Below are positions 1-64,000 of a stretch of 64,000 bases of DNA, piece by piece; position 1 is the first letter of the stretch; the number at the start of each line of letters is the position of its first letter. This DNA is from a virus (lineage: Duplodnaviria > Heunggongvirae > Uroviricota > Caudoviricetes). The notes under the pieces are model-generated. The model saw only the letters and a program-made list of their open reading frames with translations. It was not told the DNA's origin and did not search any database. The translations under genes and the position numbers were made by a program. The DNA is taken from positions 1 through 64,000 of the IMG/VR virus record IMGVR_UViG_3300035034_002381. One strand, given 5' to 3'.

Positions 1-192
1 AAAAACTTTACAAAAAGTAAAACTTTTTATAAAAATCTGTGTATACTTAAAACTTAAACAAATAATTTCGATGCAACAATCAATTTACATACAAAACTTT
101 TTCAACACTATTTTTAGTGTCCATGGGATTTATGTGGAAAAAGAAGAGGATTGGAGTTAACAAATATACAAGATATTTTAACATAAGAAAAA

Positions 193-225
193 TCCCTTCT
201 ATTAATTTAGAAGGGATTTTTCTAT
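193..225 (+). terminator. Rho-independent terminator-like hairpin (aaaatcccttct...agaagggatttt plus T-run) just before the first tRNA cluster
   Basis: Perfect inverted repeat followed by TTTTCTATTT; read directly. Confidence 0.55.
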
Positions 226-228
226 TTG

Positions 229-302
229 GGGCCTTTAGCTCAGTTGGTCAGAGCAGTGCGCTCATAACGCAAAGGTCACTGGTTCGAGCCCAGTATGGCC
301 CA
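229..302 (+). tRNA. tRNA with CAT anticodon (Met, fMet or Ile2 type)
   Basis: Hand-folded cloverleaf: acceptor gggcctt/atggccc, D-arm tagctcagttggtcagagc, anticodon loop ctcataa, T-arm actggttcgagcccagt. Confidence 0.75.
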
Positions 303-351
303 CAACATATTCAGATAAGGTTCTGGGTTCGAATCCCAGTCTGAATACAGC

Positions 352-434
352 ACAAAGGCGAAACAGGTATTCGTAGCGGATTGTAACCCCGCTGTCTTTT
401 GACATTGTGGGTTCGAGTCCCACTTGTGCTACAA
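352..434 (+). tRNA. Class II (long variable arm) tRNA, anticodon GTA (Tyr)
   Basis: Acceptor agcacaa/ttgtgct, anticodon loop ttgtaac, variable-arm hairpin tgtc-tttt-gaca, T-arm gtgggttcgagtcccac; 83 nt. Confidence 0.65.
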
Positions 435-439
435 ATAGT

Positions 440-510
440 CATATAGCTCAATTGGTTGGAGCATCACGCTGATAACGTGAAGGTTATAGGTTCGAGTCCT
501 ATTATGACTA
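440..510 (+). tRNA. tRNA-Ile (GAT)
   Basis: Acceptor agtcata/tatgact, D-arm tagctcaattggttggagc, anticodon stem tcacg/cgtga with loop ctgataa, T-arm ataggttcgagtcctat. Confidence 0.75.
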
Positions 511-511
511 C

Positions 512-586
512 GACGCGGATAAGGCACAGGTAGTCTTGACAGTCTGTAAAACTGTTATGTTATGGGTTCGAGTCCCATGCGCGTCA
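512..586 (+). tRNA. Class I tRNA whose anticodon loop reads ctgtaaa (GTA, Tyr-like). It duplicates the anticodon of the 352-434 gene, so its identity is uncertain
   Basis: Acceptor gacgcgg/gcgcgtc, anticodon stem acagt/actgt, T-arm atgggttcgagtcccat. Confidence 0.5.
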
Positions 587-587
587 C

Positions 588-673
588 TGAAGTGTACCCG
601 AGCGGTTTGCAGGGACCAGACTGATATTCTGGGAGTATTTTACTCAACGTGGGTTCGAATCCCATCACTTCAA
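588..673 (+). tRNA. Class II tRNA (Ser/Leu-type body: 3-bp D-stem, long variable hairpin gagta-ttt-tactc). Its anticodon loop reads ctgatat, so the anticodon is uncertain
   Basis: Acceptor tgaagtg/cacttca, anticodon stem ccaga/tctgg, T-arm gtgggttcgaatcccat; 86 nt. Confidence 0.5.
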
Positions 674-680
674 CCATATC

Positions 681-752
681 GCGGGGTGCCTGGAGAGGTT
701 CCAGATCGGGCTCATAACTCGAATTAACGTGGGTTCGACTCCCACTCCCGCA
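681..752 (+). tRNA. tRNA with CAT anticodon (second Met/Ile2-type gene)
   Basis: Acceptor gcggggt/ctcccgc, D-arm ctggagaggttccag, anticodon loop ctcataa, T-arm gtgggttcgactcccac. Confidence 0.6.
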
Positions 753-755
753 ACT

Positions 756-828
756 AGGATAGTAGCTTAGTGGCAAAAGCACAACTTTTACATGGTTGAT
801 ATCGTGGGTTCGAGTCCCATCTATCCTA
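756..828 (+). tRNA. tRNA-Val (TAC)
   Basis: Acceptor aggatag/ctatcct, D-arm tagcttagtggcaaaagc, anticodon loop tttacat, T-arm gtgggttcgagtcccat. Confidence 0.75.
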
Positions 829-867
829 CAACATGGGGGAAGACAAAGGTAAATTTATTGAAGATTT

Positions 868-940
868 GGGGCTGTAGCAAAGTTGGTCTATGCGGTGGAT
901 TGAAGATCCATGGATGTCGGTTCGATCCCGACCGGTCTCA
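868..940 (+). tRNA. tRNA-Phe (GAA)
   Basis: Acceptor ggggctg/cggtctc (three G-U pairs), anticodon stem gtgga/tccat with loop ttgaaga, T-arm gtcggttcgatcccgac. Confidence 0.6.
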
Positions 941-1020
941 CAAGATTAAAAAATAGAAATCATGAAAAAAACATTAGATTATCTTTAAAACCTAAAGATA
1001 TGAGCAATGGCATTGAACAT

Positions 1021-1094
1021 GGTGTACATAGCTTAGTGGTAGAGCATCGTCTTGTGGTGGCGAGGGGCGTGAGTTCGAATCTCATTGTACACCC
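1021..1094 (+). tRNA. tRNA-His (GTG) with the extra 5' G(-1) pair
   Basis: 8-bp acceptor ggtgtaca/tgtacacc, anticodon loop ttgtggt, T-arm gtgagttcgaatctcat. Confidence 0.75.
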
Positions 1095-1200
1095 ACTTTG
1101 GTCATTTTTGAATTTTGGATAAAAATTGAAAATAACTAAAACTTTCTACATTTAGTATAATATAACCTTGGAAAATTAATAACTTAATCTAAACAAATCT

Positions 1201-2661
1201 ATGGTATTATTACAAATTATTGGAGTACTTGCAATTATTTTCGGTATTATTATGATGTTTTTACATCCTATTGCCAAACGAAAAGAACAGAAAATAATTG
1301 ACGAAAAACAAGCTGCCGAGGAGGCAAGAGAAAAAGGTCAATCATATAGACCTGATTTAAGATCATTAAGTAAACCTAACGCGTTTTCTTTATTATTTAC
1401 TAAAAGTAAATCCTGGTTAGTAATGGGATTAGGTTTAGTAGCAATACTAATTCAAGGATTATTCTTTTATAATCCTGCAGGGACTGCAACGGCAGTCCAA
1501 TATATTTGGGGTGGGGATGATCCTGTTACAACACAAGGGATCAAATTAAAATTGTATGGTAAAACGATACCCATCTCATTTGAGATAGCCATGCAGGATA
1601 TTATTGGTGAAAGCGAAGAATATGAAGAAGGAATTTATTATCGAAAAGGCCAACGAAGAGAATTTGCTGATGCGATTAAAGCAGATATTGCAGCATCTTT
1701 AATTGTTTCTGTTGATTACGCTAATGATTCTCTATTCTTGGATATGGCTGATAAAAATAGATCCGAGAAAAAATTGGTTTATGCTCGTATTTATCCAGTT
1801 TATGATCAAGCATTAAAGAATACTTGCAAGCTTATGGACGCCCAAGATTATATTTCCGGTGCATCCTCTCAGTTTGACTATTACTTGAAAGATCAAATGG
1901 AGAACGGTATGTATTTAACTGAGGAAGTTTATGAAGATGTTAAAACTATGCCTATGACTTTGGGTGACTCTCTATCAAGAACAGTTGCTGCGGGTGTGAT
2001 TAATGACGATAAACGTGAGAAGAAATATCGTATTCGTAAAGATCATAATGGTGAACCGATACGAGATGCATCTAACTCATTAAAGAGATATGGTTTAACT
2101 GTGCAACAAGCTGCTGTAACGAATATTGATTGGGAAGAATCCTTTGATGCTCGACTGCAACTACAAAAAGAACAAGTTGCACAAACTCAAATTGAGAAAC
2201 AAGAGGCGGAAAAGGAATACTATGCAACACAGAAAACTATTGCAAAGGGTGAAAGAGAAAAGGCTGAAGTGCGAGTAACATTGGAAAAGGCGCAGTTACA
2301 ACAAACGATTGCGGCGGAAACAAAAGCTAAATCTGCAAAATACAAAGAGCAGGAAGAGATTAATTTACTTGCTGCGGCTAAAAAGGAAGCTGAAAGAATT
2401 CGTGTGACTGCTGATGCTGATGCATATGAAATTATGAAAAAAGTTCAGGTAGGTATTACTCCCGAAACTGAGCTACAAATGAGATTGGATGCTGGAATTG
2501 CAGAAAAAGCGGCAATTGCTGGACCCACAGGTCTAAAACTACCTGATAATTTGACAATCATGACTATGCCAGGAAACGGAAAATCATCTGATGCTGGAAT
2601 TCTTGAATCAATTATCGGAGCCGAAATCTTAAAAGGTAACGGAAACATTAAAACAAAGTAA
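1201..2661 (+). CDS. SPFH / band-7 (flotillin-like) membrane protein
   Basis: N-terminal TM helix (LLQIIGVLAIIFGIIMMFL) and a C-terminal A/E/K-rich flotillin-type coiled coil (EKQEAEKEYYATQKTIAKGEREKAEVRVTLEKAQLQQTIAAETKAK...AKKEAERIRVTADADAYEIMKK). Confidence 0.6.
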   Translation: MVLLQIIGVLAIIFGIIMMFLHPIAKRKEQKIIDEKQAAEEAREKGQSYRPDLRSLSKPNAFSLLFTKSKSWLVMGLGLVAILIQGLFFYNPAGTATAVQYIWGGDDPVTTQGIKLKLYGKTIPISFEIAMQDIIGESEEYEEGIYYRKGQRREFADAIKADIAASLIVSVDYANDSLFLDMADKNRSEKKLVYARIYPVYDQALKNTCKLMDAQDYISGASSQFDYYLKDQMENGMYLTEEVYEDVKTMPMTLGDSLSRTVAAGVINDDKREKKYRIRKDHNGEPIRDASNSLKRYGLTVQQAAVTNIDWEESFDARLQLQKEQVAQTQIEKQEAEKEYYATQKTIAKGEREKAEVRVTLEKAQLQQTIAAETKAKSAKYKEQEEINLLAAAKKEAERIRVTADADAYEIMKKVQVGITPETELQMRLDAGIAEKAAIAGPTGLKLPDNLTIMTMPGNGKSSDAGILESIIGAEILKGNGNIKTK

Positions 2662-2714
2662 AACTTTTTACTGTAAAAGGTATATAAATAATCAAATAAC
2701 AAAAACAAACCAAA

Positions 2715-3176
2715 ATGGTAGATTTCAACACAATCACAGAGAAAAACGAATCTGAAGCAAAAGCAAAATTCAGAGAAAATGGTACCGGAGTTAAAATGGG
2801 AACATTTGCTTCTGGTGACGAAAGCAAATGGGAAGATCTAATTAACACAGGTCTTTTCAGTAATCAAGCTATCAAAAACAGAATGCTTGACGTTGCACGC
2901 AGAATTAACACTATGTGTAATGACGAACTTTTAGGTAATCTTGACGTGGCTTTTACTGTTACTGATGCTCGTGATAATAAGGTGGAATTTACCTACATGG
3001 ATATTTATACTTTTTTACGAGCGGCATACCGTTACAGAAGTGAAACTAAGAATTATAGAGAAATGAAAGCTAGAAAAGCTGAACTTGAAAAATTCACTGA
3101 AGAAACTAAGACCGTAAAAGAAAAACGTGCTGAGGCACTCAAGGAACTTAAAGAACTTGAAAAGTCTCTTGCATAA
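2715..3176 (+). CDS. Hypothetical protein with a coiled-coil C-terminus
   Basis: 153-aa ORF with an upstream TAAAACTTT...TATATAA promoter-like motif. Confidence 0.5.
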   Translation: MVDFNTITEKNESEAKAKFRENGTGVKMGTFASGDESKWEDLINTGLFSNQAIKNRMLDVARRINTMCNDELLGNLDVAFTVTDARDNKVEFTYMDIYTFLRAAYRYRSETKNYREMKARKAELEKFTEETKTVKEKRAEALKELKELEKSLA

Positions 3177-3360
3177 AAGTTTCTGTCTCTGGGAGACCTA
3201 ACACTGATGATGACAAGCGTCTTGAAAACCTATTTAATCCATAAACTTGGGAAGAAAATGAGAGTGAGTAACTCGAATGAATCGAATGTATGATTCAAAA
3301 GGTATTGGTAGGTTAATTCTTATCAATACCTCTAAAATTCTTCTTAGAATCCATAAAACT

Positions 3361-3425
3361 TAGCTCATTGGTTGGGCATTTGTATAAGAACAAAAGGAGC
3401 GGTTCAATTCCGTAGACTAGAAGAA
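3361..3425 (+). ncRNA. Degenerate tRNA-like element (D-arm-like tagctcattggttgggc, AT-rich anticodon-like hairpin, T-arm-like gcggttcaattccgt)
   Basis: Hand-folded. It lacks a clean acceptor stem and is preceded by a CTTAGAATCC motif. Confidence 0.3.
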
Positions 3426-3430
3426 TTTAA

Positions 3431-3560
3431 TTGCCGGGTTAGTGTAAGGGTCAACACACGTAAAGTAAACATAGTGAACTTTACGAATCACTTAGAATAA
3501 CTAACTATACAATCCATATGGAGGACGGATAACTGGTTCGAGTCCAGTGCCTGGCACAAA
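3431..3560 (+). ncRNA. tRNA-like module of about 130 nt and a candidate Y-RNA-like RNA. It has acceptor-like ends gccggg/cctggc and a D-arm-like gtgt-aagggtca-acac. A 7-bp stem cgtaaag/ctttacg with a 13-nt loop sits in the anticodon position. A 47-nt insert precedes the T-arm ctggttcgagtccag
   Basis: Hand-folded. It is too long for a tRNA and lies 1 kb upstream of the Ro60 ortholog on the same strand. Confidence 0.4.
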
Positions 3561-3584
3561 TTAAATTGCAGAGTGGTGTAGTGG

Positions 3585-3650
3585 CAGCACACGTAAACGC
3601 CGATTAGTGAAGCATTTACGTTACACTAAAAAATTGGCAAATCTCGTTCA
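3585..3650 (+). ncRNA. Second, related tRNA-like half-module (gcagagt, D-arm-like gtgt-agtggcag-cacac, 7-bp stem acgtaaa/tttacgt with a 17-nt loop). No T-arm follows
   Basis: Shares the D-arm and cgtaaa-stem architecture of the 3431-3560 module. Confidence 0.3.
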
Positions 3651-3789
3651 AAAGAAATTTTCAAATGTAACAACAGAAATTGAAGATGTTGATGAATGGG
3701 TATATTTATATGTAAGAATTTAAAACTTTTTTCAAACTAAAGAATATAAAGAACAATAATACCAATAAAAATTCGACTTAGAATACCTA

Positions 3790-3880
3790 AAACTAAAGTT
3801 TAAATTAGCTCATTGAGCATATTTTTTTTATAAATACGGTCTAGGTTAATCCCTAGAAATTCAAACGTTTAGTCGAATTT
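3790..3880 (+). ncRNA. Degenerate tRNA-like element (acceptor-like gtttaaat/attcaaac, D-arm-like tagctcattgagca, A/T-only anticodon-like hairpin, T-arm-like tctaggttaatccctaga)
   Basis: Hand-folded; preceded by a CTTAGAATACCTAAAAC motif. Confidence 0.3.
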
Positions 3881-3901
3881 TTATTGGTTTTTTAAAATAT
3901 T

Positions 3902-3974
3902 GCGGGGTGGACTGGAGTTGGATCCAGCTTGGTCTCATAAGCCAAATCACGGGAGTTCGAATCTCTCCCCCGCT
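3902..3974 (+). tRNA. tRNA with CAT anticodon (third Met/fMet/Ile2-type gene)
   Basis: Acceptor gcgggg/ccccgc, D-arm ctggagttggatccag, anticodon stem ttggt/gccaa with loop ctcataa, T-arm gggagttcgaatctctc. Confidence 0.65.
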
Positions 3975-4280
3975 ACTTGTTAATAGGCATTTTATCAGTA
4001 ACACTGGAAGTTTTGGCCGAATAAATTAAAAAGTAAAATGTGTGTTCGTGTGTTAGTAAAGAGCTGCACGAATTAAATTTAATAAGTTCTGACTAGTGGT
4101 TTCGGTTTAATAGGGAAAGATACTTACCACTGAAAAAACTAAAATGTATACCCTGTAGATTTTCAATATTTATCTAACTAAATATTGCGTGTTAGAAAGT
4201 TCTAGATTAACTGTGCACAGGTTATTTAGTTCTTATAAATTTTAGAATGCACTTAACAATGTAGCGTTAATCTAAAAAAT

Positions 4281-4353
4281 GCCTCGGTAACTCAGTTGGT
4301 TAGAGTATCTGCTCGACATGCAGAAAGCCACAGGTTCGAATCCTGTTCGGGGT
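4281..4353 (+). tRNA. tRNA-like gene with a G-U-rich acceptor (gcctcgg/tcggggt) and anticodon loop tcgacat (GAC, Val-like; position 33 is C). Its backbone is paralogous to the 10905-10978 gene
   Basis: Canonical D-arm actcagttggttagagt and T-arm acaggttcgaatcctgt. Confidence 0.5.
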
Positions 4354-4528
4354 ACTTATTCTACTTAGAATACTTAAACTTTATAAATTGGTTCGATTCC
4401 AATTTTTATTGGTCTTTTTCTGTCAATTAAGTATCAAATAAATTTTTAATATATTGATTGATTTGAATATATTAAACAACCTCTCTTAGAAAATCTAAGT
4501 TAGAGAAGTTAAATCATCAAAAACAAAA

Positions 4529-6472
4529 ATGATGTCTACAAAAACAAAATCTTTATCAAAAGAAAGAGTTGCCTCTGTTTCAGGAGATAAACCAAGACTC
4601 CCAAGAACTCTTGAAACTCTTCAAGGTTTAAGAACAGCTCAAGGATTATCTGACGCGCAAATTGCGAATATGTTAGATAACGCATTATCAGAAACTTCAA
4701 GTAACCATATTATATATGTTCTTGAAAGATTAATGTTACACATTGGTGATGTGAGTCGACAACACAATATGTTGAAAGAATTGGGAATTAATTCTAAATC
4801 TGGTGGCGCACAAGAACGTGGGGTATTCCGATCTATTTTACGATGGTGGGAAAAAACTTTGCCTGAATCATTTGCAGAAAATCTTCGAGTATTCGCTGAA
4901 TTCTCAGTTTTGGAAAACTTGATGTTTTATGAACTTAAAACTGAAAGAGCAACTGGAAAATTAATTGGAAAGGAAATTTTGTTTCCTATGCCAAGTAAAG
5001 TACATGAATTTCTAGCGAACGAAATTCACAAAAATAGAAATGTGAATCTTATTGCTAAGCATTTACCAAAATATGACACTGGTAAAAGTCGAACCACTAA
5101 GAAAACCATGCATATTAAAGACGGTAAGGATAGTTTCATGTGGAAACTTCCTGAAGGTAAAGCTTGGGTTAAATTAAATGGTGATCTAATCGAAGGAGAA
5201 TCTGTTAAGATTACTCAAGGTGATGTAGTTTCATATCCTCGTGATAAATCTTCACATGTTTTAGAAAAACAAAGATTCGTTAATTCTTGGATTTCTAGTT
5301 TCTGTAAAGTTATGGGATGGTCAATTACTGATTATAACAATTTCCGTAAACAACAAAACACACCGGAACAAAAATTCTCAAGTAAACGTGTTTTAAACAT
5401 GCCGAAATCAGATTTCTGGAAAATGCTTGATGGTTTGACTTCTGGTCAAAGATACAGAGTTTCTAGAATGTTAGATTTCAATGCGGAAAAGTGGGGAGAA
5501 TTACCGAAATGGTATGATTTGTGGGAAGGTAACCAAGAAAAAGTAGCCGATAAACTTCGACAAGCTGCAGCTGATGGTGATACTGAAGCAACAGAAAAAT
5601 TGAAGAAAGAATTCAAGGTTAAATCTACTGGAAAAAACACTGTTGATTTATTGAAAGATATGTTAACAGGTAATCATGACGATAGATTCATTAACAACAC
5701 TTATCAATCTATGATTGAGAATATGGATATTGTTGCGAATGTTTTTCCAGTAATTGATGGTTCCGCATCTATGGATTGCCAAATTGGTGGAGGATGGAGT
5801 CCTCGAAGTTCTCGAAGTTCTACGGATAGACAACTTTCAAATAGAGCTGTCGCATATGCTATGGCAATTGCATTTTCTACTAGAAACCCAGTACCAGGAT
5901 TCCGTAACACGTTCGGATGGTTCTCCAGAAACTTTCACATTGTTGGAAAATCTAAGTATGTGAACAATGCACCTAATCAATACGTTGATTCTGGAAGTTA
6001 TACTAAAAAGGTTAATGAGTTCAATGTTTTATCTGAAACTAATACTTTCACTGAAAACTACTCAAACTTGAGAAAATCTGATCCAGGAGAAATATCATCT
6101 ACAAATATGGGTTCTGTGATTACTCACTTCACAAATTTAGTAGAAACTGGTAAATTTCATGTTGAGGATCTTCCATCTGCGTTACTTTTTATCACAGATA
6201 ATGAAAACAACACAGGAATTAGTCCGAAGGAAGCGTTGGCAATAGCTAACAAAATTGGATGGTCTCCATTGGTTATTTTCTGGGGGTTAACTAAAGTTCC
6301 AAGCAACATGATGAATCAGTATAAGGGAATTCCTAACTGCTTACTTGTTGGAGGATTTAATGAATCAGTACTTTCACAAGTACTTAGGGGTATTAAATCT
6401 GGTTCAGTTGATCCAGAGGATGAAATCTGGAGTATTGTCGAAAATAAAAGATATGCAGTAATTACTGAGTAA
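4529..6472 (+). CDS. rsr: Ro60 (Rsr) ortholog: an N-terminal helical TROVE-like region plus a C-terminal von Willebrand factor A domain with a MIDAS motif
   Basis: MIDAS DGSASM (human Ro60 has DVSASM), followed by NRAVAYAMAIAFSTRN (Ro60 ASTVAAAMCMVVTRTE). Then LLFITDNENNTG (Ro60 FIVFTDNETFAG) and NCLLVGGFNESVLSQVLRGI (Ro60 MLDMCGFDTGALDVIRNF). The 647-aa size is about 400 aa of helical domain plus about 240 aa of vWA. Confidence 0.75.
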   Translation: MMSTKTKSLSKERVASVSGDKPRLPRTLETLQGLRTAQGLSDAQIANMLDNALSETSSNHIIYVLERLMLHIGDVSRQHNMLKELGINSKSGGAQERGVFRSILRWWEKTLPESFAENLRVFAEFSVLENLMFYELKTERATGKLIGKEILFPMPSKVHEFLANEIHKNRNVNLIAKHLPKYDTGKSRTTKKTMHIKDGKDSFMWKLPEGKAWVKLNGDLIEGESVKITQGDVVSYPRDKSSHVLEKQRFVNSWISSFCKVMGWSITDYNNFRKQQNTPEQKFSSKRVLNMPKSDFWKMLDGLTSGQRYRVSRMLDFNAEKWGELPKWYDLWEGNQEKVADKLRQAAADGDTEATEKLKKEFKVKSTGKNTVDLLKDMLTGNHDDRFINNTYQSMIENMDIVANVFPVIDGSASMDCQIGGGWSPRSSRSSTDRQLSNRAVAYAMAIAFSTRNPVPGFRNTFGWFSRNFHIVGKSKYVNNAPNQYVDSGSYTKKVNEFNVLSETNTFTENYSNLRKSDPGEISSTNMGSVITHFTNLVETGKFHVEDLPSALLFITDNENNTGISPKEALAIANKIGWSPLVIFWGLTKVPSNMMNQYKGIPNCLLVGGFNESVLSQVLRGIKSGSVDPEDEIWSIVENKRYAVITE

Positions 6473-6491
6473 TCTTAATTTTCAAATTACT

Positions 6492-6527
6492 AAGGAGAGG
6501 CATTTTTGCCTCTCCTTTTTTTATGTT
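6492..6527 (+). terminator. Rho-independent terminator (aaggagaggca-ttttt-gcctctcctt plus TTTTTTT)
   Basis: Perfect 11-bp stem followed by a T-run, immediately after the Ro60 ORF. Confidence 0.8.
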
Positions 6528-6576
6528 TAAAACTATATCAATCTTAGATATATAATACAAATAAATTAAATTAAAT

Positions 6577-7140
6577 ATGAAAAATGTAAAAAACTTTCGT
6601 GAGTTTCTGAACGAGAATCGAGTCGAAAAGAGATTAGCTAGTCTGGACGCAGAATATACTATTGACAAAAAGTTGTGTAAACAATTAATGGATGTGGGAG
6701 AGCAAATAGATTATATATACAATAATTTAGATTTGCCACACTCTGACTTTGCCACTTCTAATTTTATACCACCCGAAATTGAAAACGATGATAAAACAGC
6801 GAGTGATTGGGTAGAATCTGAGAAGGCTCTTATAAGAAGTGAACTAAAATCTAAAGAATCTGAATATAAAAAAATTCTTAGAAAAATACAATCTAAACAT
6901 TCGTATATTAATGATGTAATTGAATATCTTAATCAAACTAATTTAGGTTTTACTTTAGAAAATACATTTATTGATAAAATAAACAGAAGAAATGATATCA
7001 TAAATACTGTTGTAATAAAAAGTTGGTATGGGTATGCTAAAGCTTCAAGAAAAGAATTAGAAAGATATAAAATAACACCTGAGCAACTTGCAGGTACTAT
7101 ATTATCAATGCGAGCAGTCGCTGATGAACTAACATATTAG
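6577..7140 (+). CDS. Hypothetical protein, member of the MKN-K-F-EF N-terminal paralog family
   Basis: N-terminus MKNVKNFREFLNE; promoter-like motif TTTAAAACTATATCAATCTTAGATATATAA upstream. Confidence 0.5.
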   Translation: MKNVKNFREFLNENRVEKRLASLDAEYTIDKKLCKQLMDVGEQIDYIYNNLDLPHSDFATSNFIPPEIENDDKTASDWVESEKALIRSELKSKESEYKKILRKIQSKHSYINDVIEYLNQTNLGFTLENTFIDKINRRNDIINTVVIKSWYGYAKASRKELERYKITPEQLAGTILSMRAVADELTY

Positions 7141-7224
7141 TAATAAAGTACTAAGTGATATTTGTAAACAATTAAAAAATAAGAATATCGAATGTGGCTT
7201 TGATGATGCATTCGACCCTAGTTA

Positions 7225-7425
7225 ATGGAAAGTTTTAAAAGTATACTCGAATCTAAAGATTCTGATAAACTCGCAAAAGAGATCAATAATGCAATCATTA
7301 AAATTGATGATTCTATGTCATACAAAGATTTTGCAGCTGCAGTTATCAAAATAATGAAAGAAGAATACGGAGAACACCTATATACAGAATTCTTAGGAAT
7401 TTTACAAAAAAATCTAAAGAAATGA
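7225..7425 (+). CDS. Small hypothetical protein, paralog of the 47731-47925 ORF
   Basis: N-terminus MESFKSILESKDSDKL versus MKSFKKVLENKEADKL. Confidence 0.4.
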   Translation: MESFKSILESKDSDKLAKEINNAIIKIDDSMSYKDFAAAVIKIMKEEYGEHLYTEFLGILQKNLKK

Positions 7426-7601
7426 AGACTTTTAAAGAATTTATAAACGAATCGGAATATATGGTGGTGAATGGAAAGAAAACGCCGAGATAACAGCTAG
7501 ACAATTATCTTCTGGGTTGGTTATTAGCATTGAACCTACAAAAATAAAAGTATTAGTTAGTACATCATCAGAACTAGATATCGATGTTTTAATGTCTAAC
7601 A

Positions 7602-7790
7602 ATGATAAAATTGAATATAGAAGTTATAGACGACTCGCCGTATACAAAACCAGGATCTACACAAAGTTTTATTAGAATAAAACTGAATGGAAAAACTATA
7701 TATGAAGATAAAGGAGCTAATTATGCCGACGCACCAAGTGACGAGATTATTAGAGCTTATGAAGAGGTGTATAAAATTAGATCCAAATAG
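7602..7790 (+). CDS. Small hypothetical protein
   Basis: 62-aa ORF from the six-frame track. Confidence 0.3.
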   Translation: MIKLNIEVIDDSPYTKPGSTQSFIRIKLNGKTIYEDKGANYADAPSDEIIRAYEEVYKIRSK

Positions 7791-8028
7791 GGAATACGTT
7801 TGCTTCTATACACAATAATTCAAAATATAAGACTTGAAAATGAAAAGATTTTTTAGAGTTGCTAGTATTACATCATTAATTGTTCTGTGTCTATTCACAT
7901 TTTTAATGCACGCGTTTCCATGGGAATGGTCAACTGATATTAGATTATATTGCATATTCACAATGGTTTCTTCATCGATTGTCGCGTATTTCGTAAGCCG
8001 TTAATAAAATTTAACATATAGATAACAG

Positions 8029-8058
8029 TGGGACTTTTATAGTCCCACTTTTTTTGTT
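8029..8058 (+). terminator. Rho-independent terminator (agtgggact-tttat-agtcccact plus TTTTTTT)
   Basis: Perfect 9-bp hairpin plus T-run. Confidence 0.75.
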
Positions 8059-8273
8059 TATATTTATACTGAATTTAAAAACTCAAAATAAATGTCAAGA
8101 GAAAATATGGATTATATGGGCGATGCAGTCTACGCAGAATACACGGGATGGTCAATTGATTTACGAGTCAATGATCATCGGAATCCTGTCGCTGTCGTTT
8201 TAGAAGAACTAGTCTTACAAAATTTAGTCGATTTTGCTAGACGAAAAGGTCTTAAAATCAAATAAATTATGAA

Positions 8274-8636
8274 ATGAAAGTAATTTATTCTGCAGTTTTT
8301 GTTGATAAGTCTACCCTTATAAAAAAATTTAAACCGGTATTTGATAACATTCATGCTCATCACATGACTATTGAATTTAGACCAGAATCAACAGATAATC
8401 TGGATATTGACAAAAATTACAAATTGAAAATTATCGGTAGATTAATTACAGACAAAGTTGATGTTCTTCTTGTTGATGATGGAGGCATCAGTAAAAATGA
8501 ATTCCCACACATTACAATTTCTATAGCTGATGGTGTTAGGCCTTTCGAAAGTAATACCGAAATCAAAAATAATTATTCCAAAATAACTAAACTTCGTGGA
8601 GAAATAACAGGCAAAATCGGAGTTTTCACCGCATAA
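8274..8636 (+). CDS. Small 2H phosphoesterase superfamily protein (LigT / 2',3'-cyclic phosphodiesterase or Acb1-like)
   Basis: Two H-x-T-x motifs, HHMTIEF and PHITISI, about 70 residues apart in a 120-aa protein. Confidence 0.5.
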   Translation: MKVIYSAVFVDKSTLIKKFKPVFDNIHAHHMTIEFRPESTDNLDIDKNYKLKIIGRLITDKVDVLLVDDGGISKNEFPHITISIADGVRPFESNTEIKNNYSKITKLRGEITGKIGVFTA

Positions 8637-8645
8637 ATCTTAACT

Positions 8646-8870
8646 ATGAAAAAGGTAACATTTCTAATTTTAATATTGTTCAACATTAATTTATGGGCAC
8701 AAGAACAACCAGATACAGTTTATGTTCTGAAAAGTTTTACAGTCAAAGGTGTGAGAGCTGATCCTAAAACACCGATCACACAAAAAACAATAGACAAGAA
8801 ATTTATTGAACGCAATTATTTTGGTCAAGAAATTCCTATTCTTTTAAATACCACACCATCAATAAATTAG
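8646..8870 (+). CDS. Small secreted protein
   Basis: Signal peptide MKKVTFLILILFNINLWAQ. Confidence 0.45.
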   Translation: MKKVTFLILILFNINLWAQEQPDTVYVLKSFTVKGVRADPKTPITQKTIDKKFIERNYFGQEIPILLNTTPSIN

Positions 8871-9116
8871 GTATGGAAAAATCTCAAGACTTTGAACCAA
8901 CCGAACCAGAAGAAATGTATTAAAATAATTGAAAATAACTCTTCCAGATTAAAACTTTTTGATTACTTTTGTATATATACTGTATATTTAAACAAACAAT
9001 AATGAAAACACAAATCAACATAACTACCAGTTATTCTTTAAGAAGCTTATGTACGTCGCTGAGACTATATGAGACAGGGTATCTATGTTGATCAAACATA
9101 TTTTTGATTACAAACT

Positions 9117-9150
9117 AAACCCTGTCTATTTAATTAGACAGGGTTTTTTT
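9117..9150 (+). terminator. Rho-independent terminator (aaccctgtcta-tttaatt-agacagggtt plus TTTTTTT)
   Basis: Hairpin plus T-run preceding the third tRNA cluster. Confidence 0.75.
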
Positions 9151-9155
9151 ATTTG

Positions 9156-9245
9156 GAAGATAAAGCAGCTGCATTGGAGCGGCGACTAGCCTTGAAAACT
9201 AGGTCTCGGAGAAATCTGGGTGGGGTTCGAGTCCTCTGTCTTCCT
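9156..9245 (+). tRNA. Class II tRNA-Ser (TGA)
   Basis: Acceptor ggaagat/gtcttcc, anticodon loop cttgaaa, long variable arm, T-loop ttcgagt; 90 nt. Confidence 0.55.
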
Positions 9246-9276
9246 CAAAGTTTTAGTTCATTGACATATTAATATT

Positions 9277-9362
9277 AGAGGATGCGGTAATGGTGGTTAT
9301 TACAGTATCTTGGAAAGGTACCGATCGTTTATTCGGTCAGGGTTCGACTCCCTCATCCTCTG
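9277..9362 (+). tRNA. Class II tRNA-Ser (GGA)
   Basis: Acceptor agaggatg/catcctct, anticodon stem gtatc/ggtac with loop ttggaaa, variable arm ccgatcgtttattcggtc, T-arm agggttcgactccct. Confidence 0.65.
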
Positions 9363-9493
9363 CTATGTTCTTCTTAGAATAACTAATTTATGTAAATGTG
9401 AGTTCGAATCTCATCAAATGCTTTTAGCATCTGTAGCCAAATGGTTAGGCAATATACTTGAAATATATAACAAACGATTAGAAGAACAACATG

Positions 9494-9566
9494 CTTCCAT
9501 AGTATAAAGGTTCATTATTCCTGTTTTGTAATCAGGCGATATCGGTTCGATTCCGATTGGGAGCTC
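9494..9566 (+). tRNA. tRNA-Thr (TGT)
   Basis: Acceptor gcttcca/tgggagc, anticodon loop tttgtaa, T-arm atcggttcgattccgat. Confidence 0.6.
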
Positions 9567-9714
9567 AATGAATATGATGTTTATTTAGATCCTAAAAATG
9601 ATTATCTTATTGGTATAGATAGTAAAAAAATTGAAAAGGTCGAAGAATTGTATAATGTGCGTAATAATAGACAAGGATAATTTATCTTGGAATGATATTC
9701 AAAATAAAATAAAT

Positions 9715-9795
9715 GTTTCAGTGGTGGAATGGTAGACACGTCGGTCTTAGGAACCGATGCCGAAAGGCGTGAGAGTTCGAGTCTCTCCTGGAATA
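9715..9795 (+). tRNA. Class II tRNA-Leu (TAG), canonical architecture
   Basis: D-arm gtg-gaatggtaga-cac, anticodon stem tcggt/accga with loop cttagga, variable arm gccgaaaggc, T-arm gagagttcgagtctctc. Confidence 0.65.
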
Positions 9796-9796
9796 C

Positions 9797-9876
9797 ACTC
9801 TGGTGGATTAGGTAAATTGGTACAGCTAAACGGCTTAGACCCGTATCCCTTCTGGGTTCGAATCCCAGTCAGAGTA
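9797..9876 (+). tRNA. Atypical 80-nt tRNA-like gene, family member 1. The anticodon-like hairpin is acgg-cttagac-ccgt (TAG). There is no variable arm, and a 7-nt insertion separates the acceptor from the 3-bp D-stem
   Basis: Acceptor actctgg/tcagagt, conserved block tggattaggtaaattggtacagctaa, T-arm ctgggttcgaatcccag. Confidence 0.5.
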
Positions 9877-9881
9877 CAAAT

Positions 9882-9961
9882 GCTCCTGTGGTTTATGTAA
9901 ATTGGCACAGCTAAGCGGCTTAAACCCGCAACCTTTATGGGTTCGAGTCCCATCAGGAGTA
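9882..9961 (+). tRNA. Atypical 80-nt tRNA-like gene, family member 2; anticodon-like hairpin gcgg-cttaaac-ccgc (TAA)
   Basis: Acceptor gctcctg/caggagt, conserved block tggtttatgtaaattggcacagctaa, T-arm atgggttcgagtcccat. Confidence 0.5.
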
Positions 9962-10056
9962 CAAAAGTTTATCAACGTCTTGAGTCAAGTTGGATGATGA
10001 CAAAAAGGCTAACGGCAGAAGTGAATCCATCGCACTGTGTTACATAAACTTTATCT

Positions 10057-10129
10057 GGCCAGGATTCTCAATTGGACGGGACTCTGTCTTCTAAACAGAT
10101 GTTTGTGGGTTCGAATCCCATCTTGGTCT
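10057..10129 (+). tRNA. tRNA-Arg (TCT)
   Basis: Acceptor ggccagg/cttggtc, anticodon stem tctgt/acaga with loop cttctaa, T-arm gtgggttcgaatcccat. Confidence 0.6.
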
Positions 10130-10135
10130 CTAAAC

Positions 10136-10209
10136 GCAGGTATACCTAAGTGGTTTAAAGGAGCGGATTGCAAACCCGTTATTCATTGGTTCGAATCCAA
10201 TTACCTGCT
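10136..10209 (+). tRNA. tRNA-Cys (GCA)
   Basis: Perfect acceptor gcaggta/tacctgc, anticodon loop ttgcaaa, T-arm attggttcgaatccaat. Confidence 0.7.
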
Positions 10210-10214
10210 CACTT

Positions 10215-10297
10215 GGAAGGTAACTTGATGGTGATAGAGGTAGTTTGCTAAACTACTGGCCGTTTACTCGGTCGAGGTTCGATTCCTCTGCCTTCCG
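10215..10297 (+). tRNA. Class II tRNA-Ser (GCT)
   Basis: Acceptor ggaaggt/gccttcc, anticodon stem gtagt/actac with loop ttgctaa, variable arm ggccgtttactcggtc, T-arm gaggttcgattcctc. Confidence 0.7.
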
Positions 10298-10301
10298 CTA
10301 T

Positions 10302-10379
10302 GCTCCTGTGGATTATGTAAAAGCACAGCTAACACCTTGAGGAGGTGATCCTTTGTGGGTTCGAGTCCCGCCAGGAGTA
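10302..10379 (+). tRNA. Atypical tRNA-like gene, family member 3; anticodon-like hairpin cacc-ttgagga-ggtg (GAG)
   Basis: Acceptor gctcctg/caggagt, conserved block tggattatgtaaaagcacagctaa, T-arm gtgggttcgagtcccgc. Confidence 0.5.
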
Positions 10380-10404
10380 CAAAGAAGCAAAGAGTTAGTT
10401 AGGT

Positions 10405-10479
10405 TAGACTGGCTTGTTATGTGGTGAAATTGGTAAACGCGAGCGCTTTGGTGCTTAGTAACCTTAACACTTCTTATTT
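10405..10479 (+). ncRNA. Partial tRNA-like element: a Leu-type D-arm gtg-gtgaaattggtaaac-gc plus a hairpin, with no T-arm. It abuts the next tRNA
   Basis: Shares its D-arm sequence with the 10788-10899 element. Confidence 0.3.
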
Positions 10480-10553
10480 GCTGAGTTAGTATAGTCGGTT
10501 TATTACGATACCCTGGTACGGTATTAACACCAGTTCGATTCTGGTACTCAGCT
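10480..10553 (+). tRNA. tRNA-Thr (GGT)
   Basis: Perfect acceptor gctgagt/actcagc, anticodon stem atacc/ggtat with loop ctggtac, T-arm accagttcgattctggt. Confidence 0.7.
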
Positions 10554-10565
10554 CATGAAAAATAT

Positions 10566-10645
10566 GCCTCTGTGGATTATGTAAATTGGCACAGCTAACG
10601 GTTTCAAACTCCGATCTTTTATGGGTTCGAATCCCATCAGAGGCA
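10566..10645 (+). tRNA. Atypical tRNA-like gene, family member 4; anticodon-like hairpin cgg(t)-ttcaaac-(t)ccg (CAA)
   Basis: Perfect acceptor gcctctg/cagaggc, conserved block tggattatgtaaattggcacagctaa, T-arm atgggttcgaatcccat. Confidence 0.5.
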
Positions 10646-10661
10646 CAAGTAGGAGAAATTT

Positions 10662-10746
10662 AGTCCAGTGGCGAAACAGGTATACGCACAAGATTTAAGC
10701 TCTTGCTTCCATTGAGGAATTGCGGGTTCGATTCCCGCCTGGATTA
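10662..10746 (+). tRNA. Class II tRNA-Leu (TAA), canonical architecture
   Basis: Acceptor agtccag/ctggatt, D-arm gcg-aaacaggtata-cgc, anticodon stem caaga/tcttg with loop tttaagc, variable arm ttccattgaggaa, T-arm gcgggttcgattcccgc. Confidence 0.65.
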
Positions 10747-10787
10747 CTAAGTTAGTACGGGTTCGATCCCCGTCTTGGCTACTAAAT

Positions 10788-10899
10788 TTGACCGTGGTGA
10801 AATTGGTAAACACACCCTTAAATCAGGGAGTATGAGAATATGTACTTGAAGCTGACGCAGAACATCATACATATGTAGGTTCGAATCCTATCGGTCGAA
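10788..10899 (+). ncRNA. 112-nt tRNA-like RNA with a roughly 45-nt extra stem-loop (atatgta...tacatat) inserted before the T-arm
   Basis: Acceptor ttgaccg/cggtcga, Leu-type D-arm gtg-aaattggtaaa-cac, anticodon-like ccc-ttaaatca-ggg, T-arm gtaggttcgaatcctat. Confidence 0.4.
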
Positions 10900-10904
10900 C
10901 AAAT

Positions 10905-10978
<74 letters not shown>

Positions 10979-11325
10979 CTATCTAAAACTTTATTCAATT
11001 TCCATAATATAATGTGTAACTAAACTTTATAGAAATGGAAAAAATACTAATGTCTGAAATTTTGACTTATGACAACTTCGACGACGGTTTACCTGAAGAA
11101 TATGAATTTGTCGATTCTGAACAAACATATTTTGATGGTGAAAAAGGCTTTGTTAATATCGAAGCTATTATCAGAAGAGAATCAGACTCACAATTTTTAA
11201 AGTAAAATACACCGATTATGGAAAAGGTGAAAATGATCTTATGGAAAGTGTGGGCGAACCTGTAACTCAAAAATCCAAAACAATTTTCTACTATGTAACT
11301 CAAAAATCCAAAACAATTTTCTACT

Positions 11326-11598
11326 ATGAATAGTATGACCTTTTTATTAGGCATTACGTATGTTATCGGATACTTTTTAAGTATCATAATCCTAAAAAGA
11401 TTTCACCATATTTTGGATATTCCAGATTATAATTCATATCCAAAATATAATGAATATTCAAGCAATGCACAAGCATACACAATGTGGTCAATTGTATGGC
11501 CGTTATTTTGGGTCTTAAAAATCATAGTTCTTCTTTTCGAAAAACTTATTAATTTAACTAAATATATACTAAATGGAAACTCAAGCTCAAGAAAGTAA
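11326..11598 (+). CDS. Small membrane protein with two hydrophobic segments
   Basis: LLGITYVIGYFLSIIIL and MWSIVWPLFWVLKIIVLLF. Confidence 0.4.
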   Translation: MNSMTFLLGITYVIGYFLSIIILKRFHHILDIPDYNSYPKYNEYSSNAQAYTMWSIVWPLFWVLKIIVLLFEKLINLTKYILNGNSSSRK

Positions 11599-12508
11599 TA
11601 GAATAATCAAAGAAATTCATTCTTCTTTTTATTCAATGGATCAAGAAACTGATACATATCTTCAACGCCAAATTCAAGCTGCGTATGACGAATCTATCAA
11701 AGGCTCTTTAGAGAAGACTATCAAAAAATATGGTTTTAATAATGCCAAAAACTCTGACATTTTTGATAAAGCATTACTTGAAAGTCGGGAAGAATTAAAT
11801 GATGTCTTAAACGAATGTTCAGTGACATATCCAGGTAAAAAGTTTATTACTGATGAACAAATAGCACAGCTTTGTATCAAATATAATTTATTACTAACAA
11901 CACCAGATAGATTTATTGGTGAAATACCAGAACGTAATATCCAAGAGTTGAACGACTTTAATCCAAAAGGTAGCGAAAAAAAGGCGTTTTTTGATCCCAA
12001 AGTTTTTTATAAATTATATAACTTTATAAGAGAATATGAAGAGAAGCATTATTATATGAATAAAAATCTAAAAAAATCTATTGCAATGATTTATCGATCA
12101 TTTATGAATCATAGTAACATGGATTCAATACTTTTTCCAGATAATAATAAATATATTGTTCATGGTGTCAATGAAGATAAATCAATCACCACAACTGAAT
12201 TAGGTATTCAAACAGCAAAGAAAATATCTGAAGAATTATCTAAGAAAGAAAGAAATTCTGTACCTATTTTACCGTTGTTTTCACAAACTATGATAGCAGC
12301 GACATCTGATTTACTTGATATTCCTAAACTAGGATTGATCAAGAATAAAAGAAATGAACTTGTTTTAGGTCTTAATTCAAAACAATTTAAAGAAAATTTT
12401 CTACCTGATCCAATTGTACTACATAAAGTAAAACGTGGTGCTATTATTATAACTGCTTGGGGCTTGGAATCTCAAGATGAACTAGTATTCAATCCTATTA
12501 TTAATTGA
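11573..12508 (+). CDS. Hypothetical protein
   Basis: 311-aa ORF. Confidence 0.45.
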   Translation: METQAQESNRIIKEIHSSFYSMDQETDTYLQRQIQAAYDESIKGSLEKTIKKYGFNNAKNSDIFDKALLESREELNDVLNECSVTYPGKKFITDEQIAQLCIKYNLLLTTPDRFIGEIPERNIQELNDFNPKGSEKKAFFDPKVFYKLYNFIREYEEKHYYMNKNLKKSIAMIYRSFMNHSNMDSILFPDNNKYIVHGVNEDKSITTTELGIQTAKKISEELSKKERNSVPILPLFSQTMIAATSDLLDIPKLGLIKNKRNELVLGLNSKQFKENFLPDPIVLHKVKRGAIIITAWGLESQDELVFNPIIN

Positions 12509-12512
12509 TAAT

Positions 12513-12695
12513 ATGGAATATACGTGTATAAAGGTAGTAACTATTACAGAAGGTAATTTACCCCCTAGGATAGTAGTTGAATTGAAATCTGGAAATATTA
12601 AAATCGAAATAGAAATAAATGAAGACTTTGAAAAGGTCCCTGAAGATCTATTGAAACTTAAACCGGGCGAAACGTATTCGCTTTTAATAAATTAA
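12513..12695 (+). CDS. Small hypothetical protein
   Basis: 60-aa ORF. Confidence 0.3.
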   Translation: MEYTCIKVVTITEGNLPPRIVVELKSGNIKIEIEINEDFEKVPEDLLKLKPGETYSLLIN

Positions 12696-12712
12696 TAAAA
12701 ACAAAACCCCTT

Positions 12713-14710
12713 ATGAAAAAACTATTACTATTATTAATGCTATTTTCTTCTGTGAATTTATTTTCACAAGAAAATTATTTGATCCTTGATACCATTGGTA
12801 TGGATCAATACGAAAAACAAATTTTTGAGGAAAAAGTAAATTCCCCAGAATCTAACGAAGAGATTTCATGTTTAACCTTATTTGCTGGATCCAGACATGA
12901 ATTTAATTCAAAGTTAAAATCAATTAACGAATCAAAAAGCAATGTTGATATTAACGAAACTATTAGAATTCCCGTTGTTTATCATATTATGCACATTACC
13001 AAATTTGGTCTTGGTGGAGTTCCTTTCGAATCAGGACTAATTAGCAAACAACAAGTGTGGTCTGCTTTGGATGATCATATTAAAGGATTCCAAGCATATG
13101 TTGGGACTCGTCAAGAAACGGGATATGATACTAATATAGAATTTTATTTAGCAAACCTGGATGAAGAAGGAAATTTATTTGACGGTGTTATTTATTATGA
13201 TATGGACACAGTCCCCTGGGTAACTACTGAGGAAAGAGAACAATTTTTTAATTTCGGAATGTTTGGTATTGGACTTGATGATTTCTTAATCAAAAATAAC
13301 ATTTCATTAGACCCTGATAGATATCTAAATGTTTACATTACTCCAGAGATTTCTGGTAATGATGGAGGTAATGGGATCCAAGGATATGCATTTTTTCCAG
13401 GTGGTACTCAAGCACTTTGGGGACAAACAAATTTATCAAATATAGTAGGATTACCTTCAGTAAACTATTATGATGCTGATTTTGATGGTATAATGGACGA
13501 AGGAGTGGGGCCTTTACTTAAACCCAGTGCTCAAGAAAATGATACCCATCCACACGAAACCGGACATAATTTCCGTCTTTATCATACATTCCAAGGACAA
13601 AGTTGTGCAATTGAAGGTAATTGTGATACCCAAGGAGATGGAATCTGTGATACGGAGCCAACCCCACGTAATACCCAATGTAATTATAATGGGTGTCCGA
13701 CTCCTACCCCCGTTTCTAATAAGAATTATATGTCATATTCAGAATGCAGGTTTGAATTTACCGAAGACCAAAACCATGAAATGCGATCTTCTTTCACTGA
13801 AGATCTACCATTACTTGTTAGCAGTATTGATTCGGGATTATGTTATATTCCAAGACAAACCCAAGTTGAAATGATCATCCCACAATCAAACGATATAACA
13901 GGATGTCCCGATTCTCCTTTCCTTTCTTTTACTGTAAGAAACCTAGGTCCTGAAGTTGATTCAACAGGAATCCCGGTTATGTTAACAAATCTTGTTATAG
14001 CTTATGGAAATGATTTGTCTAACGTTGACACGTTTGAATTTAATTTAAATTTAGGTCCTTTCCAATATGATGATTTAGTTTTACCTTCTGTAGATAATCA
14101 AAGTTCAAATAGAAAGATCAAATTACTTTCTGTTAACGGATTTCCGGTAGAAGATTCAAGCACTCTTTCTACTAATCTTCCAGTAGGACCTAATGAATTA
14201 ATTGTAGTTTGCCAACCAAACTGTTCATCAATACAAGATAATTATTGGAAAGTTACAAATTTAAATACTGGAACTATTGCATTCCAAAGTGAATATTATC
14301 CTGTTAATTATTCAGGACCTCCTATCGAAACAAGGATCTGTTTACCTGGAGGCAATTATCAATTTTCATTAATTGATGAATCTGAAAATGGTTGGAATGG
14401 TACTTTTTGTAATCCCGATTTTTTCGATGAACCATTTATGGAAGTTTATTACAATGGATCCTTATGTCAATCTATACAAGGTGATGAATTTAATAGTTCT
14501 GAGTGGTCATTTACAAATTGTAACACTAGTACTCAGGGACTGATTGAAAATGAAGAAGAACCTGTTTTAGAATATGAGTACTATACTCAACAAATGGAAA
14601 GAGTAGAATTTGAAGATATTGTTACAAACCAATTCTTTATAATTTATACTTATGAAAAATCTGAAAGTTCTAGAGAGTTGATCGATAGAGATTGGATCAT
14701 AAAACAGTAA
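12713..14710 (+). CDS. Secreted zinc metalloprotease, peptidase family M43 (pappalysin / ulilysin / cytophagalysin-like metzincin)
   Basis: Signal peptide MKKLLLLLMLFSSVNLFSQ. Extended zinc motif HETGHNFRLYHTFQG (HExxHxxxxxH, family M43) followed by the Cys-rich CDTQGDGICDTEPTP (the ulilysin GDxxxDTP signature). Confidence 0.75.
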   Translation: MKKLLLLLMLFSSVNLFSQENYLILDTIGMDQYEKQIFEEKVNSPESNEEISCLTLFAGSRHEFNSKLKSINESKSNVDINETIRIPVVYHIMHITKFGLGGVPFESGLISKQQVWSALDDHIKGFQAYVGTRQETGYDTNIEFYLANLDEEGNLFDGVIYYDMDTVPWVTTEEREQFFNFGMFGIGLDDFLIKNNISLDPDRYLNVYITPEISGNDGGNGIQGYAFFPGGTQALWGQTNLSNIVGLPSVNYYDADFDGIMDEGVGPLLKPSAQENDTHPHETGHNFRLYHTFQGQSCAIEGNCDTQGDGICDTEPTPRNTQCNYNGCPTPTPVSNKNYMSYSECRFEFTEDQNHEMRSSFTEDLPLLVSSIDSGLCYIPRQTQVEMIIPQSNDITGCPDSPFLSFTVRNLGPEVDSTGIPVMLTNLVIAYGNDLSNVDTFEFNLNLGPFQYDDLVLPSVDNQSSNRKIKLLSVNGFPVEDSSTLSTNLPVGPNELIVVCQPNCSSIQDNYWKVTNLNTGTIAFQSEYYPVNYSGPPIETRICLPGGNYQFSLIDESENGWNGTFCNPDFFDEPFMEVYYNGSLCQSIQGDEFNSSEWSFTNCNTSTQGLIENEEEPVLEYEYYTQQMERVEFEDIVTNQFFIIYTYEKSESSRELIDRDWIIKQ

Positions 14711-15599
14711 ACAAACAATGTGGGTGTATAGAAATGTACACTCACATTCTAACTAAATTTTTATGTAGCAGATGATGAAGTAGCTAAGAATCAAAAATTA
14801 CGAAAATGGCTTGTGTTACCCAAATGGTAAACTGACTTTTCGGGGATTTCTTAAATCAAAAATAAAACATGGAAAAAGTAAGAATCGTTCAAGATGAAAG
14901 TAGTCATTGGTACATAATCCCTAATAAAAAATTGGAAGATTTTTATGAAGATTCTGTAAACATTGAAATGTGTGATAATGGGAATTTTGATAGAAAATGG
15001 GCGCAATATGCTACAGGCGGCAGCCCTAATAATATTCAATTATATGCAAATTTAGAAGTTTATTTTTCTATGTGAATTATTTTGATTATATTTAAACAAA
15101 TAAAATTGGTATGGAAAGAAATGAATTTTTAGAACTTGATGGTTTAGCAGCAGAAACTGAAACACATGAATGGTTTTGGGACAAAAGTTCTACACTACTT
15201 GCTCACAAAAAATCTATAACTTCTAACGGTAGAGAAGACGATTCACTCGACGTTAAATGTATGGTTTGTAGGAATAAAGAAACTGGTGAGTATGACAGAG
15301 TTGTATTAAACAACAAAAACGAACCTATTTATGATACTAAAAGTTTAGAAAGTCTAGGTTTTTGGATTGATAAACATAAAGTAATTAAAAGATACCAAGA
15401 TCATGACAAAATTTCAAAGTAATTCAATAGGAACTGTAATGATACCCGACGGTACGTATTTAGGTACAGTCACTGGTTTTAGAGTTAAACTTAAAAGAGG
15501 CGGAACGATTTTAGAGTTTGAAGTCAAAGACAATAGTAATCAAAGTAATCTTCCTGTTAATATCATAGTTAATGGTATGCGGGCAAAAGTAATACAAAC

Positions 15600-16139
15600 A
15601 TGAAAAACTGGAGATCAGTTGCTGATAAAGGTACAAAATTTGATTTAGTTGAATATACCAAAAAATTTCTTGGTGATTATAATCATAGCGATGTACATAT
15701 TTATGTAGGTTGCGATAGTCAAAATATTCGCAAGTCAAAATGGACTGGTTATGTTACTTGTGTAGCATTTCATATAGGTACAATTGACGGCGATGAATTT
15801 TATGGTAGAGGTGTTCACTTGATTTTTCAAACTGAAAAGTACAAAAAAATCAATGATAACTGGACTCGACTTTGGAAAGAAGTTGAAAAATCTATGGAAG
15901 CAGCAGAAACTTTAAGACAAGCTGGTATTTTAATTCACCAAGTAGATCTTGATTTTAACCAGGATGAACTTCATGATTCTAATAGACTAGTTTCGGCAGG
16001 TGTTGGATTATTTGTGGGTTTAGGTTATAAAGTTGCATCAAAACCTGATGAATTAATTGCATCCCGAGCGGCTGATCATATTATTCATCATACTTCTTGG
16101 AAGAATGTAAAAAGTCTAAATGTAAAAAGTCTAAACTAA
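15600..16139 (+). CDS. Hypothetical protein, possibly an RNase H-like fold
   Basis: VHIYVGCDSQ ... KEVEKSMEAAETL ... HQVDLD ... DHIIHH loosely parallels the RNase HI TDGSC / ELMAA / STDS / H..D order; this is weak. Confidence 0.25.
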   Translation: MKNWRSVADKGTKFDLVEYTKKFLGDYNHSDVHIYVGCDSQNIRKSKWTGYVTCVAFHIGTIDGDEFYGRGVHLIFQTEKYKKINDNWTRLWKEVEKSMEAAETLRQAGILIHQVDLDFNQDELHDSNRLVSAGVGLFVGLGYKVASKPDELIASRAADHIIHHTSWKNVKSLNVKSLN

Positions 16140-16355
16140 TGGAGGAAAGAGATATTCGCATTTACATTTATGATCCAGGAAGTTTGAAAAAATTCCACCA
16201 AATCATAAACACAAACATAAAAGTATTGAGTCTGCAGAAGAACTAATAAAAAGGCTACAAGAAAACCCTAAATTTAGATTTGACAGGAGACAATTTGTGA
16301 TTACGGAATACACTGGAGTTTACCAATCATCAATAATCAAAATCATAAATCCTTT

Positions 16356-16688
16356 ATGAAAAAATGGGATGATATAAGAAACTCGATGTCTGGAAATTCA
16401 GATATTATAGAAGTTTGGAAGAAAGTTGTAGATAAACACCAAAATGAAGAAATTGAGTGGATTGAAAACCTTAGAAAACAAGGTTATAAAGCATCTCATC
16501 CTAATGACGGTTGGGTAGACAGAGAAAATAACAAAATACATCTGGTTTATCCACAATTCAACGATGGAATTGGTGTGAATGATAAACTAATGATTGGTAG
16601 TCCAAACAGTGATAATAATCGACCTGTGCGAATAACCGGCATTGATGAATTTGCAATGACATATTATTTATTTGAAGACTTAGAATAA
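16356..16688 (+). CDS. Hypothetical protein
   Basis: 110-aa ORF followed by terminator 16716-16750. Confidence 0.4.
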   Translation: MKKWDDIRNSMSGNSDIIEVWKKVVDKHQNEEIEWIENLRKQGYKASHPNDGWVDRENNKIHLVYPQFNDGIGVNDKLMIGSPNSDNNRPVRITGIDEFAMTYYLFEDLE

Positions 16689-16715
16689 CCATAACATATT
16701 ATCCTTTTCTTAATG

Positions 16716-16750
16716 ACCAAGATTCTAAGAATCTTGGTCATTTTTTATGA
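16716..16750 (+). terminator. Rho-independent terminator (aatgaccaagattc-taa-gaatcttggtcatt plus TTTTTT)
   Basis: Perfect 14-bp hairpin plus T-run. Confidence 0.8.
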
Positions 16751-17058
16751 GAAAAATCTATATATATAAACTAATAATATGTATGGACACAGAATCACAT
16801 AGCTCGTTTAGCGAATCTTTACAAGATAGAAATTACTATCTAGTCAAAGATTACTTACATGAACTAGGATTTTTGCCCTCACAATATTATATTAAAGATT
16901 ATCAGAATTCAATTGAAGTTGATTTTGATGATAATCAAGCCGTCTTTTATATTATAGAAGATATCAAAAAGACAAAATACATAGAGCATTTTGATGTTGA
17001 TTATAAAAAGCCGGCGAATTCAAGAAGACATACTGCAGTGTTTAATTTCACTCAGTAA
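16747..17058 (+). CDS. Hypothetical protein
   Basis: 103-aa ORF. Confidence 0.35.
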   Translation: MRKIYIYKLIICMDTESHSSFSESLQDRNYYLVKDYLHELGFLPSQYYIKDYQNSIEVDFDDNQAVFYIIEDIKKTKYIEHFDVDYKKPANSRRHTAVFNFTQ

Positions 17059-17119
17059 AAAATGAGAATAAAAAAAATCATTTTATCCTTGATATATAAA
17101 AAAACAAATATAGAAAAAG

Positions 17120-19195
17120 ATGAACAAAGATTCTAATGTATTATTAATACTTGAAAGATCTTCATCAAATCTAGATGTTAACAAGGAATCGGGTGATTAT
17201 ATTCTCGAAGGTATTTTTGCTCAATTTGGAGTTGAAAACAATAACAAAAGGATTTATGAGGAAAAAGAGTATTTACCACATCTCGAATACTTAAAAAAGA
17301 AAATTTCAGAAAATCGATTGATGGGAGAACTTGATCACCCAGAAAAATTTGAAATTGCTTTAGACAAAGTATCTCACGTAATTGAGAATATTGAATATGA
17401 TCAAGCAAAACGCCAGATTAAAGGGCGTGTACGTATTTTAGATACGCCATCCGGAAAAATCGCAAAGAGTCTAATCGACTCTAATATTCCTATTAGTATT
17501 TCATCACGAGCTGCTGGTTCTGTGAGTGAAAATAAAACTGTTTCTATTAAGAGAATTTTTACTTATGATTTAGTTGCTGATCCAGGTTTTGAAGATGCAC
17601 AATTATCAAGAATAAATGAATCATTTGGTTTAGACAACGAAAATAATCTACAAATTTTTGATGCTTCTAGATGGGACAACAATTTTTCGTTTGATGAAAA
17701 AGAAAAAGAAAAGCCTGTTGAGGCAATAAAAGAAAATAAAGAAAATACTACAGATATGAAAGAATTTGTGACAATTGAAAGCATGGAACGCTATTCATTA
17801 ATGGTCAAAGAAGAAATTGCTAAAATCAATACACGATTAGAAACTCTGAATGAGAGTAATGCTAATTCTGATGAAACAGCAGAACTTAGAAAAACCGTTG
17901 ATAATTTAGTAGGGTATGTTAATGAAATGGCTACCGAAATTAATCAAAACAGAGAATACATGTCATATACTGCTGAAATGCTTGACGAAAGTATTTCTTG
18001 GTCAGAAAATGAGATCGGTAATCAAGTTACTAAATTAATTGAATATACTGAATCTGAATTGGCTGTTCATCTTGATGGTTTAATTGAACACAATAACTAT
18101 CTTGCAGAAAAATTAAACACGACTATTGGATACGTTAATGAAGAATTGGCTCCAATTTTAGATGAGTCTATTAATCACAATGATTATTTAGTTGAACAAA
18201 TTGCTAATAACCGAAAATATACTGAGTATCTTGCTGAAAATGCTGTAGACTCAACAAATTTTGATTCGTTAGTAGAATATACTGAACATGTATATGAAAA
18301 TGCTGCTGGAAAATTTGAAGGTAAAATTAATGAATCTGCAACTGCTGAGGATGTAATTAAAAAACATAAACTTAAAACACATCACGATGTTGCTAAGTTT
18401 ATAGGAGATTTTTATGATTTACCAGATACAATTAAAGGATCTACCGATAAATTCACATTTAAAGACGTTGAGGACAACGTAATTAAAGTTGATGGTAAAG
18501 CAGGAACAGTAGACGGTAAAAAATTATCTCTGGCGGGATTGGTTGATCTTATGTCAGGTGGTGATTTTGATCTTCTTATTGAAAATCAAGCTAATAAAAT
18601 TAACGAAAATAAAAACGTATCAACAGATATTGAAAATCGATACATGAGTATCAATGAAAAAATTGACGCGGCTCTTGAGCAGATCAAGAAAACAAAGACT
18701 GAAGAAATCACAGAGTCTAAACGTCATCCTTTCACCAAACTACTCAACGAAAGTAATAGAGCTGCTTTCACTGAGTTAGGAAAAACCGAAAAAGAAAAGG
18801 TTTCAAAAGCTCTAAATGAAAACGGTATTTTAAGTACTGTAAAACTTAACGAAAAATTCACTTCATTGTTAGAAGGTAATTTCGAAATTGTTGAAGAGCC
18901 TAAATGGTTATCTGAAGCACCAGACAAGTATAAAGCTATTTTTGAAAGTTTGAATGAGGAAACTCAGGATAAACTTAGAGCTCAAGCTTCATGGTACGAA
19001 GGTAAACTTAAATCTCCTTATCAAATCGAAAATTTCTGGGCAACTAGAGGACTGAACGAAGACGTTGAGTTGAAGAATCTGAAAGACGATGCTGATGTAA
19101 AACTTATTAAAGAAAGTAATGATAGATCTAAAGATCTGGGTTATTCTTCTGATCGAGTTGCTGCAATTAAACAAGGTCTGAAAAGATTCAAATAA
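17120..19195 (+). CDS. Probable prohead protease fused to a scaffolding-type coiled-coil domain
   Basis: Sits immediately upstream of the major capsid gene. The N-terminal roughly 200 aa contain EGIFAQFGVENNNKRIYEEKEY...GELDHPE (T4 gp21 / S77-like). The rest is an acidic, heptad-rich segment typical of scaffold proteins. Confidence 0.5.
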   Translation: MNKDSNVLLILERSSSNLDVNKESGDYILEGIFAQFGVENNNKRIYEEKEYLPHLEYLKKKISENRLMGELDHPEKFEIALDKVSHVIENIEYDQAKRQIKGRVRILDTPSGKIAKSLIDSNIPISISSRAAGSVSENKTVSIKRIFTYDLVADPGFEDAQLSRINESFGLDNENNLQIFDASRWDNNFSFDEKEKEKPVEAIKENKENTTDMKEFVTIESMERYSLMVKEEIAKINTRLETLNESNANSDETAELRKTVDNLVGYVNEMATEINQNREYMSYTAEMLDESISWSENEIGNQVTKLIEYTESELAVHLDGLIEHNNYLAEKLNTTIGYVNEELAPILDESINHNDYLVEQIANNRKYTEYLAENAVDSTNFDSLVEYTEHVYENAAGKFEGKINESATAEDVIKKHKLKTHHDVAKFIGDFYDLPDTIKGSTDKFTFKDVEDNVIKVDGKAGTVDGKKLSLAGLVDLMSGGDFDLLIENQANKINENKNVSTDIENRYMSINEKIDAALEQIKKTKTEEITESKRHPFTKLLNESNRAAFTELGKTEKEKVSKALNENGILSTVKLNEKFTSLLEGNFEIVEEPKWLSEAPDKYKAIFESLNEETQDKLRAQASWYEGKLKSPYQIENFWATRGLNEDVELKNLKDDADVKLIKESNDRSKDLGYSSDRVAAIKQGLKRFK

Positions 19196-19213
19196 AAAAT
19201 AATTTCATAATAA

Positions 19214-21007
19214 ATGAAACTTTTAAACGAACAAAAGATCTATGATGAGTGGGCTCCTATGCTAGAGGAGGAAACTTCAATCAAAGATTCTTCAAAATTG
19301 GGATGGATGACTAAATATTGTCACTACCATTCATTAAATGAAGCATTCACTGCACCTGCAGCTGGATTGCTTAACACGCCAGGTATGGGTAATGTAACTC
19401 CTGCTGGAGCTGCTGCCGGTGGTGCTAATGCATTCTACGGAAGTACTACTACTGGTTCAGGAGATAAATTCCCTTCATTATTGCCACTATCTATTCAGGT
19501 AGCTGCAAGAACTGTAGGATTTGATATCGTTCCTGTTATTCCTATGAACGGACCTTCGGGGGTTCTTACATACATGGATTATGTCTATGCTGGTGGAAAA
19601 GGAGCATTCGGAGCACCTCCAGGTGCTGCAGGTGCTGCAAACCCAGGTCTTAACGCTTACGCTGACAAGCCGTTAGTATTCAAAATCCAACTTGTTGGAG
19701 ATGAGAAAACTGCTTTCGATGCTGCTGCTGCGGGTGATGAATTCTTATTTGCTTCTGGTGCACTTGCTGCAACTGGAAACACACTACGTGTTGCTAAAAT
19801 CGGTCCTTCTAGAATCGACGGTCACTCTATTTTTAGAGTAATTGGAGAATCTGGTGATGCTGATGCGACTGGCGGTGCAGCTGCTGCTGTAGCGACAACT
19901 CTTACATCGCCACAATCTATCACATTGGCTTCTGTATTTACAGGAACTGCTGCGATGATTACTGCGGCTGGTGCTTTAGTTGATGCTGCTGATTCAGTAG
20001 TTAATCGTCCAGAACTTGTTAAAGCTCTTGAAGATCACGTTCAAGGTTTTGCTGGTGCAGGTCCAAACGATGATGAAGCATGGTCAGGAAATGCGACTGA
20101 TGGTACTGTATCTTACGAACCAATGCGAAGAGGTGTAGGTGAAGAGCAGTACTTCAGAACTATGGGACTTCAAGCTTTCACGAAATTCATTGAAGCTGAA
20201 ACTTTCCAAGTTGCTGCTAATGTTACTACAGAACAAATTCAAGATTTACAACGTCAGTATGGAATCGATGTGATTGCAATGATCGAGAACTCATTAGTAA
20301 ATGATATCTCTCAATCTATTAACAAGCACATTCTTTCTAGAGCTTTCGCTCTTGGATGGGGTGCAAACCTTACATTCAGAGATGTTGAAGGTGCAAACCT
20401 TAACCTTGAATTGGTAAACACTGGAACTGGTGTTACTGCAACTCCTGCTTACATTGATAAGACTGGAGTAGGTACTGCATCTGTATATCCTGCTTTCCAA
20501 GAATTTGCTGGAGCTGCTGCTGCTGCATCATTGGAAAACCAAGCAACATTCCAACGAAGAGTATATTCTAAAGTACTTGCTGCTGGAAACGTTGTTACTC
20601 AAAGAGGACGTAGAGGACCTGCAAACTTCATTGTTACTAACCTTCAGTTAGCGACAGCGTTGCAAGATTCTGCACAATTCTCTTGGGCACCAATGGCAAA
20701 CACCATTAACCAAAACAACGGTTCGCTTTACCCAGTGGGTACTGTAGCCGGAATGACTGTTTATGTAGATCCTAACATGGGATTCTCTGATAACAGAATT
20801 CTTGTTGGACGTAAAGGTGCTGATGAAGAACCAGGACTTAAATTCATGCCTTACTTAATGGCTGAATCAATCCAAACAATTGCTGAAGGTACAATGGCTC
20901 CGAAAGTTGCCGTAAAATCACGTTATGCTTTAGTTGAAGCTGGACACCACCCAGAAACAATGTACTTTACTATTGCAGTAAATGTACCTGTAGGTGGATT
21001 AGTATAA
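19214..21007 (+). CDS. Major capsid protein
   Basis: 597-aa Ala/Gly-rich protein directly after the protease/scaffold gene, followed by a strong terminator, with codon usage typical of highly expressed virion genes. Confidence 0.6.
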   Translation: MKLLNEQKIYDEWAPMLEEETSIKDSSKLGWMTKYCHYHSLNEAFTAPAAGLLNTPGMGNVTPAGAAAGGANAFYGSTTTGSGDKFPSLLPLSIQVAARTVGFDIVPVIPMNGPSGVLTYMDYVYAGGKGAFGAPPGAAGAANPGLNAYADKPLVFKIQLVGDEKTAFDAAAAGDEFLFASGALAATGNTLRVAKIGPSRIDGHSIFRVIGESGDADATGGAAAAVATTLTSPQSITLASVFTGTAAMITAAGALVDAADSVVNRPELVKALEDHVQGFAGAGPNDDEAWSGNATDGTVSYEPMRRGVGEEQYFRTMGLQAFTKFIEAETFQVAANVTTEQIQDLQRQYGIDVIAMIENSLVNDISQSINKHILSRAFALGWGANLTFRDVEGANLNLELVNTGTGVTATPAYIDKTGVGTASVYPAFQEFAGAAAAASLENQATFQRRVYSKVLAAGNVVTQRGRRGPANFIVTNLQLATALQDSAQFSWAPMANTINQNNGSLYPVGTVAGMTVYVDPNMGFSDNRILVGRKGADEEPGLKFMPYLMAESIQTIAEGTMAPKVAVKSRYALVEAGHHPETMYFTIAVNVPVGGLV

Positions 21008-21035
21008 GAAATATCTTAAACTATATAAATACCGA

Positions 21036-21068
21036 GAGGGGATCGAAAGATTCCCTCTTTTTTTTTGC
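21036..21068 (+). terminator. Rho-independent terminator (gagagggg-atcgaaagat-tccctct plus T9)
   Basis: Hairpin plus TTTTTTTTT after the capsid gene. Confidence 0.7.
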
Positions 21069-21116
21069 ATAAAACTTTATTCAATATTGTATATATAATA
21101 TACAATTATTAGAGCC

Positions 21117-22802
21117 ATGAACACTTCAGTCAAAGATATTATAAAAAACGTAAAATCCACCAAAGGTTTAGCAGTAAAAATATCAAATTCAGAAAGTCTA
21201 AATAAAGAACTTTTAGAATTAACCAAATACCTACCAACAGACTCTAGTATATCTGAGCGCATTTATAATATCTTAAATAATATTGATGTACAAAGTCTTT
21301 GTATTTGTGGTGACACATTACCATTCATTAAAATTTCCAAAGGTTACAAAACTTCGTGTGGTAATAAAGAATGTAAGTCGCGAACACGGAGTAATATTAA
21401 TAAAGAATCCAGTAAGAAAATAGACTGGGGCGAATCGATCAATAAACAACAAAAAACCAATTTACAAAAATACGGTTATGTTTCTAATCTTGCATCACCT
21501 AAAGAACGAGAAAAACATAAAGTTATTCTTAAAGAATTGACTGGATATGAACACCCATTACAGAATCCTGAATCTAAAAAGAAAAGACATAACACTTGTA
21601 TAAAAAATCATGGTACATTAAATTTCATCCATTCAAATAAATCAATACAAACGTTACAAGCAAAATATAATACCACTGCCACTAATTGTGCTCAAATACC
21701 CGAAATTCAAGATAGATCTGCCAAAACCCAATCTATAAATGCTGATAAAGCTTTATATCAAAAAATTGATAAAATAAATAAAACTATAATAGATCTTAAT
21801 AAAACAAATGCTAATATTGAGTGTGTGGGTTGTGGTCGTATTATGAATATACATCGGCAAGCACTCAATTATTATATTCGAAATTCTATTGACAATTGTT
21901 GGTCTTGCAACCCTGATTTTTCACCATTTGCCAGTAACAAAGAAAAGATGATTGTTACATGGCTCACTGATATAGGTATCACAAATATTGACACAAATCG
22001 CCGGAGATTTGGTGGTAAAGAAATAGATATTTTCTTAAATGATTATAACCTAGGAATTGAATTCAATGGCACATATTGGCATAGTGAATTACACAAAGAA
22101 AAAAATTACCATTTAAATAAAAAAACATATATTGAGAACTTGGGTTTCAAGTTGATTAATGTTTGGGAAGATGATTGGGAAGATGATATAAAACGTAATA
22201 TAATTCAAAGCAGAATTAAAAATTTAATAAACCTAAATCACCGCAAAATATATGGGCGTAAATGTCAGATAGTTCAAATATCTAACAAAGAAGCTAAAGA
22301 ATTTTATACCAATAATCATATTCAAGGTCATGCTATATCAGAAATTAACTACGCATTAGTATATGATAATGAAATTGTTTCAGTCATGAGCTTTTCTAGT
22401 AAAAATAGATTTTTCATTAAGAAAAATAGGGATAATGAAATAGAGTTGACTAGATTTGCAAATTTGATAGGTGTAAGTGTTTTAGGTGGTTTCTCTAAAC
22501 TATTCAAACATTTTTTGAAAAATAATGACCATGATACCATTATTTCATTTGCAGAATTTGATTGGACTGATGAGACTAATAATGTTTATCTTATGAATGG
22601 TTTTAAATTTTTAGGGAATTCTGGACCATCGTATTCATGGGTTGTTAATGGAAAACGGTTTTCTAGATTTAACTTTTCTAAGCAAAAATTAATCAAAGAA
22701 GGTTATGATAAGAATAAAACAGAAGTCGAAATAATGCACGAAAGAAAATATTATCGAGCTTGGAATAGTGGTAACTTAAAATTTATTTATAATAAATTAT
22801 AA
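21117..22802 (+). CDS. Free-standing homing-endonuclease-like protein: two Cys4 zinc fingers, a Vsr/DUF559-type (PD-(D/E)xK-like) nuclease core and a C-terminal putative DNA-binding region
   Basis: CICGDT...CGNKEC and CVGCGR...CWSCNP zinc fingers. The core IDIFLNDYNLGIEFNGTYWHSELH resembles the Vsr FVDGCFWHGH motif. The gene is inserted between the capsid gene and a recoded copy of the capsid gene 3' end. Confidence 0.55.
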   Translation: MNTSVKDIIKNVKSTKGLAVKISNSESLNKELLELTKYLPTDSSISERIYNILNNIDVQSLCICGDTLPFIKISKGYKTSCGNKECKSRTRSNINKESSKKIDWGESINKQQKTNLQKYGYVSNLASPKEREKHKVILKELTGYEHPLQNPESKKKRHNTCIKNHGTLNFIHSNKSIQTLQAKYNTTATNCAQIPEIQDRSAKTQSINADKALYQKIDKINKTIIDLNKTNANIECVGCGRIMNIHRQALNYYIRNSIDNCWSCNPDFSPFASNKEKMIVTWLTDIGITNIDTNRRRFGGKEIDIFLNDYNLGIEFNGTYWHSELHKEKNYHLNKKTYIENLGFKLINVWEDDWEDDIKRNIIQSRIKNLINLNHRKIYGRKCQIVQISNKEAKEFYTNNHIQGHAISEINYALVYDNEIVSVMSFSSKNRFFIKKNRDNEIELTRFANLIGVSVLGGFSKLFKHFLKNNDHDTIISFAEFDWTDETNNVYLMNGFKFLGNSGPSYSWVVNGKRFSRFNFSKQKLIKEGYDKNKTEVEIMHERKYYRAWNSGNLKFIYNKL

Positions 22803-22821
22803 TATATACAACATATATACT

Positions 22822-22852
22822 TGTTGAGGCGGGTCACCACCCAGAAACAATG
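22822..22852 (+). repeat. 31-bp copy of the capsid gene 3' coding sequence (20935-20965) with 3 substitutions, all synonymous third-codon positions
   Basis: gttgaagctggacaccacccagaaacaatgt versus gttgaggcgggtcaccacccagaaacaatgt. Confidence 0.8.
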
Positions 22853-22857
22853 TTCCC

Positions 22858-22895
22858 TCTTTTTATGTTTAAAACTTATATTAATCTTAGATATA
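22858..22895 (+). promoter_or_regulatory. Copy of the terminator-tail/promoter element also found at 6518-6550 (tttttatgtttaaaac(t)tatat(c/t)aatcttagatatataa)
   Basis: Near-identical 38-bp sequence in two places, each followed by an MK(N/T)..F.EF-type ORF. Confidence 0.6.
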
Positions 22896-23235
22896 TAAAC
22901 TACATATAATCAAATAATATGAAGACATTTAATGAATACGAACAAATCAATGAATCTGGTAATTAAAACTGCACAAAAAATTCAAATAGATCTTAAGAAA
23001 TTTCTTGAAGATGTAGTAATACCAGCATCTAATGGATATGTTAGAAATGAAGGTGATGCAGCTTTATTGTTATACGATATACTTGCACAAAAATATGATA
23101 TTACAACATAGACGCTATGAATGACGACGAAAAAATATAGTTTAAGTTCCAAATTATAGATTTAGTTAAGAAAAATCCCAACAATGAAAAACTGGGTGAA
23201 AAGATTAGATCTTTTACTAAAAATATGATATAAAG

Positions 23236-23484
23236 ATGAAAAACATAAAAGATTTTGGTGAGTTTAAATTAAATGAAAAAAGAAATGAGGCACTGAAAAA
23301 GGTTAAAACATCTTCGACTGTGCTAGATAATTTTGTTATGGATGTATTAAAAACTCAAAAGCTTTATCAAAACGAAATTCCTAAGCTACTTGCTAATGAT
23401 AAAGAATTAATAACTGAATTCAAAGAAGGTCGACAAGCATTTAATGATCTTCGAATATTAAATGATATGCTTGCAAAGAAATAA
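23236..23484 (+). CDS. Small hypothetical protein, MKN-K-F-EF family
   Basis: N-terminus MKNIKDFGEF. Confidence 0.4.
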   Translation: MKNIKDFGEFKLNEKRNEALKKVKTSSTVLDNFVMDVLKTQKLYQNEIPKLLANDKELITEFKEGRQAFNDLRILNDMLAKK

Positions 23485-23492
23485 ATAATACA

Positions 23493-23702
23493 ATGAAAAA
23501 CTTAAAAACATTTGAACAGTTTGTAACTGATAAGCTAATGGAAGGTGCAATGTCTGATATACATCTTATGGCTAAAAATTCTAAAACTATAGAAAATTTT
23601 ATAAAAGCTTTTTATAAAAAATACGATAATAAAGTCAAGAAGGGAAAAAGCACTGATGAATGGATAATCAGTCTATATAATGATATGGAATCAAAAACAT
23701 AA
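23493..23702 (+). CDS. Small hypothetical protein, MKN-K-F-EF family
   Basis: N-terminus MKNLKTFEQF. Confidence 0.4.
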   Translation: MKNLKTFEQFVTDKLMEGAMSDIHLMAKNSKTIENFIKAFYKKYDNKVKKGKSTDEWIISLYNDMESKT

Positions 23703-23711
23703 ATACCACTA

Positions 23712-24743
23712 ATGAAAAATTTAAAAACATTTGAACAATTTGAACTAGAAAATCTTAATGAGAAAGTGGGTTATAATCAAATTTCACACAAAAATAAAAG
23801 TTTTGTAGTTTATAATCATAAAGGAATTGAAGATTTATCTAAAAAATATAAAATTGTCAACCTAAAGAATTCTGTAGGACCTGATATAGAATTTCCTGCA
23901 ATAGCAGAATTAGATAATAATAAACCTTTTATTAGAAACATCTATAGACATGAGCTTGATAAATTAGAAAAAGGAATCTTTTTCGAATCCCATAATTTAG
24001 ACAAAGATGCTAAACTTTTTGAATCTGGAGCGATAACTAAAATTTTGACAGATGCAGGATTTATCAGTTTTGAAGACTCTGATGAATATGATTATGATAT
24101 AGGAATAGGTGGAGTAATTAACACTGTTGATCCAGGTATAGCTAAAGATATAGCAGATGAATTAAATGATAATGGTATATCTGCGAAAGCAAAAAGAGAT
24201 ACTGTAATTGTTGAATCTGTGAATGAGGGAATTTACGCTGATAAACTCGCAAAAGGATTATGGGATGGTGACATGGATTTTTCCGATTTAAGTAAAAGTG
24301 AACAAGACTTAATCGACAAGTTCGTCAAAAGAAATCTTGGTATCTTTAAAGACGAAAGATTTGAGATTCCCTTTCCTGATGAAGCTGCTGACACTGGAGA
24401 GTTTTGGGATGAAATTCAAAAAGATAAAGATTACTCAAAATTTGCAAAGGCTGTTAAAAAAGCAAGTTTGGGTGAAATTGAGTTTGTGAACGAATCTATT
24501 AATCAGATTCCTGGAGAAATACAATTTAATGTTGAACCACATACGTTTCTTAAAGATCCTAGAGAACTAGACAAAGCAGTAGCTGAAGTTGATAAATATT
24601 TAGCGGGCGGTAAAGAAAACATTGGCGGATTTATGATAGATCGATATTTAAAAGATTCTTTTGATCTTGATGCGTTTATTGACTCTGTGCATTTACATTA
24701 CCCTAGACCAATGATTCCTGAAATTCAATCCAAGAATCTATGA
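23712..24743 (+). CDS. Hypothetical acidic protein, MKN-K-F-EF family
   Basis: N-terminus MKNLKTFEQF, identical to the preceding ORF for 10 aa. Confidence 0.45.
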   Translation: MKNLKTFEQFELENLNEKVGYNQISHKNKSFVVYNHKGIEDLSKKYKIVNLKNSVGPDIEFPAIAELDNNKPFIRNIYRHELDKLEKGIFFESHNLDKDAKLFESGAITKILTDAGFISFEDSDEYDYDIGIGGVINTVDPGIAKDIADELNDNGISAKAKRDTVIVESVNEGIYADKLAKGLWDGDMDFSDLSKSEQDLIDKFVKRNLGIFKDERFEIPFPDEAADTGEFWDEIQKDKDYSKFAKAVKKASLGEIEFVNESINQIPGEIQFNVEPHTFLKDPRELDKAVAEVDKYLAGGKENIGGFMIDRYLKDSFDLDAFIDSVHLHYPRPMIPEIQSKNL

Positions 24744-24937
24744 ATGAAGCTAGTCATAAAAATGATTTTCTTGATTTTTTCCGAGTTCCTGATTCTAAAA
24801 GGTTAAAATTTGCAATTTATAAATTTGATGGTAATGACGATATGGATGATTTATTTGATGATCTTAAACCTTATGCATCGACAGTTGATGAGGTTAGAAA
24901 CTATTATGAAATAGCAACAAAAACACGCGATAATTAA
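24740..24937 (+). CDS. Small hypothetical protein
   Basis: ATGA overlap with the upstream gene. Confidence 0.35.
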   Translation: MNEASHKNDFLDFFRVPDSKRLKFAIYKFDGNDDMDDLFDDLKPYASTVDEVRNYYEIATKTRDN

Positions 24938-25806
24938 TGAACTTTAAAACATATTCACATCTGAAGGAAATTCTTCATGAAAGTGAAAATTATCAAGAAG
25001 TAATACATGAAGCTTTTGAATGGATTGAGGATGATTCTATTTTTGAGGCATACGCGTGGGCTTTTATTAAAAGCCCTGTTAAAGTGACTAAAATGTTTAC
25101 TAATCAAAATAAGCTTACAAAATCTTTAATTAGTCAGGCTGTTATTGATATTGATCTACAGAATCGTAAAGAAGCTGCTAAAAAAATATCTGACCCACAG
25201 AAAGCCAAAAACCAGAGAGAAAAACTCCAACAAGCTCATGACATAAAGAAAAAGGGTTTATCCGATAAAATCAGTGGTATAAAACAAAGAATTGATGATT
25301 TAGCTGGTAGTGATTCTAAACTTCAAGAATTGGCTTCAAATTTAAAAACTAAATCTGGATTAGCTGCTGCAGAGAAATTAATTAAGGCAGCTGATGGGGC
25401 AGAACAGAAAGAATTACAAATTAAGATTAGAAAAAGTAAAGAAAAACTTTCGAGACAAGAAAACATTTTTAAAGAATATGAGTCTAATCTTTCTACTGAG
25501 GATAAAGCTAAAGGTCAAGAACAAGCTAAAACTGCTAAATCTGAAGACGATGGAAAATCTGATTCTACTAAAAAGGATGCAGAGTCTTCTATTGAGGAAA
25601 AAATCGAGGCGGAAAAGGATGCAATTAACGATTTAGTTAGAGAATTTAATGGGAAGAAAAAGAAAATTGCAGAAGCTAGAAAAAGATCGCATATTACACA
25701 AGCAAAATTTGATGAGTTAATGAAAAATCTCATGAAAGAAGGTCACCAAGAAAAAATTGATGTTCATAAAAAGAACATTATAGATTTAAAAAAGAATAGC
25801 AAATAA
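24937..25806 (+). CDS. Lys/Glu-rich coiled-coil protein
   Basis: 289-aa low-complexity K/E/A-rich sequence. Confidence 0.4.
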   Translation: MNFKTYSHLKEILHESENYQEVIHEAFEWIEDDSIFEAYAWAFIKSPVKVTKMFTNQNKLTKSLISQAVIDIDLQNRKEAAKKISDPQKAKNQREKLQQAHDIKKKGLSDKISGIKQRIDDLAGSDSKLQELASNLKTKSGLAAAEKLIKAADGAEQKELQIKIRKSKEKLSRQENIFKEYESNLSTEDKAKGQEQAKTAKSEDDGKSDSTKKDAESSIEEKIEAEKDAINDLVREFNGKKKKIAEARKRSHITQAKFDELMKNLMKEGHQEKIDVHKKNIIDLKKNSK

Positions 25807-26081
25807 TGAAAAAGGCAAGAACATTTACAGAATTTAATGAGTCTATATCAAACGAAGAAGAACTAAATGAAGCAGTCGATGTATTTATCGCAATTGCTGA
25901 AGCTTTAGACGTAAGTTTAGATGTCGCAAAAATGATAGTAGCTTTGGCAGGAGTCACCGGAACAGTAACTTTCGCAGCAGCAATGACAAAAATCCAAGAT
26001 GTATTGGCAAAGAAAAATCCTAAATTATCTAAGAAATTAGGTGATATTACAAAAGGAGCAAATAACGCGAGAACACAATAG
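25806..26081 (+). CDS. Small hypothetical protein
   Basis: N-terminus MKKARTFTEFNE (MK..F.EF family-like). Confidence 0.35.
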   Translation: MKKARTFTEFNESISNEEELNEAVDVFIAIAEALDVSLDVAKMIVALAGVTGTVTFAAAMTKIQDVLAKKNPKLSKKLGDITKGANNARTQ

Positions 26082-26085
26082 AAAT

Positions 26086-26505
26086 ATGGATGATATTAGC
26101 AATGGAGGTGGAATTCTCCAAAAAACAAAGATACTTACAGTAACAAATAAGATTGGTTATGCCAAGAATTCTGAGGGTGTGACTTCTGTATTTGCTAATA
26201 CTGATATTGGAGCAGGCGATCTTATCGAGGTTGCGACCCTTCTAGAAGTTTCAGATATGGTGATGACAAATAGAGAAATTGCTGATCATGTTTTTACAGT
26301 AAATCCAGAAAGTAAACAATATGCGATCGGTTTAGGATTTGCTTGTTTATATCAACATAACGATAAACCTAACGCCGAGTGGAATATACCTAGCGATAAA
26401 AAGGAAATCAGATTTACTGCTAAAGACGACATAAAAAAATCTGAAGAAATCACAATTTCATACGGAAAGAATTATTTCCTAAGTAGAGAAAAGAAAGAGG
26501 AATAA
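26086..26505 (+). CDS. SET-domain protein (putative protein lysine methyltransferase)
   Basis: GFACLYQHNDKPNAEWN matches the RFINHSCxPN motif, and EEITISYGKNYF matches ELTFDYG. Compact at about 140 aa, like viral vSET. The start was moved to the ATG at 26086 to avoid overlap with the upstream ORF. Confidence 0.6.
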   Translation: MDDISNGGGILQKTKILTVTNKIGYAKNSEGVTSVFANTDIGAGDLIEVATLLEVSDMVMTNREIADHVFTVNPESKQYAIGLGFACLYQHNDKPNAEWNIPSDKKEIRFTAKDDIKKSEEITISYGKNYFLSREKKEE

Positions 26506-26562
26506 ATTTTGGAATAAGCTAAAACATTTGAGGCTTTCATGAATATAAACTAAAAGATATTC

Positions 26563-26973
26563 ATGAAAGCCTTTACTTATGTTATAGATATTGATGACAC
26601 TATCAATATTACCGATAGAGATGAAAATAATATAGGACTGTATTCTCAGTCTCGGCCGATACTTAAAGTTATCAATAAAATTCGAAGACTTAAAAAAGAA
26701 GGCCACAAAATCATACTTTTTACTGCTAGAGGTATGCGTACATTTAATAATGATGTCAAAAAAATCGAAGATTTTCATAGAGAAACACTCGTTAAATGGT
26801 TAAATGACCATGAAGTCCCTTATGACGAACTACAGTTCGGTAAACCATGGGGCCCCCATGTAATATATGTCGATGATCGTGCTGTTACTATTAACCAATT
26901 TGTTTTGGGTGGTCCCGAAAATCACAGAAGTTATACACACATTAACAAAACAGTTATAAATGATGAATTATAA
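26563..26973 (+). CDS. HAD-superfamily phosphatase
   Basis: Motif I VIDIDDTI (DxDxT), motif II ILFTARG, motif IV GKPWGPHVIYVDDRA. Confidence 0.6.
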   Translation: MKAFTYVIDIDDTINITDRDENNIGLYSQSRPILKVINKIRRLKKEGHKIILFTARGMRTFNNDVKKIEDFHRETLVKWLNDHEVPYDELQFGKPWGPHVIYVDDRAVTINQFVLGGPENHRSYTHINKTVINDEL

Positions 26974-28660
26974 AGTAATTATTCCCGCGGCAGGGAAGGC
27001 ATCAAGACTCAAGCCTTTATCTTCTTCAATGTCAAAATCAATGGTGCCAGTAAATGGTAAACCAATAATTTCATATATTCTTGATCAACTGTTTGAACTA
27101 GGAAATCCATTTCAAATAGTTATTGTTGAAAATGAGCTCGGTGATATTCAAGATTTTGTTAAAAACGCATATCCAAATTATTATGAAGAATCCCGTATTC
27201 TTTTTGCAACTCAAAAAGAAAGGTTAGGTCCTTTGCATGCTATTGAAATTGGTGCAAATAGGTTTCCGGAAAATGATAACATGCCAATTATGGTTTGGCT
27301 CGGAGATACAATCTGTTTGGAAATGGGTGAGTTGCCAGTTAATGAATCTTTATTAATTACATCGCCTGTCGCCGATTATAAAAGATGGTGTTTAGTAGAT
27401 AACGAGAATGTCTTCTATGATAAACCAGATAACAAACCAAGCACTAACCAAGCTTTAATAGGTATATATTATTTCCATGATTTTAAGGCCTTCTACGAGG
27501 CCCTAGATAAGGGAATGCAAGCTCCTATGATTAAAGATGAACATCAAATATCGGCTTTATTAGAAGCATATAAAAAACAACATATATTCAAAATCAGAAA
27601 AACTGATGAATGGTTTGATTGTGGTGAGTTACATACATTTTATGAATCTAAAGCAAGACTTCTTGGAAGATCTGCCAGGTCATTTAATAGTCTAGAAGTA
27701 AATACATTCCATAACACAATTACTAAATCTTCATTAACATTCGAAGGTAAACTGAAAATTGAGAATGAAAAAAATTGGTATTTAGGTTTACCTGAGAATA
27801 TTCAGATTCTCACACCTAGAGTATTAAAATCAAATTCAGGTACGCTAGTTATGTCGCAAGAACCTGGAACACCTCTTAATGAAATGTGGCTTTATGAGGA
27901 TTTGACTGATGATACATGGAAAAGAATAATTGATAAAACGTTACTTATACACAATAAAATTTTCTATCAATCTAGATATATTCCTAAATCTTCTAAATTA
28001 GATAGATTTGCTGCAAGAAAGGAAATGTATCTGACTAAAAATATTGACAGATTGACAGAAATTTCATTCCTGCCTTTTGCACAGAAAAATATAAAAATGA
28101 TTCGAGATTTTGTGCGGGTTACTGGTGAATTATTAATTGAAGATGAAGGTCGTTGGTCGCCACATTTTCATGGAGATTCTCACATGGGTAATATTTTATT
28201 TGAACCTTTACAGGGAAGTATGAAATTTTTGGATCCACGTGGAAAGTTTGGAAATATCGTAGGCATTGAGGGCGATATGTATTATGATATGGCTAAAATT
28301 GCGCAAGATTTTCTTTTACGCTATCCTGAAATTTTATCTGGTCATTATCATTTTAGTGGAGATAATTTTGACCAGCTTGAATTTTATAGAAATGACGAGA
28401 GATCTAAAACTATGCTAAAACATTTCAGAAAAAGAATTGGTGAATATGGTTATATTCCTAATCTTGTTTTAATGTTAGCAACTGTGCTTATCATAACTTG
28501 TATACCTTTTCATAAAGACGATCCAGAAAGACAAAAAGCATTTTGGTATATGGCAGTAAATGTTATTAAAGAAAGAGGGTGGAATATCCAACTCGAAGAT
28601 CATCTCAAAAAACAAAAATTACAATTATCAGACAAGATACATAATCTATACAACTTATAA
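26960..28660 (+). CDS. Bifunctional nucleotidyltransferase / APH-fold kinase (LicC-LicA-like). It would activate a phospho-alcohol or sugar-1-phosphate as an NDP derivative
   Basis: N-terminus KVIIPAAGKASRLKP...VPVNGKPIISYILDQL (sugar-phosphate nucleotidyltransferase G-x-G-T-R-L-like motif). C-terminus HFHGDSHMGNILF and FLDPRG (Brenner kinase motif of choline/aminoglycoside kinases). Confidence 0.6.
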   Translation: MMNYKVIIPAAGKASRLKPLSSSMSKSMVPVNGKPIISYILDQLFELGNPFQIVIVENELGDIQDFVKNAYPNYYEESRILFATQKERLGPLHAIEIGANRFPENDNMPIMVWLGDTICLEMGELPVNESLLITSPVADYKRWCLVDNENVFYDKPDNKPSTNQALIGIYYFHDFKAFYEALDKGMQAPMIKDEHQISALLEAYKKQHIFKIRKTDEWFDCGELHTFYESKARLLGRSARSFNSLEVNTFHNTITKSSLTFEGKLKIENEKNWYLGLPENIQILTPRVLKSNSGTLVMSQEPGTPLNEMWLYEDLTDDTWKRIIDKTLLIHNKIFYQSRYIPKSSKLDRFAARKEMYLTKNIDRLTEISFLPFAQKNIKMIRDFVRVTGELLIEDEGRWSPHFHGDSHMGNILFEPLQGSMKFLDPRGKFGNIVGIEGDMYYDMAKIAQDFLLRYPEILSGHYHFSGDNFDQLEFYRNDERSKTMLKHFRKRIGEYGYIPNLVLMLATVLIITCIPFHKDDPERQKAFWYMAVNVIKERGWNIQLEDHLKKQKLQLSDKIHNLYNL

Positions 28661-28670
28661 AAAACATACT

Positions 28671-28949
28671 ATGAGCAAAGATTTAGAAAAAGCTAGTGAG
28701 ACACTAGAAGAAACATTGACAGATATCCAAAAGGTGGCAGCTGCTAATTTTTATGATATTGTACAAATTAGTTTAGCCGATAAAGAAGGTAAAGTAGTTG
28801 GTAAAGCTTCTATGAAATATGAAGATATTTTAGCAATGACTAAGATGCATACACAAGATTCTTCACACGTTGTAGGAATGTTATTTCATGCAGTCGAATC
28901 AGAAACTCGTAACAAATTACGAGAAGAAAAAGAAAATGAAGCCAAATGA
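28671..28949 (+). CDS. Hypothetical protein
   Basis: Start moved to the internal ATG (MSKDLEKASE) to avoid a 100-nt overlap with the upstream gene. Confidence 0.35.
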   Translation: MSKDLEKASETLEETLTDIQKVAAANFYDIVQISLADKEGKVVGKASMKYEDILAMTKMHTQDSSHVVGMLFHAVESETRNKLREEKENEAK

Positions 28950-29134
28950 TTTTTAAAGTAAGAGTAGAAGAAAAGAGCATAGAAGATGTTATAGAACTTA
29001 TTGAAACAGGAGAAGGGAAAAAAGGTCTCCAATTTGATCTATATAATGAAAAACCATATTTTTCACATGTAGAAATTTTCGTTAATACTGATGATTTCTA
29101 CACATTAAAGGATTATTTAAATGAACAAACCTAA
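28946..29134 (+). CDS. Small hypothetical protein
   Basis: 62-aa ORF. Confidence 0.3.
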   Translation: MIFKVRVEEKSIEDVIELIETGEGKKGLQFDLYNEKPYFSHVEIFVNTDDFYTLKDYLNEQT

Positions 29135-31064
29135 GACTATATGTCTTGTTATGATTGTAAAAAATGAGGCAAAAAATTTACCTCGTTGTTTTTCTACGAT
29201 CAAACATATTATTGATTATTGGGTAATTGTTGATACTGGTTCAACTGATAACACACAGGAAGTTATACAGAAAGAGTTAGCCGATATTCCTGGTGTATTA
29301 ATGGAAAGACCGTGGGTCAATTTTGGTCATAATAGATCCGAATCTTTGGCTTTTGCTAAAAACAGAGCAGATTATCTTTTGCTTTGTGATGCTGATGAAC
29401 AAATTATACCTACACACAATTTTGACAAATCTGAGTTGACTCTTGATCAATATCATTTAAGATATAATGGGAGCTTAGATTATATGGTTCCTTATCTTAT
29501 TAAGTCTAATTTGGCTTGGAGATTTGTAGGAGTTACCCATGAATTTTTGACAGCAAGTGACACAAAATCTTCAGGTGAGATTAAAAGCCTTTCAATTAAA
29601 GATTGGGGAGATGGTGGAGCAAAATCTGATAAATTTGAAAGAGACATTAAATTGCTCGAACAAGGTTTGATTGATGAACCGAAGAATGTTAGGTATATGT
29701 TTTATCTAGCAAATTCTTATAAGAATACTAAGGATTTTGATAACGCAATCAAATGGTATAAAAAACGTATCGATGCAGGGGGTTGGATAGAAGAAGTTAC
29801 ATGTTCATATGAATATATGGGAGGATGTTATCAGCAGAAAAATGACCACGGGAATGCGATTAAAACATGGATAGATGGTTATGAATTTAATCCTTCTCGT
29901 GCTGAGTGTTTATATGAGGCAGGTAAATTACTTCGTGAAGAAAATAAGAATAGAATAGCTTACGAATTTTTACAAAAGGCTAAAGAAATTCCATATCCTA
30001 CTAACGATAGATTATTTATCAAAAGAGATGTTTATGAATATTTGATAGATTATGAACTGACTATTTGTGCATATTATGTTAAACCAGAATATGATATGAC
30101 CGAGACATTTAAAAGGCTAATCTTTTGGCCAAGTCATTTACAACAAAACATTATACAAAATTTTAAGTTTTGGGCTAAAGATTTGAATACACTTATAGGT
30201 CAAGAGGAAAGTATGATCTTGGCTAAAGATTTGATTAGTAATGATTTGGTTGAGGGTTTTACACCTAGTTCCCCATCAATTCTTTTTCATAAAAATCGCA
30301 AGTACATAAATGTGCGCCAAGTATCATATAAAATTGACGAAAATGGTAAGTATTTAGATCGTGCAAGTGGAGGTCATTGTAAACATGTGAATACAATTAA
30401 CACAATGTATTGGACTGATGGACCCTCATATGACACGGAAAATTTTAAACCCAATGATATTTCTACTAAACATGTGAATGGTATTGAAGATCTAAAACTA
30501 TATACACACAATGGAGTAATCAAATACACTGGGACAAAATGGTTGGATTATAACAAAATTTCTATAGTTATTGGTGAGTATACTAAAGAAGGTCTAGATA
30601 ATTATGCTATTCTAGAGTCTCCAGAAGGAAGGAATGTTGAAAAAAATTGGGTACCGTTTGGATTAGATAATGAAGAACTTTTTGTATATGATTGGAATCC
30701 AATAAAAATTGGAAGAATCAAAAATAATAAACTAGTAATCAAAAATTTAAAAACTAGTTTTCCTAACTTGCGTGGATCAGCTCCTGGTAAACTTATTGGA
30801 GATCATATCTATTTTTTATGTCATTTTGTAGAATATTCTACACCAAGAATTTACTATCATATCTTCATTAAAATGCATAAAGATAATTGGGAAAAAATCG
30901 AGATTTCTAAACCGTTTGTTTTTGAAAAACCACAAATAGAATATTCAGTAGGATTTGATTATAATATTAAGACTGATGATATACATATTGCATATAGTGT
31001 AAATGATTCGAATGCAAGAATCAAATCTTATTCACAAACACAATTTCAAAAACTTTTTACTTAA
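29121..31064 (+). CDS. Family 2 glycosyltransferase with a central TPR-like region
   Basis: N-terminal GT2 signature ICLVMIVKNEAKNLPRC...VIVDTGSTDNT; TPR-like YLANSYKNTKDFDNAIKWYKKRI. Confidence 0.65.
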   Translation: MNKPKTICLVMIVKNEAKNLPRCFSTIKHIIDYWVIVDTGSTDNTQEVIQKELADIPGVLMERPWVNFGHNRSESLAFAKNRADYLLLCDADEQIIPTHNFDKSELTLDQYHLRYNGSLDYMVPYLIKSNLAWRFVGVTHEFLTASDTKSSGEIKSLSIKDWGDGGAKSDKFERDIKLLEQGLIDEPKNVRYMFYLANSYKNTKDFDNAIKWYKKRIDAGGWIEEVTCSYEYMGGCYQQKNDHGNAIKTWIDGYEFNPSRAECLYEAGKLLREENKNRIAYEFLQKAKEIPYPTNDRLFIKRDVYEYLIDYELTICAYYVKPEYDMTETFKRLIFWPSHLQQNIIQNFKFWAKDLNTLIGQEESMILAKDLISNDLVEGFTPSSPSILFHKNRKYINVRQVSYKIDENGKYLDRASGGHCKHVNTINTMYWTDGPSYDTENFKPNDISTKHVNGIEDLKLYTHNGVIKYTGTKWLDYNKISIVIGEYTKEGLDNYAILESPEGRNVEKNWVPFGLDNEELFVYDWNPIKIGRIKNNKLVIKNLKTSFPNLRGSAPGKLIGDHIYFLCHFVEYSTPRIYYHIFIKMHKDNWEKIEISKPFVFEKPQIEYSVGFDYNIKTDDIHIAYSVNDSNARIKSYSQTQFQKLFT

Positions 31065-32362
31065 TGTACATTATAAAAAACAATAAACTTGAATCTACTG
31101 ATAATATCGATTTATTTTTTAATGAGATAAATGTTGGACAACATATTGCTAAATATGGATATTTCGAAAGTGACCTTATTAATTGGTTAAAGCTTACATA
31201 TAAAAATAATGATAAAATCTTTTTAGATTTAGGAGCGCACATAGGTTCATATTCAATAGAATTAGCAGAAAATTTTCATTCAGTTCATTCATTTGAACCT
31301 AATCCAACAGTCTATAATCATTTATGTGCTAATGTTGCATTAAAGAGATTATCAAATAGGGTATTTCCACACAGAGTTGCATTATCGGATAATAAATCTA
31401 AACAGCCATATTATGAGAGATCCAAAGATGGTGGAGGTAATGGAATTGAAGTTGTAAGAGAGAACGATAAGCACTCATTCTTTGTAGAATCTAAATGTTT
31501 AGATGATTATTCTTTCGATAAAGAAATCGGTTTGATTAAAATTGATATCGAAGGTCATGAGTATAAAGCTATTTTGGGTGCATATGAAACTTTGAAAAAC
31601 TCATATTTCCCACCTATAATTTTCGAATCTTGGGCGCAAAATACACACCCAGAATATTCACAAGAAATACTTTTAGAAATTCGTGATAAAACATTTGATG
31701 TATTAAAGGATTATGGATACACTGTTAAATCCATAAGTGGATATAATGAAATGTTTATTGCTGTTCAAGAGCGTGAAAAATCTCAAGAAGATATTATTGT
31801 TGAAGGTCTTTTGACAGATAAGTTAGACGTATGGCTTAACTCACCTGGAGGGACTCGAAGCAATTATATAGCCGATGTTCTAGAAAAAAGTAATTTAAGA
31901 GTGAGAAACGAATCCTGGTATAAGTATGGTTGTCATTGGACTTCTCCTTTATTTGAAAGGGAATTTAAAACTACAAGATTGTTTTGCTACACTAGCGATA
32001 TCGGACTCGCATTGACAAGTCAGTTAAATGCCAATACTATTGATAAACTGAATTTTGCAGATTTTTATAATGAACCATGGGATTTATATCGATGGATACA
32101 AAATATTAAAAAACAAGTGATTAACTGGTCGGATCCTGGCGTATTCTTTTTAAATACCGACTATTTAAATGATAAAGATATTCAGTCTGAATTTAAAACT
32201 CTTACTGGAGATAGTTTAGACATATCAGATTTCAGACTTGACCGTAAATCTAAAAAATTACATCCTGCATTAATACAATACATGGATGAGATTAATGAGA
32301 TTAATGAGTTATTAGCAAAATTACCTAATGCCGGTTTTGGCGGAGAAGTTGATGAAGGTTAA
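31064..32362 (+). CDS. FkbM-family methyltransferase with a C-terminal extension
   Basis: FLDLGAHIGSYSIELAE matches the FkbM D-x-G-A-x-x-G motif. Confidence 0.55.
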   Translation: MYIIKNNKLESTDNIDLFFNEINVGQHIAKYGYFESDLINWLKLTYKNNDKIFLDLGAHIGSYSIELAENFHSVHSFEPNPTVYNHLCANVALKRLSNRVFPHRVALSDNKSKQPYYERSKDGGGNGIEVVRENDKHSFFVESKCLDDYSFDKEIGLIKIDIEGHEYKAILGAYETLKNSYFPPIIFESWAQNTHPEYSQEILLEIRDKTFDVLKDYGYTVKSISGYNEMFIAVQEREKSQEDIIVEGLLTDKLDVWLNSPGGTRSNYIADVLEKSNLRVRNESWYKYGCHWTSPLFEREFKTTRLFCYTSDIGLALTSQLNANTIDKLNFADFYNEPWDLYRWIQNIKKQVINWSDPGVFFLNTDYLNDKDIQSEFKTLTGDSLDISDFRLDRKSKKLHPALIQYMDEINEINELLAKLPNAGFGGEVDEG

Positions 32363-32816
32363 AAATATGAAATTAGAAATTGATTTTAGTTTGAGCGATT
32401 TAAAAAATAATTGGAAACCAAAAATTAAGATTTGGTTATCATGGGAGTACTAAAGGTGATAAGATAGAATTTGAAATGTATTTTGATGAATATCACAGTG
32501 AATGGACTTCTTTTAAAGATAAAGCGTTTAAAGGATTTGTTCTTAAAAAAATAGATAGAATATTAGACGAAAATTGTTAAAAGTCAAATATTTTGATTAT
32601 ATTTATCCTAAATTAATAACAATGGAATATAAATATAATGAGCTGGAAAAACTTCTTATTCTTATGGGTAAAAAATATCCAAATGACCATGATCTTGGCA
32701 ATCAAGCGCGTAAACTTATTCAAAAGATCAAAGAAAAATAAATTCAATCCAATAGCTGATTGGAGGCCGTTAACTGAGGAAGAATTAAAGTCAAATCTTT
32801 TTAAACCACCCTTTTA

Positions 32817-33455
32817 ATGAACATATTTGTTCTTGACGAAAATGTCAAAAAATGTGCCGAATATCATTGTGATAAACATGTTGTCAAAATGATTACTGAG
32901 CATAATCAAATTTTGGGTTCGATTTCTTATTTACGTAGAGGTATTTCTAAAAAATCGGAAATAACTGATGAATTTATTCAACAACATTTCCAAAATTTTC
33001 CTAGAAAAAAATTAGCAATTGATATGGATTCATTACCCATTGCTGATCATTCGCCACTTATCAAAAAATTATGGAATTTTGTAAAACCCGCAGAATTGTC
33101 TTGGCCGTACGGTATTGGTTATAAAAATCATCCATGTACACAATGGGCTAATGCGTCTAAAGAAAATTATGATTGGCTATGCTCACTCAATCTTGAATTG
33201 TGTAAAGAATATACTAAACGATATAATCGTCGACATGCTGGTGAGGATATTACTCAATGGTATATTGAAAACGCACCATATCTACCGAATTCTGGCATGA
33301 CTCCATTTGTTTTAGCTATGCCTGATGATTGTAAATCTGATGATCCAGTTGAATCTTATCGAATTTACTACATTTATCATAAATATAAATTTGCCAAATG
33401 GAAAACAAAAGTTCCAAATTGGTATATAAACGTTATAAAACATCAAGAAATATGA
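32817..33455 (+). CDS. Hypothetical protein
   Basis: 212-aa ORF with a conserved-looking N-terminus MNIFVLDENVKKCAEYHCDKHVVKM; no family assigned. Confidence 0.4.
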   Translation: MNIFVLDENVKKCAEYHCDKHVVKMITEHNQILGSISYLRRGISKKSEITDEFIQQHFQNFPRKKLAIDMDSLPIADHSPLIKKLWNFVKPAELSWPYGIGYKNHPCTQWANASKENYDWLCSLNLELCKEYTKRYNRRHAGEDITQWYIENAPYLPNSGMTPFVLAMPDDCKSDDPVESYRIYYIYHKYKFAKWKTKVPNWYINVIKHQEI

Positions 33456-34009
33456 CAATCAAACACAGAATAACTGATTCTGAAAATACCCATGTTATGC
33501 TCGACATAGAAACTTTGGGTACTGGTGCTAATGCAATCATTTTACAGATTGCAATGGTCAAATTTGGTCTTAACGATCAAAATGGTGAAACAATGAAAAC
33601 TATAGTTAATGTTTTTCCTTGTATCAAAGAACAACATGATGAAGGTAGAACAATGACTTTCGATACAGTTAACTGGTGGCTTGGTCCAGATCATGTGAGC
33701 ATATTAGCAAATCTGCGGAAACAGGAAACATCCAATTTGGTAGATGTTAGATCTCAAATAGCTAAGCACATGGAAGAATTTAGGAAATCGGGAGTTCATC
33801 TGTGGGCAAGGTCACCCAAATTTGACATCAAGATTTTAGAAGATTTTTTAGGAACAGATGTGCCAGAACATTCCCGAAGGCACCAAAGAGATGTTAGAGA
33901 ATATGAATTTATTTCGGGCGATCGCCCAGGTGCATCCCATGATGCAGAAGATGATTGTATTCAACAAATTATATTAGTCACTAATGTTATTCAAAGACTT
34001 TTTATATGA
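33452..34009 (+). CDS. DnaQ-like (DEDDh) 3'-5' exonuclease
   Basis: Exo I motif MLDIETLG, Exo III motif HDAEDD; ATGA start/stop overlap with the upstream gene. Confidence 0.6.
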   Translation: MTIKHRITDSENTHVMLDIETLGTGANAIILQIAMVKFGLNDQNGETMKTIVNVFPCIKEQHDEGRTMTFDTVNWWLGPDHVSILANLRKQETSNLVDVRSQIAKHMEEFRKSGVHLWARSPKFDIKILEDFLGTDVPEHSRRHQRDVREYEFISGDRPGASHDAEDDCIQQIILVTNVIQRLFI

Positions 34010-34122
34010 TAACCTCGATAGTAGAAATTATTAAAGAATCTCTAATTGGTAAATCAGTTATAGTTGCCGAGTATTACCCGGATAACAATGAGGGAAATTA
34101 CAAATTCTAAAATAAAGTTAAC

Positions 34123-35022
34123 ATGATATCAGAAGAAAAATTTCCCGATGGACAAATTAATTTTAAAGCAAATACAGAGGACATCAAAAGTCTTTTAACA
34201 CCACCATACATTTTATCAAATGATAATGCGATAAATTTTACAATTGATCTAAGTAACTGGGATAAATTTCAAACTTTGTTGGCAGCCAATGCAAAATTTA
34301 GACAAACGCACAAACAAATTAATTTACATATAGGTTATCTTTTTGGTTCAAGAAGTGACCGTAAATTTGAACATGACGGAATTAACTATTTTCGTGATGT
34401 AATTGCTAAAACAATCAATGATCAAAATTTCAACAAAGTTACTGTATTTGATCCACACTCACTTGCAGTAGAAAATGCAATTAATAATTGTGAGAGTATT
34501 CATCCGTTCCCACAAATCAATCACCATTTTTTAAATATGGTTGGAAATTTAGATTTATCTGAATATGAAATTGTTATAGCGTCTCCAGACCTTGGGGCAT
34601 ACAAAAAAGTCTTTGGAATTTTTGCTAAATTTTCCGAAAAATATCCAAACATACATTTTAATTTTATTTCCGCAAATAAAATTCGTAGTCTGTCTGGTGA
34701 TATTTCTATGGTTTTAAATCCACCATATAAAGAATTTGACAAATCAAAAAAACGAATTCTATATTTAATTGATGATATTTGTGATGGCGGGAGGACCTTT
34801 ATAGAATTTGCTAAACTTCTTAACGAAGATTTTGAGAAAAAGTATCTATATGTATCACATGGAATATTTTCTAAAGGTCTTGATCCATTATTAGAACATT
34901 TCGATAAAATTTTTACTACAAACAGTATTTCGAATACTTATATCAAATATCTAACAAACGATAATACCATTCTAAATTCTAACATTCTTTTTACCACATT
35001 TATTTCGCAACGCAATGAATAA
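34123..35022 (+). CDS. Ribose-phosphate pyrophosphokinase (PRPP synthetase)-like enzyme, or alternatively an Adps-type ADP-ribose pyrophosphokinase
   Basis: PRTase-type loop YLIDDICDGGRTF at the position of the Prs DDMIDTGGT, in a 299-aa protein. Confidence 0.55.
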   Translation: MISEEKFPDGQINFKANTEDIKSLLTPPYILSNDNAINFTIDLSNWDKFQTLLAANAKFRQTHKQINLHIGYLFGSRSDRKFEHDGINYFRDVIAKTINDQNFNKVTVFDPHSLAVENAINNCESIHPFPQINHHFLNMVGNLDLSEYEIVIASPDLGAYKKVFGIFAKFSEKYPNIHFNFISANKIRSLSGDISMVLNPPYKEFDKSKKRILYLIDDICDGGRTFIEFAKLLNEDFEKKYLYVSHGIFSKGLDPLLEHFDKIFTTNSISNTYIKYLTNDNTILNSNILFTTFISQRNE

Positions 35023-35989
35023 AAAAGCAACAATTCTTCTTGGACTGCCATTAGCAGGCAAGTCGACTTATATAGGAAACAGAATAGAATATGGTGATTG
35101 GTCAGACACAGGATTAGTTTTAGTATCTGCAGATGATCTTAAAGAAAATCATGAAGATTATGATCCCGACCATGCGTATAAAATTCATGAGTGGTCAGTT
35201 AAAGAGGCCGAAAGGCAAATGAAAGAATACTCAGAATTTGGATCAAAACACATTATCATGGACGGTGGTGGCATTAACAATTCATATACTCGTAGAATTA
35301 TGTCTGATCTACGTTTAAAAGGTTATGAAATTGAACTTATACATATTAAAACGCCGCTCCAAGTTTGTCTTCTTAGAAATGAGAAGCGGGTCCGCAAAGT
35401 TCCAGTGCATGATATTGTAACAAAGGCAGCTCGAGAACGTAAACAATATGAGATACTTAAAGATGTTGTAGATAGTGTTACTATAGTTCCATATTTCACA
35501 AACAAACATATTTTTATAGATATGGATGGAGTTATTGCGGGACAGTCTGTCTTGCCAGAATTTGAAGGAAAAATAGATTTTGTTAATAGCGAAATTTTTA
35601 CTATTTTACCACCTGTTCATCAAGTTATTGATAAACTTAATAGTCTTGATTCTGAAAAACATACACTTTATATTTTATCAGCAACACCGAATTCATATTC
35701 GTATACTGAAAAACATGATTGGTTAGATAAACATTTTAACATACCAAGAGAACGCAGATTTTTTGTAAATGCTGGAAAGCATAAAGCAGAAATGTTAGAA
35801 AATCTAAGAATAAAACTCAAAACTGATAAACGTGATGTCACTCTGATTGAAGATACGCACTCGACACTTAAAGATGTTAGAGACCTTAGAATGAATCCAA
35901 TACATGTATCTGAATTTTTATCAAATGATTTTTTGCGAGATGAAGAATTATATGACTATAAATATTACGAAAACCCAAATAATAAATAA
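35015..35989 (+). CDS. Two-domain P-loop kinase plus HAD phosphatase (T4 Pnkp-like polynucleotide 5'-kinase/3'-phosphatase architecture)
   Basis: Walker A GLPLAGKST at the N-terminus; DxDG motif IFIDMDGVIAG at about residue 168, as in T4 Pnkp. Confidence 0.5.
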   Translation: MNKKATILLGLPLAGKSTYIGNRIEYGDWSDTGLVLVSADDLKENHEDYDPDHAYKIHEWSVKEAERQMKEYSEFGSKHIIMDGGGINNSYTRRIMSDLRLKGYEIELIHIKTPLQVCLLRNEKRVRKVPVHDIVTKAARERKQYEILKDVVDSVTIVPYFTNKHIFIDMDGVIAGQSVLPEFEGKIDFVNSEIFTILPPVHQVIDKLNSLDSEKHTLYILSATPNSYSYTEKHDWLDKHFNIPRERRFFVNAGKHKAEMLENLRIKLKTDKRDVTLIEDTHSTLKDVRDLRMNPIHVSEFLSNDFLRDEELYDYKYYENPNNK

Positions 35990-35995
35990 AAAGAT

Positions 35996-37714
35996 ATGAG
36001 AAAAATGAACGCTTTCTTAGCAACCGATGGTTATAAAACAGGCCATCACATAATGTATCCTGAAGGAACTATTGAGGTATATGATAATTTAACACCCCGC
36101 AGTTTTAAATACGCAATCAACAATGTCGAGTATGTTATTGCTGTGGGTCAAAAAATGGCAGTCACAGAAATCAACGATATGTTTAACGAAACATTTTTTA
36201 GACATGAAGATGTTGAAAGACTTGCCTTTCATTTATTTAGACAAGGATTACCTGAACAAAAAGCTAAAGAAACCGCAAGAAATAAAATTAAAGCCGAAGT
36301 ATGTAGTGAAATCAAAAAGGAGTTTTCGTTATATCTAGATATGAAATATGATGTTTCGCATATTGAAAGACTTTGGGATTTAGGATATCTTCCTGTAAAA
36401 ATAAAAGCTTTACCAGAAGGTGTAAAGGTCCCAATAAAGGTTCCTGTACTTACAATTGTAAATACTTTGCCAGATTTTTTCTGGTTACCTAATTTCTTGG
36501 AGACTATTATTTCTAATTTGTTATGGAAACCTATGACATCTGCAACTATTGCGTACGAGTTCAAGAAAACTTTGACTAAATGGGCAATGAAAACTGATAG
36601 CAAAAATGTTTCTATTGTAGAATTTCAGGCACATGATTTTTCAATGCGAGGAATGGATTCTATTTATGCTGCTGCTTCATCAGGTTTAGGTCATGCATCA
36701 TCATTCCTTGGAAGTGATACAATACCAGTAATTCATGCAGCAAGATATTATTATGGTGATCAAGGTCCTATTATACATTCTGTAAATGCTACAGAACACA
36801 GTGTCATGTGTGCTGGAGAAAAAGATAGTGAAATTGAAACATTCAGACGATTATTGCGTCTTTTCCCGACAGGAATCTTATCAGTAGTTTCTGATACTTG
36901 GGATTTATGGAAAGTGATAGTAAAATATCTTCCTGAATTAAAGGACGAAATTCTAAAAAGAGCAGGAAAACTGGTTATTAGACCTGACTCTGGAAATCCT
37001 GTTGATATTATTTGTGGTTTTGATCATAATAGATTTGATACACACGAAGAAGCAGAAAAATATTATAGAACTTATGGAATAAAAGATCCAAAATACTATG
37101 TAAAAAACGAATTCTTTACTGTAATTTCACATTCAGGCAACAATTTTAAATATGCAGATTTAGAAGAGACTCCTGCTGATAAAGGAGTCGTGCAATTATT
37201 ATGGGAAATCTTTGGAGGGCAAATAAATGAAGATGGATTCAAAGTTTTAAATGAACACATTGGCGCAATTTATGGTGATAGTATTAATTTCGAAAGAGCA
37301 AATCAGATTTGTGAGAGACTAGCCAGCAAAGGATTTGCGACTACAAACGTTGTACTTGGAATAGGATCCTTCACATATCAGTATAACACTCGTGATAACC
37401 ATGGATTTGCCGTTAAAGCTACTCATATAACTATTCAACATCCTGATGGAAAAATGGAAGAAAGAGACATATTCAAAGACCCACTAACATCGGTAGGTAC
37501 AAATAAAACTAGTGCTAAAGGATTTATTCAAGTACTTAAAGAAAATGGAGAGTATATTATGAGAGATCAGGTTAGTAGAGAACAAGAAGAAAATTCTTTA
37601 CTTACAATGATTTATTTAGATGGTAAAGTTCTTTCCGAAGACACACTCAAAAGTATTCGTAGAAATGTGAATAACGAATTGGCTGTTGAATTAGGATTAT
37701 ATGAAGTAGCATAA
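35996..37714 (+). CDS. nadV: Nicotinamide phosphoribosyltransferase (NadV / NAMPT) family enzyme
   Basis: N-terminus NAFLATDGYKTGHHIMYPEGT matches the NAMPT-family TDSYK start; 572 aa. Confidence 0.65.
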   Translation: MRKMNAFLATDGYKTGHHIMYPEGTIEVYDNLTPRSFKYAINNVEYVIAVGQKMAVTEINDMFNETFFRHEDVERLAFHLFRQGLPEQKAKETARNKIKAEVCSEIKKEFSLYLDMKYDVSHIERLWDLGYLPVKIKALPEGVKVPIKVPVLTIVNTLPDFFWLPNFLETIISNLLWKPMTSATIAYEFKKTLTKWAMKTDSKNVSIVEFQAHDFSMRGMDSIYAAASSGLGHASSFLGSDTIPVIHAARYYYGDQGPIIHSVNATEHSVMCAGEKDSEIETFRRLLRLFPTGILSVVSDTWDLWKVIVKYLPELKDEILKRAGKLVIRPDSGNPVDIICGFDHNRFDTHEEAEKYYRTYGIKDPKYYVKNEFFTVISHSGNNFKYADLEETPADKGVVQLLWEIFGGQINEDGFKVLNEHIGAIYGDSINFERANQICERLASKGFATTNVVLGIGSFTYQYNTRDNHGFAVKATHITIQHPDGKMEERDIFKDPLTSVGTNKTSAKGFIQVLKENGEYIMRDQVSREQEENSLLTMIYLDGKVLSEDTLKSIRRNVNNELAVELGLYEVA

Positions 37715-37790
37715 TGGAACAAGTTACATAATTTTCTAAAATAAACTGATTCTATTAAAACTTTTCAAGTCTAGATTAATATAAAATATA

Positions 37791-39107
37791 ATGAAAAGAT
37801 CTGGTATTAAAGTAGCGGTATTTCCCATGGGTTCAATTATCCGATTTAGGAAAGATGGAATCAAAAGATCGTTTGGTCGTTTAGAATATTATAATTTGAT
37901 TTGGGCGTTGGCCAGAAATCCAAGTATTTCGGAAATTTGGCTTTTACAAGTTTCTGATTGGGAACAATTGACTGATGATGAAAAAATTGATTTTGATCCT
38001 AGAAAAGTTATTCGTAACATTTATGCGGAATTTAAAGTAGACAAACCTAATAGTAAAAAACAAGAATCTTACGCTGATCTTTGGAACAAAATTTCTCATC
38101 TTAAGCAACCTGATTTTGCAATTGTATTTTCTACACAAGGTCTTACTAGAATTTCTATACCAAATATTATACCTAAAGTAAAAAATCCTGAAGAAAAAGC
38201 TAAATGTTTAGAAATGACAATACGCTATTGTTCTTCACAAATGTATTATCTAAACAATTCAGAAATTCCATATTTTTTGGTAGTTAATGATGGCAGATTT
38301 TTGTATACTAATACACATACAAAATATCTGGATATGTTTAATTTACCCAAAGAAATCATGGGATTTTACAAAAATGATGATTATATACTTCATCATTATG
38401 ATAAAATGCCGGATGATGGTGGCAAAATGACTACTGATGTTGTTAAGTTATCATACAGTAAAATGATTTGGCTTAATAATATCAGTGAAAAAATCATAGA
38501 CCCTGCCAACATAGAGAAAACTGAAAAGTTTTCTATTGTAGCTATGCAGGCAGCTTATGGTAAAGATAAACATGATCCTAGATATTCTATTCTAAAGGAG
38601 TGGTTTTTAGACGTAGATGGAAATGAAGATGTTTCGATTTATGGTAAATGGGGAGAATCTTATGTTAAAGATTATCAACATTTTAAAGGCTTAAAGCCAC
38701 ATACTGAAATTGATGAAATTTTCAAGAAAACTAGGTACACATTATTGATTCCAACAGAACCTTTATGGGTAACTACGAAAATATGTGAGATGTTGAAATT
38801 GGGTGTTGTCCCGTTTTTGCATCCTAGTTATGATGAAAAAAATCTATCATTTGGAGAGGATTCATTTTTTAGAGTAAAAAATCCGGAAGATTTAAAAAAG
38901 AAGATTTCATTTTTAGAAAAAAATCCAGATAAAAGAATCAAGCTCATACAAAAGGCTCAAGAAAAATATATGGAAGGTGTCACAAACGGAACTTGTGTCG
39001 TCGACGCAATTAATCCATATCTTCAACGGGCTAATATTGATGTAGAATTGCAACATGGATTTAGTGATGAACTAATTCGTAAGCGCAAAGTTAAAAAATT
39101 ATTTTAA
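37791..39107 (+). CDS. Putative GT-B glycosyltransferase with resemblance to phage DNA beta-glucosyltransferase
   Basis: N-terminal KVAVFPMGSIIRF and C-terminal PLWVTTKICEMLKLGVVPFL pattern-match T4 BGT (MKIAIINMGNNVINF ... LRVWETMASDAVMLID) only loosely; recalled from memory. Confidence 0.3.
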   Translation: MKRSGIKVAVFPMGSIIRFRKDGIKRSFGRLEYYNLIWALARNPSISEIWLLQVSDWEQLTDDEKIDFDPRKVIRNIYAEFKVDKPNSKKQESYADLWNKISHLKQPDFAIVFSTQGLTRISIPNIIPKVKNPEEKAKCLEMTIRYCSSQMYYLNNSEIPYFLVVNDGRFLYTNTHTKYLDMFNLPKEIMGFYKNDDYILHHYDKMPDDGGKMTTDVVKLSYSKMIWLNNISEKIIDPANIEKTEKFSIVAMQAAYGKDKHDPRYSILKEWFLDVDGNEDVSIYGKWGESYVKDYQHFKGLKPHTEIDEIFKKTRYTLLIPTEPLWVTTKICEMLKLGVVPFLHPSYDEKNLSFGEDSFFRVKNPEDLKKKISFLEKNPDKRIKLIQKAQEKYMEGVTNGTCVVDAINPYLQRANIDVELQHGFSDELIRKRKVKKLF

Positions 39108-39110
39108 ATT

Positions 39111-40319
39111 ATGAAGAATAAATTTTCTAAGGATGGACATTGGAGATTCGGTACTATAGTTCCATTAATCGGGGGAATGACCATATCCAACCAACAAGCA
39201 ACCGGAGATAATCCGGACTTTTTAATATCTTATCCAGCGTTTGCAGGCAATGATTCTCATTGTGTTAATCATTTTAAAGATACCCCATATTATGTAGTCG
39301 ACCCAGAAACTAATGAATTACCTGAAGACGATACTTTTCAAAATGTAGATTTTGTGTCTGCAGTGTGCCCATGTGCAGGACTTTCTATGTTAAATACTTC
39401 TAAGAAAAGAGGATCTGATGCAGAAATGAATAATTGGATGTATAAATCTGCAGAATTAGTTTTAGAACAAATTAAACCCAAAGTTTTTTGGGGGGAGAAT
39501 GCACCAGGTCTATATACAAAATCTGGTGAAGGTGTAGTCAAAAAATTGAGAGAAATTGCTGAAAAGAATGGTTATGTACTTTCATTAGTCAAAACTAATA
39601 CCTTTTTACATGGTATACCACAACATAGAACTAGAACTTTTTACTTTTTTTGGCAAGGTAAACATGCGCCAATACTGAATTATACCGAGCGGGATGCACC
39701 AACTCTTAAAGAATATCTAGATCAAATTCCTGAAAATGCTTCTATGCAAGATGAAAAATTCGGCTTAGAAAGTATGAATAGTCTTTGGTTTAAATTCTTA
39801 AAAGATCAAAACATAAAAATTTCAGATGTACAAAAAAGTACGTGTAAATCAATTATGGATTATTGTGTAGCCGAAAAATTGATGCCGAAAATGGTTGATT
39901 GGGGTGAAGAAAATGGATATGATAAAATGGTCAGGACTGCTAAGCATATTCTACATAAACAATCTATGGGTAAAGGTTGGTGGGACGCTACACCATTAGT
40001 ACCAACAGATACTATTAATGCGCTGATTAGTAAGAATGCTGGAATTGTCCACCCGAACGGAGAAAGACCAATTAATACCCGAGAAGCTTTATGGTTAATG
40101 GGATTACCACATGATTTTACTATGGTCGATTATGACAATAGAAAAAATAGCAATCACATTTGCCAAAACGTACCGGTAACCACTGCAAAAGACTGGACAT
40201 TCGAAGTGATGAAATTTATCAATAAAGATATTGAAAAAATTGCAACGCCGTTTCTAAAACAAAACAATATCAAACAAAGAATAGATTTACAAGAAAATAA
40301 ATCCAAAGCACTTTTTTAA
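39111..40319 (+). CDS. DNA (cytosine-5)-methyltransferase
   Basis: Motif I PLIGGM, motif IV CPCAGLS (PC...S), motif VI GENAPGL (ENV-type), motif VIII PQHRTRTFYF (QxRxR). Confidence 0.7.
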   Translation: MKNKFSKDGHWRFGTIVPLIGGMTISNQQATGDNPDFLISYPAFAGNDSHCVNHFKDTPYYVVDPETNELPEDDTFQNVDFVSAVCPCAGLSMLNTSKKRGSDAEMNNWMYKSAELVLEQIKPKVFWGENAPGLYTKSGEGVVKKLREIAEKNGYVLSLVKTNTFLHGIPQHRTRTFYFFWQGKHAPILNYTERDAPTLKEYLDQIPENASMQDEKFGLESMNSLWFKFLKDQNIKISDVQKSTCKSIMDYCVAEKLMPKMVDWGEENGYDKMVRTAKHILHKQSMGKGWWDATPLVPTDTINALISKNAGIVHPNGERPINTREALWLMGLPHDFTMVDYDNRKNSNHICQNVPVTTAKDWTFEVMKFINKDIEKIATPFLKQNNIKQRIDLQENKSKALF

Positions 40320-40321
40320 AT

Positions 40322-41761
40322 ATGAAACCTTTATTTGTAATAGAAGACGAAATACAAAATAAGTCTAATATATTCGAACTAATTAATCCACAAAAATTAG
40401 ATCCGAATAAAAAGACTATATTAATAATCACATACAAAAATTTTGCTGGTGATTTTGACTATATTTATGGATTTAATCACAAGATTATTGAATTATTAAA
40501 AGATCAATATAATATTGTATTTGCTGGAAAGGAAATTAAAAAGAATGTCATCGATATAGATAATTTCTATTTAATTGATATGAAAGGTTATACGAGTTTA
40601 AATCAGAATAGATTTAAGCGCAAAAAAGAAGATCCTAACAGTAACCAAATTAACAGAAATATTTTATGGGAAGAATTTGAATCTGCGTTCGGTGATTTAG
40701 AAATTGATTTAATTTTTTATGCGACACCAGAGTATGCGATTTTACCTCATGGTAAATCTTATCATAAAGATTTCAAAGAAATACAAAACGAAATTCATGA
40801 TTATGTAGGCGCAGATACTAAAAAGATTCAGCGTATTAACGAAATTATGTACGATATCTATGAAAATTATGATACCCATGCATCTATTTTAATGTTTTCT
40901 GCCTGGCATAAAAATGTCATGATGAACTTGCCGGTTTTTCTAAAAGAAAGAAATTCGTTTAAAGTCATTGCATTTTCTATTGATCCTGCAAATACTTATC
41001 GATATTTGGAACACCATGGAATAGAATGTACCAATTTTTATTTTGAAGAAGATAAACGTGGTACTCGCAATTTCGAAAAATTTCCAATAGCACATCTTCA
41101 ACATTTAATTTTTGAAAACAACGAAAATCCTACAGAAAAATATAGTTTAGAAAAAACTACAGATTTTTTCTTTATGGGAACGATTATTCAAGAAAAGGGA
41201 AGTAGAATGCAGATGTGGTATGAATTTTTATCAGATTTAAAATTAGACGATAAATCTAATTTTTGGATCCCAATTAAACATAATGGAATTTACCGAACTA
41301 AAAAACAAGAAACTAGTGGTCATACCAAAAAGGGTTTACAGATTATTGATGAAAAATTCACAGACATTAAAAATGCTATCATAAATCATCCCAATTTTTC
41401 TGGACATTTATTACCATCAGAAGTCAAAAAACATATTGTAGCTTATAAATATTCATTAGTATTGCGATGTGTTTCTATTTATGATAGTCTAAATTTTAGA
41501 CCTATTTATTATGTTTATTTAAACATTCTTCCATTTTTAGATCATATGTATGATCCAGATTATTTACAGATTCCTAAGAAATTTCAAGACAAATTAGCAG
41601 TATCTAATTCACGAGATATCGAGGATAGAATCAAATATTATAATCAAAATCCAAAAGAAAGAATTCAGTTATTAAAAGAAATGAGAGAGTTTTTTGAAAT
41701 AGACGAGTTTTTAGAAGATTGGAAAAACATAACACTAAAACATATAGATCATGCTAAATAA
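40322..41761 (+). CDS. Hypothetical protein
   Basis: 479-aa ORF; no family assigned. Confidence 0.4.
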   Translation: MKPLFVIEDEIQNKSNIFELINPQKLDPNKKTILIITYKNFAGDFDYIYGFNHKIIELLKDQYNIVFAGKEIKKNVIDIDNFYLIDMKGYTSLNQNRFKRKKEDPNSNQINRNILWEEFESAFGDLEIDLIFYATPEYAILPHGKSYHKDFKEIQNEIHDYVGADTKKIQRINEIMYDIYENYDTHASILMFSAWHKNVMMNLPVFLKERNSFKVIAFSIDPANTYRYLEHHGIECTNFYFEEDKRGTRNFEKFPIAHLQHLIFENNENPTEKYSLEKTTDFFFMGTIIQEKGSRMQMWYEFLSDLKLDDKSNFWIPIKHNGIYRTKKQETSGHTKKGLQIIDEKFTDIKNAIINHPNFSGHLLPSEVKKHIVAYKYSLVLRCVSIYDSLNFRPIYYVYLNILPFLDHMYDPDYLQIPKKFQDKLAVSNSRDIEDRIKYYNQNPKERIQLLKEMREFFEIDEFLEDWKNITLKHIDHAK

Positions 41762-42398
41762 GATATTTAAAAGTTTGAGTAATTCTGAAAATGAAGCATT
41801 ATGTGTACAAAGAACTAATCTTTTATTCGAAGCATTAGATATTATAGAAAAACATAATGGGAAAGCTTGGTTAGATTGTGGTACTTTGTTAGGTGCGTAT
41901 AGAGATGGTGAATATATTCCATGGGACGTCGATGTAGATTTAGGAATTAATATCGAGGATGTTACTGAGGAAATGCTAAATGATTTCAGAGATAAATATA
42001 ATATACGACACGATAATGGAAACTTAGATCAATACAAATTTTGCTCATTTTATAAGAGAGATGAAAATGGTGATAATTACAAATTTAGAAGATGTAATTT
42101 ATGGATTGATTTACATATGTACTATCCAAATTATGATGGTACAAGAACTATGACAATTACTACAGGAAAAATTAGAGCACCTAAAAAAATCTTTCCAGCA
42201 CCTGCTGAATGTATCGAGAATTTAGAACAAATTGAATGGCAAGGTAGAAAAGTAAATATTCCTAGTAAAACTGTAAAATATTTAGAACAATGGTATGGAT
42301 ATGATTGGGACGTACCTAACGATAAATGGAAAATGTCTCCGAGTTGGTACGATAATCCAACAAATGACAAAATTATTCAAGGTAAAACCCTCTTTTAA
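41751..42398 (+). CDS. licD: LicD-family phosphotransferase (transfers phosphocholine, ribitol phosphate or similar from a CDP/NDP donor)
   Basis: AWLDCGTLLGAYRDGEYIPWDVDVDLGI matches the LicD DxGTLLG...PWDDDxD motif. Confidence 0.65.
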   Translation: MLNKIFKSLSNSENEALCVQRTNLLFEALDIIEKHNGKAWLDCGTLLGAYRDGEYIPWDVDVDLGINIEDVTEEMLNDFRDKYNIRHDNGNLDQYKFCSFYKRDENGDNYKFRRCNLWIDLHMYYPNYDGTRTMTITTGKIRAPKKIFPAPAECIENLEQIEWQGRKVNIPSKTVKYLEQWYGYDWDVPNDKWKMSPSWYDNPTNDKIIQGKTLF

Positions 42399-42416
42399 AC
42401 AAAATAAACAAAACAA

Positions 42417-43178
42417 ATGCATATATTAAATGAATATTTTGACAAGATTTATATTACCAACCTCGACTCGGCCAAAGATAGATATGAAAGATTATCTAAA
42501 GAACTGGATTCATTTGGCGTTGTTTATGAAAGATTCAAAGCATTGACTCCAGATGATGCAAGAAAGGTATTTGCTGAAAAAGGCCTAAAGATTCCTAAAA
42601 GTAATAGTGGAGCTCTTGGTTGCGCAACTTCACATTATATATGCTGTCAACAGGCTGCGAAAAATGGACTTAAAAGAATTTTGATTCTTGAAGATGATGC
42701 AAGAATAACCGATATAGATTTTAATCAAGAGACTCAAAATTTAGTTGAACAAATAAGAAAAACCGACTGGTTTTATCTAAAGCTTGGTTATAATATCACT
42801 AACCAGATGTTAGACGAAAATTTTGAGTTTCATAGAGTTTCAGAAAATTTGTTTAATCTTTCAAAAAGTTCTATGACCACCGCTATAGCTTTCAATATCG
42901 AAAAAATCGTAGAGGATGAGAATGCTTCCACAGTTTTTATTTCTGATCACGCATTAGAAAATAGTAAATTGAATATTCATATTGACCATAGATTGTTTAT
43001 GATGTGTAACGAATTCGGAATTCTACAATGCCATTATTATCCAGCAATATTTACTCAGACTGATGGGTATTCATACATAGGAAAAGAAGAAAGGAAATTC
43101 TCTAATATTGATAAAAGAACAAACAGAATATTCAAAGAGCATATACAATCTTCTAGCTCAACAAAAAAATTATTTTAA
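42417..43178 (+). CDS. Family 25 glycosyltransferase (LPS-biosynthesis-type)
   Basis: N-terminus FDKIYITNLDSAKDRYERL matches the GT25 start (IxVINLxxSxxR). Confidence 0.5.
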   Translation: MHILNEYFDKIYITNLDSAKDRYERLSKELDSFGVVYERFKALTPDDARKVFAEKGLKIPKSNSGALGCATSHYICCQQAAKNGLKRILILEDDARITDIDFNQETQNLVEQIRKTDWFYLKLGYNITNQMLDENFEFHRVSENLFNLSKSSMTTAIAFNIEKIVEDENASTVFISDHALENSKLNIHIDHRLFMMCNEFGILQCHYYPAIFTQTDGYSYIGKEERKFSNIDKRTNRIFKEHIQSSSSTKKLF

Positions 43179-43196
43179 ACAAAGAAAATAGAAAAT

Positions 43197-43976
43197 ATGG
43201 AATTTTTAAATATACTACAATCGGAATTACAATCGGGATTTATTTACATACCTAATAGAGGCAATGCTGGGGATGTTGTCATTCAACAATCTACTATTAA
43301 ATTTTTTGAAAAAAATAATCTAAACTTCGAATTAGGAAAAAACACTACAACTTATGTTGGGGAAAATCTAGTTTATGGTGGGGGTGGAAATTTGATTGGA
43401 AAATACCAACCGGCTAAAAAATTCATAAAATTAAATGCGGAAAAAAATCATATAATGATATTACCGCATACAATTAAGAACAGCGAAAAGTCTTTAAATA
43501 TGCTGAATAAGGATTCTATTGTTTTTTGCAGAGAAAGAATATCTCATGAATATGTTAGTAAATTTATTGAAAAATGTTATTTACATAAAGATATGGCTTT
43601 TCATCTAGATTTAGAATCTTATAAAAAGGAATCTAAATATGAAGTAGGAAATATATTTAGAATGGATGTCGAATCTTCTAATAACGTTAAAAAAATTCCA
43701 TCTAATAATGTGGATATATCCAGTGTTTTTAATCGTAGAAATCAGCATACAAATTTAGAAGTAGCTCAAGCTGTATTTGATGATTTTGTTAATTATATAG
43801 CAGATTTCGAAATTGTAAACACAGATAGATTACATATTGCAATTATTGCTGCAATATTGGGAAAAAATGTTAATCTTTATCCTAACTCATATTATAAAAA
43901 TAAAGCCGTATATGACTATACATTATCGTTAGAATATCCCAACGTCAATTTTATCGATGAAGTAAAATATAGATGA
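43197..43976 (+). CDS. Polysaccharide pyruvyl transferase-like protein
   Basis: YIPNRGNAGDVVIQQ matches the GNxGDxxI motif of the CsaB/WcaK family. Confidence 0.4.
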   Translation: MEFLNILQSELQSGFIYIPNRGNAGDVVIQQSTIKFFEKNNLNFELGKNTTTYVGENLVYGGGGNLIGKYQPAKKFIKLNAEKNHIMILPHTIKNSEKSLNMLNKDSIVFCRERISHEYVSKFIEKCYLHKDMAFHLDLESYKKESKYEVGNIFRMDVESSNNVKKIPSNNVDISSVFNRRNQHTNLEVAQAVFDDFVNYIADFEIVNTDRLHIAIIAAILGKNVNLYPNSYYKNKAVYDYTLSLEYPNVNFIDEVKYR

Positions 43977-44030
43977 TGCATTTTAAAACTTTTTATTAAT
44001 GTATTAATATAAACTTTAATATACTTTTTT

Positions 44031-44603
44031 ATGAAAACAATTATTATTGAAGGATGTGATAGAGTAGGAAAAGATACAGTTTGTAATGGAATAAAACTGA
44101 CTGCGGACTGTTTACTTTATCGACATTGGCTTAAACCTAAAGGTCAAACTAATGATGAAAGAGTTAATTATCAAAAGACAACATTTAAAAAGGAATTTGA
44201 TTTACGTAAATCTTTTTTGGATGATTGGTATCTTAATGATAATGATAAAAATTCTGATTTAATTCTTTGGAACAGAAGTCATATTGGAGAATATGTTTAT
44301 GGAAAACTATATCGAGACTATGATCCAAATTGGATTTATAATCTGGAAAATCTTTATAATTTTTCTGATAATAACATTTATTTGGTAATGTTATATGCAG
44401 ATCCAGATTTTTTGTGTGAGAATGATGATGGACATTCATTCAGTTCTGATATTGAAGGTAAAACGCAAGAAATCAATTTATTCCACGAAGCAGTGGATAA
44501 AAGTCTAATACCAAATAAAATAAAAATAAAAGTAAATGACGGAAAACGTTACCGAGACAGAAAAGAAATTAGAAAAGAAATTTTTGATCGAATCTTCAAT
44601 TAA
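44031..44603 (+). CDS. P-loop (deoxy)nucleoside monophosphate kinase-like protein
   Basis: Walker A IIIEGCDRVGKDT, comparable to T4 gp1 SGVKRSGKDT and Tmk IEGxxGxGKxT. Confidence 0.5.
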   Translation: MKTIIIEGCDRVGKDTVCNGIKLTADCLLYRHWLKPKGQTNDERVNYQKTTFKKEFDLRKSFLDDWYLNDNDKNSDLILWNRSHIGEYVYGKLYRDYDPNWIYNLENLYNFSDNNIYLVMLYADPDFLCENDDGHSFSSDIEGKTQEINLFHEAVDKSLIPNKIKIKVNDGKRYRDRKEIRKEIFDRIFN

Positions 44604-45468
44604 TCAAAGATTCCAAGAACTTATTGAGCAGATTGAGATATCTGCAGAAATGAATGGTACAGTTAATCCACGAGATTTACTGGTTAAAGAATCACTACTT
44701 ACAGGATTTTCTATTGATCCAAGATATCCATGTATAGATTTCGAAGCAAGAAAATTCAACTATAAATATTTTGCTGCTGAGGTTGCATGGTATTTATTAA
44801 AAGATAATACAACAGAATTTATTTCTAAGTTTTCCAATTTCTGGAATAATATTACAAATCCAGATGGAACTATTAATTCTAATTATGGAAAAATTCTATT
44901 AACACAAATAAACAATACTATCACACCAATAGCATGGGTAGTAAATTCTTTAAGAAAAGATAAAAATTCTAGACAAGCAATTGCATATATTGGAAGTAAG
45001 GATTTTCAATATGAAGGAAATAAAGATTTTGTGTGTACTCAATATATTTTGTTTTTTATTCGAAACGATGAACTTCATATGAAAGTTCAAATGAGATCAA
45101 ACGATATTTTTTATGGATTATCTTATGATGCTCCTTGGTTTTCGTTAGTTCATCAAAATACATTTCTTGAACTAAAAGAATTATATCCAGAATTAAAAAT
45201 TGGAAAGTATTTTCATTTTTCTGATAACTCACATTTTTATCAAAGACATTTTAGTAAAGCTCAAGAAGTCTTACAAGAAGAGGTTAAGCTTGGTCCTAAA
45301 ATTGTTCTTGAGAAACCTTTATGGAGAACTTATGAAAATGGTAATTGCGTTATTACTGAAACGGCTAGTAATTATATAGATTTTTTCAATAAAAATTTAG
45401 GTGATTTATCCGAGTATAAAAACGAACAATTTAAAGAAGTTCTCAAAAAAATCGTAAAAATTAACTAA
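44536..45468 (+). CDS. Thymidylate synthase-family pyrimidine C5-transferase with a cytosine-type specificity residue; putative dCMP hydroxymethylase or methylase
   Basis: CTQYILFF matches the ThyA catalytic CHxxxQFY. QMRSNDIFYGLSYDAPWFSLV matches ThyA [21 protein letters not shown], with Asp at the ThyA Asn177 position. GKYFHFSDNSHFYQRH matches GDFVWTGGDTHLYSNH. The start codon is uncertain. Confidence 0.65.
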   Translation: MTENVTETEKKLEKKFLIESSINQRFQELIEQIEISAEMNGTVNPRDLLVKESLLTGFSIDPRYPCIDFEARKFNYKYFAAEVAWYLLKDNTTEFISKFSNFWNNITNPDGTINSNYGKILLTQINNTITPIAWVVNSLRKDKNSRQAIAYIGSKDFQYEGNKDFVCTQYILFFIRNDELHMKVQMRSNDIFYGLSYDAPWFSLVHQNTFLELKELYPELKIGKYFHFSDNSHFYQRHFSKAQEVLQEEVKLGPKIVLEKPLWRTYENGNCVITETASNYIDFFNKNLGDLSEYKNEQFKEVLKKIVKIN

Positions 45469-45532
45469 ACAAAAATTTTATAGTACCAATATTTTTTATT
45501 ATATTTGTACTGTAATTAAAAACAACACATAC

Positions 45533-46681
45533 ATGAATAATCAAAAAACAATCCAGGCGATTGAGGATAAATTCTCCGCCGCAATTGAACCGCTGAAAAA
45601 GCAAACTGTTCGTAAAGAAATTAATTTTAGAGACATTGAAATCAATGATTCTAAATTATATTTTCAAGATACACCACTTTCAAAAATTGCACAAAGAAAA
45701 ATTTTGAATGAGTTGCAAGTCAAAAGTGGATTTATCAATTATTCTGAAAAATTGGAAGATCGTGACTGGGAAATGATTTCTAAAAAACTTAAAGATGCAC
45801 AAGGTGATCGGGTTGTTTATGGAAATTTTGAAACCGACTCAGAAAACAAAGAAATTATCCAAAACGTTTTTGGTAAAAAACAAGACAAACCTGCTGCCGA
45901 TCCTGGAGATTATGATTTTTTCATAAACTCAATTACAGAGTCTTTAGGAAAATCTGAAATTGAATATGATTTGGGATCATTTAATTTTGATCAATACCGA
46001 AGAATTTTTGATTTATCCCTGCTAAACAGAGAATCAAGTATTGATATCTTTAAGGATGGAAAAGATATTTGGGATGGCGGTCATTCATTCACATTCAATA
46101 CTTCACAATTTTCTACTTCACCATTTTTCGAAAGATTGGTTTGTACTAATGGAATGAGAAGTCGCCAAAACATGTTTAGCTCTTCAATTAACCAAAGTAA
46201 ATTCAATGTTAAGAAAATATCCAGATTGATTGAAAAAAATATTTTGGATGGTACGGAATCTTTGAATGAAGCAATCATGATTCAAGCTAATCACTTGATC
46301 AAAAACAACATCTCAATTAATGAATTTGATATTTTCCGCAAGAAATTCATTACATCCGACGAAGAAAAACAACACCTTTTCGAAAAAATTCGTAATCAAT
46401 ATTTTGATGATAAGCCTTTCTATAAAGCTTATGGAGAAAATATTGCGGAAAAATCGAAAAAATGGAGATCAACCGCAAATTCAGGAATCAATGCATATCA
46501 ATTTTTTAATATGCTTACCTGGTTAGGTTCTCACCAAAAAGAAACTGGATTGTCTGACACAGTTTCTAGAGATATCCAACTAAGCGCCTCTAATCTGTTT
46601 TTCAAAGAAAATCTTGATTTGGAAGATGTGGCTGGAAATGTTAACGTGGATTATCCTGTTAATGATATTGCGTTCGCATAA
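45533..46681 (+). CDS. Hypothetical protein
   Basis: 382-aa ORF followed by terminator 46717-46750. Confidence 0.4.
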   Translation: MNNQKTIQAIEDKFSAAIEPLKKQTVRKEINFRDIEINDSKLYFQDTPLSKIAQRKILNELQVKSGFINYSEKLEDRDWEMISKKLKDAQGDRVVYGNFETDSENKEIIQNVFGKKQDKPAADPGDYDFFINSITESLGKSEIEYDLGSFNFDQYRRIFDLSLLNRESSIDIFKDGKDIWDGGHSFTFNTSQFSTSPFFERLVCTNGMRSRQNMFSSSINQSKFNVKKISRLIEKNILDGTESLNEAIMIQANHLIKNNISINEFDIFRKKFITSDEEKQHLFEKIRNQYFDDKPFYKAYGENIAEKSKKWRSTANSGINAYQFFNMLTWLGSHQKETGLSDTVSRDIQLSASNLFFKENLDLEDVAGNVNVDYPVNDIAFA

Positions 46682-46716
46682 GATTTTCTTTTCATAATTA
46701 ATCCATTCTGTGGATT

Positions 46717-46750
46717 AAAGCCCGAGCAAATTAATGCTCGGGCTTTTTTA
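46717..46750 (+). terminator. Rho-independent terminator (aagcccgagca-aatta-atgctcgggctt plus TTTTT)
   Basis: Hairpin plus T-run. Confidence 0.8.
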
Positions 46751-46796
46751 TGTTGTTTAAAAATTGATATATAATCTATAAAGAAAATAACATATA

Positions 46797-47360
46797 ATGA
46801 AAAATTTAAAATCTTACGAAAATTTTGAGAATCAACTTTTAGAAAATGGGTGGAGTGGTGAACATCTCGACGCAAATTTTAAACTTGATGGAAATGAAGT
46901 AATTGTGACTTTTGATAAAGCCATGACTTCAGCAGTCAAAAAAGTTCTTGCTGGAAAGAACGATCCTCTACTTGATACAGTAGAGGATGAGATCAGAATT
47001 CAATTAGGTAGAGAAATTGACTGGGATCAAGATGTTGAACCATCTAAATCAGGTATAGGAATGAGATTTGTGCTTGAACATATTCAACTTTTTGAAGGAA
47101 AAGCTTCGCCTGGTGGTGAAATAGAAATTAAAGAACTACAAGATTTGGTAGATGATTTACCTAAAACTGTAATTACACAAAACGCAGAGTACGACAGATT
47201 CGACAGAAATTTTAATTTTGAATTTACAATTAGTGGTGATAATTGGCAGATATATTATGACAAATTGGCCAAGTCACCATATTTATTAAATCTGGATAGT
47301 GGAACGGATAAAGAAATAGTTAATCCACTGGAATTACAAAAATTACTTAAATCATTTTAA
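46797..47360 (+). CDS. Hypothetical protein, MKN-K-F-EF family
   Basis: N-terminus MKNLKSYENFENQ. Confidence 0.45.
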   Translation: MKNLKSYENFENQLLENGWSGEHLDANFKLDGNEVIVTFDKAMTSAVKKVLAGKNDPLLDTVEDEIRIQLGREIDWDQDVEPSKSGIGMRFVLEHIQLFEGKASPGGEIEIKELQDLVDDLPKTVITQNAEYDRFDRNFNFEFTISGDNWQIYYDKLAKSPYLLNLDSGTDKEIVNPLELQKLLKSF

Positions 47361-47361
47361 A

Positions 47362-47640
47362 ATGGAAAATGTAGACATGGGATTATGGGCAGTGAATGTA
47401 ACTGTTTATCAAGAAGATTCAAAAGGCAAAGAAAAGGGTGTTAGACATCCTTATCTAGTAAATGCAGCAAGCGCAAAGCATGCGATTGAAATTGTTGAAG
47501 AAGATTATAAAGGTTCACCACAAAAATGGAAAATATCAGCAATTAAAAAATCTAATGTTGTTGATGTATTAAACTATTCTGGTGTACAGAACCTCACGAA
47601 AAATACACAGCTTGATACTAGTTTAATGTTAAATGATTAA
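47362..47640 (+). CDS. Small hypothetical protein
   Basis: 92-aa ORF. Confidence 0.35.
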   Translation: MENVDMGLWAVNVTVYQEDSKGKEKGVRHPYLVNAASAKHAIEIVEEDYKGSPQKWKISAIKKSNVVDVLNYSGVQNLTKNTQLDTSLMLND

Positions 47641-47730
47641 TATATATTATATTAACAAGTATAACTGAGGTCATTCTAGGCCATCTAGATTTAACACAGA
47701 AGGTCATAGATATAAAATTTAATACACAAA

Positions 47731-47925
47731 ATGAAAAGTTTCAAAAAAGTCTTAGAAAACAAAGAAGCTGATAAGCTATATACTTTAAAACTGGACTTGA
47801 TCAGTTGGTGGAAAGAAAATTCAAGTAAACCAAATGTTATAAAAAAGAGAAAAAACATTCAAGGTAAAATTGATCAAGTAGTAAAATTATTAGATGAAGT
47901 TGTAGATGAAACTTATGAAAAGTAA
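47731..47925 (+). CDS. Small hypothetical protein, paralog of the 7225-7425 ORF
   Basis: N-terminus MKSFKKVLENKEADKL. Confidence 0.4.
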   Translation: MKSFKKVLENKEADKLYTLKLDLISWWKENSSKPNVIKKRKNIQGKIDQVVKLLDEVVDETYEK

Positions 47926-47930
47926 ATTAA

Positions 47931-48263
47931 ATGGACACACAACAGTTTAACGAAATTGAAGAGATTAATCAGATTAAAGTTATTCCAAATGGTTGGCGAG
48001 AAGTTACAATTGAGTACGGAATTAAAAAGTATGGGACCAGTGCATCACTACTTTTTTGCTGGAGAGTAGAAAATACTAATTTAATTTTCGAGGCGCCATT
48101 AAATCAAGTTTATGAAGATTGTCAAGGTAAGTATGAAGAACATTTTATCAAAGTTTTGGAAGTCTTCTGGAAAGACTTCGTTGAGTGGAAATCACAAGGA
48201 TTCCCAAAACCCTGGATGCGAAAACACAAAGAGCAATTCGGAAAATACATATACACTTATTAA
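47931..48263 (+). CDS. Hypothetical protein
   Basis: 110-aa ORF. Confidence 0.4.
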   Translation: MDTQQFNEIEEINQIKVIPNGWREVTIEYGIKKYGTSASLLFCWRVENTNLIFEAPLNQVYEDCQGKYEEHFIKVLEVFWKDFVEWKSQGFPKPWMRKHKEQFGKYIYTY

Positions 48264-48273
48264 AATTAAACAA

Positions 48274-48876
48274 ATGCAAGGACAATTATACCAATGGCAA
48301 AAAGGTGAATACATTGAACAATATTCTAAAGCTATCGATGTAGAAGAAGAAGGCGAGATGTCATTTCTGATTTTTGAAGATGGTAGAAGAATTAACATCG
48401 AACTTATTGAAGAATTTCTTATACCAGTAAATTCAGAAGACGAAGGTTATATTATCAGAGAAGAAGTTATAGATGATTTAGTAGAAATGAAAGGTAAAGA
48501 CGGTGGGATATATACTGTTCCTGGACCAGATCATGGTAAGCGTCGGATCACGAAAAAACCTAAAACCAAACAAGCCAAACCCATCATCACATCGACACCT
48601 AAACAACAAATTAAAGAGGAACCTAAAAATCTTTATCCTAATGATCCTATAATAGCACTCTTAGAAAAATCAAAAAAGGTCACCAAACCTATTAATATAA
48701 CATTACGTTTAGATATTATTACACAAGGTACATACGATCTGATTATTGACAATTTTGAAGATAGTGAAGAAAGCATTGTTGAATATTTGATTTCTTCTAT
48801 CGATAAAAAGGAATTAGTGGAAAGTATAAAGGTTCAACTTAAAGGTTCGTATTCGAAAACACCAATCACAGTATGA
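48274..48876 (+). CDS. Hypothetical acidic protein
   Basis: Start set to the ATG (MQGQLYQWQ) after the upstream stop; the 48112 start on the track overlaps the previous gene. Confidence 0.4.
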   Translation: MQGQLYQWQKGEYIEQYSKAIDVEEEGEMSFLIFEDGRRINIELIEEFLIPVNSEDEGYIIREEVIDDLVEMKGKDGGIYTVPGPDHGKRRITKKPKTKQAKPIITSTPKQQIKEEPKNLYPNDPIIALLEKSKKVTKPINITLRLDIITQGTYDLIIDNFEDSEESIVEYLISSIDKKELVESIKVQLKGSYSKTPITV

Positions 48877-49403
48877 AAGATAAAAATTTAAAATATGAAT
48901 CGAAGAGATTTAACGTTGTTAAAAAACAGGGTAGAGTTAAAATAGATTATAAAAAAATGACAGTTGGCGTTTTACCATATACTATTAAAGATGGACTCCT
49001 AGACAAAATTGGTATTCTGCATGAATGGAATCCTACAAGACAAGATGATTTTTGTCACACGATAATCACTGGTACTGTAGACCCAGAAGATACTGATTAT
49101 CTTTTTGCGGCAAAAAGAGAATTACTTGAGGAAGGTGGCATTAAAGATACTAATGACGATAATTGGATATTTTTAGGTTCATTTTACGTTTCAAAAGGCA
49201 GTAATGAAATGTGTCACACCTTTGCAGTAGATGTTACAGATCTAGAAATTGGTGAAGCAGTAGGAGATGGTTCTGATGCTGAAGAAAAATCTGAATTTTC
49301 TTTAATGGATTCAGGAAATGCAATTACAATTACTAATGAAAGTTTAGTCTTAGCCTCATTTCTAAGACTGTTTGACTTCTTTTATCAAAAGAATAATGGG
49401 TAA
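48873..49403 (+). CDS. Nudix-like hydrolase
   Basis: LFAAKRELLEEGGI resembles the Nudix box REUxEExGU. Confidence 0.4.
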   Translation: MKDKNLKYESKRFNVVKKQGRVKIDYKKMTVGVLPYTIKDGLLDKIGILHEWNPTRQDDFCHTIITGTVDPEDTDYLFAAKRELLEEGGIKDTNDDNWIFLGSFYVSKGSNEMCHTFAVDVTDLEIGEAVGDGSDAEEKSEFSLMDSGNAITITNESLVLASFLRLFDFFYQKNNG

Positions 49404-49746
49404 TTATATCAATTCATATTTACATGAGAAATTGGATAATAAAATTCAATTAATACATGTTACCACACCTGAAATAGCTAAACAAATAAAAATTGAAGGT
49501 TTTATATCCAGGGGATATATAAATCATAAGTATTATTCAAATTTAGGAAATAACGGAATATATTTTTACGATAATAGAAGACAGGCACAATTTTATGCGG
49601 GACATTTAATGAGTAAAATTAATTCAAAAAAGTGGCACTTATATTTTGTGAAATATTGCGTGGATATACAATGCACAATAGTAAAATTGAAGATGGAATA
49701 TTTATCAAAACTGAAGATTTACCAAAAATTAAAATTAATGGTGTGA
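49372..49746 (+). CDS. Hypothetical protein
   Basis: 124-aa ORF. Confidence 0.3.
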   Translation: MTSFIKRIMGNYINSYLHEKLDNKIQLIHVTTPEIAKQIKIEGFISRGYINHKYYSNLGNNGIYFYDNRRQAQFYAGHLMSKINSKKWHLYFVKYCVDIQCTIVKLKMEYLSKLKIYQKLKLMV

Positions 49747-49796
49747 CCATAGAATCATATAGCGAAATTTATTGATACCAATTAAAACAAAATTAG

Positions 49797-50012
49797 ATGA
49801 ACAGAAAAGATCGTAGAAATGCAGAAAGAAGCATGGGTTTATTAAAAGAGAATAGTAAAAAATCTTGGAGTGCCAGAAAAGAAATCTATGACAGAAAACG
49901 TAAGATTGGTAAAAAAATTCATAATGAGAATGTAGAACGTATCCATAATCAACAATTAGAAGAAGAGGATAGAAAGTACACCCAGCGAATGATTGATAAT
50001 ACAGAAGTCTAA
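49797..50012 (+). CDS. Small basic hypothetical protein
   Basis: 71-aa ORF. Confidence 0.3.
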   Translation: MNRKDRRNAERSMGLLKENSKKSWSARKEIYDRKRKIGKKIHNENVERIHNQQLEEEDRKYTQRMIDNTEV

Positions 50013-50015
50013 AAT

Positions 50016-50456
50016 ATGCAACTTAAAGATAAAAAAATTTATGTAACAACATTAAAAAAATCTAAACTTAGAAATAAATTTCTAAACTTCAGATTTTACT
50101 ATTTCATATCAGTCCCAGATATTATCAAGGAGTTAGGTGAAGACCCAGAAAATCTTACTGATCGAGGTATTTTTCTAGTTAATAATAAGATTGTTGAAGA
50201 TATTCATAATTGTTTAAAAAGAAAAAAGTATATGGCCATCATATATTCGAATCCTGATTTAAATTATGAAGCAATTAAGAATCTACAAGAAAAATACGCT
50301 GAACATGAAAATATTCTCAGCATATCATTCTTAGATTATAAAAATAAACCAGAAAATGTGGATCTTTGGCAATTATTCGAAGAAGTCATATTCTTTCCAG
50401 AAATGACAAAGAAAAAAATCATTGAATGTAAATCTATTCAAATAGAAGATATATAA
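50016..50456 (+). CDS. Hypothetical protein
   Basis: 146-aa ORF. Confidence 0.35.
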   Translation: MQLKDKKIYVTTLKKSKLRNKFLNFRFYYFISVPDIIKELGEDPENLTDRGIFLVNNKIVEDIHNCLKRKKYMAIIYSNPDLNYEAIKNLQEKYAEHENILSISFLDYKNKPENVDLWQLFEEVIFFPEMTKKKIIECKSIQIEDI

Positions 50457-50462
50457 TTCATA

Positions 50463-51734
50463 ATGGCAATAAACTTTCCAATACCTACAGTCGTAGGACA
50501 GATTTATACAAGCGGTGCAAATTCATGGGAGTGGACAGGTCAAGCTTGGAAGGGACTTGGTACTGTTTTACCTGGACCTACAGGCCCTCCTGGGCCTAGC
50601 GAGTACATTCCGCCACCTAGAATTCCTACTATAGAATTAGGAGTTAGAAAGGCTATAAGAGAACTTGGTGAATTTGATAGCATTATGTACAGAATTCCTG
50701 AGATAGATTTTTATACAGAATTTCAAGCTTATAATCCTAAAATATTTCTATTCAGAAAAAACTTTAATAACAAGAGAAAATATGAAACAGATCCAAATGG
50801 TATAGGCACTACTATAAGAACTAATAGAAATGGATCATTCGGACGACCTAAACATATATTTGAATCTAGGAATCCAAATATTGTTAAACAGGCGGCAAAA
50901 AGATTTACTATTTTTGAATGTGATACTAATTTTACTCCATCTTGGGGCGATTCTTTTCCAGAACAAATCCAATTAGTCAATAGTGATTTTACAACGGCAG
51001 TAAATGTTGATGAATGGTTGGTTGATGGTGGAGTACTTGTTACAGGCACTGGAATATTTGTTGATAATAAGGAGACTTTTGAAACACCCGCTATTTCATT
51101 ACCAGCGTACGTAGATAATAACTCTAGAACTAAATTTTCTATACCTATAAAATTTTCAAGTATTCAAGATACAATTGAAATTATAGTTGAAGATGCAAAT
51201 TCTAACGAGATTTCTAGATATCAGATAGTTGAAGTGTTACTAGATACCTTTTATATACCGCTGTTTAATACTGGTGTGAATAATCCTGCCTTTGATATGT
51301 CAGAAATTAAGATTTATCTTAACGCTGATGGTGGATCTTTTGTAATTGAAAAGATTGGTCAACATCCTGATTTTCAAATAGGTAATGTTCCAGATACAAA
51401 TATGTATCAATGGAAAGATATGTTATTATTACCTGAACTAATTCCGTCCGATGCGTTCACTGTATCTAATCCAACATATAATTCAGGAGAACCCTCAAAC
51501 ACACAATTTTTCGATTCAAGCAAAATTGTGTGTGATTGGTATACTAGAGATCCTGGAGTTAGATGGTTATCTACATCAAGTAATGGTTCAAAACAATTTT
51601 TTAAATTTGCGATCGGAATAGAATATCAAAACAAATTATATTATGGACCAAAATCACCAGAGACTCTAGTATGTGAGTATAAAAGAGCTGACGGAATTGA
51701 TGATAATGCTCCTATAGCATTAAATATAAAATAA
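50463..51734 (+). CDS. Tail fiber or baseplate protein with an N-terminal collagen-like segment
   Basis: GLGTVLPGPTGPPGPS near the N-terminus; first gene of the tail/baseplate block. Confidence 0.4.
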   Translation: MAINFPIPTVVGQIYTSGANSWEWTGQAWKGLGTVLPGPTGPPGPSEYIPPPRIPTIELGVRKAIRELGEFDSIMYRIPEIDFYTEFQAYNPKIFLFRKNFNNKRKYETDPNGIGTTIRTNRNGSFGRPKHIFESRNPNIVKQAAKRFTIFECDTNFTPSWGDSFPEQIQLVNSDFTTAVNVDEWLVDGGVLVTGTGIFVDNKETFETPAISLPAYVDNNSRTKFSIPIKFSSIQDTIEIIVEDANSNEISRYQIVEVLLDTFYIPLFNTGVNNPAFDMSEIKIYLNADGGSFVIEKIGQHPDFQIGNVPDTNMYQWKDMLLLPELIPSDAFTVSNPTYNSGEPSNTQFFDSSKIVCDWYTRDPGVRWLSTSSNGSKQFFKFAIGIEYQNKLYYGPKSPETLVCEYKRADGIDDNAPIALNIK

Positions 51735-52052
51735 GAAATTAAAAATATTGGGTGGTTATTATATAGAACAAAAATATTGACCTATTACTATACGAAGCAA
51801 AACTTATTGGTTCGTTATTATACCGCCCAAAACTATTGAATAGTGTCTGTCACTTAAAGACACTTCCAAAATTGGGAAGCTTGAACCGAGTTAATTCTTT
51901 TTTTCCTCGAGAAAATTTCTTTTTAGAAAATTTTAGTCTTTCTTTCTTTTCTTTGCCAGGTTCCATACCCGAACTAAAGGAAGTATCATGTTTTTCTTCT
52001 GGCATATGATTTATGATTAATTTAAGATATATATCTTAAATACACAGATTTA

Positions 52053-53924
52053 ATGGCAAACCCAAATTTTTCAGCCACCAGAAATATAACTAATGAGGTC
52101 GACCTTAATTCTCAAGAAGCACAAAATACTCTTGATAATTCTTCTGACCCAAGTGCACCAAGTTCACTTAATGAATCCAGATTAACCAATGATTCAAATA
52201 TTGGTAAAGGTGGTCCATATTCAAATCCAGGTAGAGCAAGTGGCGGGTGGCCTAATTTCAGAAGACCAGGCGAAGAGCCCGACGATATTGCAGCAATTGG
52301 TGCCGACAGTCTTATCGGAATGCCCTTTCCCGATGATGAAGGTGGTAACGGCTATACCATAACTGCGTTAAAAAGAGGACCAGATTCTACAGGAAACTTG
52401 AACGGTTTCGCCGATCCAAGAACATTTATTGATCGACCAGGTGAACAACCTTGGTATAATACTGATGGTGTAAATGCCAGAGAACCATTAACATCCGAAA
52501 TTATTAAATGGGCTCAAAACGGCCAAGGCAGTAGTGAAGGTGGCGGTCGGAACAAAAGGCCATATAAATACACTGATTTTGTTTTCGCGAAATATTGGAA
52601 CAAAATTCCAAATAACTATATGATGACTTTACGTAGGTTTCCATATCCTGTATTTGATAATTTGCAATTTCCTGGAGAGAATGGTGGTGAAGATGTATCT
52701 CCACAAAAATACTACGCGCCTATAGCACAGGCTATAACTTATATGGGAGATGAAACTGAAAACAAACTTTCGAATATAGTTTCGTTTGATGCGGGATTAC
52801 CTCATAGCGAATTAAAGGCGGAAGTCCATGAGATAACTGGTCAAAATCCAGGGGCTGGGTCTGGTCCAGGAGGCGGATTAGCTAGGGTTTTAGGAATACT
52901 TTCTGGTGAAGCAAATGCACAGACAATCATTCGAAATGGAGAAGCAGTAGATCCTTATACAAATGGACCATATATGAATAGAGTACAAGGTCCATTAAAT
53001 AGAATAGATTCAGTTAATCGAAGAGATCCAGGCCTAACGTTTGATCAAAAATTTGAATTAAAGTTTCATTATGTAGCTAGACCGATTGGTGGATCTAATA
53101 CCAAGGCAGTAATGTTAGATATATTGGCTAATTTACTTACGTTAACATATGCTGAAGCCTCATTTTGGGGAGGATCACATAGATTTACAGGCGGAAGGCC
53201 TGCTTATCCGTTTTTAGGTGGTGCTGCTGGAACAAACGCTTTATTCCAAGGTGATATGGGCGGGTTTTATGATGCACTAACAAATCAAATTGCTGACGCG
53301 GGAGCAAATATTTCCAGTATATTCGATTCATTATTGTCTGGAGATCCAATCGAAGGTCTTAAAAATTTAGCTGCTGGTGGTGCCAAATTAGGAATTTCTG
53401 CTCTAATGGCAGGTAAAAGGCCGATGGCTTGGCAATTACCTGCTTTACTTACGGGTAATCCAGTGGGAGAATGGCATCTGACTGTGGGTAATCCATTAAA
53501 TCCAATTATGGAAATTGGTAATTTGGTATGTACAAATATTAAAATAGAGTTTGGTGATGAGATGGGTCCTGATGACTTTCCACTTGAAATGACCGCTACA
53601 ATTTCACTTGATCATGGAATGCCTAGAGATAAAGCTTCGATTGAATCTATGTTTAACCGCGGAGGTGGGAAAATTTATTATGTACCGGATGAATACCAGT
53701 TTGGTACTGGGAAAAATAGTCTTAATGGTACTTCTGTGGATGCGGCCTCATCTCGAGATGCTACAGAACAAGGACAAACTGTTCATCAACGAACTTCTTC
53801 ACAGAGAAATGTAGAAGAAATCGATAGATTAATTACTAACGGAAAAAGAGATGTATCAGCAGTCTCTAAAAATTTATTAGAAACAGCCAAAATGGTTACT
53901 GGTTATGGGACTAATCAAGTCTAA
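52053..53924 (+). CDS. Virion structural protein (tail/baseplate module)
   Basis: 623-aa Gly/Pro/Asn-rich protein in the structural block. Confidence 0.35.
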   Translation: MANPNFSATRNITNEVDLNSQEAQNTLDNSSDPSAPSSLNESRLTNDSNIGKGGPYSNPGRASGGWPNFRRPGEEPDDIAAIGADSLIGMPFPDDEGGNGYTITALKRGPDSTGNLNGFADPRTFIDRPGEQPWYNTDGVNAREPLTSEIIKWAQNGQGSSEGGGRNKRPYKYTDFVFAKYWNKIPNNYMMTLRRFPYPVFDNLQFPGENGGEDVSPQKYYAPIAQAITYMGDETENKLSNIVSFDAGLPHSELKAEVHEITGQNPGAGSGPGGGLARVLGILSGEANAQTIIRNGEAVDPYTNGPYMNRVQGPLNRIDSVNRRDPGLTFDQKFELKFHYVARPIGGSNTKAVMLDILANLLTLTYAEASFWGGSHRFTGGRPAYPFLGGAAGTNALFQGDMGGFYDALTNQIADAGANISSIFDSLLSGDPIEGLKNLAAGGAKLGISALMAGKRPMAWQLPALLTGNPVGEWHLTVGNPLNPIMEIGNLVCTNIKIEFGDEMGPDDFPLEMTATISLDHGMPRDKASIESMFNRGGGKIYYVPDEYQFGTGKNSLNGTSVDAASSRDATEQGQTVHQRTSSQRNVEEIDRLITNGKRDVSAVSKNLLETAKMVTGYGTNQV

Positions 53925-54637
53925 TGAAATTAGAAAAAACTATAGATAATAAGAGGGTTTTTGAAAAACCTAATGGCGATCAAGTAATTGATTTGACTCA
54001 ACAAAATTATAATCCGGCGAATTTTACAAAAATCATAGATTATATCATAGTAAGTCAAGATTTGGCTATGCGCCCGGATTTAATTTCTATTGCAGCTTAT
54101 CGAGATATATCCGCGACTGATCTTATAATGAAACAGAATGCCATATCTAATCCTTTTTCGATTGATGAAGGTGAAATAATTTTTATTCAAGAAAGGAGAG
54201 AAATAAATCGCCAGTTTAAAGATGTTGGTCGAATAGCAGATAAAAATAGAGTACGTACACAATATATTGATTCTGATAAAGCACCTGGAATCGATGACAA
54301 TTTAGAAAAATTCAATATTAGACAAAAACCTAAACCTGGCATCAATAAACCAGTAGCTTTACCACCTAATTTTGCTAATTTTGGAGATGAAGAAATTAAA
54401 TTTAGAGGTGGAAAAGTCGTATTTGGAGAAGATATTACAGACAATAAAGAAGTTTGTGAGGAAGAAACATTATCAAAATCAGAGTTTTTGAAAAGACTTT
54501 CCAAAAATAGAATGACGAATACAAATAGAAGATCGATTGAGACTGCACAATCAACTTTTAGAACAGATCAGAACAATATTGATAACCCACCAAATAATGG
54601 AAATTTTAGAAATGGTGGTACTGAAGGAGGTAGATAA
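53924..54637 (+). CDS. Virion structural protein, hypothetical
   Basis: ATGA-coupled to the upstream gene. Confidence 0.3.
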   Translation: MKLEKTIDNKRVFEKPNGDQVIDLTQQNYNPANFTKIIDYIIVSQDLAMRPDLISIAAYRDISATDLIMKQNAISNPFSIDEGEIIFIQERREINRQFKDVGRIADKNRVRTQYIDSDKAPGIDDNLEKFNIRQKPKPGINKPVALPPNFANFGDEEIKFRGGKVVFGEDITDNKEVCEEETLSKSEFLKRLSKNRMTNTNRRSIETAQSTFRTDQNNIDNPPNNGNFRNGGTEGGR

Positions 54638-56094
54638 TGGCACAAGAAGAAAAAAGTATAATACGTTCATTATTAGAACCAACAATTGCTTTAGATGAAC
54701 TTTCATTTGCGGATGTCGAAGAAGGTACAAATTCGGGTAATTTTAGAGGAGATAAAGTCCAAAAAACAATAGGTAATTTATTTCCTATGATAGTTATTAA
54801 CGACTATATTATTTCTGAGGAAGAGCTTGAAAGAATGACAATCGACACTACTGGATTTATTCCATTAATTACGATAAAAATGGTTTTGTCTCAAACGTCA
54901 ACATTTGTATCCAAAGCAATGCCCAAAGATGGTGATTTAATGAATGTCTTTGTACGAGCAAGATCAAACGAATTTAAACCTATACGCAATGATTATCTAA
55001 TCACAAACGTTTCAACATCTAAAAGTGTAACTCCTGACGGACATGGAATGTCTATTATTATAGGAGGCGAATTATTTATACCCAATTTATATGATGAAAG
55101 AATAGTTGCTAAGAATGGTTCTTCGTATGAGGCTATAAAAGAAATTGCGCAAGACTTAGGTTTAGGATTTGCGTCAAACGAATCTTTTACAGCTGACGAA
55201 CAAACATGGTTATGTGGTAACAATTCATATTATAATTTTATCCATCATATTACAGATTCTTCTTGGAAAAATGAAAATTCTTTTTTCCAATGCTTTATTG
55301 ATATCTATTATCATTTAAATTTTGTGAATGTGAACAATCAATTCAGTGATCAAGTTAGAATAGATGACGCGCTGGTCGATACGTTATTTTCACAAGATAC
55401 ATTAGAAGGAGAAGAAATAGCATTGACTATTGACCGTAAAGTATTCACAAATATTACTGATAAACAGGGAACACCCATGTGGATTAAGAAATATGCTATG
55501 ATTAACCAATCATCTGATTTGGCCAAAAAATATGGTTATAAAATGCATTGTGAGTTTTTTGAACAAAATACATTAGAGAAATGGGATATTTTTTCAGAAC
55601 CATTAATTGTAGAAAGTTCAGAAAATAACAAAATTCTATTAAAAGGTAGACCTAATGAGGATTTTTATAAAACTCAGATTAAAAAGAGATGGGCAGGTCT
55701 GCAATATTCATTACCCGAACATAATGTACATGATAAATATTTGTATGCACAAATTAATAATCTTATGAACAATACTGAGCTGAAAAAATTACAGCTCAAA
55801 ATTGAAGTACCTAGAGCAAATTTCAATATTTATCGGGGAGAGCGGGTGCCTTGTGTACTTATTTCAGTTGGTGATCCTAGGAAAACTCCGTATTTACAAG
55901 GAGAACAAGAATTGTCCGAAGGCGGAGATTTGTCATCACCGACTGCACCTGTTCTTGATAAATTTTTAAGCGGATACTATATGATTCAGGGTATGGTATT
56001 TTCTTACAAAACAAGAAATCCTGATTTACCGGAAGATCGAGCATTTTTCTCGGAGGATATTATACTTTCTAGAAGGGTTTGGCCTGTACCGTGA
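54637..56094 (+). CDS. Virion structural protein, hypothetical
   Basis: ATGA-coupled; 485 aa. Confidence 0.3.
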   Translation: MAQEEKSIIRSLLEPTIALDELSFADVEEGTNSGNFRGDKVQKTIGNLFPMIVINDYIISEEELERMTIDTTGFIPLITIKMVLSQTSTFVSKAMPKDGDLMNVFVRARSNEFKPIRNDYLITNVSTSKSVTPDGHGMSIIIGGELFIPNLYDERIVAKNGSSYEAIKEIAQDLGLGFASNESFTADEQTWLCGNNSYYNFIHHITDSSWKNENSFFQCFIDIYYHLNFVNVNNQFSDQVRIDDALVDTLFSQDTLEGEEIALTIDRKVFTNITDKQGTPMWIKKYAMINQSSDLAKKYGYKMHCEFFEQNTLEKWDIFSEPLIVESSENNKILLKGRPNEDFYKTQIKKRWAGLQYSLPEHNVHDKYLYAQINNLMNNTELKKLQLKIEVPRANFNIYRGERVPCVLISVGDPRKTPYLQGEQELSEGGDLSSPTAPVLDKFLSGYYMIQGMVFSYKTRNPDLPEDRAFFSEDIILSRRVWPVP

Positions 56095-56104
56095 TATATA
56101 ACTT

Positions 56105-59023
56105 ATGTCAGCAAATACTAAATATCTAAAAAGAAAGCATGTTTCTAAATTTTTGCAATCTGCACAATTTTTAGGAAAAAGAGGTGTCCTACATAATGAT
56201 TATGACGAACCTACATACGTTGGGTTCTGGGTAGAATTTGATTTTGTTGGCCCTTCATTAGATGATCCTGCGCTGATTAATTATAATCGGATGCCTAATG
56301 GACTTTTAGGTACTGAAAATGGTACATATTCGGCTGAAAAATATCTTAGAAGCATCAACGAGGATCGTAAGGCTGATATGATTAATGCGTTTAATAAACT
56401 TCTTCGAGATATTTCTAAAGAAACTCCGGATGCAATAGCATCAATATCGGGTTTGGATTCTCTGTATAAATTAGATCCGACAAAAAGTTGGAGAGCATCA
56501 GAAGCTGAAATTACATTGAATTTTGAAGAATCTATAGATAATCGCATCAACGCACTGTTTGATCTTTATCGCCAGGGTGCATTCGATGCGTCATTTATGC
56601 GTTGGGCATTACCGGATATTCATAGGTTTTTTAAAATGAATATTTATGTTACAGAGTTTAGAGCTTTCCATGTACCAAGAGGTAATAACGAAAGAGCAAC
56701 ACTAGAAGAAAATGAAGACTTTATAGATATAGGAGATCAAAATAGATCAGGTAAAAGTTTTTTGAATCAACAAGTTGATGGATACAAAACACAATTCAAT
56801 AATATCAGTGATTCAATTAATGAAAGAACTGCTACAGGACCTGATGGTAAAAGTCGTCTAGCAAGTGAAGTGAGTTCAGGATCATTTTTCAGTGCACAAA
56901 CGTCTGATGATATTTCAACTAACGATTATTTTTTGAAGGTTCTCGATAAGAATCTCACGATATTAAAATTTGAACTTGGTGACTGTGAAATTGTTTTACC
57001 TGAACTTGCACCTTCGTGGACACAAGAAATATCAAATCAAATTCATGGAGAATCTTTAACAGCAGCAATGAAGATAAAAATTGGTAATATTTGTGAGGTT
57101 AATGAATATTCAGCTTTAGGTGCTAGCTTATTTCAAGGTTTAGATAATTTAAGTGATTACGTTTTATCCTGTAAATTCAAAACACAGAAAACTGATATTG
57201 ATAAATATTTCGAAATTTTAGGTGATAGTTCTAAATCTACTGCGGACAGTGTCTATTCTGACGTTAATTATCCTTATGGTAAAGGACATTTAACAAACAG
57301 TGATAATGAAATTTTTAAAGGCATAGGCGAAAGATTGTTAGAAAATTCATTTACATTATTAGAATCTACTATACAAAATGCAGTGAGTGAAGAAGTTAAT
57401 GGTGTGTTTTTAGGAAATGTTTATAATTTTTCTGCTGCAAGTGCATTCAGAAGCTTATCAGCTGATCCAAGAGCAATTGGTGCATCACTTTCACAGATTA
57501 TTAATAACGCAAATGGGTCTGAGAATGGTGGAGAAATTCTAAACAACATTAACCTAGAAATCACAAGGGCACCAGACTTAATCAAAAATAATCCTAAACT
57601 TGAATTAAATTTTTCAGAAACTAGAGATCAGAATCCTGGAAGCGCAGATATTGAATCTGTTGACCCACAGGAACAAGACCCGGGAAATTCTGGCTTGACA
57701 CAAGTCGAAATTAATGAGTCTTCACCAGGTAACATTGGATTATTAAGCACACCCACCAATCCAGGTAATCCAGGATCAATAGATTTAAGAATACCAGAAA
57801 AAGCTCAGGCAAATCAAGAAAATGTAGATTTAAATTCTCCAGATTCTCCACAAGCCTCTCCACAAAACGCAGATCTAAATTTTACAGAGCCTCAGAATCA
57901 GAGTACAGGAAATATAGAATTAACACAAGTACCAAACTCTGAAGCTGACACGGGTAACATCGGATTATCCGATGTTCCAGTAAATGACATAAGTGAGCTT
58001 GGAAATCAAGATCTAAACTTTAGAGAGACTACAGACGAAAATCCAGGTAATGTTGATTTAGACGAAATTAGTATATCAGAAGGAAATTTAAGTAATGTTG
58101 GTTTAGACATTAATGAAGTGCAATCAGATACAGAAGATAATGTTGATTTAAATTATCCACCAATAAATGATGCTGATCAAAATAATGTACAACTCACACA
58201 AGTCGAGTCCTCTAATGATCAACCTAATAATGTTGGAATAGATTTTTCTGAATCTACTGATACAAATTTAGATAATCTCGAATTGAATTATCCATCAAAA
58301 TCTACAACCAAAGAAGAAAACGTGGGTTTAGATAATGTAGAAATAAAATCAGACAGACCTACAAATGTTGGTTTGGAAATTGATGAAAACATTAATGAAA
58401 CTGACAAAAACGTAGATCTCAATTATGTTAATAACAAATCTAGTGTTGACGAAAATATCAATTTATCTGAGGTCGAATTAAAATCAAAAAGACCACAATC
58501 TGTTGATTTAAAATTTAATACTAATCCTGAAGCTGAAAATGATAACGTAGACTTAGATTATCCTAAGAAGATTAATAAGGAAAATGAACCAGTTGAAAAT
58601 ATTTCATTATCCGAAGTTAATGATCCTAAAAATACTGTAAATAACGTTGACATTAATTATATAGAACAAAAGAAAAAGGAAAGACCTACAAAAATAGAAA
58701 TAGATGGTGATTATCTTAGAAAGGAAGCGCTAGGTAAAATTGAATTAAAAGGACAAGAATCAACAGGAAAAATTGACACGAAAGTAAATGTCAGTTATCC
58801 ACAAAAAGATAAGAATGAGCCTGGCAATTCCGGTATTGAATATGAATACACAACCGAGAAGGATGTTATAGGAAATACACAAGAAGAATCACCAGAAAAT
58901 GAGACTAATTTAGATAACAAAAACGCAGGTTTAAAATATAGAGATCATAAAACTTTTCCAAAAGAAGGAACAGAAATTCAGTCAACAAAACCTATTAAAA
59001 AGCCTAAGCGCAAAAACGAATAA
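56105..59023 (+). CDS. Large tail/baseplate protein (tape-measure or hub-associated) whose C-terminal half is a degenerate roughly 20-22-aa tandem repeat
   Basis: At least 15 repeats of the pattern xNVDLNYPxxxxxxxxNVGLDxxE between residues 500 and 900; sits immediately upstream of the gp5-like spike. Confidence 0.4.
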   Translation: MSANTKYLKRKHVSKFLQSAQFLGKRGVLHNDYDEPTYVGFWVEFDFVGPSLDDPALINYNRMPNGLLGTENGTYSAEKYLRSINEDRKADMINAFNKLLRDISKETPDAIASISGLDSLYKLDPTKSWRASEAEITLNFEESIDNRINALFDLYRQGAFDASFMRWALPDIHRFFKMNIYVTEFRAFHVPRGNNERATLEENEDFIDIGDQNRSGKSFLNQQVDGYKTQFNNISDSINERTATGPDGKSRLASEVSSGSFFSAQTSDDISTNDYFLKVLDKNLTILKFELGDCEIVLPELAPSWTQEISNQIHGESLTAAMKIKIGNICEVNEYSALGASLFQGLDNLSDYVLSCKFKTQKTDIDKYFEILGDSSKSTADSVYSDVNYPYGKGHLTNSDNEIFKGIGERLLENSFTLLESTIQNAVSEEVNGVFLGNVYNFSAASAFRSLSADPRAIGASLSQIINNANGSENGGEILNNINLEITRAPDLIKNNPKLELNFSETRDQNPGSADIESVDPQEQDPGNSGLTQVEINESSPGNIGLLSTPTNPGNPGSIDLRIPEKAQANQENVDLNSPDSPQASPQNADLNFTEPQNQSTGNIELTQVPNSEADTGNIGLSDVPVNDISELGNQDLNFRETTDENPGNVDLDEISISEGNLSNVGLDINEVQSDTEDNVDLNYPPINDADQNNVQLTQVESSNDQPNNVGIDFSESTDTNLDNLELNYPSKSTTKEENVGLDNVEIKSDRPTNVGLEIDENINETDKNVDLNYVNNKSSVDENINLSEVELKSKRPQSVDLKFNTNPEAENDNVDLDYPKKINKENEPVENISLSEVNDPKNTVNNVDINYIEQKKKERPTKIEIDGDYLRKEALGKIELKGQESTGKIDTKVNVSYPQKDKNEPGNSGIEYEYTTEKDVIGNTQEESPENETNLDNKNAGLKYRDHKTFPKEGTEIQSTKPIKKPKRKNE

Positions 59024-59025
59024 AT

Positions 59026-59817
59026 ATGAGTACTAAAAACCAAGAAAAAAGATTATTATCCCAAGATCTTAAAGAGAAAAATTGGATTGGTGAAGTAGTA
59101 GAAAACGATGATCCCGAAATAGAATTCAGATGTAAAATAAAAGTCTTTGGACTATTTGATGATTTAGAAACAGATTCTATTCCCTGGGCATTTCCTGCTA
59201 ATCAAGGAATTTTTGCGTCTGAAGCGGGTGGTGCAGGTAGTGGTTCAGTTCCAAAAATCGGTACTTTACTCAAGGTGACTTTTGAAAATGGAGATATATA
59301 TTCTCCTATGTATCATGCAATACAAAATATTAACCCAGCACTTAAAGAAGAGATTAGAGATGATTATCTTGGATCACATGTGATTGCATATGATGAAGAT
59401 GCAGATTTAAAGATTTTATACCAACCTGATACCGGAATAAAAATCCATCTCAGAGATTCCCATGTTACAATTAATCCTGATGAAAGCATTACAATAGAAC
59501 ATAGGGATTCTTTAAGTATCATAGAACTTGTAGGCGATACAGTGAATGTAGTTACACAGAATAGAATAGAAATGACAGCAGATACGGATATTATTGCGAC
59601 TGCACCACAAGCTACTATTAATGGTACACAAAGAACTACGTTAGGTCCATTAGGTAATTTTGGTGCAGTAGGTTCTGAACCTTTATGGGCATTTCTAAAA
59701 AGTTTAGCAGCCGTAGTTGATGCTAAATGGCCTCCAACACCAGGTATTAATGCTGCAGCTGCAGCGGCAGGAGAAGTAGCAAGTACATCACTCAACAATA
59801 AAGTCTCAGTTCCGTAA
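59026..59817 (+). CDS. Baseplate central spike protein (gp5 / VgrG-type N-terminal OB-fold domain; no lysozyme domain)
   Basis: NWIGEVVENDDPEIEFRCKIKVFGLFDD...IPWAFP parallels the T4 gp5 N-terminus (FVGVVEDVMDPELRGRVRVRVHGLHD...LPWA). Confidence 0.5.
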   Translation: MSTKNQEKRLLSQDLKEKNWIGEVVENDDPEIEFRCKIKVFGLFDDLETDSIPWAFPANQGIFASEAGGAGSGSVPKIGTLLKVTFENGDIYSPMYHAIQNINPALKEEIRDDYLGSHVIAYDEDADLKILYQPDTGIKIHLRDSHVTINPDESITIEHRDSLSIIELVGDTVNVVTQNRIEMTADTDIIATAPQATINGTQRTTLGPLGNFGAVGSEPLWAFLKSLAAVVDAKWPPTPGINAAAAAAGEVASTSLNNKVSVP

Positions 59818-59827
59818 AAAATAAAAA

Positions 59828-62587
59828 ATGTCATTAGAACAAGCAACTTCAGAACTCAACAGATTATTAAACACTATACCAAATAGATCGGAAGAGATTC
59901 AAAATTTTATTGAGTTACAAAAAGAATCTTTCAGAAACATTGATGGTGAATTATTTCCTAAGACAGGATTTGAAGAATTATCTTCCGCTGAGTTATTAAA
60001 TATTATAGATCAAACTTATCCTGGGTTCAAAGAAAACTTTCAAGAAATATTCGATACAATTGTACCTGTCACAATTAACGAATTTGACTCTGATGTCTAT
60101 AGCGAAAAGGAAATTCTTGAAGTAATTGAAGATTGGAAGAAAGAATGTGCTATTAGATCGTTAGGTCAAGAAAATTTTTCTAAAGAAGAGATTATAGACT
60201 CTGTTAAAGAGTGTCGGCAACAAGTAGAAAATCCTATCATTCCGTTCACAAGACAAGAAATTATTAAGGCTGCATGTGAAAAAATTATAGAAGAATCGGA
60301 AGTAAATCCAGAAGCAGTCATTCCAGGAAACCCCGATATTGAAGATGTTATTGGTGTCGACACAATAGAACCTGAACTAGGAGTCCAAGAATTAGACAAT
60401 TTACTAGAAGCAATCAAGGATCCGACTGATGTGATAATTATCGGAAATACTTTAGACACAATCCTAGAAATTTTAGTAAAAGTTGGTGATCAAATCTCAT
60501 GTGCCACACCGTTATTTAGAACAGAATCTGGAATAATACCCGGAGGATTTGACTCAGGAGTTGTAAAAGAAATATTTGTGACTGTCGGAGATTCAATACA
60601 AAACACAGAATTAATTCACATAAATGTTCTTTCAAAAAGTAAGTTAGAAAAATCTTTTGCTGAATCTAAAGAACAGATATCAGAAATTCAACAAGCTGTG
60701 GCTCTAAAGGAACAACAATATCAAGCTGAAAAGAAATGGTATTTTTTAAGATTAGAAGAAGCTTGGTTATCAGGTCGCTATGAATCATATGAATATTATT
60801 TTTCTGGTTTTACTGAAGCATTACAAAGAAGAGATACAGAAAATCAAAGATTACAGGATTTAACACAAGAAATTACTGATATCGAAGATCAAATCAATAC
60901 ATTATTTCAGGGTTATGAAACTACATTTGGAACTGGATCATTACCATTAGCAACAAGACAAAATTTAAGAAGTTTAATAGATCTTAGAAATGTTATTTAT
61001 ATTCAGATTCAGGGTGCCGTTTCCATTATAAACCAAGCGAATGGTGAAATCTTACAATTAAGAAATGAACAATACATTTTTGCTGCTACTGAGGCTGATA
61101 TTAATGCGGAAATCACGTCCGAAACTTCTATTATTGACGATTCTATTTTTTCTGTAGATATTCAAGGTAATCCAGCACCGAATGGAAATTTTATTGTTAA
61201 TCCAATTTTTGATGGTGGTACCCAAGTTCAATTCTTTATTCCTTCACAAGAAACAGTGAATGCGTATCCATCATCAAGAACTTTGGCAAAAGGAGTTCAA
61301 CAAAGAATCGAAGAATTCACAAATGAATTAGGAATCAATAATACTATTTCTAGATATATGGACGATGACGATTATTCGTTTAGTTATAATTTATCGTTTA
61401 CACGATTCCCTATAGATATTGATGGAGATGACGATGACGCATGGATCGAAGCTGAAATTATATCTAGAGATAATAGGCGAGATAGATTGTCGGGACCCTT
61501 TCATAATTTACGAGTAGGATTTTATTTGTTTGTTACAGAATCTAGTGATACATTAAAATCTACACCAGCATGGAATATTGAAGTTAAGGAAAAGGAAAAC
61601 TTATTAAGACTAAATATTGATAGTGCTATTAATAATGCTGAAAATAGAATTCGAGATTATTCTAAACAATATGGCCACATTGCTATAAAACTTCAGGACG
61701 CGTTTTTAGAAATACCTGGCACTAGTACTTTAGATTCATTTAGAATTTCTCTAGAAAATAAAGGGGCTGAACGACAAGCAGCCGAAGAATTAGTCTCAAC
61801 TATTAGAGGTGGATTAGAATCAGCAGAAGAAAAAATTCAACAATTAGAAGAAACTCTGAATTCAATAGATAATAAGACTTGCGAATATTATAAGATTTAT
61901 TCCACAGAACTCAGAAATGATATTAATTTTAAATTATGTATTTGGCCACAAGCTACATCTTTAAACGGTAATGGTGGTAGTGAAAATGGAGTACCATTAG
62001 TAAATGAGGAAATTAATTATAGATCTAATCCAAGATCATTAGAAGAATCTCCACCAATAACTGATCTAGAATGGTGGAAAAAATTCTGTAATTTAGCAAC
62101 AATATTTAATTTAGTACCCATTTATTGGCCTATTGGATTATTAATTCCTAATCCTAGTGGTATACTCAAAATTCCTTTACCAGTTATTTGGAGACCTATA
62201 TTTGTATTACAGACTCCATTAGCATTGATTGTAATTGGAATTGCACAAGCCGGAGTATTACCTGGACCATTTGTTTTTGTACTAAATCCTAATGCGTTTA
62301 GTTTGGGGCCAGTAAGTTTAAATTCTTGTTGGTTTACTGGTGCAGTCAGACCATTCAAAAAAATTAAAAATAAACCAGGATCTCAAATTTTACCTATTGC
62401 ACCAATTATACAAATAGGATTGAACAAAATTGACATAAATCCGAGTGCTACTTCTTTGATTCCATTTATTAAGGATGATCTGCCACCATACGAAAGACTT
62501 TCTTTAAATAACATTCTATTTTTGTTATTCTTGAATAGTTGGTGTAGTGCTGGCAAGAAAAGCCAAGGATTTTTTACTAACCCCTAA
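59828..62587 (+). CDS. Large baseplate/tail structural protein with a hydrophobic Pro/Gly-rich C-terminal region
   Basis: 919 aa; C-terminus LIPNPSGILKIPLPVIWRPIFVLQTPLALIVIGIAQAGVLPGPFVFVLNPNAF. Confidence 0.3.
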   Translation: MSLEQATSELNRLLNTIPNRSEEIQNFIELQKESFRNIDGELFPKTGFEELSSAELLNIIDQTYPGFKENFQEIFDTIVPVTINEFDSDVYSEKEILEVIEDWKKECAIRSLGQENFSKEEIIDSVKECRQQVENPIIPFTRQEIIKAACEKIIEESEVNPEAVIPGNPDIEDVIGVDTIEPELGVQELDNLLEAIKDPTDVIIIGNTLDTILEILVKVGDQISCATPLFRTESGIIPGGFDSGVVKEIFVTVGDSIQNTELIHINVLSKSKLEKSFAESKEQISEIQQAVALKEQQYQAEKKWYFLRLEEAWLSGRYESYEYYFSGFTEALQRRDTENQRLQDLTQEITDIEDQINTLFQGYETTFGTGSLPLATRQNLRSLIDLRNVIYIQIQGAVSIINQANGEILQLRNEQYIFAATEADINAEITSETSIIDDSIFSVDIQGNPAPNGNFIVNPIFDGGTQVQFFIPSQETVNAYPSSRTLAKGVQQRIEEFTNELGINNTISRYMDDDDYSFSYNLSFTRFPIDIDGDDDDAWIEAEIISRDNRRDRLSGPFHNLRVGFYLFVTESSDTLKSTPAWNIEVKEKENLLRLNIDSAINNAENRIRDYSKQYGHIAIKLQDAFLEIPGTSTLDSFRISLENKGAERQAAEELVSTIRGGLESAEEKIQQLEETLNSIDNKTCEYYKIYSTELRNDINFKLCIWPQATSLNGNGGSENGVPLVNEEINYRSNPRSLEESPPITDLEWWKKFCNLATIFNLVPIYWPIGLLIPNPSGILKIPLPVIWRPIFVLQTPLALIVIGIAQAGVLPGPFVFVLNPNAFSLGPVSLNSCWFTGAVRPFKKIKNKPGSQILPIAPIIQIGLNKIDINPSATSLIPFIKDDLPPYERLSLNNILFLLFLNSWCSAGKKSQGFFTNP

Positions 62588-62634
62588 TTGATATATACTA
62601 AATAAACAATTATCAATTTTTTAAAAATAACAAA

Positions 62635-63840
62635 ATGAATAACATTACTGAACAAGGAGATCCAGATTTTGACTGGGCAACATATGAATCGGAAGATTTT
62701 AAAGGTTATAACAAGGATATCCAAAAAATCTATCCAGAGTCTAGAGTTTTATGTAGAAAAGACTATGCTTTAGATTTATACGAGTTAATGCTGGATTATC
62801 CAGTCAAAATTAAAGATGTCCAAGATGGAGATATAGTACAAATAACCTCTATTGAACCTGTCGAGGAATACACAGTATTAGTTACGACATATAATGGATT
62901 ATCTTTACGAGTAGATTTAACTAAAGAAAAAAGGTTCTGCGGGTTTTACGATTTAACACCCGAAGATTTATGGGAAGTTTTACAATCACCAGAAAATCAA
63001 ACAGAAATATTGGAGTCTGAACCAGTGTATATCGAAATTAAGAATACATCACAAGGGATAATTGGAAGCTTATCTAAAGCTCGAGATCATAAAGTTCAAC
63101 ATGATTTTCTTGAAGAAATTAAAAGCCCTTCTAGTGCATATCAAGCAAAGGTTGTTGGATTAAATAAGGGTGGATTTTTTGTAAAGGTTCAAGGTATTGA
63201 CGCATTTCTACCAGGTGGATTAGCTGCGGCAAATAAAATTACGAATTTTGAATCTTATTTAGGTAAAGAAATACCTGTAATGATTGAAGATTACTTGAAG
63301 GATAATGATACATTCATTGTTAGTAACAAAAAATATTTAGATCATATTTTACCAGGTAAAATTGCAAATTTATCCTTAGATAAGGAATATAAAGGTACAG
63401 TTACTGGTACTGCAAAGTTTGGTATTTTTATTGAATTTGATGAAATTTTTACTGGACTGATCCATGTTTCTAAAATGATTAAAGAAACCAAAGAACTTTT
63501 TAAGAACAGGGAAATTAAAGCAGGAGATGAAATGTATTTCTGGATCAAAGAAATCACTGATACTAACAAGATTATTTTGTCTGAAGAAAATCCTATGCTT
63601 AAAAAGATTGCGTTTGATCAATTCAAAGAAAGTAGTGTAGGAATGATTAAAGAAGGTAAAGTTATCTCAAACAAACCCTTTGGGACATTAGTCAAAATGG
63701 AAAAAGATATCATAGGATTAATTTCTAAAAAGGAATTAAAAACAAAAAATATTTTTCCTGAAGTAGGTGGAACTATTATGGTGACTGTGGATGATATCAA
63801 GAAAAATAAAATTTATCTTTCATTACCTAATGAAGCCTAA
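62635..63840 (+). CDS. rpsA: Ribosomal protein bS1 homolog (three to four S1 RNA-binding domains)
   Basis: Domain 2 VVGLNKGGFFVKVQGIDAFLPGGLAA matches E. coli S1 [26 protein letters not shown]. Domain 3 AKFGIFIEFDEIFTGLIHVSKM matches the S1 FGAFV...GLLHISE. Domain 1 has GDIVQITSIEPVEEYTVLV. Shorter (401 aa) than cellular S1. Confidence 0.7.
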   Translation: MNNITEQGDPDFDWATYESEDFKGYNKDIQKIYPESRVLCRKDYALDLYELMLDYPVKIKDVQDGDIVQITSIEPVEEYTVLVTTYNGLSLRVDLTKEKRFCGFYDLTPEDLWEVLQSPENQTEILESEPVYIEIKNTSQGIIGSLSKARDHKVQHDFLEEIKSPSSAYQAKVVGLNKGGFFVKVQGIDAFLPGGLAAANKITNFESYLGKEIPVMIEDYLKDNDTFIVSNKKYLDHILPGKIANLSLDKEYKGTVTGTAKFGIFIEFDEIFTGLIHVSKMIKETKELFKNREIKAGDEMYFWIKEITDTNKIILSEENPMLKKIAFDQFKESSVGMIKEGKVISNKPFGTLVKMEKDIIGLISKKELKTKNIFPEVGGTIMVTVDDIKKNKIYLSLPNEA

Positions 63841-64000
63841 ACATTATACACAGAATGAAATTTTAGAAGGTTCTAGAATAGGAATCGAGTTTGAGTTTTA
63901 TACCAAAATTTCACCAAATAAAGTAGGAAAAATGCTTTCTGAAAAATTAGGTAAAAACGTGGTAGTACCAAAATCTATTACCGAACTTGAGAAAAAAGAA

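What the first reader, a model, noticed from the sequence alone, without database searches (positions are those of the whole stretch)
3431..3650. Two related tRNA-like modules carrying 7-bp cgtaaa stems instead of anticodon arms
Module 1 (3431-3560) pairs gccggg with cctggc as an acceptor. It has a D-arm-like gtgt-aagggtca-acac and a T-arm ctggttcgagtccag. Where the anticodon arm should be there is cgtaaag-N13-ctttacg plus a 47-nt spacer. Module 2 (3585-3650) repeats the D-arm-like element and has an acgtaaa-N17-tttacgt stem, but no T-arm follows it. The total length (about 130 nt) and architecture fit neither tRNA nor tmRNA. They do resemble YrlA-type tRNA mimics: acceptor plus T-arm plus D-arm with an effector stem.
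Basis: seen in the sequence. Interest (0 to 1): 0.7.

Follow-up and report, generated by a model that had tools for sequence, protein, structure and literature searches.

The report
Ro60-linked tRNA mimics with inserted module
The region holds one complete and one truncated copy of a phage tRNA gene that carries a 52-base inserted RNA module. The same module recurs around a neighbouring Ro60-like gene, so these are most likely Y-RNA-type tRNA mimics, and less likely tRNAs with a new kind of intron.

Summary
Window 3433-3556 has a 7-bp acceptor stem, a D arm, a T arm and the cgtaaag/ctttacg hairpin. Positions 3567-3627 repeat the 5' half.

Three points change the picture.

1. An anticodon arm does exist. 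Removing 52 nt (3461-3512) joins C27-G28 to UCC, and ARAGORN then calls a canonical tRNA. The same holds for five related genes.
2. Module 2 lacks a T arm only because this genome has a 273-nt deletion. Near-identical contigs carry the complete gene.
3. The insert is a copy of a conserved module: a covarying helix AG-N6/N6-CU followed by an invariant UAGAA. I found 34 copies in this phage clade. They sit as hairpins inside tRNAs, as the terminal 5'/3' stem of circularly permuted tRNA-like RNAs (the YrlA layout), or alone. The window's six copies lie from about 1.2 kb upstream to 3 kb downstream of ORF 4529-6472.

Best reading (confidence about 0.5): these are Ro60-associated, Y-RNA-like tRNA mimics in a new topology. 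Main rival (about 0.28): the module is an excised intron or processing signal of real tRNAs. Binding and processing are untested.

The parts
3433..3556 (+). Module 1: a complete tRNA-derived gene with an insert. Acceptor 3433-3439/3549-3555, D arm 3442-3457, T arm 3532-3548, discriminator A3556.
   Evidence: After removal of 3461-3512, ARAGORN calls a 73-nt canonical tRNA. The 3' trailer ACAAA is the same as that of the phage's ordinary tRNAs (family D2).
3433..3460 (+). 5' tRNA part: acceptor 5' strand, U8 A9, D arm, A26, C27 G28.
   Evidence: C27-G28 pair with C42-G43 (3526-3527).
3461..3512 (+). 52-nt inserted module. It has a 12-nt 5' segment, helix AGTGA 3473-3477 / TCACT 3488-3492, the invariant TAGAAT box 3493-3498 and an A-rich 3' segment.
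   Evidence: Covariance model of the module: 31.8 bits, E = 1.6e-4 at 3459-3518. Helix covariation across 34 copies. The alignment is A1.
3459..3485 (+). It spans the junction between the tRNA part and the insert, and it competes with the module helix.
   Evidence: Pairing probability about 1. It is conserved in M2 (7 bp) and M3 (5 bp) but without compensatory changes. It is absent from the other family members.
3513..3556 (+). 3' tRNA part: U29 C30 C31, 7-nt anticodon-type loop ATATGGA (3516-3522; nt 34-36 = ATG at 3518-3520), GGACG, variable loop GATA, T arm, acceptor 3' strand.
   Evidence: The only difference from L009-L011 within the gene is A3518T. It falls at nt 34 and gives TTG there.
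3567..3627 (+). Module 2: a truncated paralogue. It keeps the acceptor 5' strand, the D arm, C27 G28 and the first 34 nt of the insert.
   Evidence: L009-L011 carry the complete gene (L009 4724-4849, anticodon CAU after removal of the insert). The window has a 273-nt deletion with CT microhomology.
3335..3428 (+). tRNA-like body (D arm, anticodon-type arm, T arm) enclosed by a 10-bp terminal stem AAATTCTTCT/AGAAGAATTT, with TAGAAT after the 5' strand.
   Evidence: The orthologue is L037 1338-1433.
3758..3891 (+). Degenerate tRNA enclosed by a 13-21-bp terminal stem, with TAGAAT after the 5' strand.
   Evidence: (I4: 21 nt, 95% complementary). The orthologue L037 1584-1700 encloses an intact tRNA-Gln.
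4358..4410 (+). Module 5' strand ATTCTACT plus TAGAAT, followed by a T-arm minihelix. This is a degenerate copy with no matching 3' strand.
   Evidence: The L037 orthologue (2210-2332) is a complete permuted tRNA-like gene.
4479..4509 (+). Module without a tRNA body, in the 5' leader of the Ro60-like gene (CCTCTCT-TAGAAAATCTAAGTT-AGAGAAG).
   Evidence: Copies at the same position with different helix sequences are L044 2982, L046 5902 and L043 9915.
4529..6472 (+). Divergent Ro60/Rsr-like protein (TROVE-type helical ring plus vWA domain with a DGSGSM MIDAS motif).
9366..9488 (+). Circularly permuted tRNA-like RNA in the YrlA layout. Order: 5' stem strand, TAGAAT, V hairpin, T arm, 3' acceptor, TTTTA, 5' acceptor, D arm, anticodon-type arm (TGA), 3' stem strand.
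   Evidence: In-silico rotation gives a full-length ARAGORN tRNA-Ser(TGA). Orthologues are L038 14351, L040 14945 and L043 9577.

Best explanation
**What the genes are.** Modules 1 and 2 are tRNA-derived small-RNA genes of a huge phage related to the Lak megaphages. Each keeps a full cloverleaf with open, tRNA-type ends.

**Where the insert sits.** Each gene carries a roughly 52-nt module inside the 5' strand of the anticodon stem, between nt 28 and 29.

**What the module is.** It is a short helix (AG.../...CU) followed by an invariant UAGAA and an A-rich tail. It is the shared signature of a set of RNAs clustered around the phage's Ro60/Rsr-like gene.

**Most likely function (inferred).** The module is the Ro60-binding handle. 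It plays the role of the terminal stem and CGAA-type motif of Y RNAs. The tRNA body is the effector domain. On this reading the RNAs are Y-RNA-like tRNA mimics that tether or regulate the phage Ro60, probably in RNA or tRNA surveillance or repair during infection.

**Shown.** The anatomy, the family, the helix covariation, the synteny with the Ro60-like gene, and the truncation of module 2.

**Inferred.** Ro60 binding, retention of the module in the mature RNA, and the biological role.
For: **Split cloverleaf.** Removing the insert gives ARAGORN-canonical tRNAs for M1, M2, M3 and two further genes. The stems are 96.8% paired with several pair types per position.

**Module family.**
- There are 34 copies in 8 genomes. 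U|AG...CU|UAGAA is invariant.
- The helix is 92.6% paired against 69% in shuffles (0 of 500 shuffles reach it). Covariation is 0.63 against 0.19. Slid controls give 29-49%.
- About 20 long-range pairs are perfect over 8-13 bp, with different sequences.
- A covariance model finds two copies that were held out of the alignment, both inside tRNA-like genes. In the 64-kb window it hits only 3459-3518 and 3760-3804, both on the + strand.

**Synteny.** Module-bearing RNAs lie within 1.3 kb upstream of this gene, on the same strand, in every relative examined.

**Precedent.**
- YrlA RNAs lie within about 4 kb of Ro60 on the same strand and are circularly permuted tRNA mimics. YrlB lacks the tRNA domain (PMC4201824; bioRxiv 10.1101/312249).
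- Thermus phage phiLo has two Y-like RNAs upstream of its Ro60 (PMC12135203).

**Neighbours match that layout.** Window 9366-9488 and four orthologues have the YrlA order. Their closed acceptor stems are paired at 31 of 35 positions, with different sequences.
Against: - No binding or expression data exist.
- The strict YrlA motif GNCGAAN0-1G is absent, and Pfam TROVE does not match the protein.
- M1 and M2 have open acceptor ends and a canonical 7-nt anticodon-type loop, unlike YrlA.
- The anticodon is conserved between orthologues in three other module-bearing lineages: TGA in four genes with covarying stems, plus CAT and GTA. That pattern suggests decoding or anticodon-specific recognition, which fits real tRNAs better.
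- The insertion site varies (D loop; 26/27, 27/28, 28/29; possibly the anticodon loop). Introns do this; a fixed handle might not.
- In M1-M3 the module helix is only 4-5 bp, and the competing cgtaaag hairpin is predicted to out-compete it.
- Selection bias: the long-range copies were picked for having at least 7 of 8 positions paired.
Confidence: 0.5

Rival explanations
1. **Interrupted real tRNA genes.** The module is an intervening sequence or processing signal. A still unknown endonuclease recognises it and an RNA ligase seals the exons. Module 1 would then mature to a 72-nt tRNA (anticodon TTG in L009-L011, ATG in this window). The permuted genes would mature through a circular or two-piece intermediate, as with BHB introns and permuted tRNAs in archaea and red algae. 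On this reading the Ro60-like protein is unrelated, or acts as a cofactor.
For: - Removal of the insert restores perfect 5-bp anticodon stems, with exon 1 supplying nt 27-28.
- The stems covary between genes.
- The spliced M1 folds as a cloverleaf at minimum free energy.
- The loops are canonical (U33, purine 37).
- Anticodons are conserved between orthologues in three lineages.
- The 5' junction is always G|UA, and the 5' segment is 12 nt in four of five genes.
- Insertion sites vary.
- Some acceptor ends encode CCA.
- A Pnkp-like enzyme is present at 35015-35989. A relative carries a weak Tpt1 hit.
- Lak megaphages are reported to have 'enigmatic' tRNA introns (PMC6784885).
Against: - No splicing endonuclease or RNA ligase was found among the window's ORFs of 150 aa or more.
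- No BHB geometry exists at any junction.
- There is no group I signature, and 52 nt is too short for one.
- No insert-free orthologue was found.
- The module also occurs with no tRNA at all, in the leader of the Ro60-like mRNA, and around already complete tRNAs.
- The M1/M3 anticodon is not conserved.
- The 3' segment length is inconsistent between insert-type and permuted copies.
Confidence: 0.28
2. **The reader's literal structure is the functional one.** The 7-8-bp cgtaaag hairpin stacks under the D stem in place of an anticodon arm. The following 46 nt form a long variable region carrying the UAGAA box.
For: - The hairpin dominates the predicted ensemble (P about 1). That conformer is 5 kcal/mol more stable than the split-stem conformer.
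- The same pairing exists in M2 (7 bp) and M3 (5 bp).
- It is compatible with Ro60 recognising the single-stranded 5'-strand motif (PMC4201824).
Against: - There are no compensatory changes.
- It is absent from the other module-bearing genes (Lys, Pro, Tyr, CAU).
- It leaves unexplained the perfect, covarying complementarity between C27-G28/N29-31 and N39-43.
- It cannot coexist with the family-wide helix. As a pseudoknot, loop 3 would be only 1-2 nt.
Confidence: 0.12
3. **Decaying tRNA pseudogenes.** A repeated selfish DNA element disrupted these tRNA genes, and they have no function of their own.
For: - This genome has lost half of module 2 to a deletion.
- Module 1 carries an unusual A34 substitution.
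- Several neighbouring copies are degenerate (3758-3891, 4358-4410).
- The tRNA clusters differ between near-identical genomes.
Against: - Both the exons and the module are maintained across relatives whose flanking protein is only 52-65% identical.
- Compensatory changes occur in all four stems and in the module helix.
- There are no terminal inverted repeats and no consistent target duplications.
- All copies are on the + strand, and in every relative examined they cluster next to one gene.
Confidence: 0.07

Closest known systems
YrlA / YrlB bacterial and phage Y RNAs with Ro60 (Rsr): Chen et al. 2014, PMC4201824; Wang et al. 2018, bioRxiv 10.1101/312249; phage phiLo Yrl1/2, PMC12135203
   Same: - Several small RNAs lie just upstream of a Ro60 orthologue, on the same strand.
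- They have a tRNA-like D arm, T arm and acceptor.
- A conserved short motif ending in GAA sits on the 5' strand at the inner end of a stem.
- Neighbouring copies (for example 9366-9488) have the YrlA order V-T-AS-D with a closed 7-bp acceptor stem. In one relative the acceptor loop encodes CCA, which recalls the RNase P cleavage and CCA addition seen for M. smegmatis YrlA.
- Copies without a tRNA body resemble YrlB.
   Different: - Modules 1 and 2 are not permuted. Their ends are tRNA-type, and the stem module is a closed hairpin inserted at nt 28/29.
- A 7-nt anticodon-type loop is kept.
- The motif is CUUAGAA, not GNCGAAN0-1G or CGAA.
- The protein is about 11-15% identical to known Ro60s and misses Pfam TROVE.
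- There are many more copies per genome, and they lie inside large tRNA clusters.
'Enigmatic' tRNA introns of Prevotella Lak megaphages (Devoto et al. 2019, PMC6784885) and of other jumbo phages (PMC13037316)
   Same: - The phage lineage is related: the major capsid protein is 40-43% identical.
- Oversized tRNA genes become canonical once an internal stretch is removed.
- Such inserts are highly conserved.
- T-arm 'minihelix' elements also occur in this window.
   Different: - Lak introns sit at the canonical 37/38 position.
- They are 93-141 nt long and contain a T-arm minihelix.
- The published intron sequences shown lack the AG.../...CU-UAGAA module.
- No link to Ro60 and no permuted genes were reported.
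BHB introns, split and circularly permuted tRNA genes of archaea and Cyanidioschyzon merolae (from my own knowledge: Soma et al. 2007; Randau et al. 2005)
   Same: One short structured motif marks inserts at various positions in tRNA genes. The same motif marks the leader and trailer of permuted genes.
   Different: - No bulge-helix-bulge geometry is present.
- The hosts are bacteria, which have no EndA-type endonuclease (from my own knowledge).
- The motif also occurs without any tRNA, and next to a Ro60-like gene.
Group I introns in bacterial and phage genes (tRNA-Leu(UAA) of cyanobacteria; T4 td, nrdB and sunY)
   Same: An intervening sequence in a bacterial-type tRNA gene. A helix that includes the 5' junction, like the cgtaaag hairpin, loosely recalls P1.
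   Different: The insert is 52 nt against at least about 200 nt. It has no P3-P9 core, no U-G pair at the junction and no Rfam hit.

Membership tests
YrlA-type Y RNA | Encoded within about 4 kb of a Ro60 orthologue, on the same strand. | tested here: met
YrlA-type Y RNA | Conserved GNCGAAN0-1G (CGAA) motif near the 5' end, in or next to the Ro60-binding stem. | tested here: not met
   M1 and M2 have no GNCGAA. M1 has one ACGAAU in the insert loop, but M2 and M3 do not conserve it. The conserved motif is CUUAGAA.
YrlA-type Y RNA | tRNA-like T and D stem-loops with conserved tRNA nucleotides. | tested here: met
   The T loop is TTCGAGT with G53-C61, the D loop carries GG, and U8 is present.
YrlA-type Y RNA | Acceptor-like stem closed by a loop, with the RNA ends in the Ro60-binding stem (circular permutation of tRNA). 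| tested here: not met
   M1 and M2 have an open acceptor stem followed by a discriminator A and the same ACAA trailer as ordinary tRNAs. The feature is met by the neighbour at 9366-9488.
YrlA-type Y RNA | No anticodon loop. | tested here: not met
   A 7-nt loop (3516-3522) is closed by a split 5-bp stem.
YrlA-type Y RNA | Bound by Ro60/Rsr in vivo. | not testable with these tools
   This needs RIP or EMSA with the 647-aa protein.
Canonical tRNA | Recognised as a contiguous cloverleaf by ARAGORN or the Rfam RF00005 model. | tested here: not met
   No call at 3431-3650, and none at E <= 10. It is recognised only after 52 nt are removed in silico.
tRNA with group I intron | Intron of about 200 nt or more with the group I core; Rfam RF00028 match. 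| tested here: not met
   The insert is 52 nt, and there is no Rfam match at E <= 10.
tRNA with BHB intron / permuted tRNA of the archaeal type | Both junctions lie in 3-nt bulges that flank a 4-bp helix. | tested here: not met
   A script test on five genes found no central helix candidate.
tmRNA | tRNA-Ala-like ends plus a tag reading frame. | tested here: not met
   ARAGORN finds no tmRNA in the window.
Lak-type phage tRNA intron | Insert at 37/38, 93-141 nt long, containing a T-arm minihelix. | tested here: not met
   The insert is at 28/29, is 52 nt long and has no T arm inside. Compared with the published sequences.

The most novel reading that the evidence does not exclude
The AG.../...CU-UAGAA module is the recognition element of a previously undescribed, protein-dependent tRNA splicing and permutation system in bacteriophages. 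It is neither group I nor BHB. On this reading it excises inserts from interrupted tRNA genes and joins the halves of circularly permuted ones, possibly with the divergent Ro60-like protein as the RNA-recognition or chaperone subunit.
Probability: 0.2. Interest if true: 0.9.

Novelty: new variant of a known kind. Interest (0 to 1): 0.6.

Why it matters
**A gap in the Ro60 field.** Ro60 and Y RNAs are conserved from bacteria to humans, yet what the tRNA-like domain of bacterial Y RNAs does is still unknown.

**What this clade offers.** Here the putative Ro60 handle is grafted onto tRNA bodies in three ways:
- with open ends, as in modules 1 and 2;
- circularly permuted, as in YrlA;
- wrapped around whole tRNAs.

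Several lineages keep their anticodons. This gives a natural series of constructs for asking which tRNA features matter, and whether Ro60 acts on tRNAs themselves, for example in repair or protection against host tRNA-cleaving defences.

**Practical consequences.**
- These genes explain part of the tRNA-like sequence that standard tRNA finders miss in huge phage genomes.
- The analysis flags a very divergent Ro60 family that Pfam does not detect.

**If the rival reading is right.** It would be the first protein-dependent tRNA intron and permuted-tRNA system found in phages.

Tried and rejected
**Searches for relatives**
- DNA and protein searches of INPHARED phages with the region and with the 647-aa ORF found nothing.
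- Exact-pattern scans of IMG/VR gave 0 hits for the D arm plus hairpin.
- The scan for CACTTAGAATAACTAA gave 25 hits, all chance matches inside coding regions.
- A specific M1-type pattern found nothing in IMG/VR. In JGI metagenomes it found only the already known contig.
- The relatives found through the SPFH-like gene (L001-L008) carry no module next to that gene.
- Two of the contig look-ups returned no DNA.

**Ideas tested and dropped**
- *CTTAGAAT as a promoter or general processing site.* Five of the six intergenic copies are in tRNA regions, and the flanking helix covaries, which a promoter would not explain.
- *A K-turn or tandem G-A motif at the helix end.* The 3'-strand flank is not conserved beyond U|AG.
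- *A long variable arm formed by the module in the permuted Ser-type genes.* The unpaired linkers are too long to be convincing.
- *Brute-force deletion scanning with ARAGORN.* It was too permissive to locate the junctions.
- *An insert-free orthologue.* None was found.

**Protein searches that gave nothing**
- Pfam and PDB sequence searches did not identify the 647-aa protein. Only PHROG 850 and fold comparison did.
- The 153-aa upstream protein remains unidentified.

Full report
**1. The observation**

The window is a 31% G+C phage-like sequence with all genes on the + strand. It has three tRNA clusters.

- a 7-bp acceptor stem, GCCGGGT/GCCTGGC;
- U8 and A9;
- a D arm, GTGT-AAGGGTCA-ACAC;
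- the hairpin CGTAAAG-N13-CTTTACG;
- a 46-47-nt AT-rich stretch;
- a T arm, ACTGG-TTCGAGT-CCAGT;
- the discriminator A.

Positions 3567-3627 repeat the 5' half with ACGTAAA-N17-TTTACGT and no T arm.

ARAGORN and Rfam call nothing here, even at E <= 10. The fold is better than all 200 shuffles (z = -2.8).

**2. Module 2 is a deletion remnant**

I found three near-identical contigs (L009-L011) through a 99%-identical homologue of ORF 4529-6472. They align base for base with the window, apart from two deletions in the window.

One deletion is 273 nt long and begins right after ...TTACACT (3621-3627). It removes the rest of module 2 and the start of a 94-aa ORF.

In those contigs module 2 is complete (L009 4724-4849) and has the same layout as module 1. 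This includes the shared box CACTTAGAATAACTAA, a T arm and the acceptor 3' strand CTCTGCA.

**3. There is an anticodon arm, split by an insert**

A relative whose flanking protein is 65% identical (L037) carries a syntenic orthologue, M3 (1441-1560).

Comparing M1, M2 and M3 shows the following.
- Just upstream of the T arm there is a canonical 7-nt loop. It is ATATGGA in the window, ATTTGGA in L009-L011, CTCATAA in M2 and ATCAGAA in M3.
- That loop is closed by three pairs.
- The next two 3' nucleotides (C42 G43) pair with C27 G28, which follow the D arm directly.

Deleting the 45-55 nt in between gives sequences that ARAGORN folds as canonical cloverleaves. This works for M1, M2, M3 and two more genes: L044 2711-2858 (anticodon CTT) and L043 9331-9452 (TGG).

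Across the six sequences, 122 of 126 stem positions are paired. The acceptor, anticodon and T stems show 2-4 pair types per position.

The only substitution in module 1 between the window and L009-L011 is A3518T. It falls on nt 34 of this loop.

**4. The insert is a copy of a conserved module**

The insert shares a pattern with other elements in the window and in relatives. The pattern is a 5' segment ending in U, a helix strand AG-N6, the complementary strand N6-CU, an invariant UAGAA(U/A), then N3-4 and UAAA(A)C.

I collected 34 copies from eight genomes. They fall into four arrangements:
- **(a)** hairpins inside otherwise complete tRNA genes (M1-M3, Lys, Pro, two Tyr-GTA, two CAT);
- **(b)** the two strands 50-120 nt apart, forming a terminal stem around a tRNA or tRNA-like body (window 3335-3428 and 3758-3891);
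- **(c)** the same terminal stem around a circularly permuted body (window 9366-9488; L037 2210; L038 14351; L040 14945; L043 9577);
- **(d)** copies with no tRNA body, including one in the leader of ORF 4529-6472 in the window and in three relatives (L043, L044, L046).

Evidence that the helix is real:
- On a register-fixed alignment (A1) the 8-bp helix is 92.6% paired, against 69% in shuffles (0 of 500 reach it).
- It has 68 double-sided changes, and slid controls give 29-49%.
- About 20 of the long-range pairs are perfect over 8-13 bp with different sequences.

One caveat applies: the long-range copies were selected for having at least 7 of 8 positions paired.

A covariance model of the module behaves as follows.
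- It scores M1 at 31.8 bits (E = 1.6e-4).
- It finds two copies that were not in the alignment, both inside tRNA-like genes.
- In the whole 64-kb window it hits only 3459-3518 and 3760-3804.

For arrangement (c), rotating the permuted elements in silico gives full-length ARAGORN tRNAs: four Ser-TGA and one Ile-AAT. Their 3' and 5' acceptor strands are complementary at 31 of 35 positions with different sequences. In L038 the joining loop reads G-CCA.

**5. The neighbouring gene is a Ro60**

In every relative examined, the module-bearing RNAs lie between a conserved gene of about 153 aa and the conserved gene of about 647 aa (window 4529-6472).

Sequence methods mostly fail on the 647-aa protein. 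Pfam gives nothing, and PDB sequence and profile searches give nothing. The positive evidence is this:
- PHROG 850, 'RNA-binding protein', matches at E = 8e-16.
- A DGSGSM MIDAS motif is invariant in 44 homologues.
- An AlphaFold2 model has pLDDT 85 and pTM 0.82.
- All of the top nine Foldseek hits to that model are Ro60 structures over the full length.

The major capsid protein is 40-43% identical to those of the Prevotella Lak megaphages and of a 462-kb uncultured phage.

**6. What is known**

- Bacterial and phage Ro60 genes are accompanied by Y-like RNAs within about 4 kb on the same strand.
- YrlA has the order 5' stem strand (GNCGAAN0-1G), V, T, closed acceptor stem, D, 3' stem strand. 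It is in effect a circularly permuted tRNA.
- M. smegmatis YrlA is cut by RNase P and receives CCA.
- YrlB lacks the tRNA-like domain (PMC4201824; bioRxiv 10.1101/312249).
- Phage phiLo has two Y-like RNAs upstream of its Ro60, and the complex recruits host PNPase (PMC12135203).
- Lak megaphages were reported to have 'enigmatic' tRNA introns (PMC6784885). Those introns sit at 37/38, are 93-141 nt long and contain a T-arm minihelix. The intron sequences retrieved do not contain the module.
- I found no report of permuted tRNA genes in phages.

**7. Interpretation**

The arrangement (c) elements match the YrlA layout, with an extra anticodon-type arm. The arrangement (d) elements match YrlB. In arrangements (b)-(d), where the two strands form a terminal stem, the conserved motif lies on the 5' strand at the inner end of that stem, as in Y RNAs.

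I therefore read the module as the likely Ro60 handle. Modules 1 and 2 would be a new topology of Y-like tRNA mimic: a tRNA with open ends and the handle inserted as a hairpin at nt 28/29. My confidence is about 0.5.

The main rival (about 0.28) is that the module is removed, which would make these interrupted and permuted genuine tRNA genes.

In its favour:
- the clean restoration of the cloverleaf;
- canonical loops;
- anticodon conservation in three other lineages (TGA with covarying stems, CAT, GTA);
- variable insertion sites;
- a constant G|UA 5' junction;
- a Pnkp-like gene at 35015-35989.

Against it:
- no endonuclease or ligase was found in the window;
- there is no BHB geometry;
- there is no group I signature;
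- copies occur without any tRNA;
- the Ro60 synteny would be left unexplained.

The two readings are not strictly exclusive.

**8.

In M1 the cgtaaag hairpin is thermodynamically dominant. Its pairing probability is about 1. Its conformer is at -28.3 kcal/mol, against -23.3 for the split anticodon stem plus module helix.

The hairpin is present in M2 and M3 but shows no compensatory change, and it is absent from the other family members. It overlaps the junction and competes with the module helix. A pseudoknot holding both would be sterically implausible. It may be a lineage-specific alternative conformer. Its role is open.

**9. Verdict**

- The YrlA-like interpretation is partly supported. 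The context is right, but the anatomy is wrong in several respects, and several defining YrlA features are not met by modules 1 and 2.
- Novelty: a new variant of a known kind.
- Binding, expression and processing are untested.

Noticed in passing
window 311-348; 10752-10783; 4380-4410: 'Minihelix' elements made only of an acceptor-like stem and a T arm, for example ATTCAGA-TAAGGTT-CTGGGTTCGAATCCCAG-TCTGAAT-A. They are wedged between or right after normal tRNA genes. Lak-phage tRNA introns contain a similar T-arm minihelix.
   Followed up: partly
window 9155-9244, 9795-9879, 9880-9964, 10564-10648, 10785-10900: tRNA-like genes that ARAGORN does not call. One is a Ser(TGA)-like gene that scores 30.9 bits with the tRNA-Sec model. 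Three are 85-nt Leu-like repeats that are 79-80% identical to each other (family D5).
   Followed up: no
window 835-856 versus L009 1921-2035: L009 has a module-bearing Tyr(GTA) gene with an encoded CCA. The window keeps only its first 22 nt or so (GGGGAAGACAAAGGTAAATTTA). The first tRNA cluster is arranged differently in the two near-identical genomes. The window also lacks 39 nt near position 4425.
   Followed up: partly
L043 9454-9527: A minimal RNA: a 7-bp acceptor stem, a module hairpin (AGTGATT/AATCACT), a T-like hairpin and then A-CCA. It has no D arm and no anticodon arm.
   Followed up: no
module hairpin loops: window 3480-3485, L009 ~4772, L037 ~1488, L044 ~2756, L038 ~7781: TTACG(A) recurs in the apical loop of five insert-type modules. 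In M1 it reads ACGAAT, which contains the CGAA of classical Y RNAs. This may be a second recognition element, or only shared ancestry.
   Followed up: no
window 35015-35989, 33398-34009, 8274-8636; L040 158-610: Candidate RNA end-healing and decay enzymes.
- 35015-35989: a P-loop kinase plus NT5C/HAD phosphatase, Pnkp-like (PHROG 505).
- 33398-34009: an Rv2179c-like 3'-5' exoribonuclease.
- 8274-8636: a weak hit to the tRNA-ligase CPD domain.
- L040 158-610 (a relative): a weak Tpt1 (PTS_2-RNA) hit.
   Followed up: partly
window 2715-3176: A conserved protein of about 153 aa always lies immediately upstream of the module cluster (L037, L038, L040, L043, L044, L046). It has no family or structure match.
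   Followed up: partly
window 11261-11326: A perfect 33-nt tandem duplication (TGTAACTCAAAAATCCAAAACAATTTTCTACTA, two copies).
   Followed up: no
window 21117-22802: An HNH/homing-endonuclease ORF (PHROG 3339, E = 7e-105) lies directly downstream of the major capsid gene (19214-21007).
   Followed up: no
L001, L004-L008 (IMG/VR relatives, contigs up to 353 kb): These related huge phages encode their own tmRNA, with tag peptides ending in ...GEVAYA or ...GEVALA.
   Followed up: no

Follow-up and report, generated by a model that had tools for sequence, protein, structure and literature searches.

A compact 2H phosphoesterase encoded by a large T4-like phage and its candidate role in RNA-end healing

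The stretch of DNA analysed here (the window) comprises positions 1-64,000 of the IMG/VR record IMGVR_UViG_3300035034_002381, a member of Caudoviricetes. On its plus strand, positions 8274-8636 (stop codon included) hold the ORF of a predicted compact 2H phosphoesterase of 120 aa in solo form, which starts with ATG, ends with TAA and allows no upstream extension. Two putative catalytic motifs were identified in the protein. The first, HMTI (H30-M-T32-I, residues 30-33; positions 8361-8372, plus strand), is preceded by the invariant H29, sits at the beginning of strand E32-35 in the AlphaFold2 model and is aligned with H44xT46 of Acb1 and with the HCTT motif of CNPase. The second, HITI (H79-I-T81-I, residues 79-82; positions 8508-8519, plus strand), is preceded by the conserved P78, lies within strand E79-84 of the model and is aligned with PHITLS of Acb1 (H113) and AHITLG of CNPase. 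H30 and T32 of the first motif and H79, I80, and T81 of the second are invariant in the homolog alignment A3, and the two motifs of the window protein stand in the contexts AHHMTIEF and PHITISIA.

An ortholog of equal length, 80% identical to the window protein, occupies the same syntenic position on a contig from a different sample (L010). For this one pair, the Nei-Gojobori method gave a dN of 0.10 and a dS of 0.88, with a dN/dS of 0.12. ORF 8274-8636 is a real gene under purifying selection, and a truncated gene or pseudogene is ruled out by the same-length ortholog, the dN/dS value and the compactness seen throughout the family. The small size is a family trait rather than the result of truncation, since both motifs are retained across the family at a median His-to-His spacing of 49 residues. 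The 120-aa ORF with its two motifs, as described in the initial annotation, is therefore borne out by the ortholog and by alignment A3. Its remark that the protein is smaller than LigT also holds, as the product is much smaller than the LigT/ThpR-type 2',3'-cyclic phosphodiesterases, has no LigT-type match in Pfam and is structurally farther from these enzymes than from CNPase.

The window phage is a large T4-like myovirus, with a prohead protease at 17120-19195, a Gp23-type major capsid protein at 19214-21007 and a G+C content of 32% in the window. Its complete genome is probably much larger than the 64 kb covered here; genomes of more than 500 kb occur among its relatives by capsid protein. 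The nearest GenBank relatives of the capsid protein (around 40% identity) belong to the Lak megaphages of Prevotella and to phages of Tenacibaculum, Chryseobacterium, and Flavobacterium, and judging from the hosts of these relatives the host is probably a member of Bacteroidota. ARAGORN identified 21 tRNA genes, 16 of which were confirmed at the Rfam gathering score, in two arrays (229-4355 and 9277-10979) that flank the 2H region; several anticodons are repeated (Met-CAT three times; Tyr-GTA, Ile-GAT, and Arg-TCT twice each). The tRNA genes had been put forward as context for an RNA-repair role, an argument that does not discriminate. In T4, about 1.4 kb separate Acb1 (gene 57B; L014, T4 AF158101 73952-74410) from the tRNA gene cluster, so a small 2H gene close to tRNA genes is no evidence for tRNA repair. 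The neighbour at 4529-6472, previously read as Ro60, proved instead to be a 647-aa DUF2828/DUF7788-type protein with a vWA-like C-terminus that falls in PHROG 850 ('RNA-binding protein'). A Y-RNA partner for such a Ro-like protein was sought with Rfam, which returned only tRNAs. In a different phage lineage, the 2H gene has a homolog of this protein (L001, 13770-15230; E 9e-11) about 5 kb away. Downstream, a 74-aa ORF with a signal-peptide-like N-terminus (8646-8870) begins 10 nt past the 2H stop codon; its resemblance by eye to a TonB-dependent receptor fragment was unsupported in Pfam and PDB searches.

Structure prediction with AlphaFold2 on the family alignment produced a confident model (pLDDT 85.2, pTM 0.79) of a bilobed alpha+beta 2H fold, with secondary structure elements in the order beta-alpha-beta-beta-beta-beta-alpha-beta. 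The top matches of the fold search were almost exclusively 2H enzymes. The top 50 Foldseek matches in the PDB were CNPase structures plus one fungal Trl1 entry (6u05); 115 of the 120 residues superpose on CNPase, and the structural match to Usb1 is much weaker than that to CNPase. In the viral-model search (BFVD), giant-virus 'RNA ligase' proteins of 765-771 aa gave the best matches and Acb1 ranked sixth (TMq 0.47). Among 2H enzymes, the predicted fold is clearly closest to that of CNPase/Trl1-CPD, and the two HxT motifs would face each other across the active-site cleft. The motifs and the model together identify the window protein as a putative minimal 2H phosphoesterase, in agreement with the superfamily assignment made earlier; in the profile alignments, H30 and H79 coincide with the two catalytic histidines of Acb1 and likewise with those of CNPase. 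The compact domain may be the smallest natural 2H scaffold, which would make it attractive for structural and mechanistic work on a minimal 2H active site.

In Pfam, the only signal of the window protein is to tRNA_lig_CPD (PF08302), with 17.8 bits against a cut-off of 23, and it covers residues 74-99, that is, the region of the second motif only; PF05881 did not match it. Judged by this score, the window protein would not count as a threshold-passing member of PF08302. Several relatives exceed the 23-bit cut-off, namely L024 (40.3), P0138 (27.9), P0153 (25.4), L026 (24.0), and P0156 (23.6). Besides this sole Pfam signal, the window protein shares the 2H fold and the two HxT motifs with CNPase and the Trl1 CPD module (PF05881, PF08302). 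It differs in being about half as big as CNPase (120 aa versus around 215 aa; the Pfam CPD model has 250 positions) and in its His-to-His spacing of 49 residues, versus 80 in the CNPase sequence used.

Family alignments of Acb1 and of CNPase were built for profile comparison, the CNPase seed sequence being checked against PDB 1woj. The broad family profile of the window protein aligned with the Acb1 profile over 69 columns (probability 86%, E 4.9e-6), placing H30 on H44 and H79 on H113. With the CNPase profile it aligned over 66 columns (probability 75%, E 2.5e-5), placing H30 on the histidine of HCTT and H79 on that of AHITLG. Between the Acb1 and CNPase profiles themselves there was no recognisable match (probability 0.6%). 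The family therefore occupies an intermediate position between Acb1 and CNPase by sequence, as the two E-values are similar and the two reference profiles are mutually invisible. The 86% probability against Acb1 amounts to homology at the superfamily level, and a single-sequence hhalign comparison of the window protein with T4 Acb1 reached a probability of 10.8%. The CNPase/Trl1 side is favoured only by the fold and the Pfam CPD model, not by profile distance.

Like Acb1 (PF23474), the window protein is a small solo phage 2H protein with an HxT/HxT tetrad and a second motif of the form xPHIT[LI]S. However, the Acb1 model PF23474 does not match it even at E <= 10, although the model is found in 77 of the 78 T4 Acb1 homologs listed. 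An insert of about 16 residues before motif 2 of Acb1 is absent from the window protein. In Acb1, a C-terminal lid (residues 145-152) closes over the ligand (PMC9117128); the window protein stops at residue 120, directly after its last strand E105-119, and so has no counterpart of the lid. The missing PF23474 match and the missing lid together place the window protein outside the curated Acb1 family. With regard to the stacking aromatics of Acb1 (Y12, W74, and F107), Y5 is near-invariant in the window family and an aromatic residue is usual before P78 in alignment A3; the hhalign alignment, which spans residues 26-95 only, shows no Trp equivalent.

Nine homologs of 120-148 aa, each from a metagenome, came out of a word-indexed search; H29, H30, T32, P78, H79, and I80 are invariant in their alignment. 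An exhaustive profile search extended the family to 1,030 cluster representatives at E <= 1e-3, with 295 at E <= 1e-10 and 72 at E <= 1e-30. Each representative stands for a 50% identity cluster, and the family thus holds at least 1,030 clusters. Of 136 complete domains, 134 carry the two HxT motifs. Solo proteins of 120-160 aa make up 50 of the 150 best representatives, and 35 others are proteins of at least 1,000 aa (maximum 7,041 aa) in which the domain is embedded. The commonest fusion partner is ART-PolyVal, found in 9 of the 69 scanned multidomain relatives, and LPD23, PARP, GNAT, nucleotidyltransferase, and radical-SAM domains also occur; one 3,106-aa relative is flanked by other large ORFs on a phage-like contig. 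These large relatives are polyvalent proteins. The window protein is accordingly a solo copy of a very large family that is embedded in polyvalent proteins, a relationship absent from the initial annotation. It is 46-53% identical to the polyvalent-embedded copies versus 38% to the ligase-linked copy of contig L027 (see below).

Occurring both solo and within giant multidomain proteins that carry ART-PolyVal and LPD23, the family would fit by description the polyvalent 2H domains and solo counterparts of Iyer, Burroughs, Anand, de Souza, and Aravind (2017; PMC5512222). According to these authors, such 2H domains, whether polyvalent or solo, are never found in association with RNA ligases; RNase or signal-degrading roles were favoured for them. 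The family is otherwise essentially uncurated, with a marginal tRNA_lig_CPD signal in Pfam, a match to a PHROG of unknown function, and neither a solved structure nor a GenBank phage match. PDB sequence searches with the window protein, the close-family profile, the broad profile and P0138 gave nothing significant, CNPase appearing only at E 1.1. The window protein and a consensus-like member found no match by tblastn in 50,697 GenBank phage records, and the plasmid collection yielded a single weak match, in Alteromonas. Gene neighbours vary among the phages with close homologs. A conserved downstream partner was rejected, as the ORFs of 166-170 aa that follow the gene in L001 and L005 show no obvious mutual resemblance on visual comparison and nothing in the window corresponds to them. 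Because the domain is used so widely inside polyvalent proteins, establishing its substrate would annotate hundreds of giant phage proteins together; the choice lies between RNA ends with a 2',3'-cyclic phosphate (RNA>p) and immune nucleotides.

Fusions in the relatives give hints to the function of the domain. P0053 (302 aa) joins the 2H domain to a P-loop kinase, and P0015 shows a kinase association as well. The top PDB matches of the P0053 kinase (4gp7 and 4jst, E 3e-8) are labelled 'Metallophosphoesterase' and are presumably the polynucleotide kinase domain of C. thermocellum Pnkp; its best matches also include Capnocytophaga Pnkp1 (4xrp, E 5e-4). Furthermore, the domain is fused to an HD domain in P0153 (394 aa) and to a MazF/PemK endoribonuclease in P0151 (262 aa), and HAD_PNKP is present in one relative. 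The C-terminal region that follows the 2H domain in P0138 (454 aa) contains GGGPFDHHG, which is DHH-like by eye. A further likeness of the relatives to CNPase and Trl1 is that the domain is paired with a kinase of the AAA_33/Pnk type and, in a single lineage, also with an RNA ligase; RNA-repair fusions of this kind have not been reported for Acb1. Against this likeness, the profile similarity to CNPase is remote, and the window form is solo, with no kinase or ligase adjacent to it.

The linkage to a ligase was found in three IMG/VR contigs (L027, L028, and L029). They encode a 308-aa kinase-2H fusion (2H domain by profile, E 1.3e-13) whose kinase is closest to T4 polynucleotide kinase (1ly1/1ltq, E 4e-7), followed by a 101-aa ORF and then by a 374-aa ligase of the RNA_lig_T4_1 type (64.3 bits); in L027 this cassette spans 5437-7835. 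The L027 motifs AHHMTIQF and PHITIAIS match those of the window protein. From its sequence, the cassette is predicted to be a repair module of the T4 Pnkp/Rnl1 type, with the compact 2H domain in the place of the HAD phosphatase, and the three Trl1 activities would be divided among genes. It would represent a natural variant of the T4 tRNA-repair pathway. The position of the kinase-2H fusion just upstream of an Rnl1-type ligase differs from the description of Iyer et al. (2017) and counters their statement that no polyvalent or solo 2H domain is accompanied by an RNA ligase. The L027 cassette is followed closely downstream by an IS605 OrfB/TnpB-type gene on the opposite strand (8080-9276).

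In the window itself, no RNA ligase, RtcB or Tpt1/KptA was found among the scanned ORFs of the 64 kb. A P-loop kinase (Walker A at aa 10) combined with a HAD-type phosphatase (DMDGV at aa 169) is encoded at 35015-35989 on the plus strand (324 aa; AAA_33/Zeta_toxin plus NT5C HAD), and its similarity to the T4-Pnk-like kinase of L027 is weak (27% identity over 127 aa, E 0.001). The Pnkp-like enzyme mentioned in the initial annotation is thus present as far as the Walker A and DMDGV motifs go, but it lies 27 kb from the 2H gene. It is a possible partner of the 2H enzyme. It may instead serve NAD salvage, since it sits between a PRPP-synthetase-like gene and Nampt. This NAD-salvage-like cluster (34123-37714) comprises the PRPP-synthetase-like ORF, the kinase-HAD ORF and a Nampt-type phosphoribosyltransferase (NAPRTase family, E 8e-38), and may constitute an NAD-reconstitution counter-defence. 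Two other ORFs are candidates for further RNA-end-processing proteins, namely a 136-aa HAD protein at 26563-26973, with HAD_PNKP below threshold (23.6 versus 27.6 bits), and an Rv2179c-like 3'-5' exoribonuclease at 33398-34009. On the whole, the context arguments drawn earlier from the neighbouring genes are weaker than they were stated to be.

An RNA 2',3'-cyclic phosphodiesterase for RNA-end healing is the reading best supported by the predicted fold, the CPD match in Pfam and the links of the relatives to kinases and a ligase; we assign it a probability of about 0.5. We infer the substrate, the regiochemistry of the product, the partners in the window phage and the biological role as follows. 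The protein would work as a metal-independent 2H enzyme in which H30 and H79 serve as general acid and base, with T32 and T81 holding the phosphate in the cleft between the two small beta-sheet lobes. RNA ends with a 2',3'-cyclic phosphate would be hydrolysed to a phosphomonoester, as by CNPase and the Trl1 CPD module, both of which yield the 2'-phosphate. Such ends form on tRNAs that metal-independent host nucleases have cleaved, and the 2H step would then provide the 3'-end healing within a phage RNA-repair pathway. A 5'-kinase/phosphatase, possibly the product of ORF 35015-35989, and a ligase not found among the scanned ORFs of the window would supply the other steps. Several observations stand against an RNA-repair role. 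The scanned ORFs of the window yielded no RNA ligase, RtcB or Tpt1, the gene neighbours are not constant between phages, and a T4-type Pnkp phosphatase can heal cyclic ends without any 2H enzyme. The window protein is nearer to the polyvalent copies than to the ligase-linked one, and the profile similarity to Acb1 is no weaker than that to CNPase. The RNase or signal-degrading roles favoured by Iyer et al. (2017), who saw no ligase association, also weigh on this side.

The choice between an RNA cyclic phosphodiesterase and an Acb1-like nuclease, which the initial annotation had left undecided, therefore leans towards the former through the fold, the Pfam signal and the relatives, and away from curated Acb1 membership. 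An anti-signalling nuclease of a 2H lineage separate from Acb1, which would cleave the cyclic or 2'-5' messengers of CBASS, type III CRISPR or OAS-like systems in the manner of Acb1 or of viral 2',5'-phosphodiesterases, is a possible but distinctly less probable reading. The gene resembles Acb1 in encoding a small solo 2H protein in a region of small phage ORFs, and the Acb1 profile match with both HxT motifs aligned, the shared xPHIT[LI]S second motif and the lack of a ligase in the window all fit such a function. The frequency of the domain in ART-PolyVal polyvalent proteins, predicted to be delivered as counter-defence, fits it as well, and a role of this kind has been proposed (Iyer et al. 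2017, PMC5512222). The failure of PF23474, the fold clearly nearer to CNPase/Trl1-CPD, the missing lid, and the relatives joined to polynucleotide kinases and linked to an RNA ligase argue in the other direction. The reading stays live because Acb1 is no more distant than CNPase, the window copy is nearer to polyvalent copies and no ligase is in view. In its broader form, it would make the family a second phage lineage of anti-signalling nucleases, independent of Acb1, in Bacteroidota and marine hosts, acting as a polyvalent-delivered or an early solo protein; we hold this broader claim to be doubtful. If true, such enzymes would destroy cyclic or cyclic-phosphate-terminated messengers (CBASS, type III CRISPR cOA or 2'-5'-linked), and the kinase- and ligase-linked copies would be a side branch co-opted for RNA repair.

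The remaining explanations keep RNA or nucleotide chemistry and change its purpose. An offensive or processing enzyme, either a Usb1-like 3'-trimming RNase or a CPDase that turns host RNA>p into 2'-phosphates unsealable by RtcB and so locks in damage to host RNA, appears unlikely. A Usb1-like RNase was suggested for polyvalent 2H domains by Iyer et al. (2017, PMC5512222), and the MazF/PemK fusion of P0151 and the toxin-like domains beside the 2H domain in polyvalent proteins would suit an attack on RNA. Nevertheless, CNPase is structurally a far better match than Usb1, the association with kinases and a ligase indicates repair and not damage, and the investment of the phage in tRNA supply (21 genes) fits the protection of translation. 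Very unlikely, in our estimate, is an activity on cyclic phosphates of NAD or ADP-ribose, such as ADP-ribose 1'',2''-cyclic phosphate (Appr>p) or 2',3'-cyclic NADP, with a tie to NAD metabolism or ADP-ribosyltransferase chemistry. In its favour, Appr>p is an established substrate of 2H enzymes (PMC9503650), ART-PolyVal leads the list of fusion partners, and genes for Nampt, a PRPP-synthetase-like protein and a NUDIX protein lie in the window. However, ART-PolyVal is generally frequent in polyvalent proteins, 26 kb separate the 2H gene from the NAD cluster, and Tpt1/KptA was not found in the window. The ART domain lies 5, 64 or 236 residues after the 2H domain, or 1,092 residues before it, and a fixed 2H-ART dyad as a KptA-like pair is ruled out by this variable placement.

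In the distal part of the window (39000-64000), a pooled Pfam scan detected a SET domain, a TET-associated glycosyltransferase (weak), a thymidylate-synthase-like protein, a C5 DNA methylase, an S1 domain, a NUDIX protein and several glycosyltransferases. This content suggests genes for DNA hypermodification and surface glycans.

Follow-up and report, generated by a model that had tools for sequence, protein, structure and literature searches.

The four tRNA-like genes analyzed here, which lie in a 64,000-nucleotide stretch of phage DNA (the window), are probably working leucine elongator tRNAs with a non-cloverleaf core. We put the probability of this reading, in which they belong to a phage family and would be charged by the LeuRS of the host, at roughly 70%. 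In the present study, we collected 85 distinct sequences of the family, 71 from pattern scans and 14 from a covariance model and isolates. What sets the family apart is that the first connector forms a helix with the variable region, where other tRNAs have base triples. If the reading is correct, evolution has already run the experiment of making a natural and widespread tRNA that functions in bacteria on another secondary structure. It would show how far the core of a tRNA can be rebuilt with LeuRS recognition and the L shape kept, and orthogonal or engineered tRNAs could be built on it as a new scaffold. Since members occur in cultured phage-host pairs (phage BUCT-ZZ01 with Synechococcus elongatus PCC 7942, and phage PHB09 with Pseudomonas syringae pv. 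actinidiae), the question is directly testable.

Leucine genes in a phage tRNA array

Genes of the family lie inside tRNA arrays, with spacers of 1-10 nt, and the four in the window are all on the plus strand. The first (9797-9876, 80 nt) has the anticodon TAG at 9836-9838 and scores 86.4 bits with the family covariance model, and the second (9882-9961, 80 nt) has TAA at 9921-9923 and scores 97.7 bits. The third (10302-10379, 78 nt), also reported by ARAGORN, has GAG at 10339-10341 with a score of 79.0 bits, and the fourth (10566-10645, 80 nt) has CAA at 10605-10607 with 95.0 bits. Apart from these four, nothing in the window scores above 36 bits with the model, a value reached by an ordinary tRNA. 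The sequence and the model confirm these four genes as the paralogs that a first-pass annotation had recognized, and their anticodon loops (CTTAGAC, CTTAAAC, TTGAGGA and TTCAAAC), the shared 5' block and the missing long variable arm are as it had described them. It had also held that the copies differ only in the anticodon hairpin; in fact, the acceptor and T stems differ as well, with compensation.

The same array contains canonical class II tRNA-Leu genes on the plus strand with the anticodons TAG (9715-9796, with a long variable arm; 54.4 bits with the Rfam tRNA model) and TAA (10662-10747; 52.6 bits), both of which were expected from the annotation and found by ARAGORN and Rfam. The first family gene starts 1 nt after the end of the canonical tRNA-Leu(TAG). 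The family had been thought to duplicate the canonical leucine genes. This is true of TAG and TAA, but GAG (for CUU/CUC) and CAA (for UUG) are supplied in the window by this family only. The GAG gene has a D loop that is 2 nt shorter, a single G where the other copies have GG, and G37; an identical copy is present in a related contig (L102). The anticodon stem of the CAA gene is weak, with three G-C/C-G pairs and a U.U. In L102, a close relative, the TAA gene differs at 8 positions, all of them compensatory in stems or in the loop. Among GenBank phages, no close relative of the window as a whole was found.

Members of the family, which are 78-81 nt in length, came from IMG/VR and metagenome contigs of up to 379 kb, from Synechococcus phage BUCT-ZZ01 (ON615601, at about 122324-122403 and 116566-116645) and from Pseudomonas phage PHB09 (NC_073677, 17054-17133). 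Among 185,579 cellular genomes there was one true locus, on an 8.7-kb MAG contig. The family is widespread and almost restricted to phages, in a set that was found from sequence patterns of the family itself and is biased towards conserved D-loop sequences. Scores with the covariance model are bimodal: the family scores 62-102 bits, arm-less phage tRNA-Leu with a canonical D arm reach 41-52 bits, and most ordinary tRNAs stay under about 43. Two IMG/VR scans with patterns in which the spacer was one base short served as a chance background control; one was empty and the other returned unrelated sequences only. Six Pelagibacter matches, five from the genome scan and one from the metagenome scan, are an unrelated conserved sequence and were rejected as members. 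A literature search that covered few subscription journals found no description of the family or of this tRNA shape; given that coverage, a missing description is not a proof of absence.

A helix between the connector and the variable region

Covariation in the family revealed a pairing, which we call helix X, between nucleotides 9-11, which follow U8, and the first three nucleotides on the 3' side of the anticodon arm. Across the 85 sequences it is 97% paired. Pair 10-51 is GC in 60 sequences and AU in 25 and is never unpaired, and pair 11-50 is CG in 38, AU in 21 and UA in 19, with 7 mismatches. In a permutation test the observed pairing was reached in 0 of 10,000 cases, and when the partner strand was slid, pairing fell to 14-72%. 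There are eight fully paired haplotypes, several of which co-occur within single genomes, and RNAalifold recovered the helix independently. Helix X has 3 bp only; one of these pairs is a G.U in 61% of members, and 7 of the 85 sequences have a mismatch, A.A or A.C.

In the window, the 5' strand of helix X is GGA (9805-9807) in the TAG gene, where the partner TCC (9846-9848) stands directly after the anticodon arm. The corresponding strands are GGT (9890-9892) and ACC (9931-9933) in the TAA gene, and GGA (10310-10312) and TCC (10349-10351) in the GAG gene. In the CAA gene, GGA (10574-10576) and TCT (10615-10617) form G.U, G-C and A-U pairs. Between the TAG and TAA genes, the third pair has changed on both sides, from A-U to U-A.

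The anticodon arm and a D arm of the leucine type both lie inside helix X. Six nucleotides connect U8 to the D stem and the molecule has two nested three-way junctions, so that the two-nucleotide connector (8, 9) that leads into a D stem with a four-way junction is not found in the family. The annotation had noted a 7-nt insertion after the acceptor. Extra nucleotides are indeed present, but they are not unstructured, as the first three bases pair with the variable region. After helix X, three nucleotides ending in an invariant U are followed by the T arm and A73; the anticodon and T stems are 6 nt apart without a variable-arm hairpin, and thus the shape is not that of class II. In the TAA gene, the parts are the acceptor stem (9882-9888 with 9954-9960), U8 (9889), the D arm (9896-9912), the anticodon arm (9914-9930), the T arm (9937-9953) and A73 (9961).

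The D stem supported by variation consists of columns 15-17 with 29-31, leaving 1 nt before the anticodon stem. No variant at 16-30 or 17-29 disrupts pairing, and at 15-31 each of the five changes produces a pair; the stem is weak (U.U, G-C, U.G), and its support comes from few variant sequences. It is preceded by a 3-nt linker and carries an 11-nt loop, AAAUUGGYACA, and the invariant GUAAAUUGGCACAGCUA block is common to the family. The earlier structural sketch was right in part: it had no variable-region helix, and its D stem (TGT/ACA, columns 15-17 with 26-28, with 4 nt before the anticodon stem) is broken in all 14 of the 14 variant cells that touch it, with no compensation. The competing hairpin that had been proposed, CTGTG/CACAG, is not conserved: at two of its positions, 16 and 36 of the 71 cells, respectively, are unpaired, and none of the changes is compensated. 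We also rejected a D stem in the canonical register (columns 10-12 with 28-30), which is 78% paired and shows no compensation.

The comparative alignment that had been suggested as a check found covariation in the acceptor, anticodon and T stems as well as in helix X. Many compensatory changes are seen in the acceptor stem (7 bp, 99.7% paired) and the T stem (5 bp, 100% paired), and G1.U72 is the commonest first pair (63/85). The anticodon arm has a stem of 5 bp and a loop of 7 nt with U33 and a purine at position 37. Its inner four pairs are 97-100% paired, all covarying; the outer pair, 27-43, is C-G in 44 of 85 sequences, another standard pair in 7 and A.A in 31, including all four window copies.

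In three dimensions, the two connector strands, which normally line the groove of the D stem with base triples, would pair with each other in this family. Two short side-by-side helices would probably replace the one augmented D helix, and the L shape would be kept. Single-sequence minimum free energy predictions gave a different fold for each copy, with z-scores of -0.7 to -2.7, and did not consistently reproduce the proposed structure.

Leucine identity and alternative explanations

All of the 85 anticodons are for leucine: UAG in 36 sequences, UAA in 22, CAA in 21, GAG in 3, CAG in 2 and AAG in 1, with one row that had been shifted by MAFFT re-read by hand. U8, A14, A15, G19, A20a, U48, U54, U55, C56, A58, A35 and A73 are invariant, and G18 (84/85), A37 (84/85) and U33 (83/85) are nearly so. 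The hinge set U8:A14, A15:U48, G18G19, A20a and U54:A58 is therefore present in the family as nucleotides, with G18 in 84 of 85. These nucleotides match the summarized requirements of E. coli LeuRS, which include A73 as the key determinant and do not include the long variable arm (PMC9976931). No G3.U70 or other foreign identity mark is conserved. Whether CCA is encoded follows the habit of the other tRNAs of each genome. At most loci, no other tRNA-Leu in the fetched stretch repeats an anticodon of the family, and in several phage stretches (L001, L037/L086, L065 and L090) most or all of the tRNA-Leu seen belong to the family.

On these features, the family tRNAs would be transcribed within the phage tRNA array and trimmed as their neighbors are, with CCA added where it is not encoded. 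The host LeuRS would charge them, because A73 and the D-loop/T-loop hinge are kept and LeuRS needs neither the anticodon nor the long arm. The charged tRNAs would then decode the leucine codons of the phage on the ribosome.

One alternative is that the genes produce tRNA-shaped decoys or regulators, which are made but do not decode. Such RNAs might sequester a nuclease or toxin of the host that is directed at tRNA, tie up LeuRS or influence a regulator that senses tRNA. The duplication of the canonical TAG and TAA genes in the window would agree with this, as would the weak anticodon stem of the CAA gene, the lack of G18 in the GAG gene and the poor scores from standard tRNA models; furthermore, toxins directed at tRNA that read its shape exist (PMC11541572). 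However, a decoy would need neither six different leucine anticodons nor a 7-nt loop with U33 and A37, and its anticodons would not have to fill, as they mostly do, the gaps left by the other tRNA-Leu genes of its genome. There are phage stretches in which the family is the bulk or the whole of the tRNA-Leu supply seen, and the full LeuRS identity set and the CCA habit fit substrates for charging. Such a role is unlikely, and the corresponding suggestion of the first-pass annotation, a decoy or regulatory RNA, received no positive support. It is quite doubtful, too, that the genes are ordinary arm-less tRNA-Leu with a long D region, folded as a standard cloverleaf, with helix X absent, transient (e.g., in a precursor) or a tertiary contact. 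Helix X is short, and arm-less tRNA-Leu with a canonical D arm are common in phages and nearest to the family by model score. Nevertheless, double compensatory changes in three adjacent antiparallel Watson-Crick/GU pairs are the mark of a genuine helix, the D stem formed from bases 10-12 shows the incomplete and uncompensated pairing mentioned above, and a cloverleaf has no place for six nucleotides between U8 and the D stem.

The unusual body and the missing class II arm could also suggest mischarging or recoding tRNAs, which read leucine codons and carry another amino acid, and the nev-tRNAs (PMC3333845) and allo-tRNAs (PMC5389517) are precedents for disagreement between identity and anticodon. 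We consider this very unlikely, because the leucine identity nucleotides (A73, A14, A15:U48, G18G19 and A20a) always accompany leucine anticodons. In addition, the second pair is most often C2-G71, which is an antideterminant against SerRS, marks of a foreign identity are not conserved, and some genomes also contain canonical tRNA-Leu with these anticodons. Decaying pseudogenes or a chance resemblance might be considered on account of broken tRNA-like pieces in the array (about 9390-9470 and 10384-10470) and of the counterpart of the TAG gene in L102, which looks degenerate, so that not every copy need be functional. The conservation data already contradict this explanation, which is extremely improbable: in the 85 distinct sequences, whose phages are very different from one another, 94-98% of cells are paired, about 20 positions are invariant, and compensation is seen in helix X as well as in the acceptor, anticodon and T stems. 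The mis-registered pattern scan, moreover, gave only unrelated sequences. Of the three readings offered originally, structurally novel tRNAs are thus favored over mischarging tRNAs and over a decoy or regulatory RNA, since the leucine features and the non-canonical core are conserved in the 85 sequences.

As to why leucine tRNAs with such a body exist, escape from enzymes that recognize the shape of tRNA is a speculative reason. The helix-X tRNA-Leu might be an alternative body evolved by phages, which keeps what LeuRS and the ribosome need and drops or rewires the features read by host toxins and nucleases directed at tRNA or by non-cognate synthetases (e.g., SerRS), within a wider strategy of "two bodies per anticodon"; we offer this idea tentatively and think it rather improbable as it stands. 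If the change of shape does counter a tRNA-directed defense, it would add a new chapter to the conflict between phages and hosts over tRNAs. The features removed or rewired in this body would be the long variable arm and the D-stem triples.

Standard tRNA finders and known tRNA shapes

ARAGORN with default settings reported only 10302-10380 among the four genes, as Leu GAG. The Rfam tRNA model (RF00005; gathering score 29) gave 33.7 bits for the TAA gene, 30.2 for the GAG gene and 25.0 for the TAG gene, with no plus-strand match for the CAA gene; in a whole-window run at the gathering score, none of the four passed. The Rfam alignment of the TAA gene has a broken D stem, and Rfam missed four of five members in two other contigs (L001 and L123). 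The tmRNA and mascRNA models of Rfam reached only 12-15 bits on these genes. The outcome that had been named as a refutation, folding by standard finders into ordinary class I tRNAs with some other identity, did not occur. Relaxed ARAGORN, one of the checks that had been proposed, gave inconsistent folds for the genes, with 4-nt anticodons. We inspected and rejected one such fold, in which GATT/AATT is the D stem, the invariant ACAGCTAA is the anticodon loop and the anticodon has 4 nt: the members that have GAC or AAAC there cannot pair, and its supposed variable arm is the element that bears the leucine anticodons. Most members are missed by default ARAGORN and the Rfam model, and the family would thus mark a blind spot in the tRNA annotation of phage genomes. 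The records of BUCT-ZZ01 and PHB09 have no tRNA annotated in the fetched stretches, where ARAGORN or Rfam finds about 20-30; therefore, a missing annotation is uninformative on detectability.

The family shares with class II tRNA-Leu (that at 9715-9796 in the window, and those of E. coli) the leucine anticodons, A73, U8, the leucine-type D loop (A14 A15 .. G18 G19. A20a), U48, the T-loop, the 7/5 acceptor and T stems and the place in tRNA arrays. It differs in having no variable-arm hairpin, with 6 nt between the anticodon and T stems, in the six nucleotides, instead of one, between U8 and the D stem, three of which pair with the variable region, in the D stem cut to U.U, G-C and U.G, and in G1.U72 as the commonest first pair. 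The nearest tRNAs by model score are the arm-less phage tRNA-Leu of 73-75 nt, such as tRNA-Leu(UAG) of Felix O1, t21/t22 of Acinetobacter phage Acibel004 and that of Vibrio phage JSF10, which often occur in the same genomes as the family (PHB09, L045, L049 and L050). They are likewise encoded by phages, lack the long arm and have leucine anticodons, A73, frequent G1.U72 and a similar D loop, anticodon arm and T arm. In contrast to the family, they are standard cloverleafs with a 2-nt connector, a covarying canonical D stem, a 5-6-nt variable loop and no helix X; ARAGORN detects them, GenBank records label them tRNA-Leu, and their scores form a cluster apart. In no family member is a length of 73-75 nt found together with a standard D arm that starts right after N9 and a variable loop of 5-6 nt.

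In animal mitochondria, tRNA-Leu without the long arm is still recognized through A73 and A14 (PMC9976931), and tRNA-Ser(UCN) indicates that the lengths of the connector and anticodon stem can change in a working tRNA (PMC7609411). These tRNAs are organellar, with degenerate D- and T-loop sequences and no helix between connector 1 and the variable region, whereas the phage family keeps a canonical elbow. The allo-tRNAs and nev-tRNAs are, like the family, natural, off the textbook shape and found by sequence mining. However, allo-tRNAs combine serine identity and a variety of anticodons with a long arm and acceptor/T stems of 8/4 or 9/3, and nev-tRNAs have class II bodies with non-Leu/Ser anticodons, whereas in the family the stems are 7/5 and identity and anticodon agree. 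The tRNA-like domain of tmRNA, the 3' tRNA-like structures of viruses and mascRNA have no functional anticodon loop or are embedded in a larger RNA; the family genes, in contrast, are stand-alone, of tRNA size, and lie in arrays with standard anticodon loops.

An arm-less tRNA-Tyr is also present in the window, and because of it we dropped the argument that only leucine tRNAs can lose the arm. The same genomes contain, besides arm-less tRNA-Tyr, long-arm tRNAs for Ile, Lys, Met, Gln, Thr and Glu, beside the normal versions.

Predicted fold of the tRNA-Leu-like family

The window, AT-rich (~31% GC) DNA of a large T4-like phage, has genes for a gp23-type major capsid protein and a prohead protease as well as a long tRNA array, and no close phage relative of it was found in GenBank. 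We found that four tRNA-Leu-like genes on the + strand, G1 (9797-9876, anticodon TAG), G2 (9882-9961, TAA), G3 (10302-10379, GAG) and G4 (10566-10645, CAA), lie where the first-pass annotation placed them, with the anticodon loops it read, and that, as it also claimed, the long variable arm of class II tRNA-Leu is absent from them. Standard tRNA finders deal poorly with these genes. ARAGORN at default settings reported G3 as tRNA-Leu(GAG) but missed the other three; at relaxed settings the folds of the family genes disagreed with one another, and two carried four-base anticodons. The Rfam tRNA model, which imposed a broken D stem on the family genes, gave 33.7, 30.2 and 25.0 bits for G2, G3 and G1 (gathering score 29) and had no + strand match to G4, and a whole-window Rfam run at the gathering score returned none of the four. 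A nicotinamide phosphoribosyltransferase gene and a cluster of nucleotidyl transferase, glycosyltransferase and FkbM-type methyltransferase genes (35996-37714 and 26960-32362, given jointly for the two) are auxiliary metabolism or modification genes of the window, unconnected with the tRNA family.

In alignments of 71 and 85 family members, the acceptor, anticodon and T stems show abundant compensatory change, and so does an additional 3-bp helix (helix X), formed by bases 9-11, right after U8, and the three bases right after the anticodon arm. Among the 85 sequences, pair 10-51 is G-C in 60 and A-U in 25 and is never unpaired, pair 11-50 is C-G in 38, A-U in 21 and U-A in 19 with 7 mismatches, and pair 9-52 is G.U in 52 and G-C in 33. 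Overall, 97% of the helix X cells are paired. None of 10,000 permutations paired as well as the real alignment at either of the two covarying pairs, shifting the partner strand by 1-4 columns lowered the pairing to 14-72%, and RNAalifold produced the same helix from the alignment alone. Eight fully paired haplotypes exist, several of them together among the paralogs of one genome; those of the window are GGA/TCC, GGU/ACC and GGA/UCU. Positions 27 and 43 are A.A in about one third of the members, including G1-G4, and there U12 can pair with A43, so that the stack would consist of 4+4 instead of 3+5 bp, eight base pairs either way.

The surviving D stem pairs columns 15-17 with 29-31 (U.U, G-C and U.G in most members). 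All 10 variant cells at the two inner pairs are still paired and all 5 changes at the outer position make a pair, but because the variant events are few, confidence in it is lower than in helix X. It closes an 11-nt loop, AAAUUGGYACA, which we take to have the same pattern as the D loop of E. coli tRNA-Leu, GAAUUGGUAGA. A D stem in the canonical register is only 78% paired, without compensation. Every variant at the positions of the D stem drawn in the first-pass annotation breaks that stem, and the hairpin thought to compete with the acceptor is not conserved across the family. On paper, helix X (3 bp) and the D stem both appear short and weak.

The topology is thus that of two nested three-way junctions (acceptor/helix X/T arm and helix X/D arm/anticodon arm), whereas a cloverleaf has a two-nucleotide connector and a single four-way junction, neither of which is present in the family. 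In ordinary tRNA, base triples are made by the 8-9 connector and the 44-48 variable strand, which lie antiparallel in the groove of the D stem. Judging from this architecture, the two strands in the family, both longer, would be base-paired to one another. Helix X, whose 3' strand adjoins the anticodon stem without a linker, is probably stacked on that stem, and the weakened D arm would lie beside this stack with its GG still positioned to reach the T loop.

Probable leucine identity and use in decoding

A leucine anticodon is present in 85 of 85 members (UAG 36, UAA 22, CAA 21, GAG 3, CAG 2 and AAG 1, including one MAFFT-shifted row re-read by hand). U8, A14, A15, G19, A20a, A35, U48, U54, U55, C56, A58 and A73 are invariant in all 85, G18 and A37 occur in 84 each, and U33 in 83. 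E. coli LeuRS needs A73 and the D-loop/T-loop hinge composed of A15:U48, G18G19, A20a, G18:U55, G19:C56 and U54:A58 (PMC9976931). To judge from the alignment, exactly the features that LeuRS requires are kept and exactly those that are dispensable are lost. Furthermore, C2-G71, the commonest second acceptor pair among the 85 sequences, is an antideterminant against SerRS (PMC9976931). On the functional side, the genes would be expected to behave as tRNA-Leu. The commonest first acceptor pair is the wobble G1.U72 (63/85; alignment columns 1 and 80), an unusual pair to adjoin the CCA end, which is also found in the arm-less cloverleaf tRNA-Leu of phages JSF10, Felix O1 and Acibel004 (t21) and in one canonical tRNA-Leu of the window (9715-9796).

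Family genes lie within tRNA arrays, separated from their neighbours by 1-10 nt. An encoded CCA is present where nearly all other tRNAs of the genome encode it, and is lacking from family members where few do, as in the window. In most loci, the family anticodons are not repeated by another tRNA-Leu within the fetched stretch; for example, IMGVR_UViG_3300032254_000001 has UAG, CAA and UAA from the family next to one canonical AAG. Array position, CCA habit and non-duplicated anticodons together point to use as tRNAs. The earlier statement that the set duplicates canonical leucine genes holds in the window for TAG (9715-9796) and TAA (10662-10747), but GAG (reading CTT/CTC) and CAA (TTG) are supplied by the family only. 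The leucine codons of the window are TTA 48%, CTT 20.5%, TTG 14%, CTA 10%, CTG 3.7% and CTC 3.1%.

In a close relative whose flanks are 93-99.7% identical to the window, G3 is identical, G4 differs at one D-loop pyrimidine, and G2 has eight differences, each compensatory in stems or within the anticodon loop; the G1 counterpart is degenerate-looking. These differences fit structural constraint plus some redundancy. Some individual copies may be non-functional, since G3 lacks G18 and the anticodon stem of G4 is weak, in addition to the state of that G1 counterpart.

Distribution and relation to known tRNAs

Patterns derived from the invariant 5' block were scanned against IMG/VR and metagenome contigs and yielded 71 distinct sequences once matches lacking a paired acceptor stem had been removed; a covariance model built on these added 13 members within the fetched loci. 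The model confirmed two copies in the isolate Synechococcus phage BUCT-ZZ01 and one, within a tRNA array, in the isolate Pseudomonas phage PHB09, where it is undetected by ARAGORN and the GenBank record has a hypothetical CDS drawn across it. Contigs carrying family genes are between a few kb and 379 kb long. The same pattern, scanned against one genome per species for 185,579 bacterial and archaeal species, found a single true locus, an 8.7-kb MAG contig that has three copies of the family alongside 11 other tRNAs and may itself be of phage origin; ten further matches were unrelated sequences. As a member set seeded from patterns taken from the family itself, the family is large and almost confined to phages. 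In the fetched stretches of PHB09 (NC_073677, 14000-20000) and BUCT-ZZ01, GenBank annotates no tRNA genes; ARAGORN or Rfam finds ~20-30 there, some overlain by small hypothetical CDSs, and BUCT-ZZ01 also has a permuted tmRNA (12108-12508 of its fetched locus).

Scores of the covariance model are cleanly bimodal: 62-102 bits for the family (79-98 for G1-G4), against 41-52 bits for arm-less but otherwise canonical phage tRNA-Leu, a separate cluster, and mostly below ~43 bits for ordinary tRNAs. Arm-less tRNA-Leu with a normal cloverleaf is common in isolated phages (Felix O1, Acibel004, JSF10), where it is annotated as tRNA-Leu. Since arm loss is thus already known, the novel part is helix X. 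Rfam has no dedicated family for these genes, no phage or leucine case appears in a review from 2020 on natural tRNAs of non-canonical form (PMC7609411), and a full-text literature search of incomplete coverage found no published description. We rate the family, from its sequences, as a putative new structural variant among tRNAs.

Alternate bodies and other unusual elements

Two speculative explanations of this body are compatible with the data. One is that the body evades host enzymes that recognize tRNAs by shape: in class II tRNAs, the toxin MenT3 anchors on the long variable loop, and its action is impaired on tRNA-Ser without that loop (PMC11541572). The other is that loss of the arm recognized by SerRS makes leucine identity safer in different hosts. 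The window also contains a tRNA-Tyr that lacks the long arm and a tRNA-Ile with a long arm on a Tyr-type body, and such alternate-body tRNAs in the same genomes hint at a wider strategy.

Four adjacent genes in the window resemble a body swap: a class II tRNA-Tyr(GTA) of 84 nt (349-432), a normal tRNA-Ile(GAT) of 75 nt (437-511), an arm-less tRNA-Tyr(GTA) of 76 nt (512-587) and an 89-nt tRNA-Ile(GAT) (588-676) that encodes CCA and has a long variable arm; its D arm and anticodon stem presumably resemble those of E. coli tRNA-Tyr. In the 344-kb phage contig IMGVR_UViG_3300032254_000001 (6630-12584), tRNAs of 86-92 nt have anticodons for Lys(TTT), Met, Ile(GAT, TAT), Gln(TTG), Thr(TGT) and Glu(TTC); their length suggests a long variable arm, which was seen by eye for Lys(TTT) only. 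Near most of them lies a gene of normal length (74-77 nt) for the same amino acid, which often shares the anticodon, giving two bodies per anticodon.

The window array contains further odd elements. The tRNA-like gene at 10788-10899 (Rfam tRNA, 35.7 bits) has a leucine-type D arm, an odd anticodon region, CCCTTAAATCAGGG, that can be read as a loop of 6 nt closed by 4 bp or as one of 8 nt closed by 3 bp, and ~44 nt inserted ahead of the T arm. The 5' portion of 10384-10470 (TGTGGTGAAATTGGTAAACGC...) is like the start of this element, with no recognizable T arm, and may be a broken copy. At ~9390-9470, a tRNA 3' half (GTGAGTTCGAATCTCATCAAATGCT) is followed after a few bases by a 5' half (GCATCTGTAGCCAAATGGTTAGGC...anticodon stem-loop); the acceptor strands are largely complementary, and the locus may represent a tRNA gene that is permuted, split or broken. 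Three serine-type class II tRNAs (9155-9244, 9276-9363 and 10215-10298) score 31-37 bits with the Rfam tRNA-Sec model (threshold 47), above their general tRNA model scores; that at 9155-9244 is missed by default ARAGORN and is given a TGA anticodon at relaxed settings.
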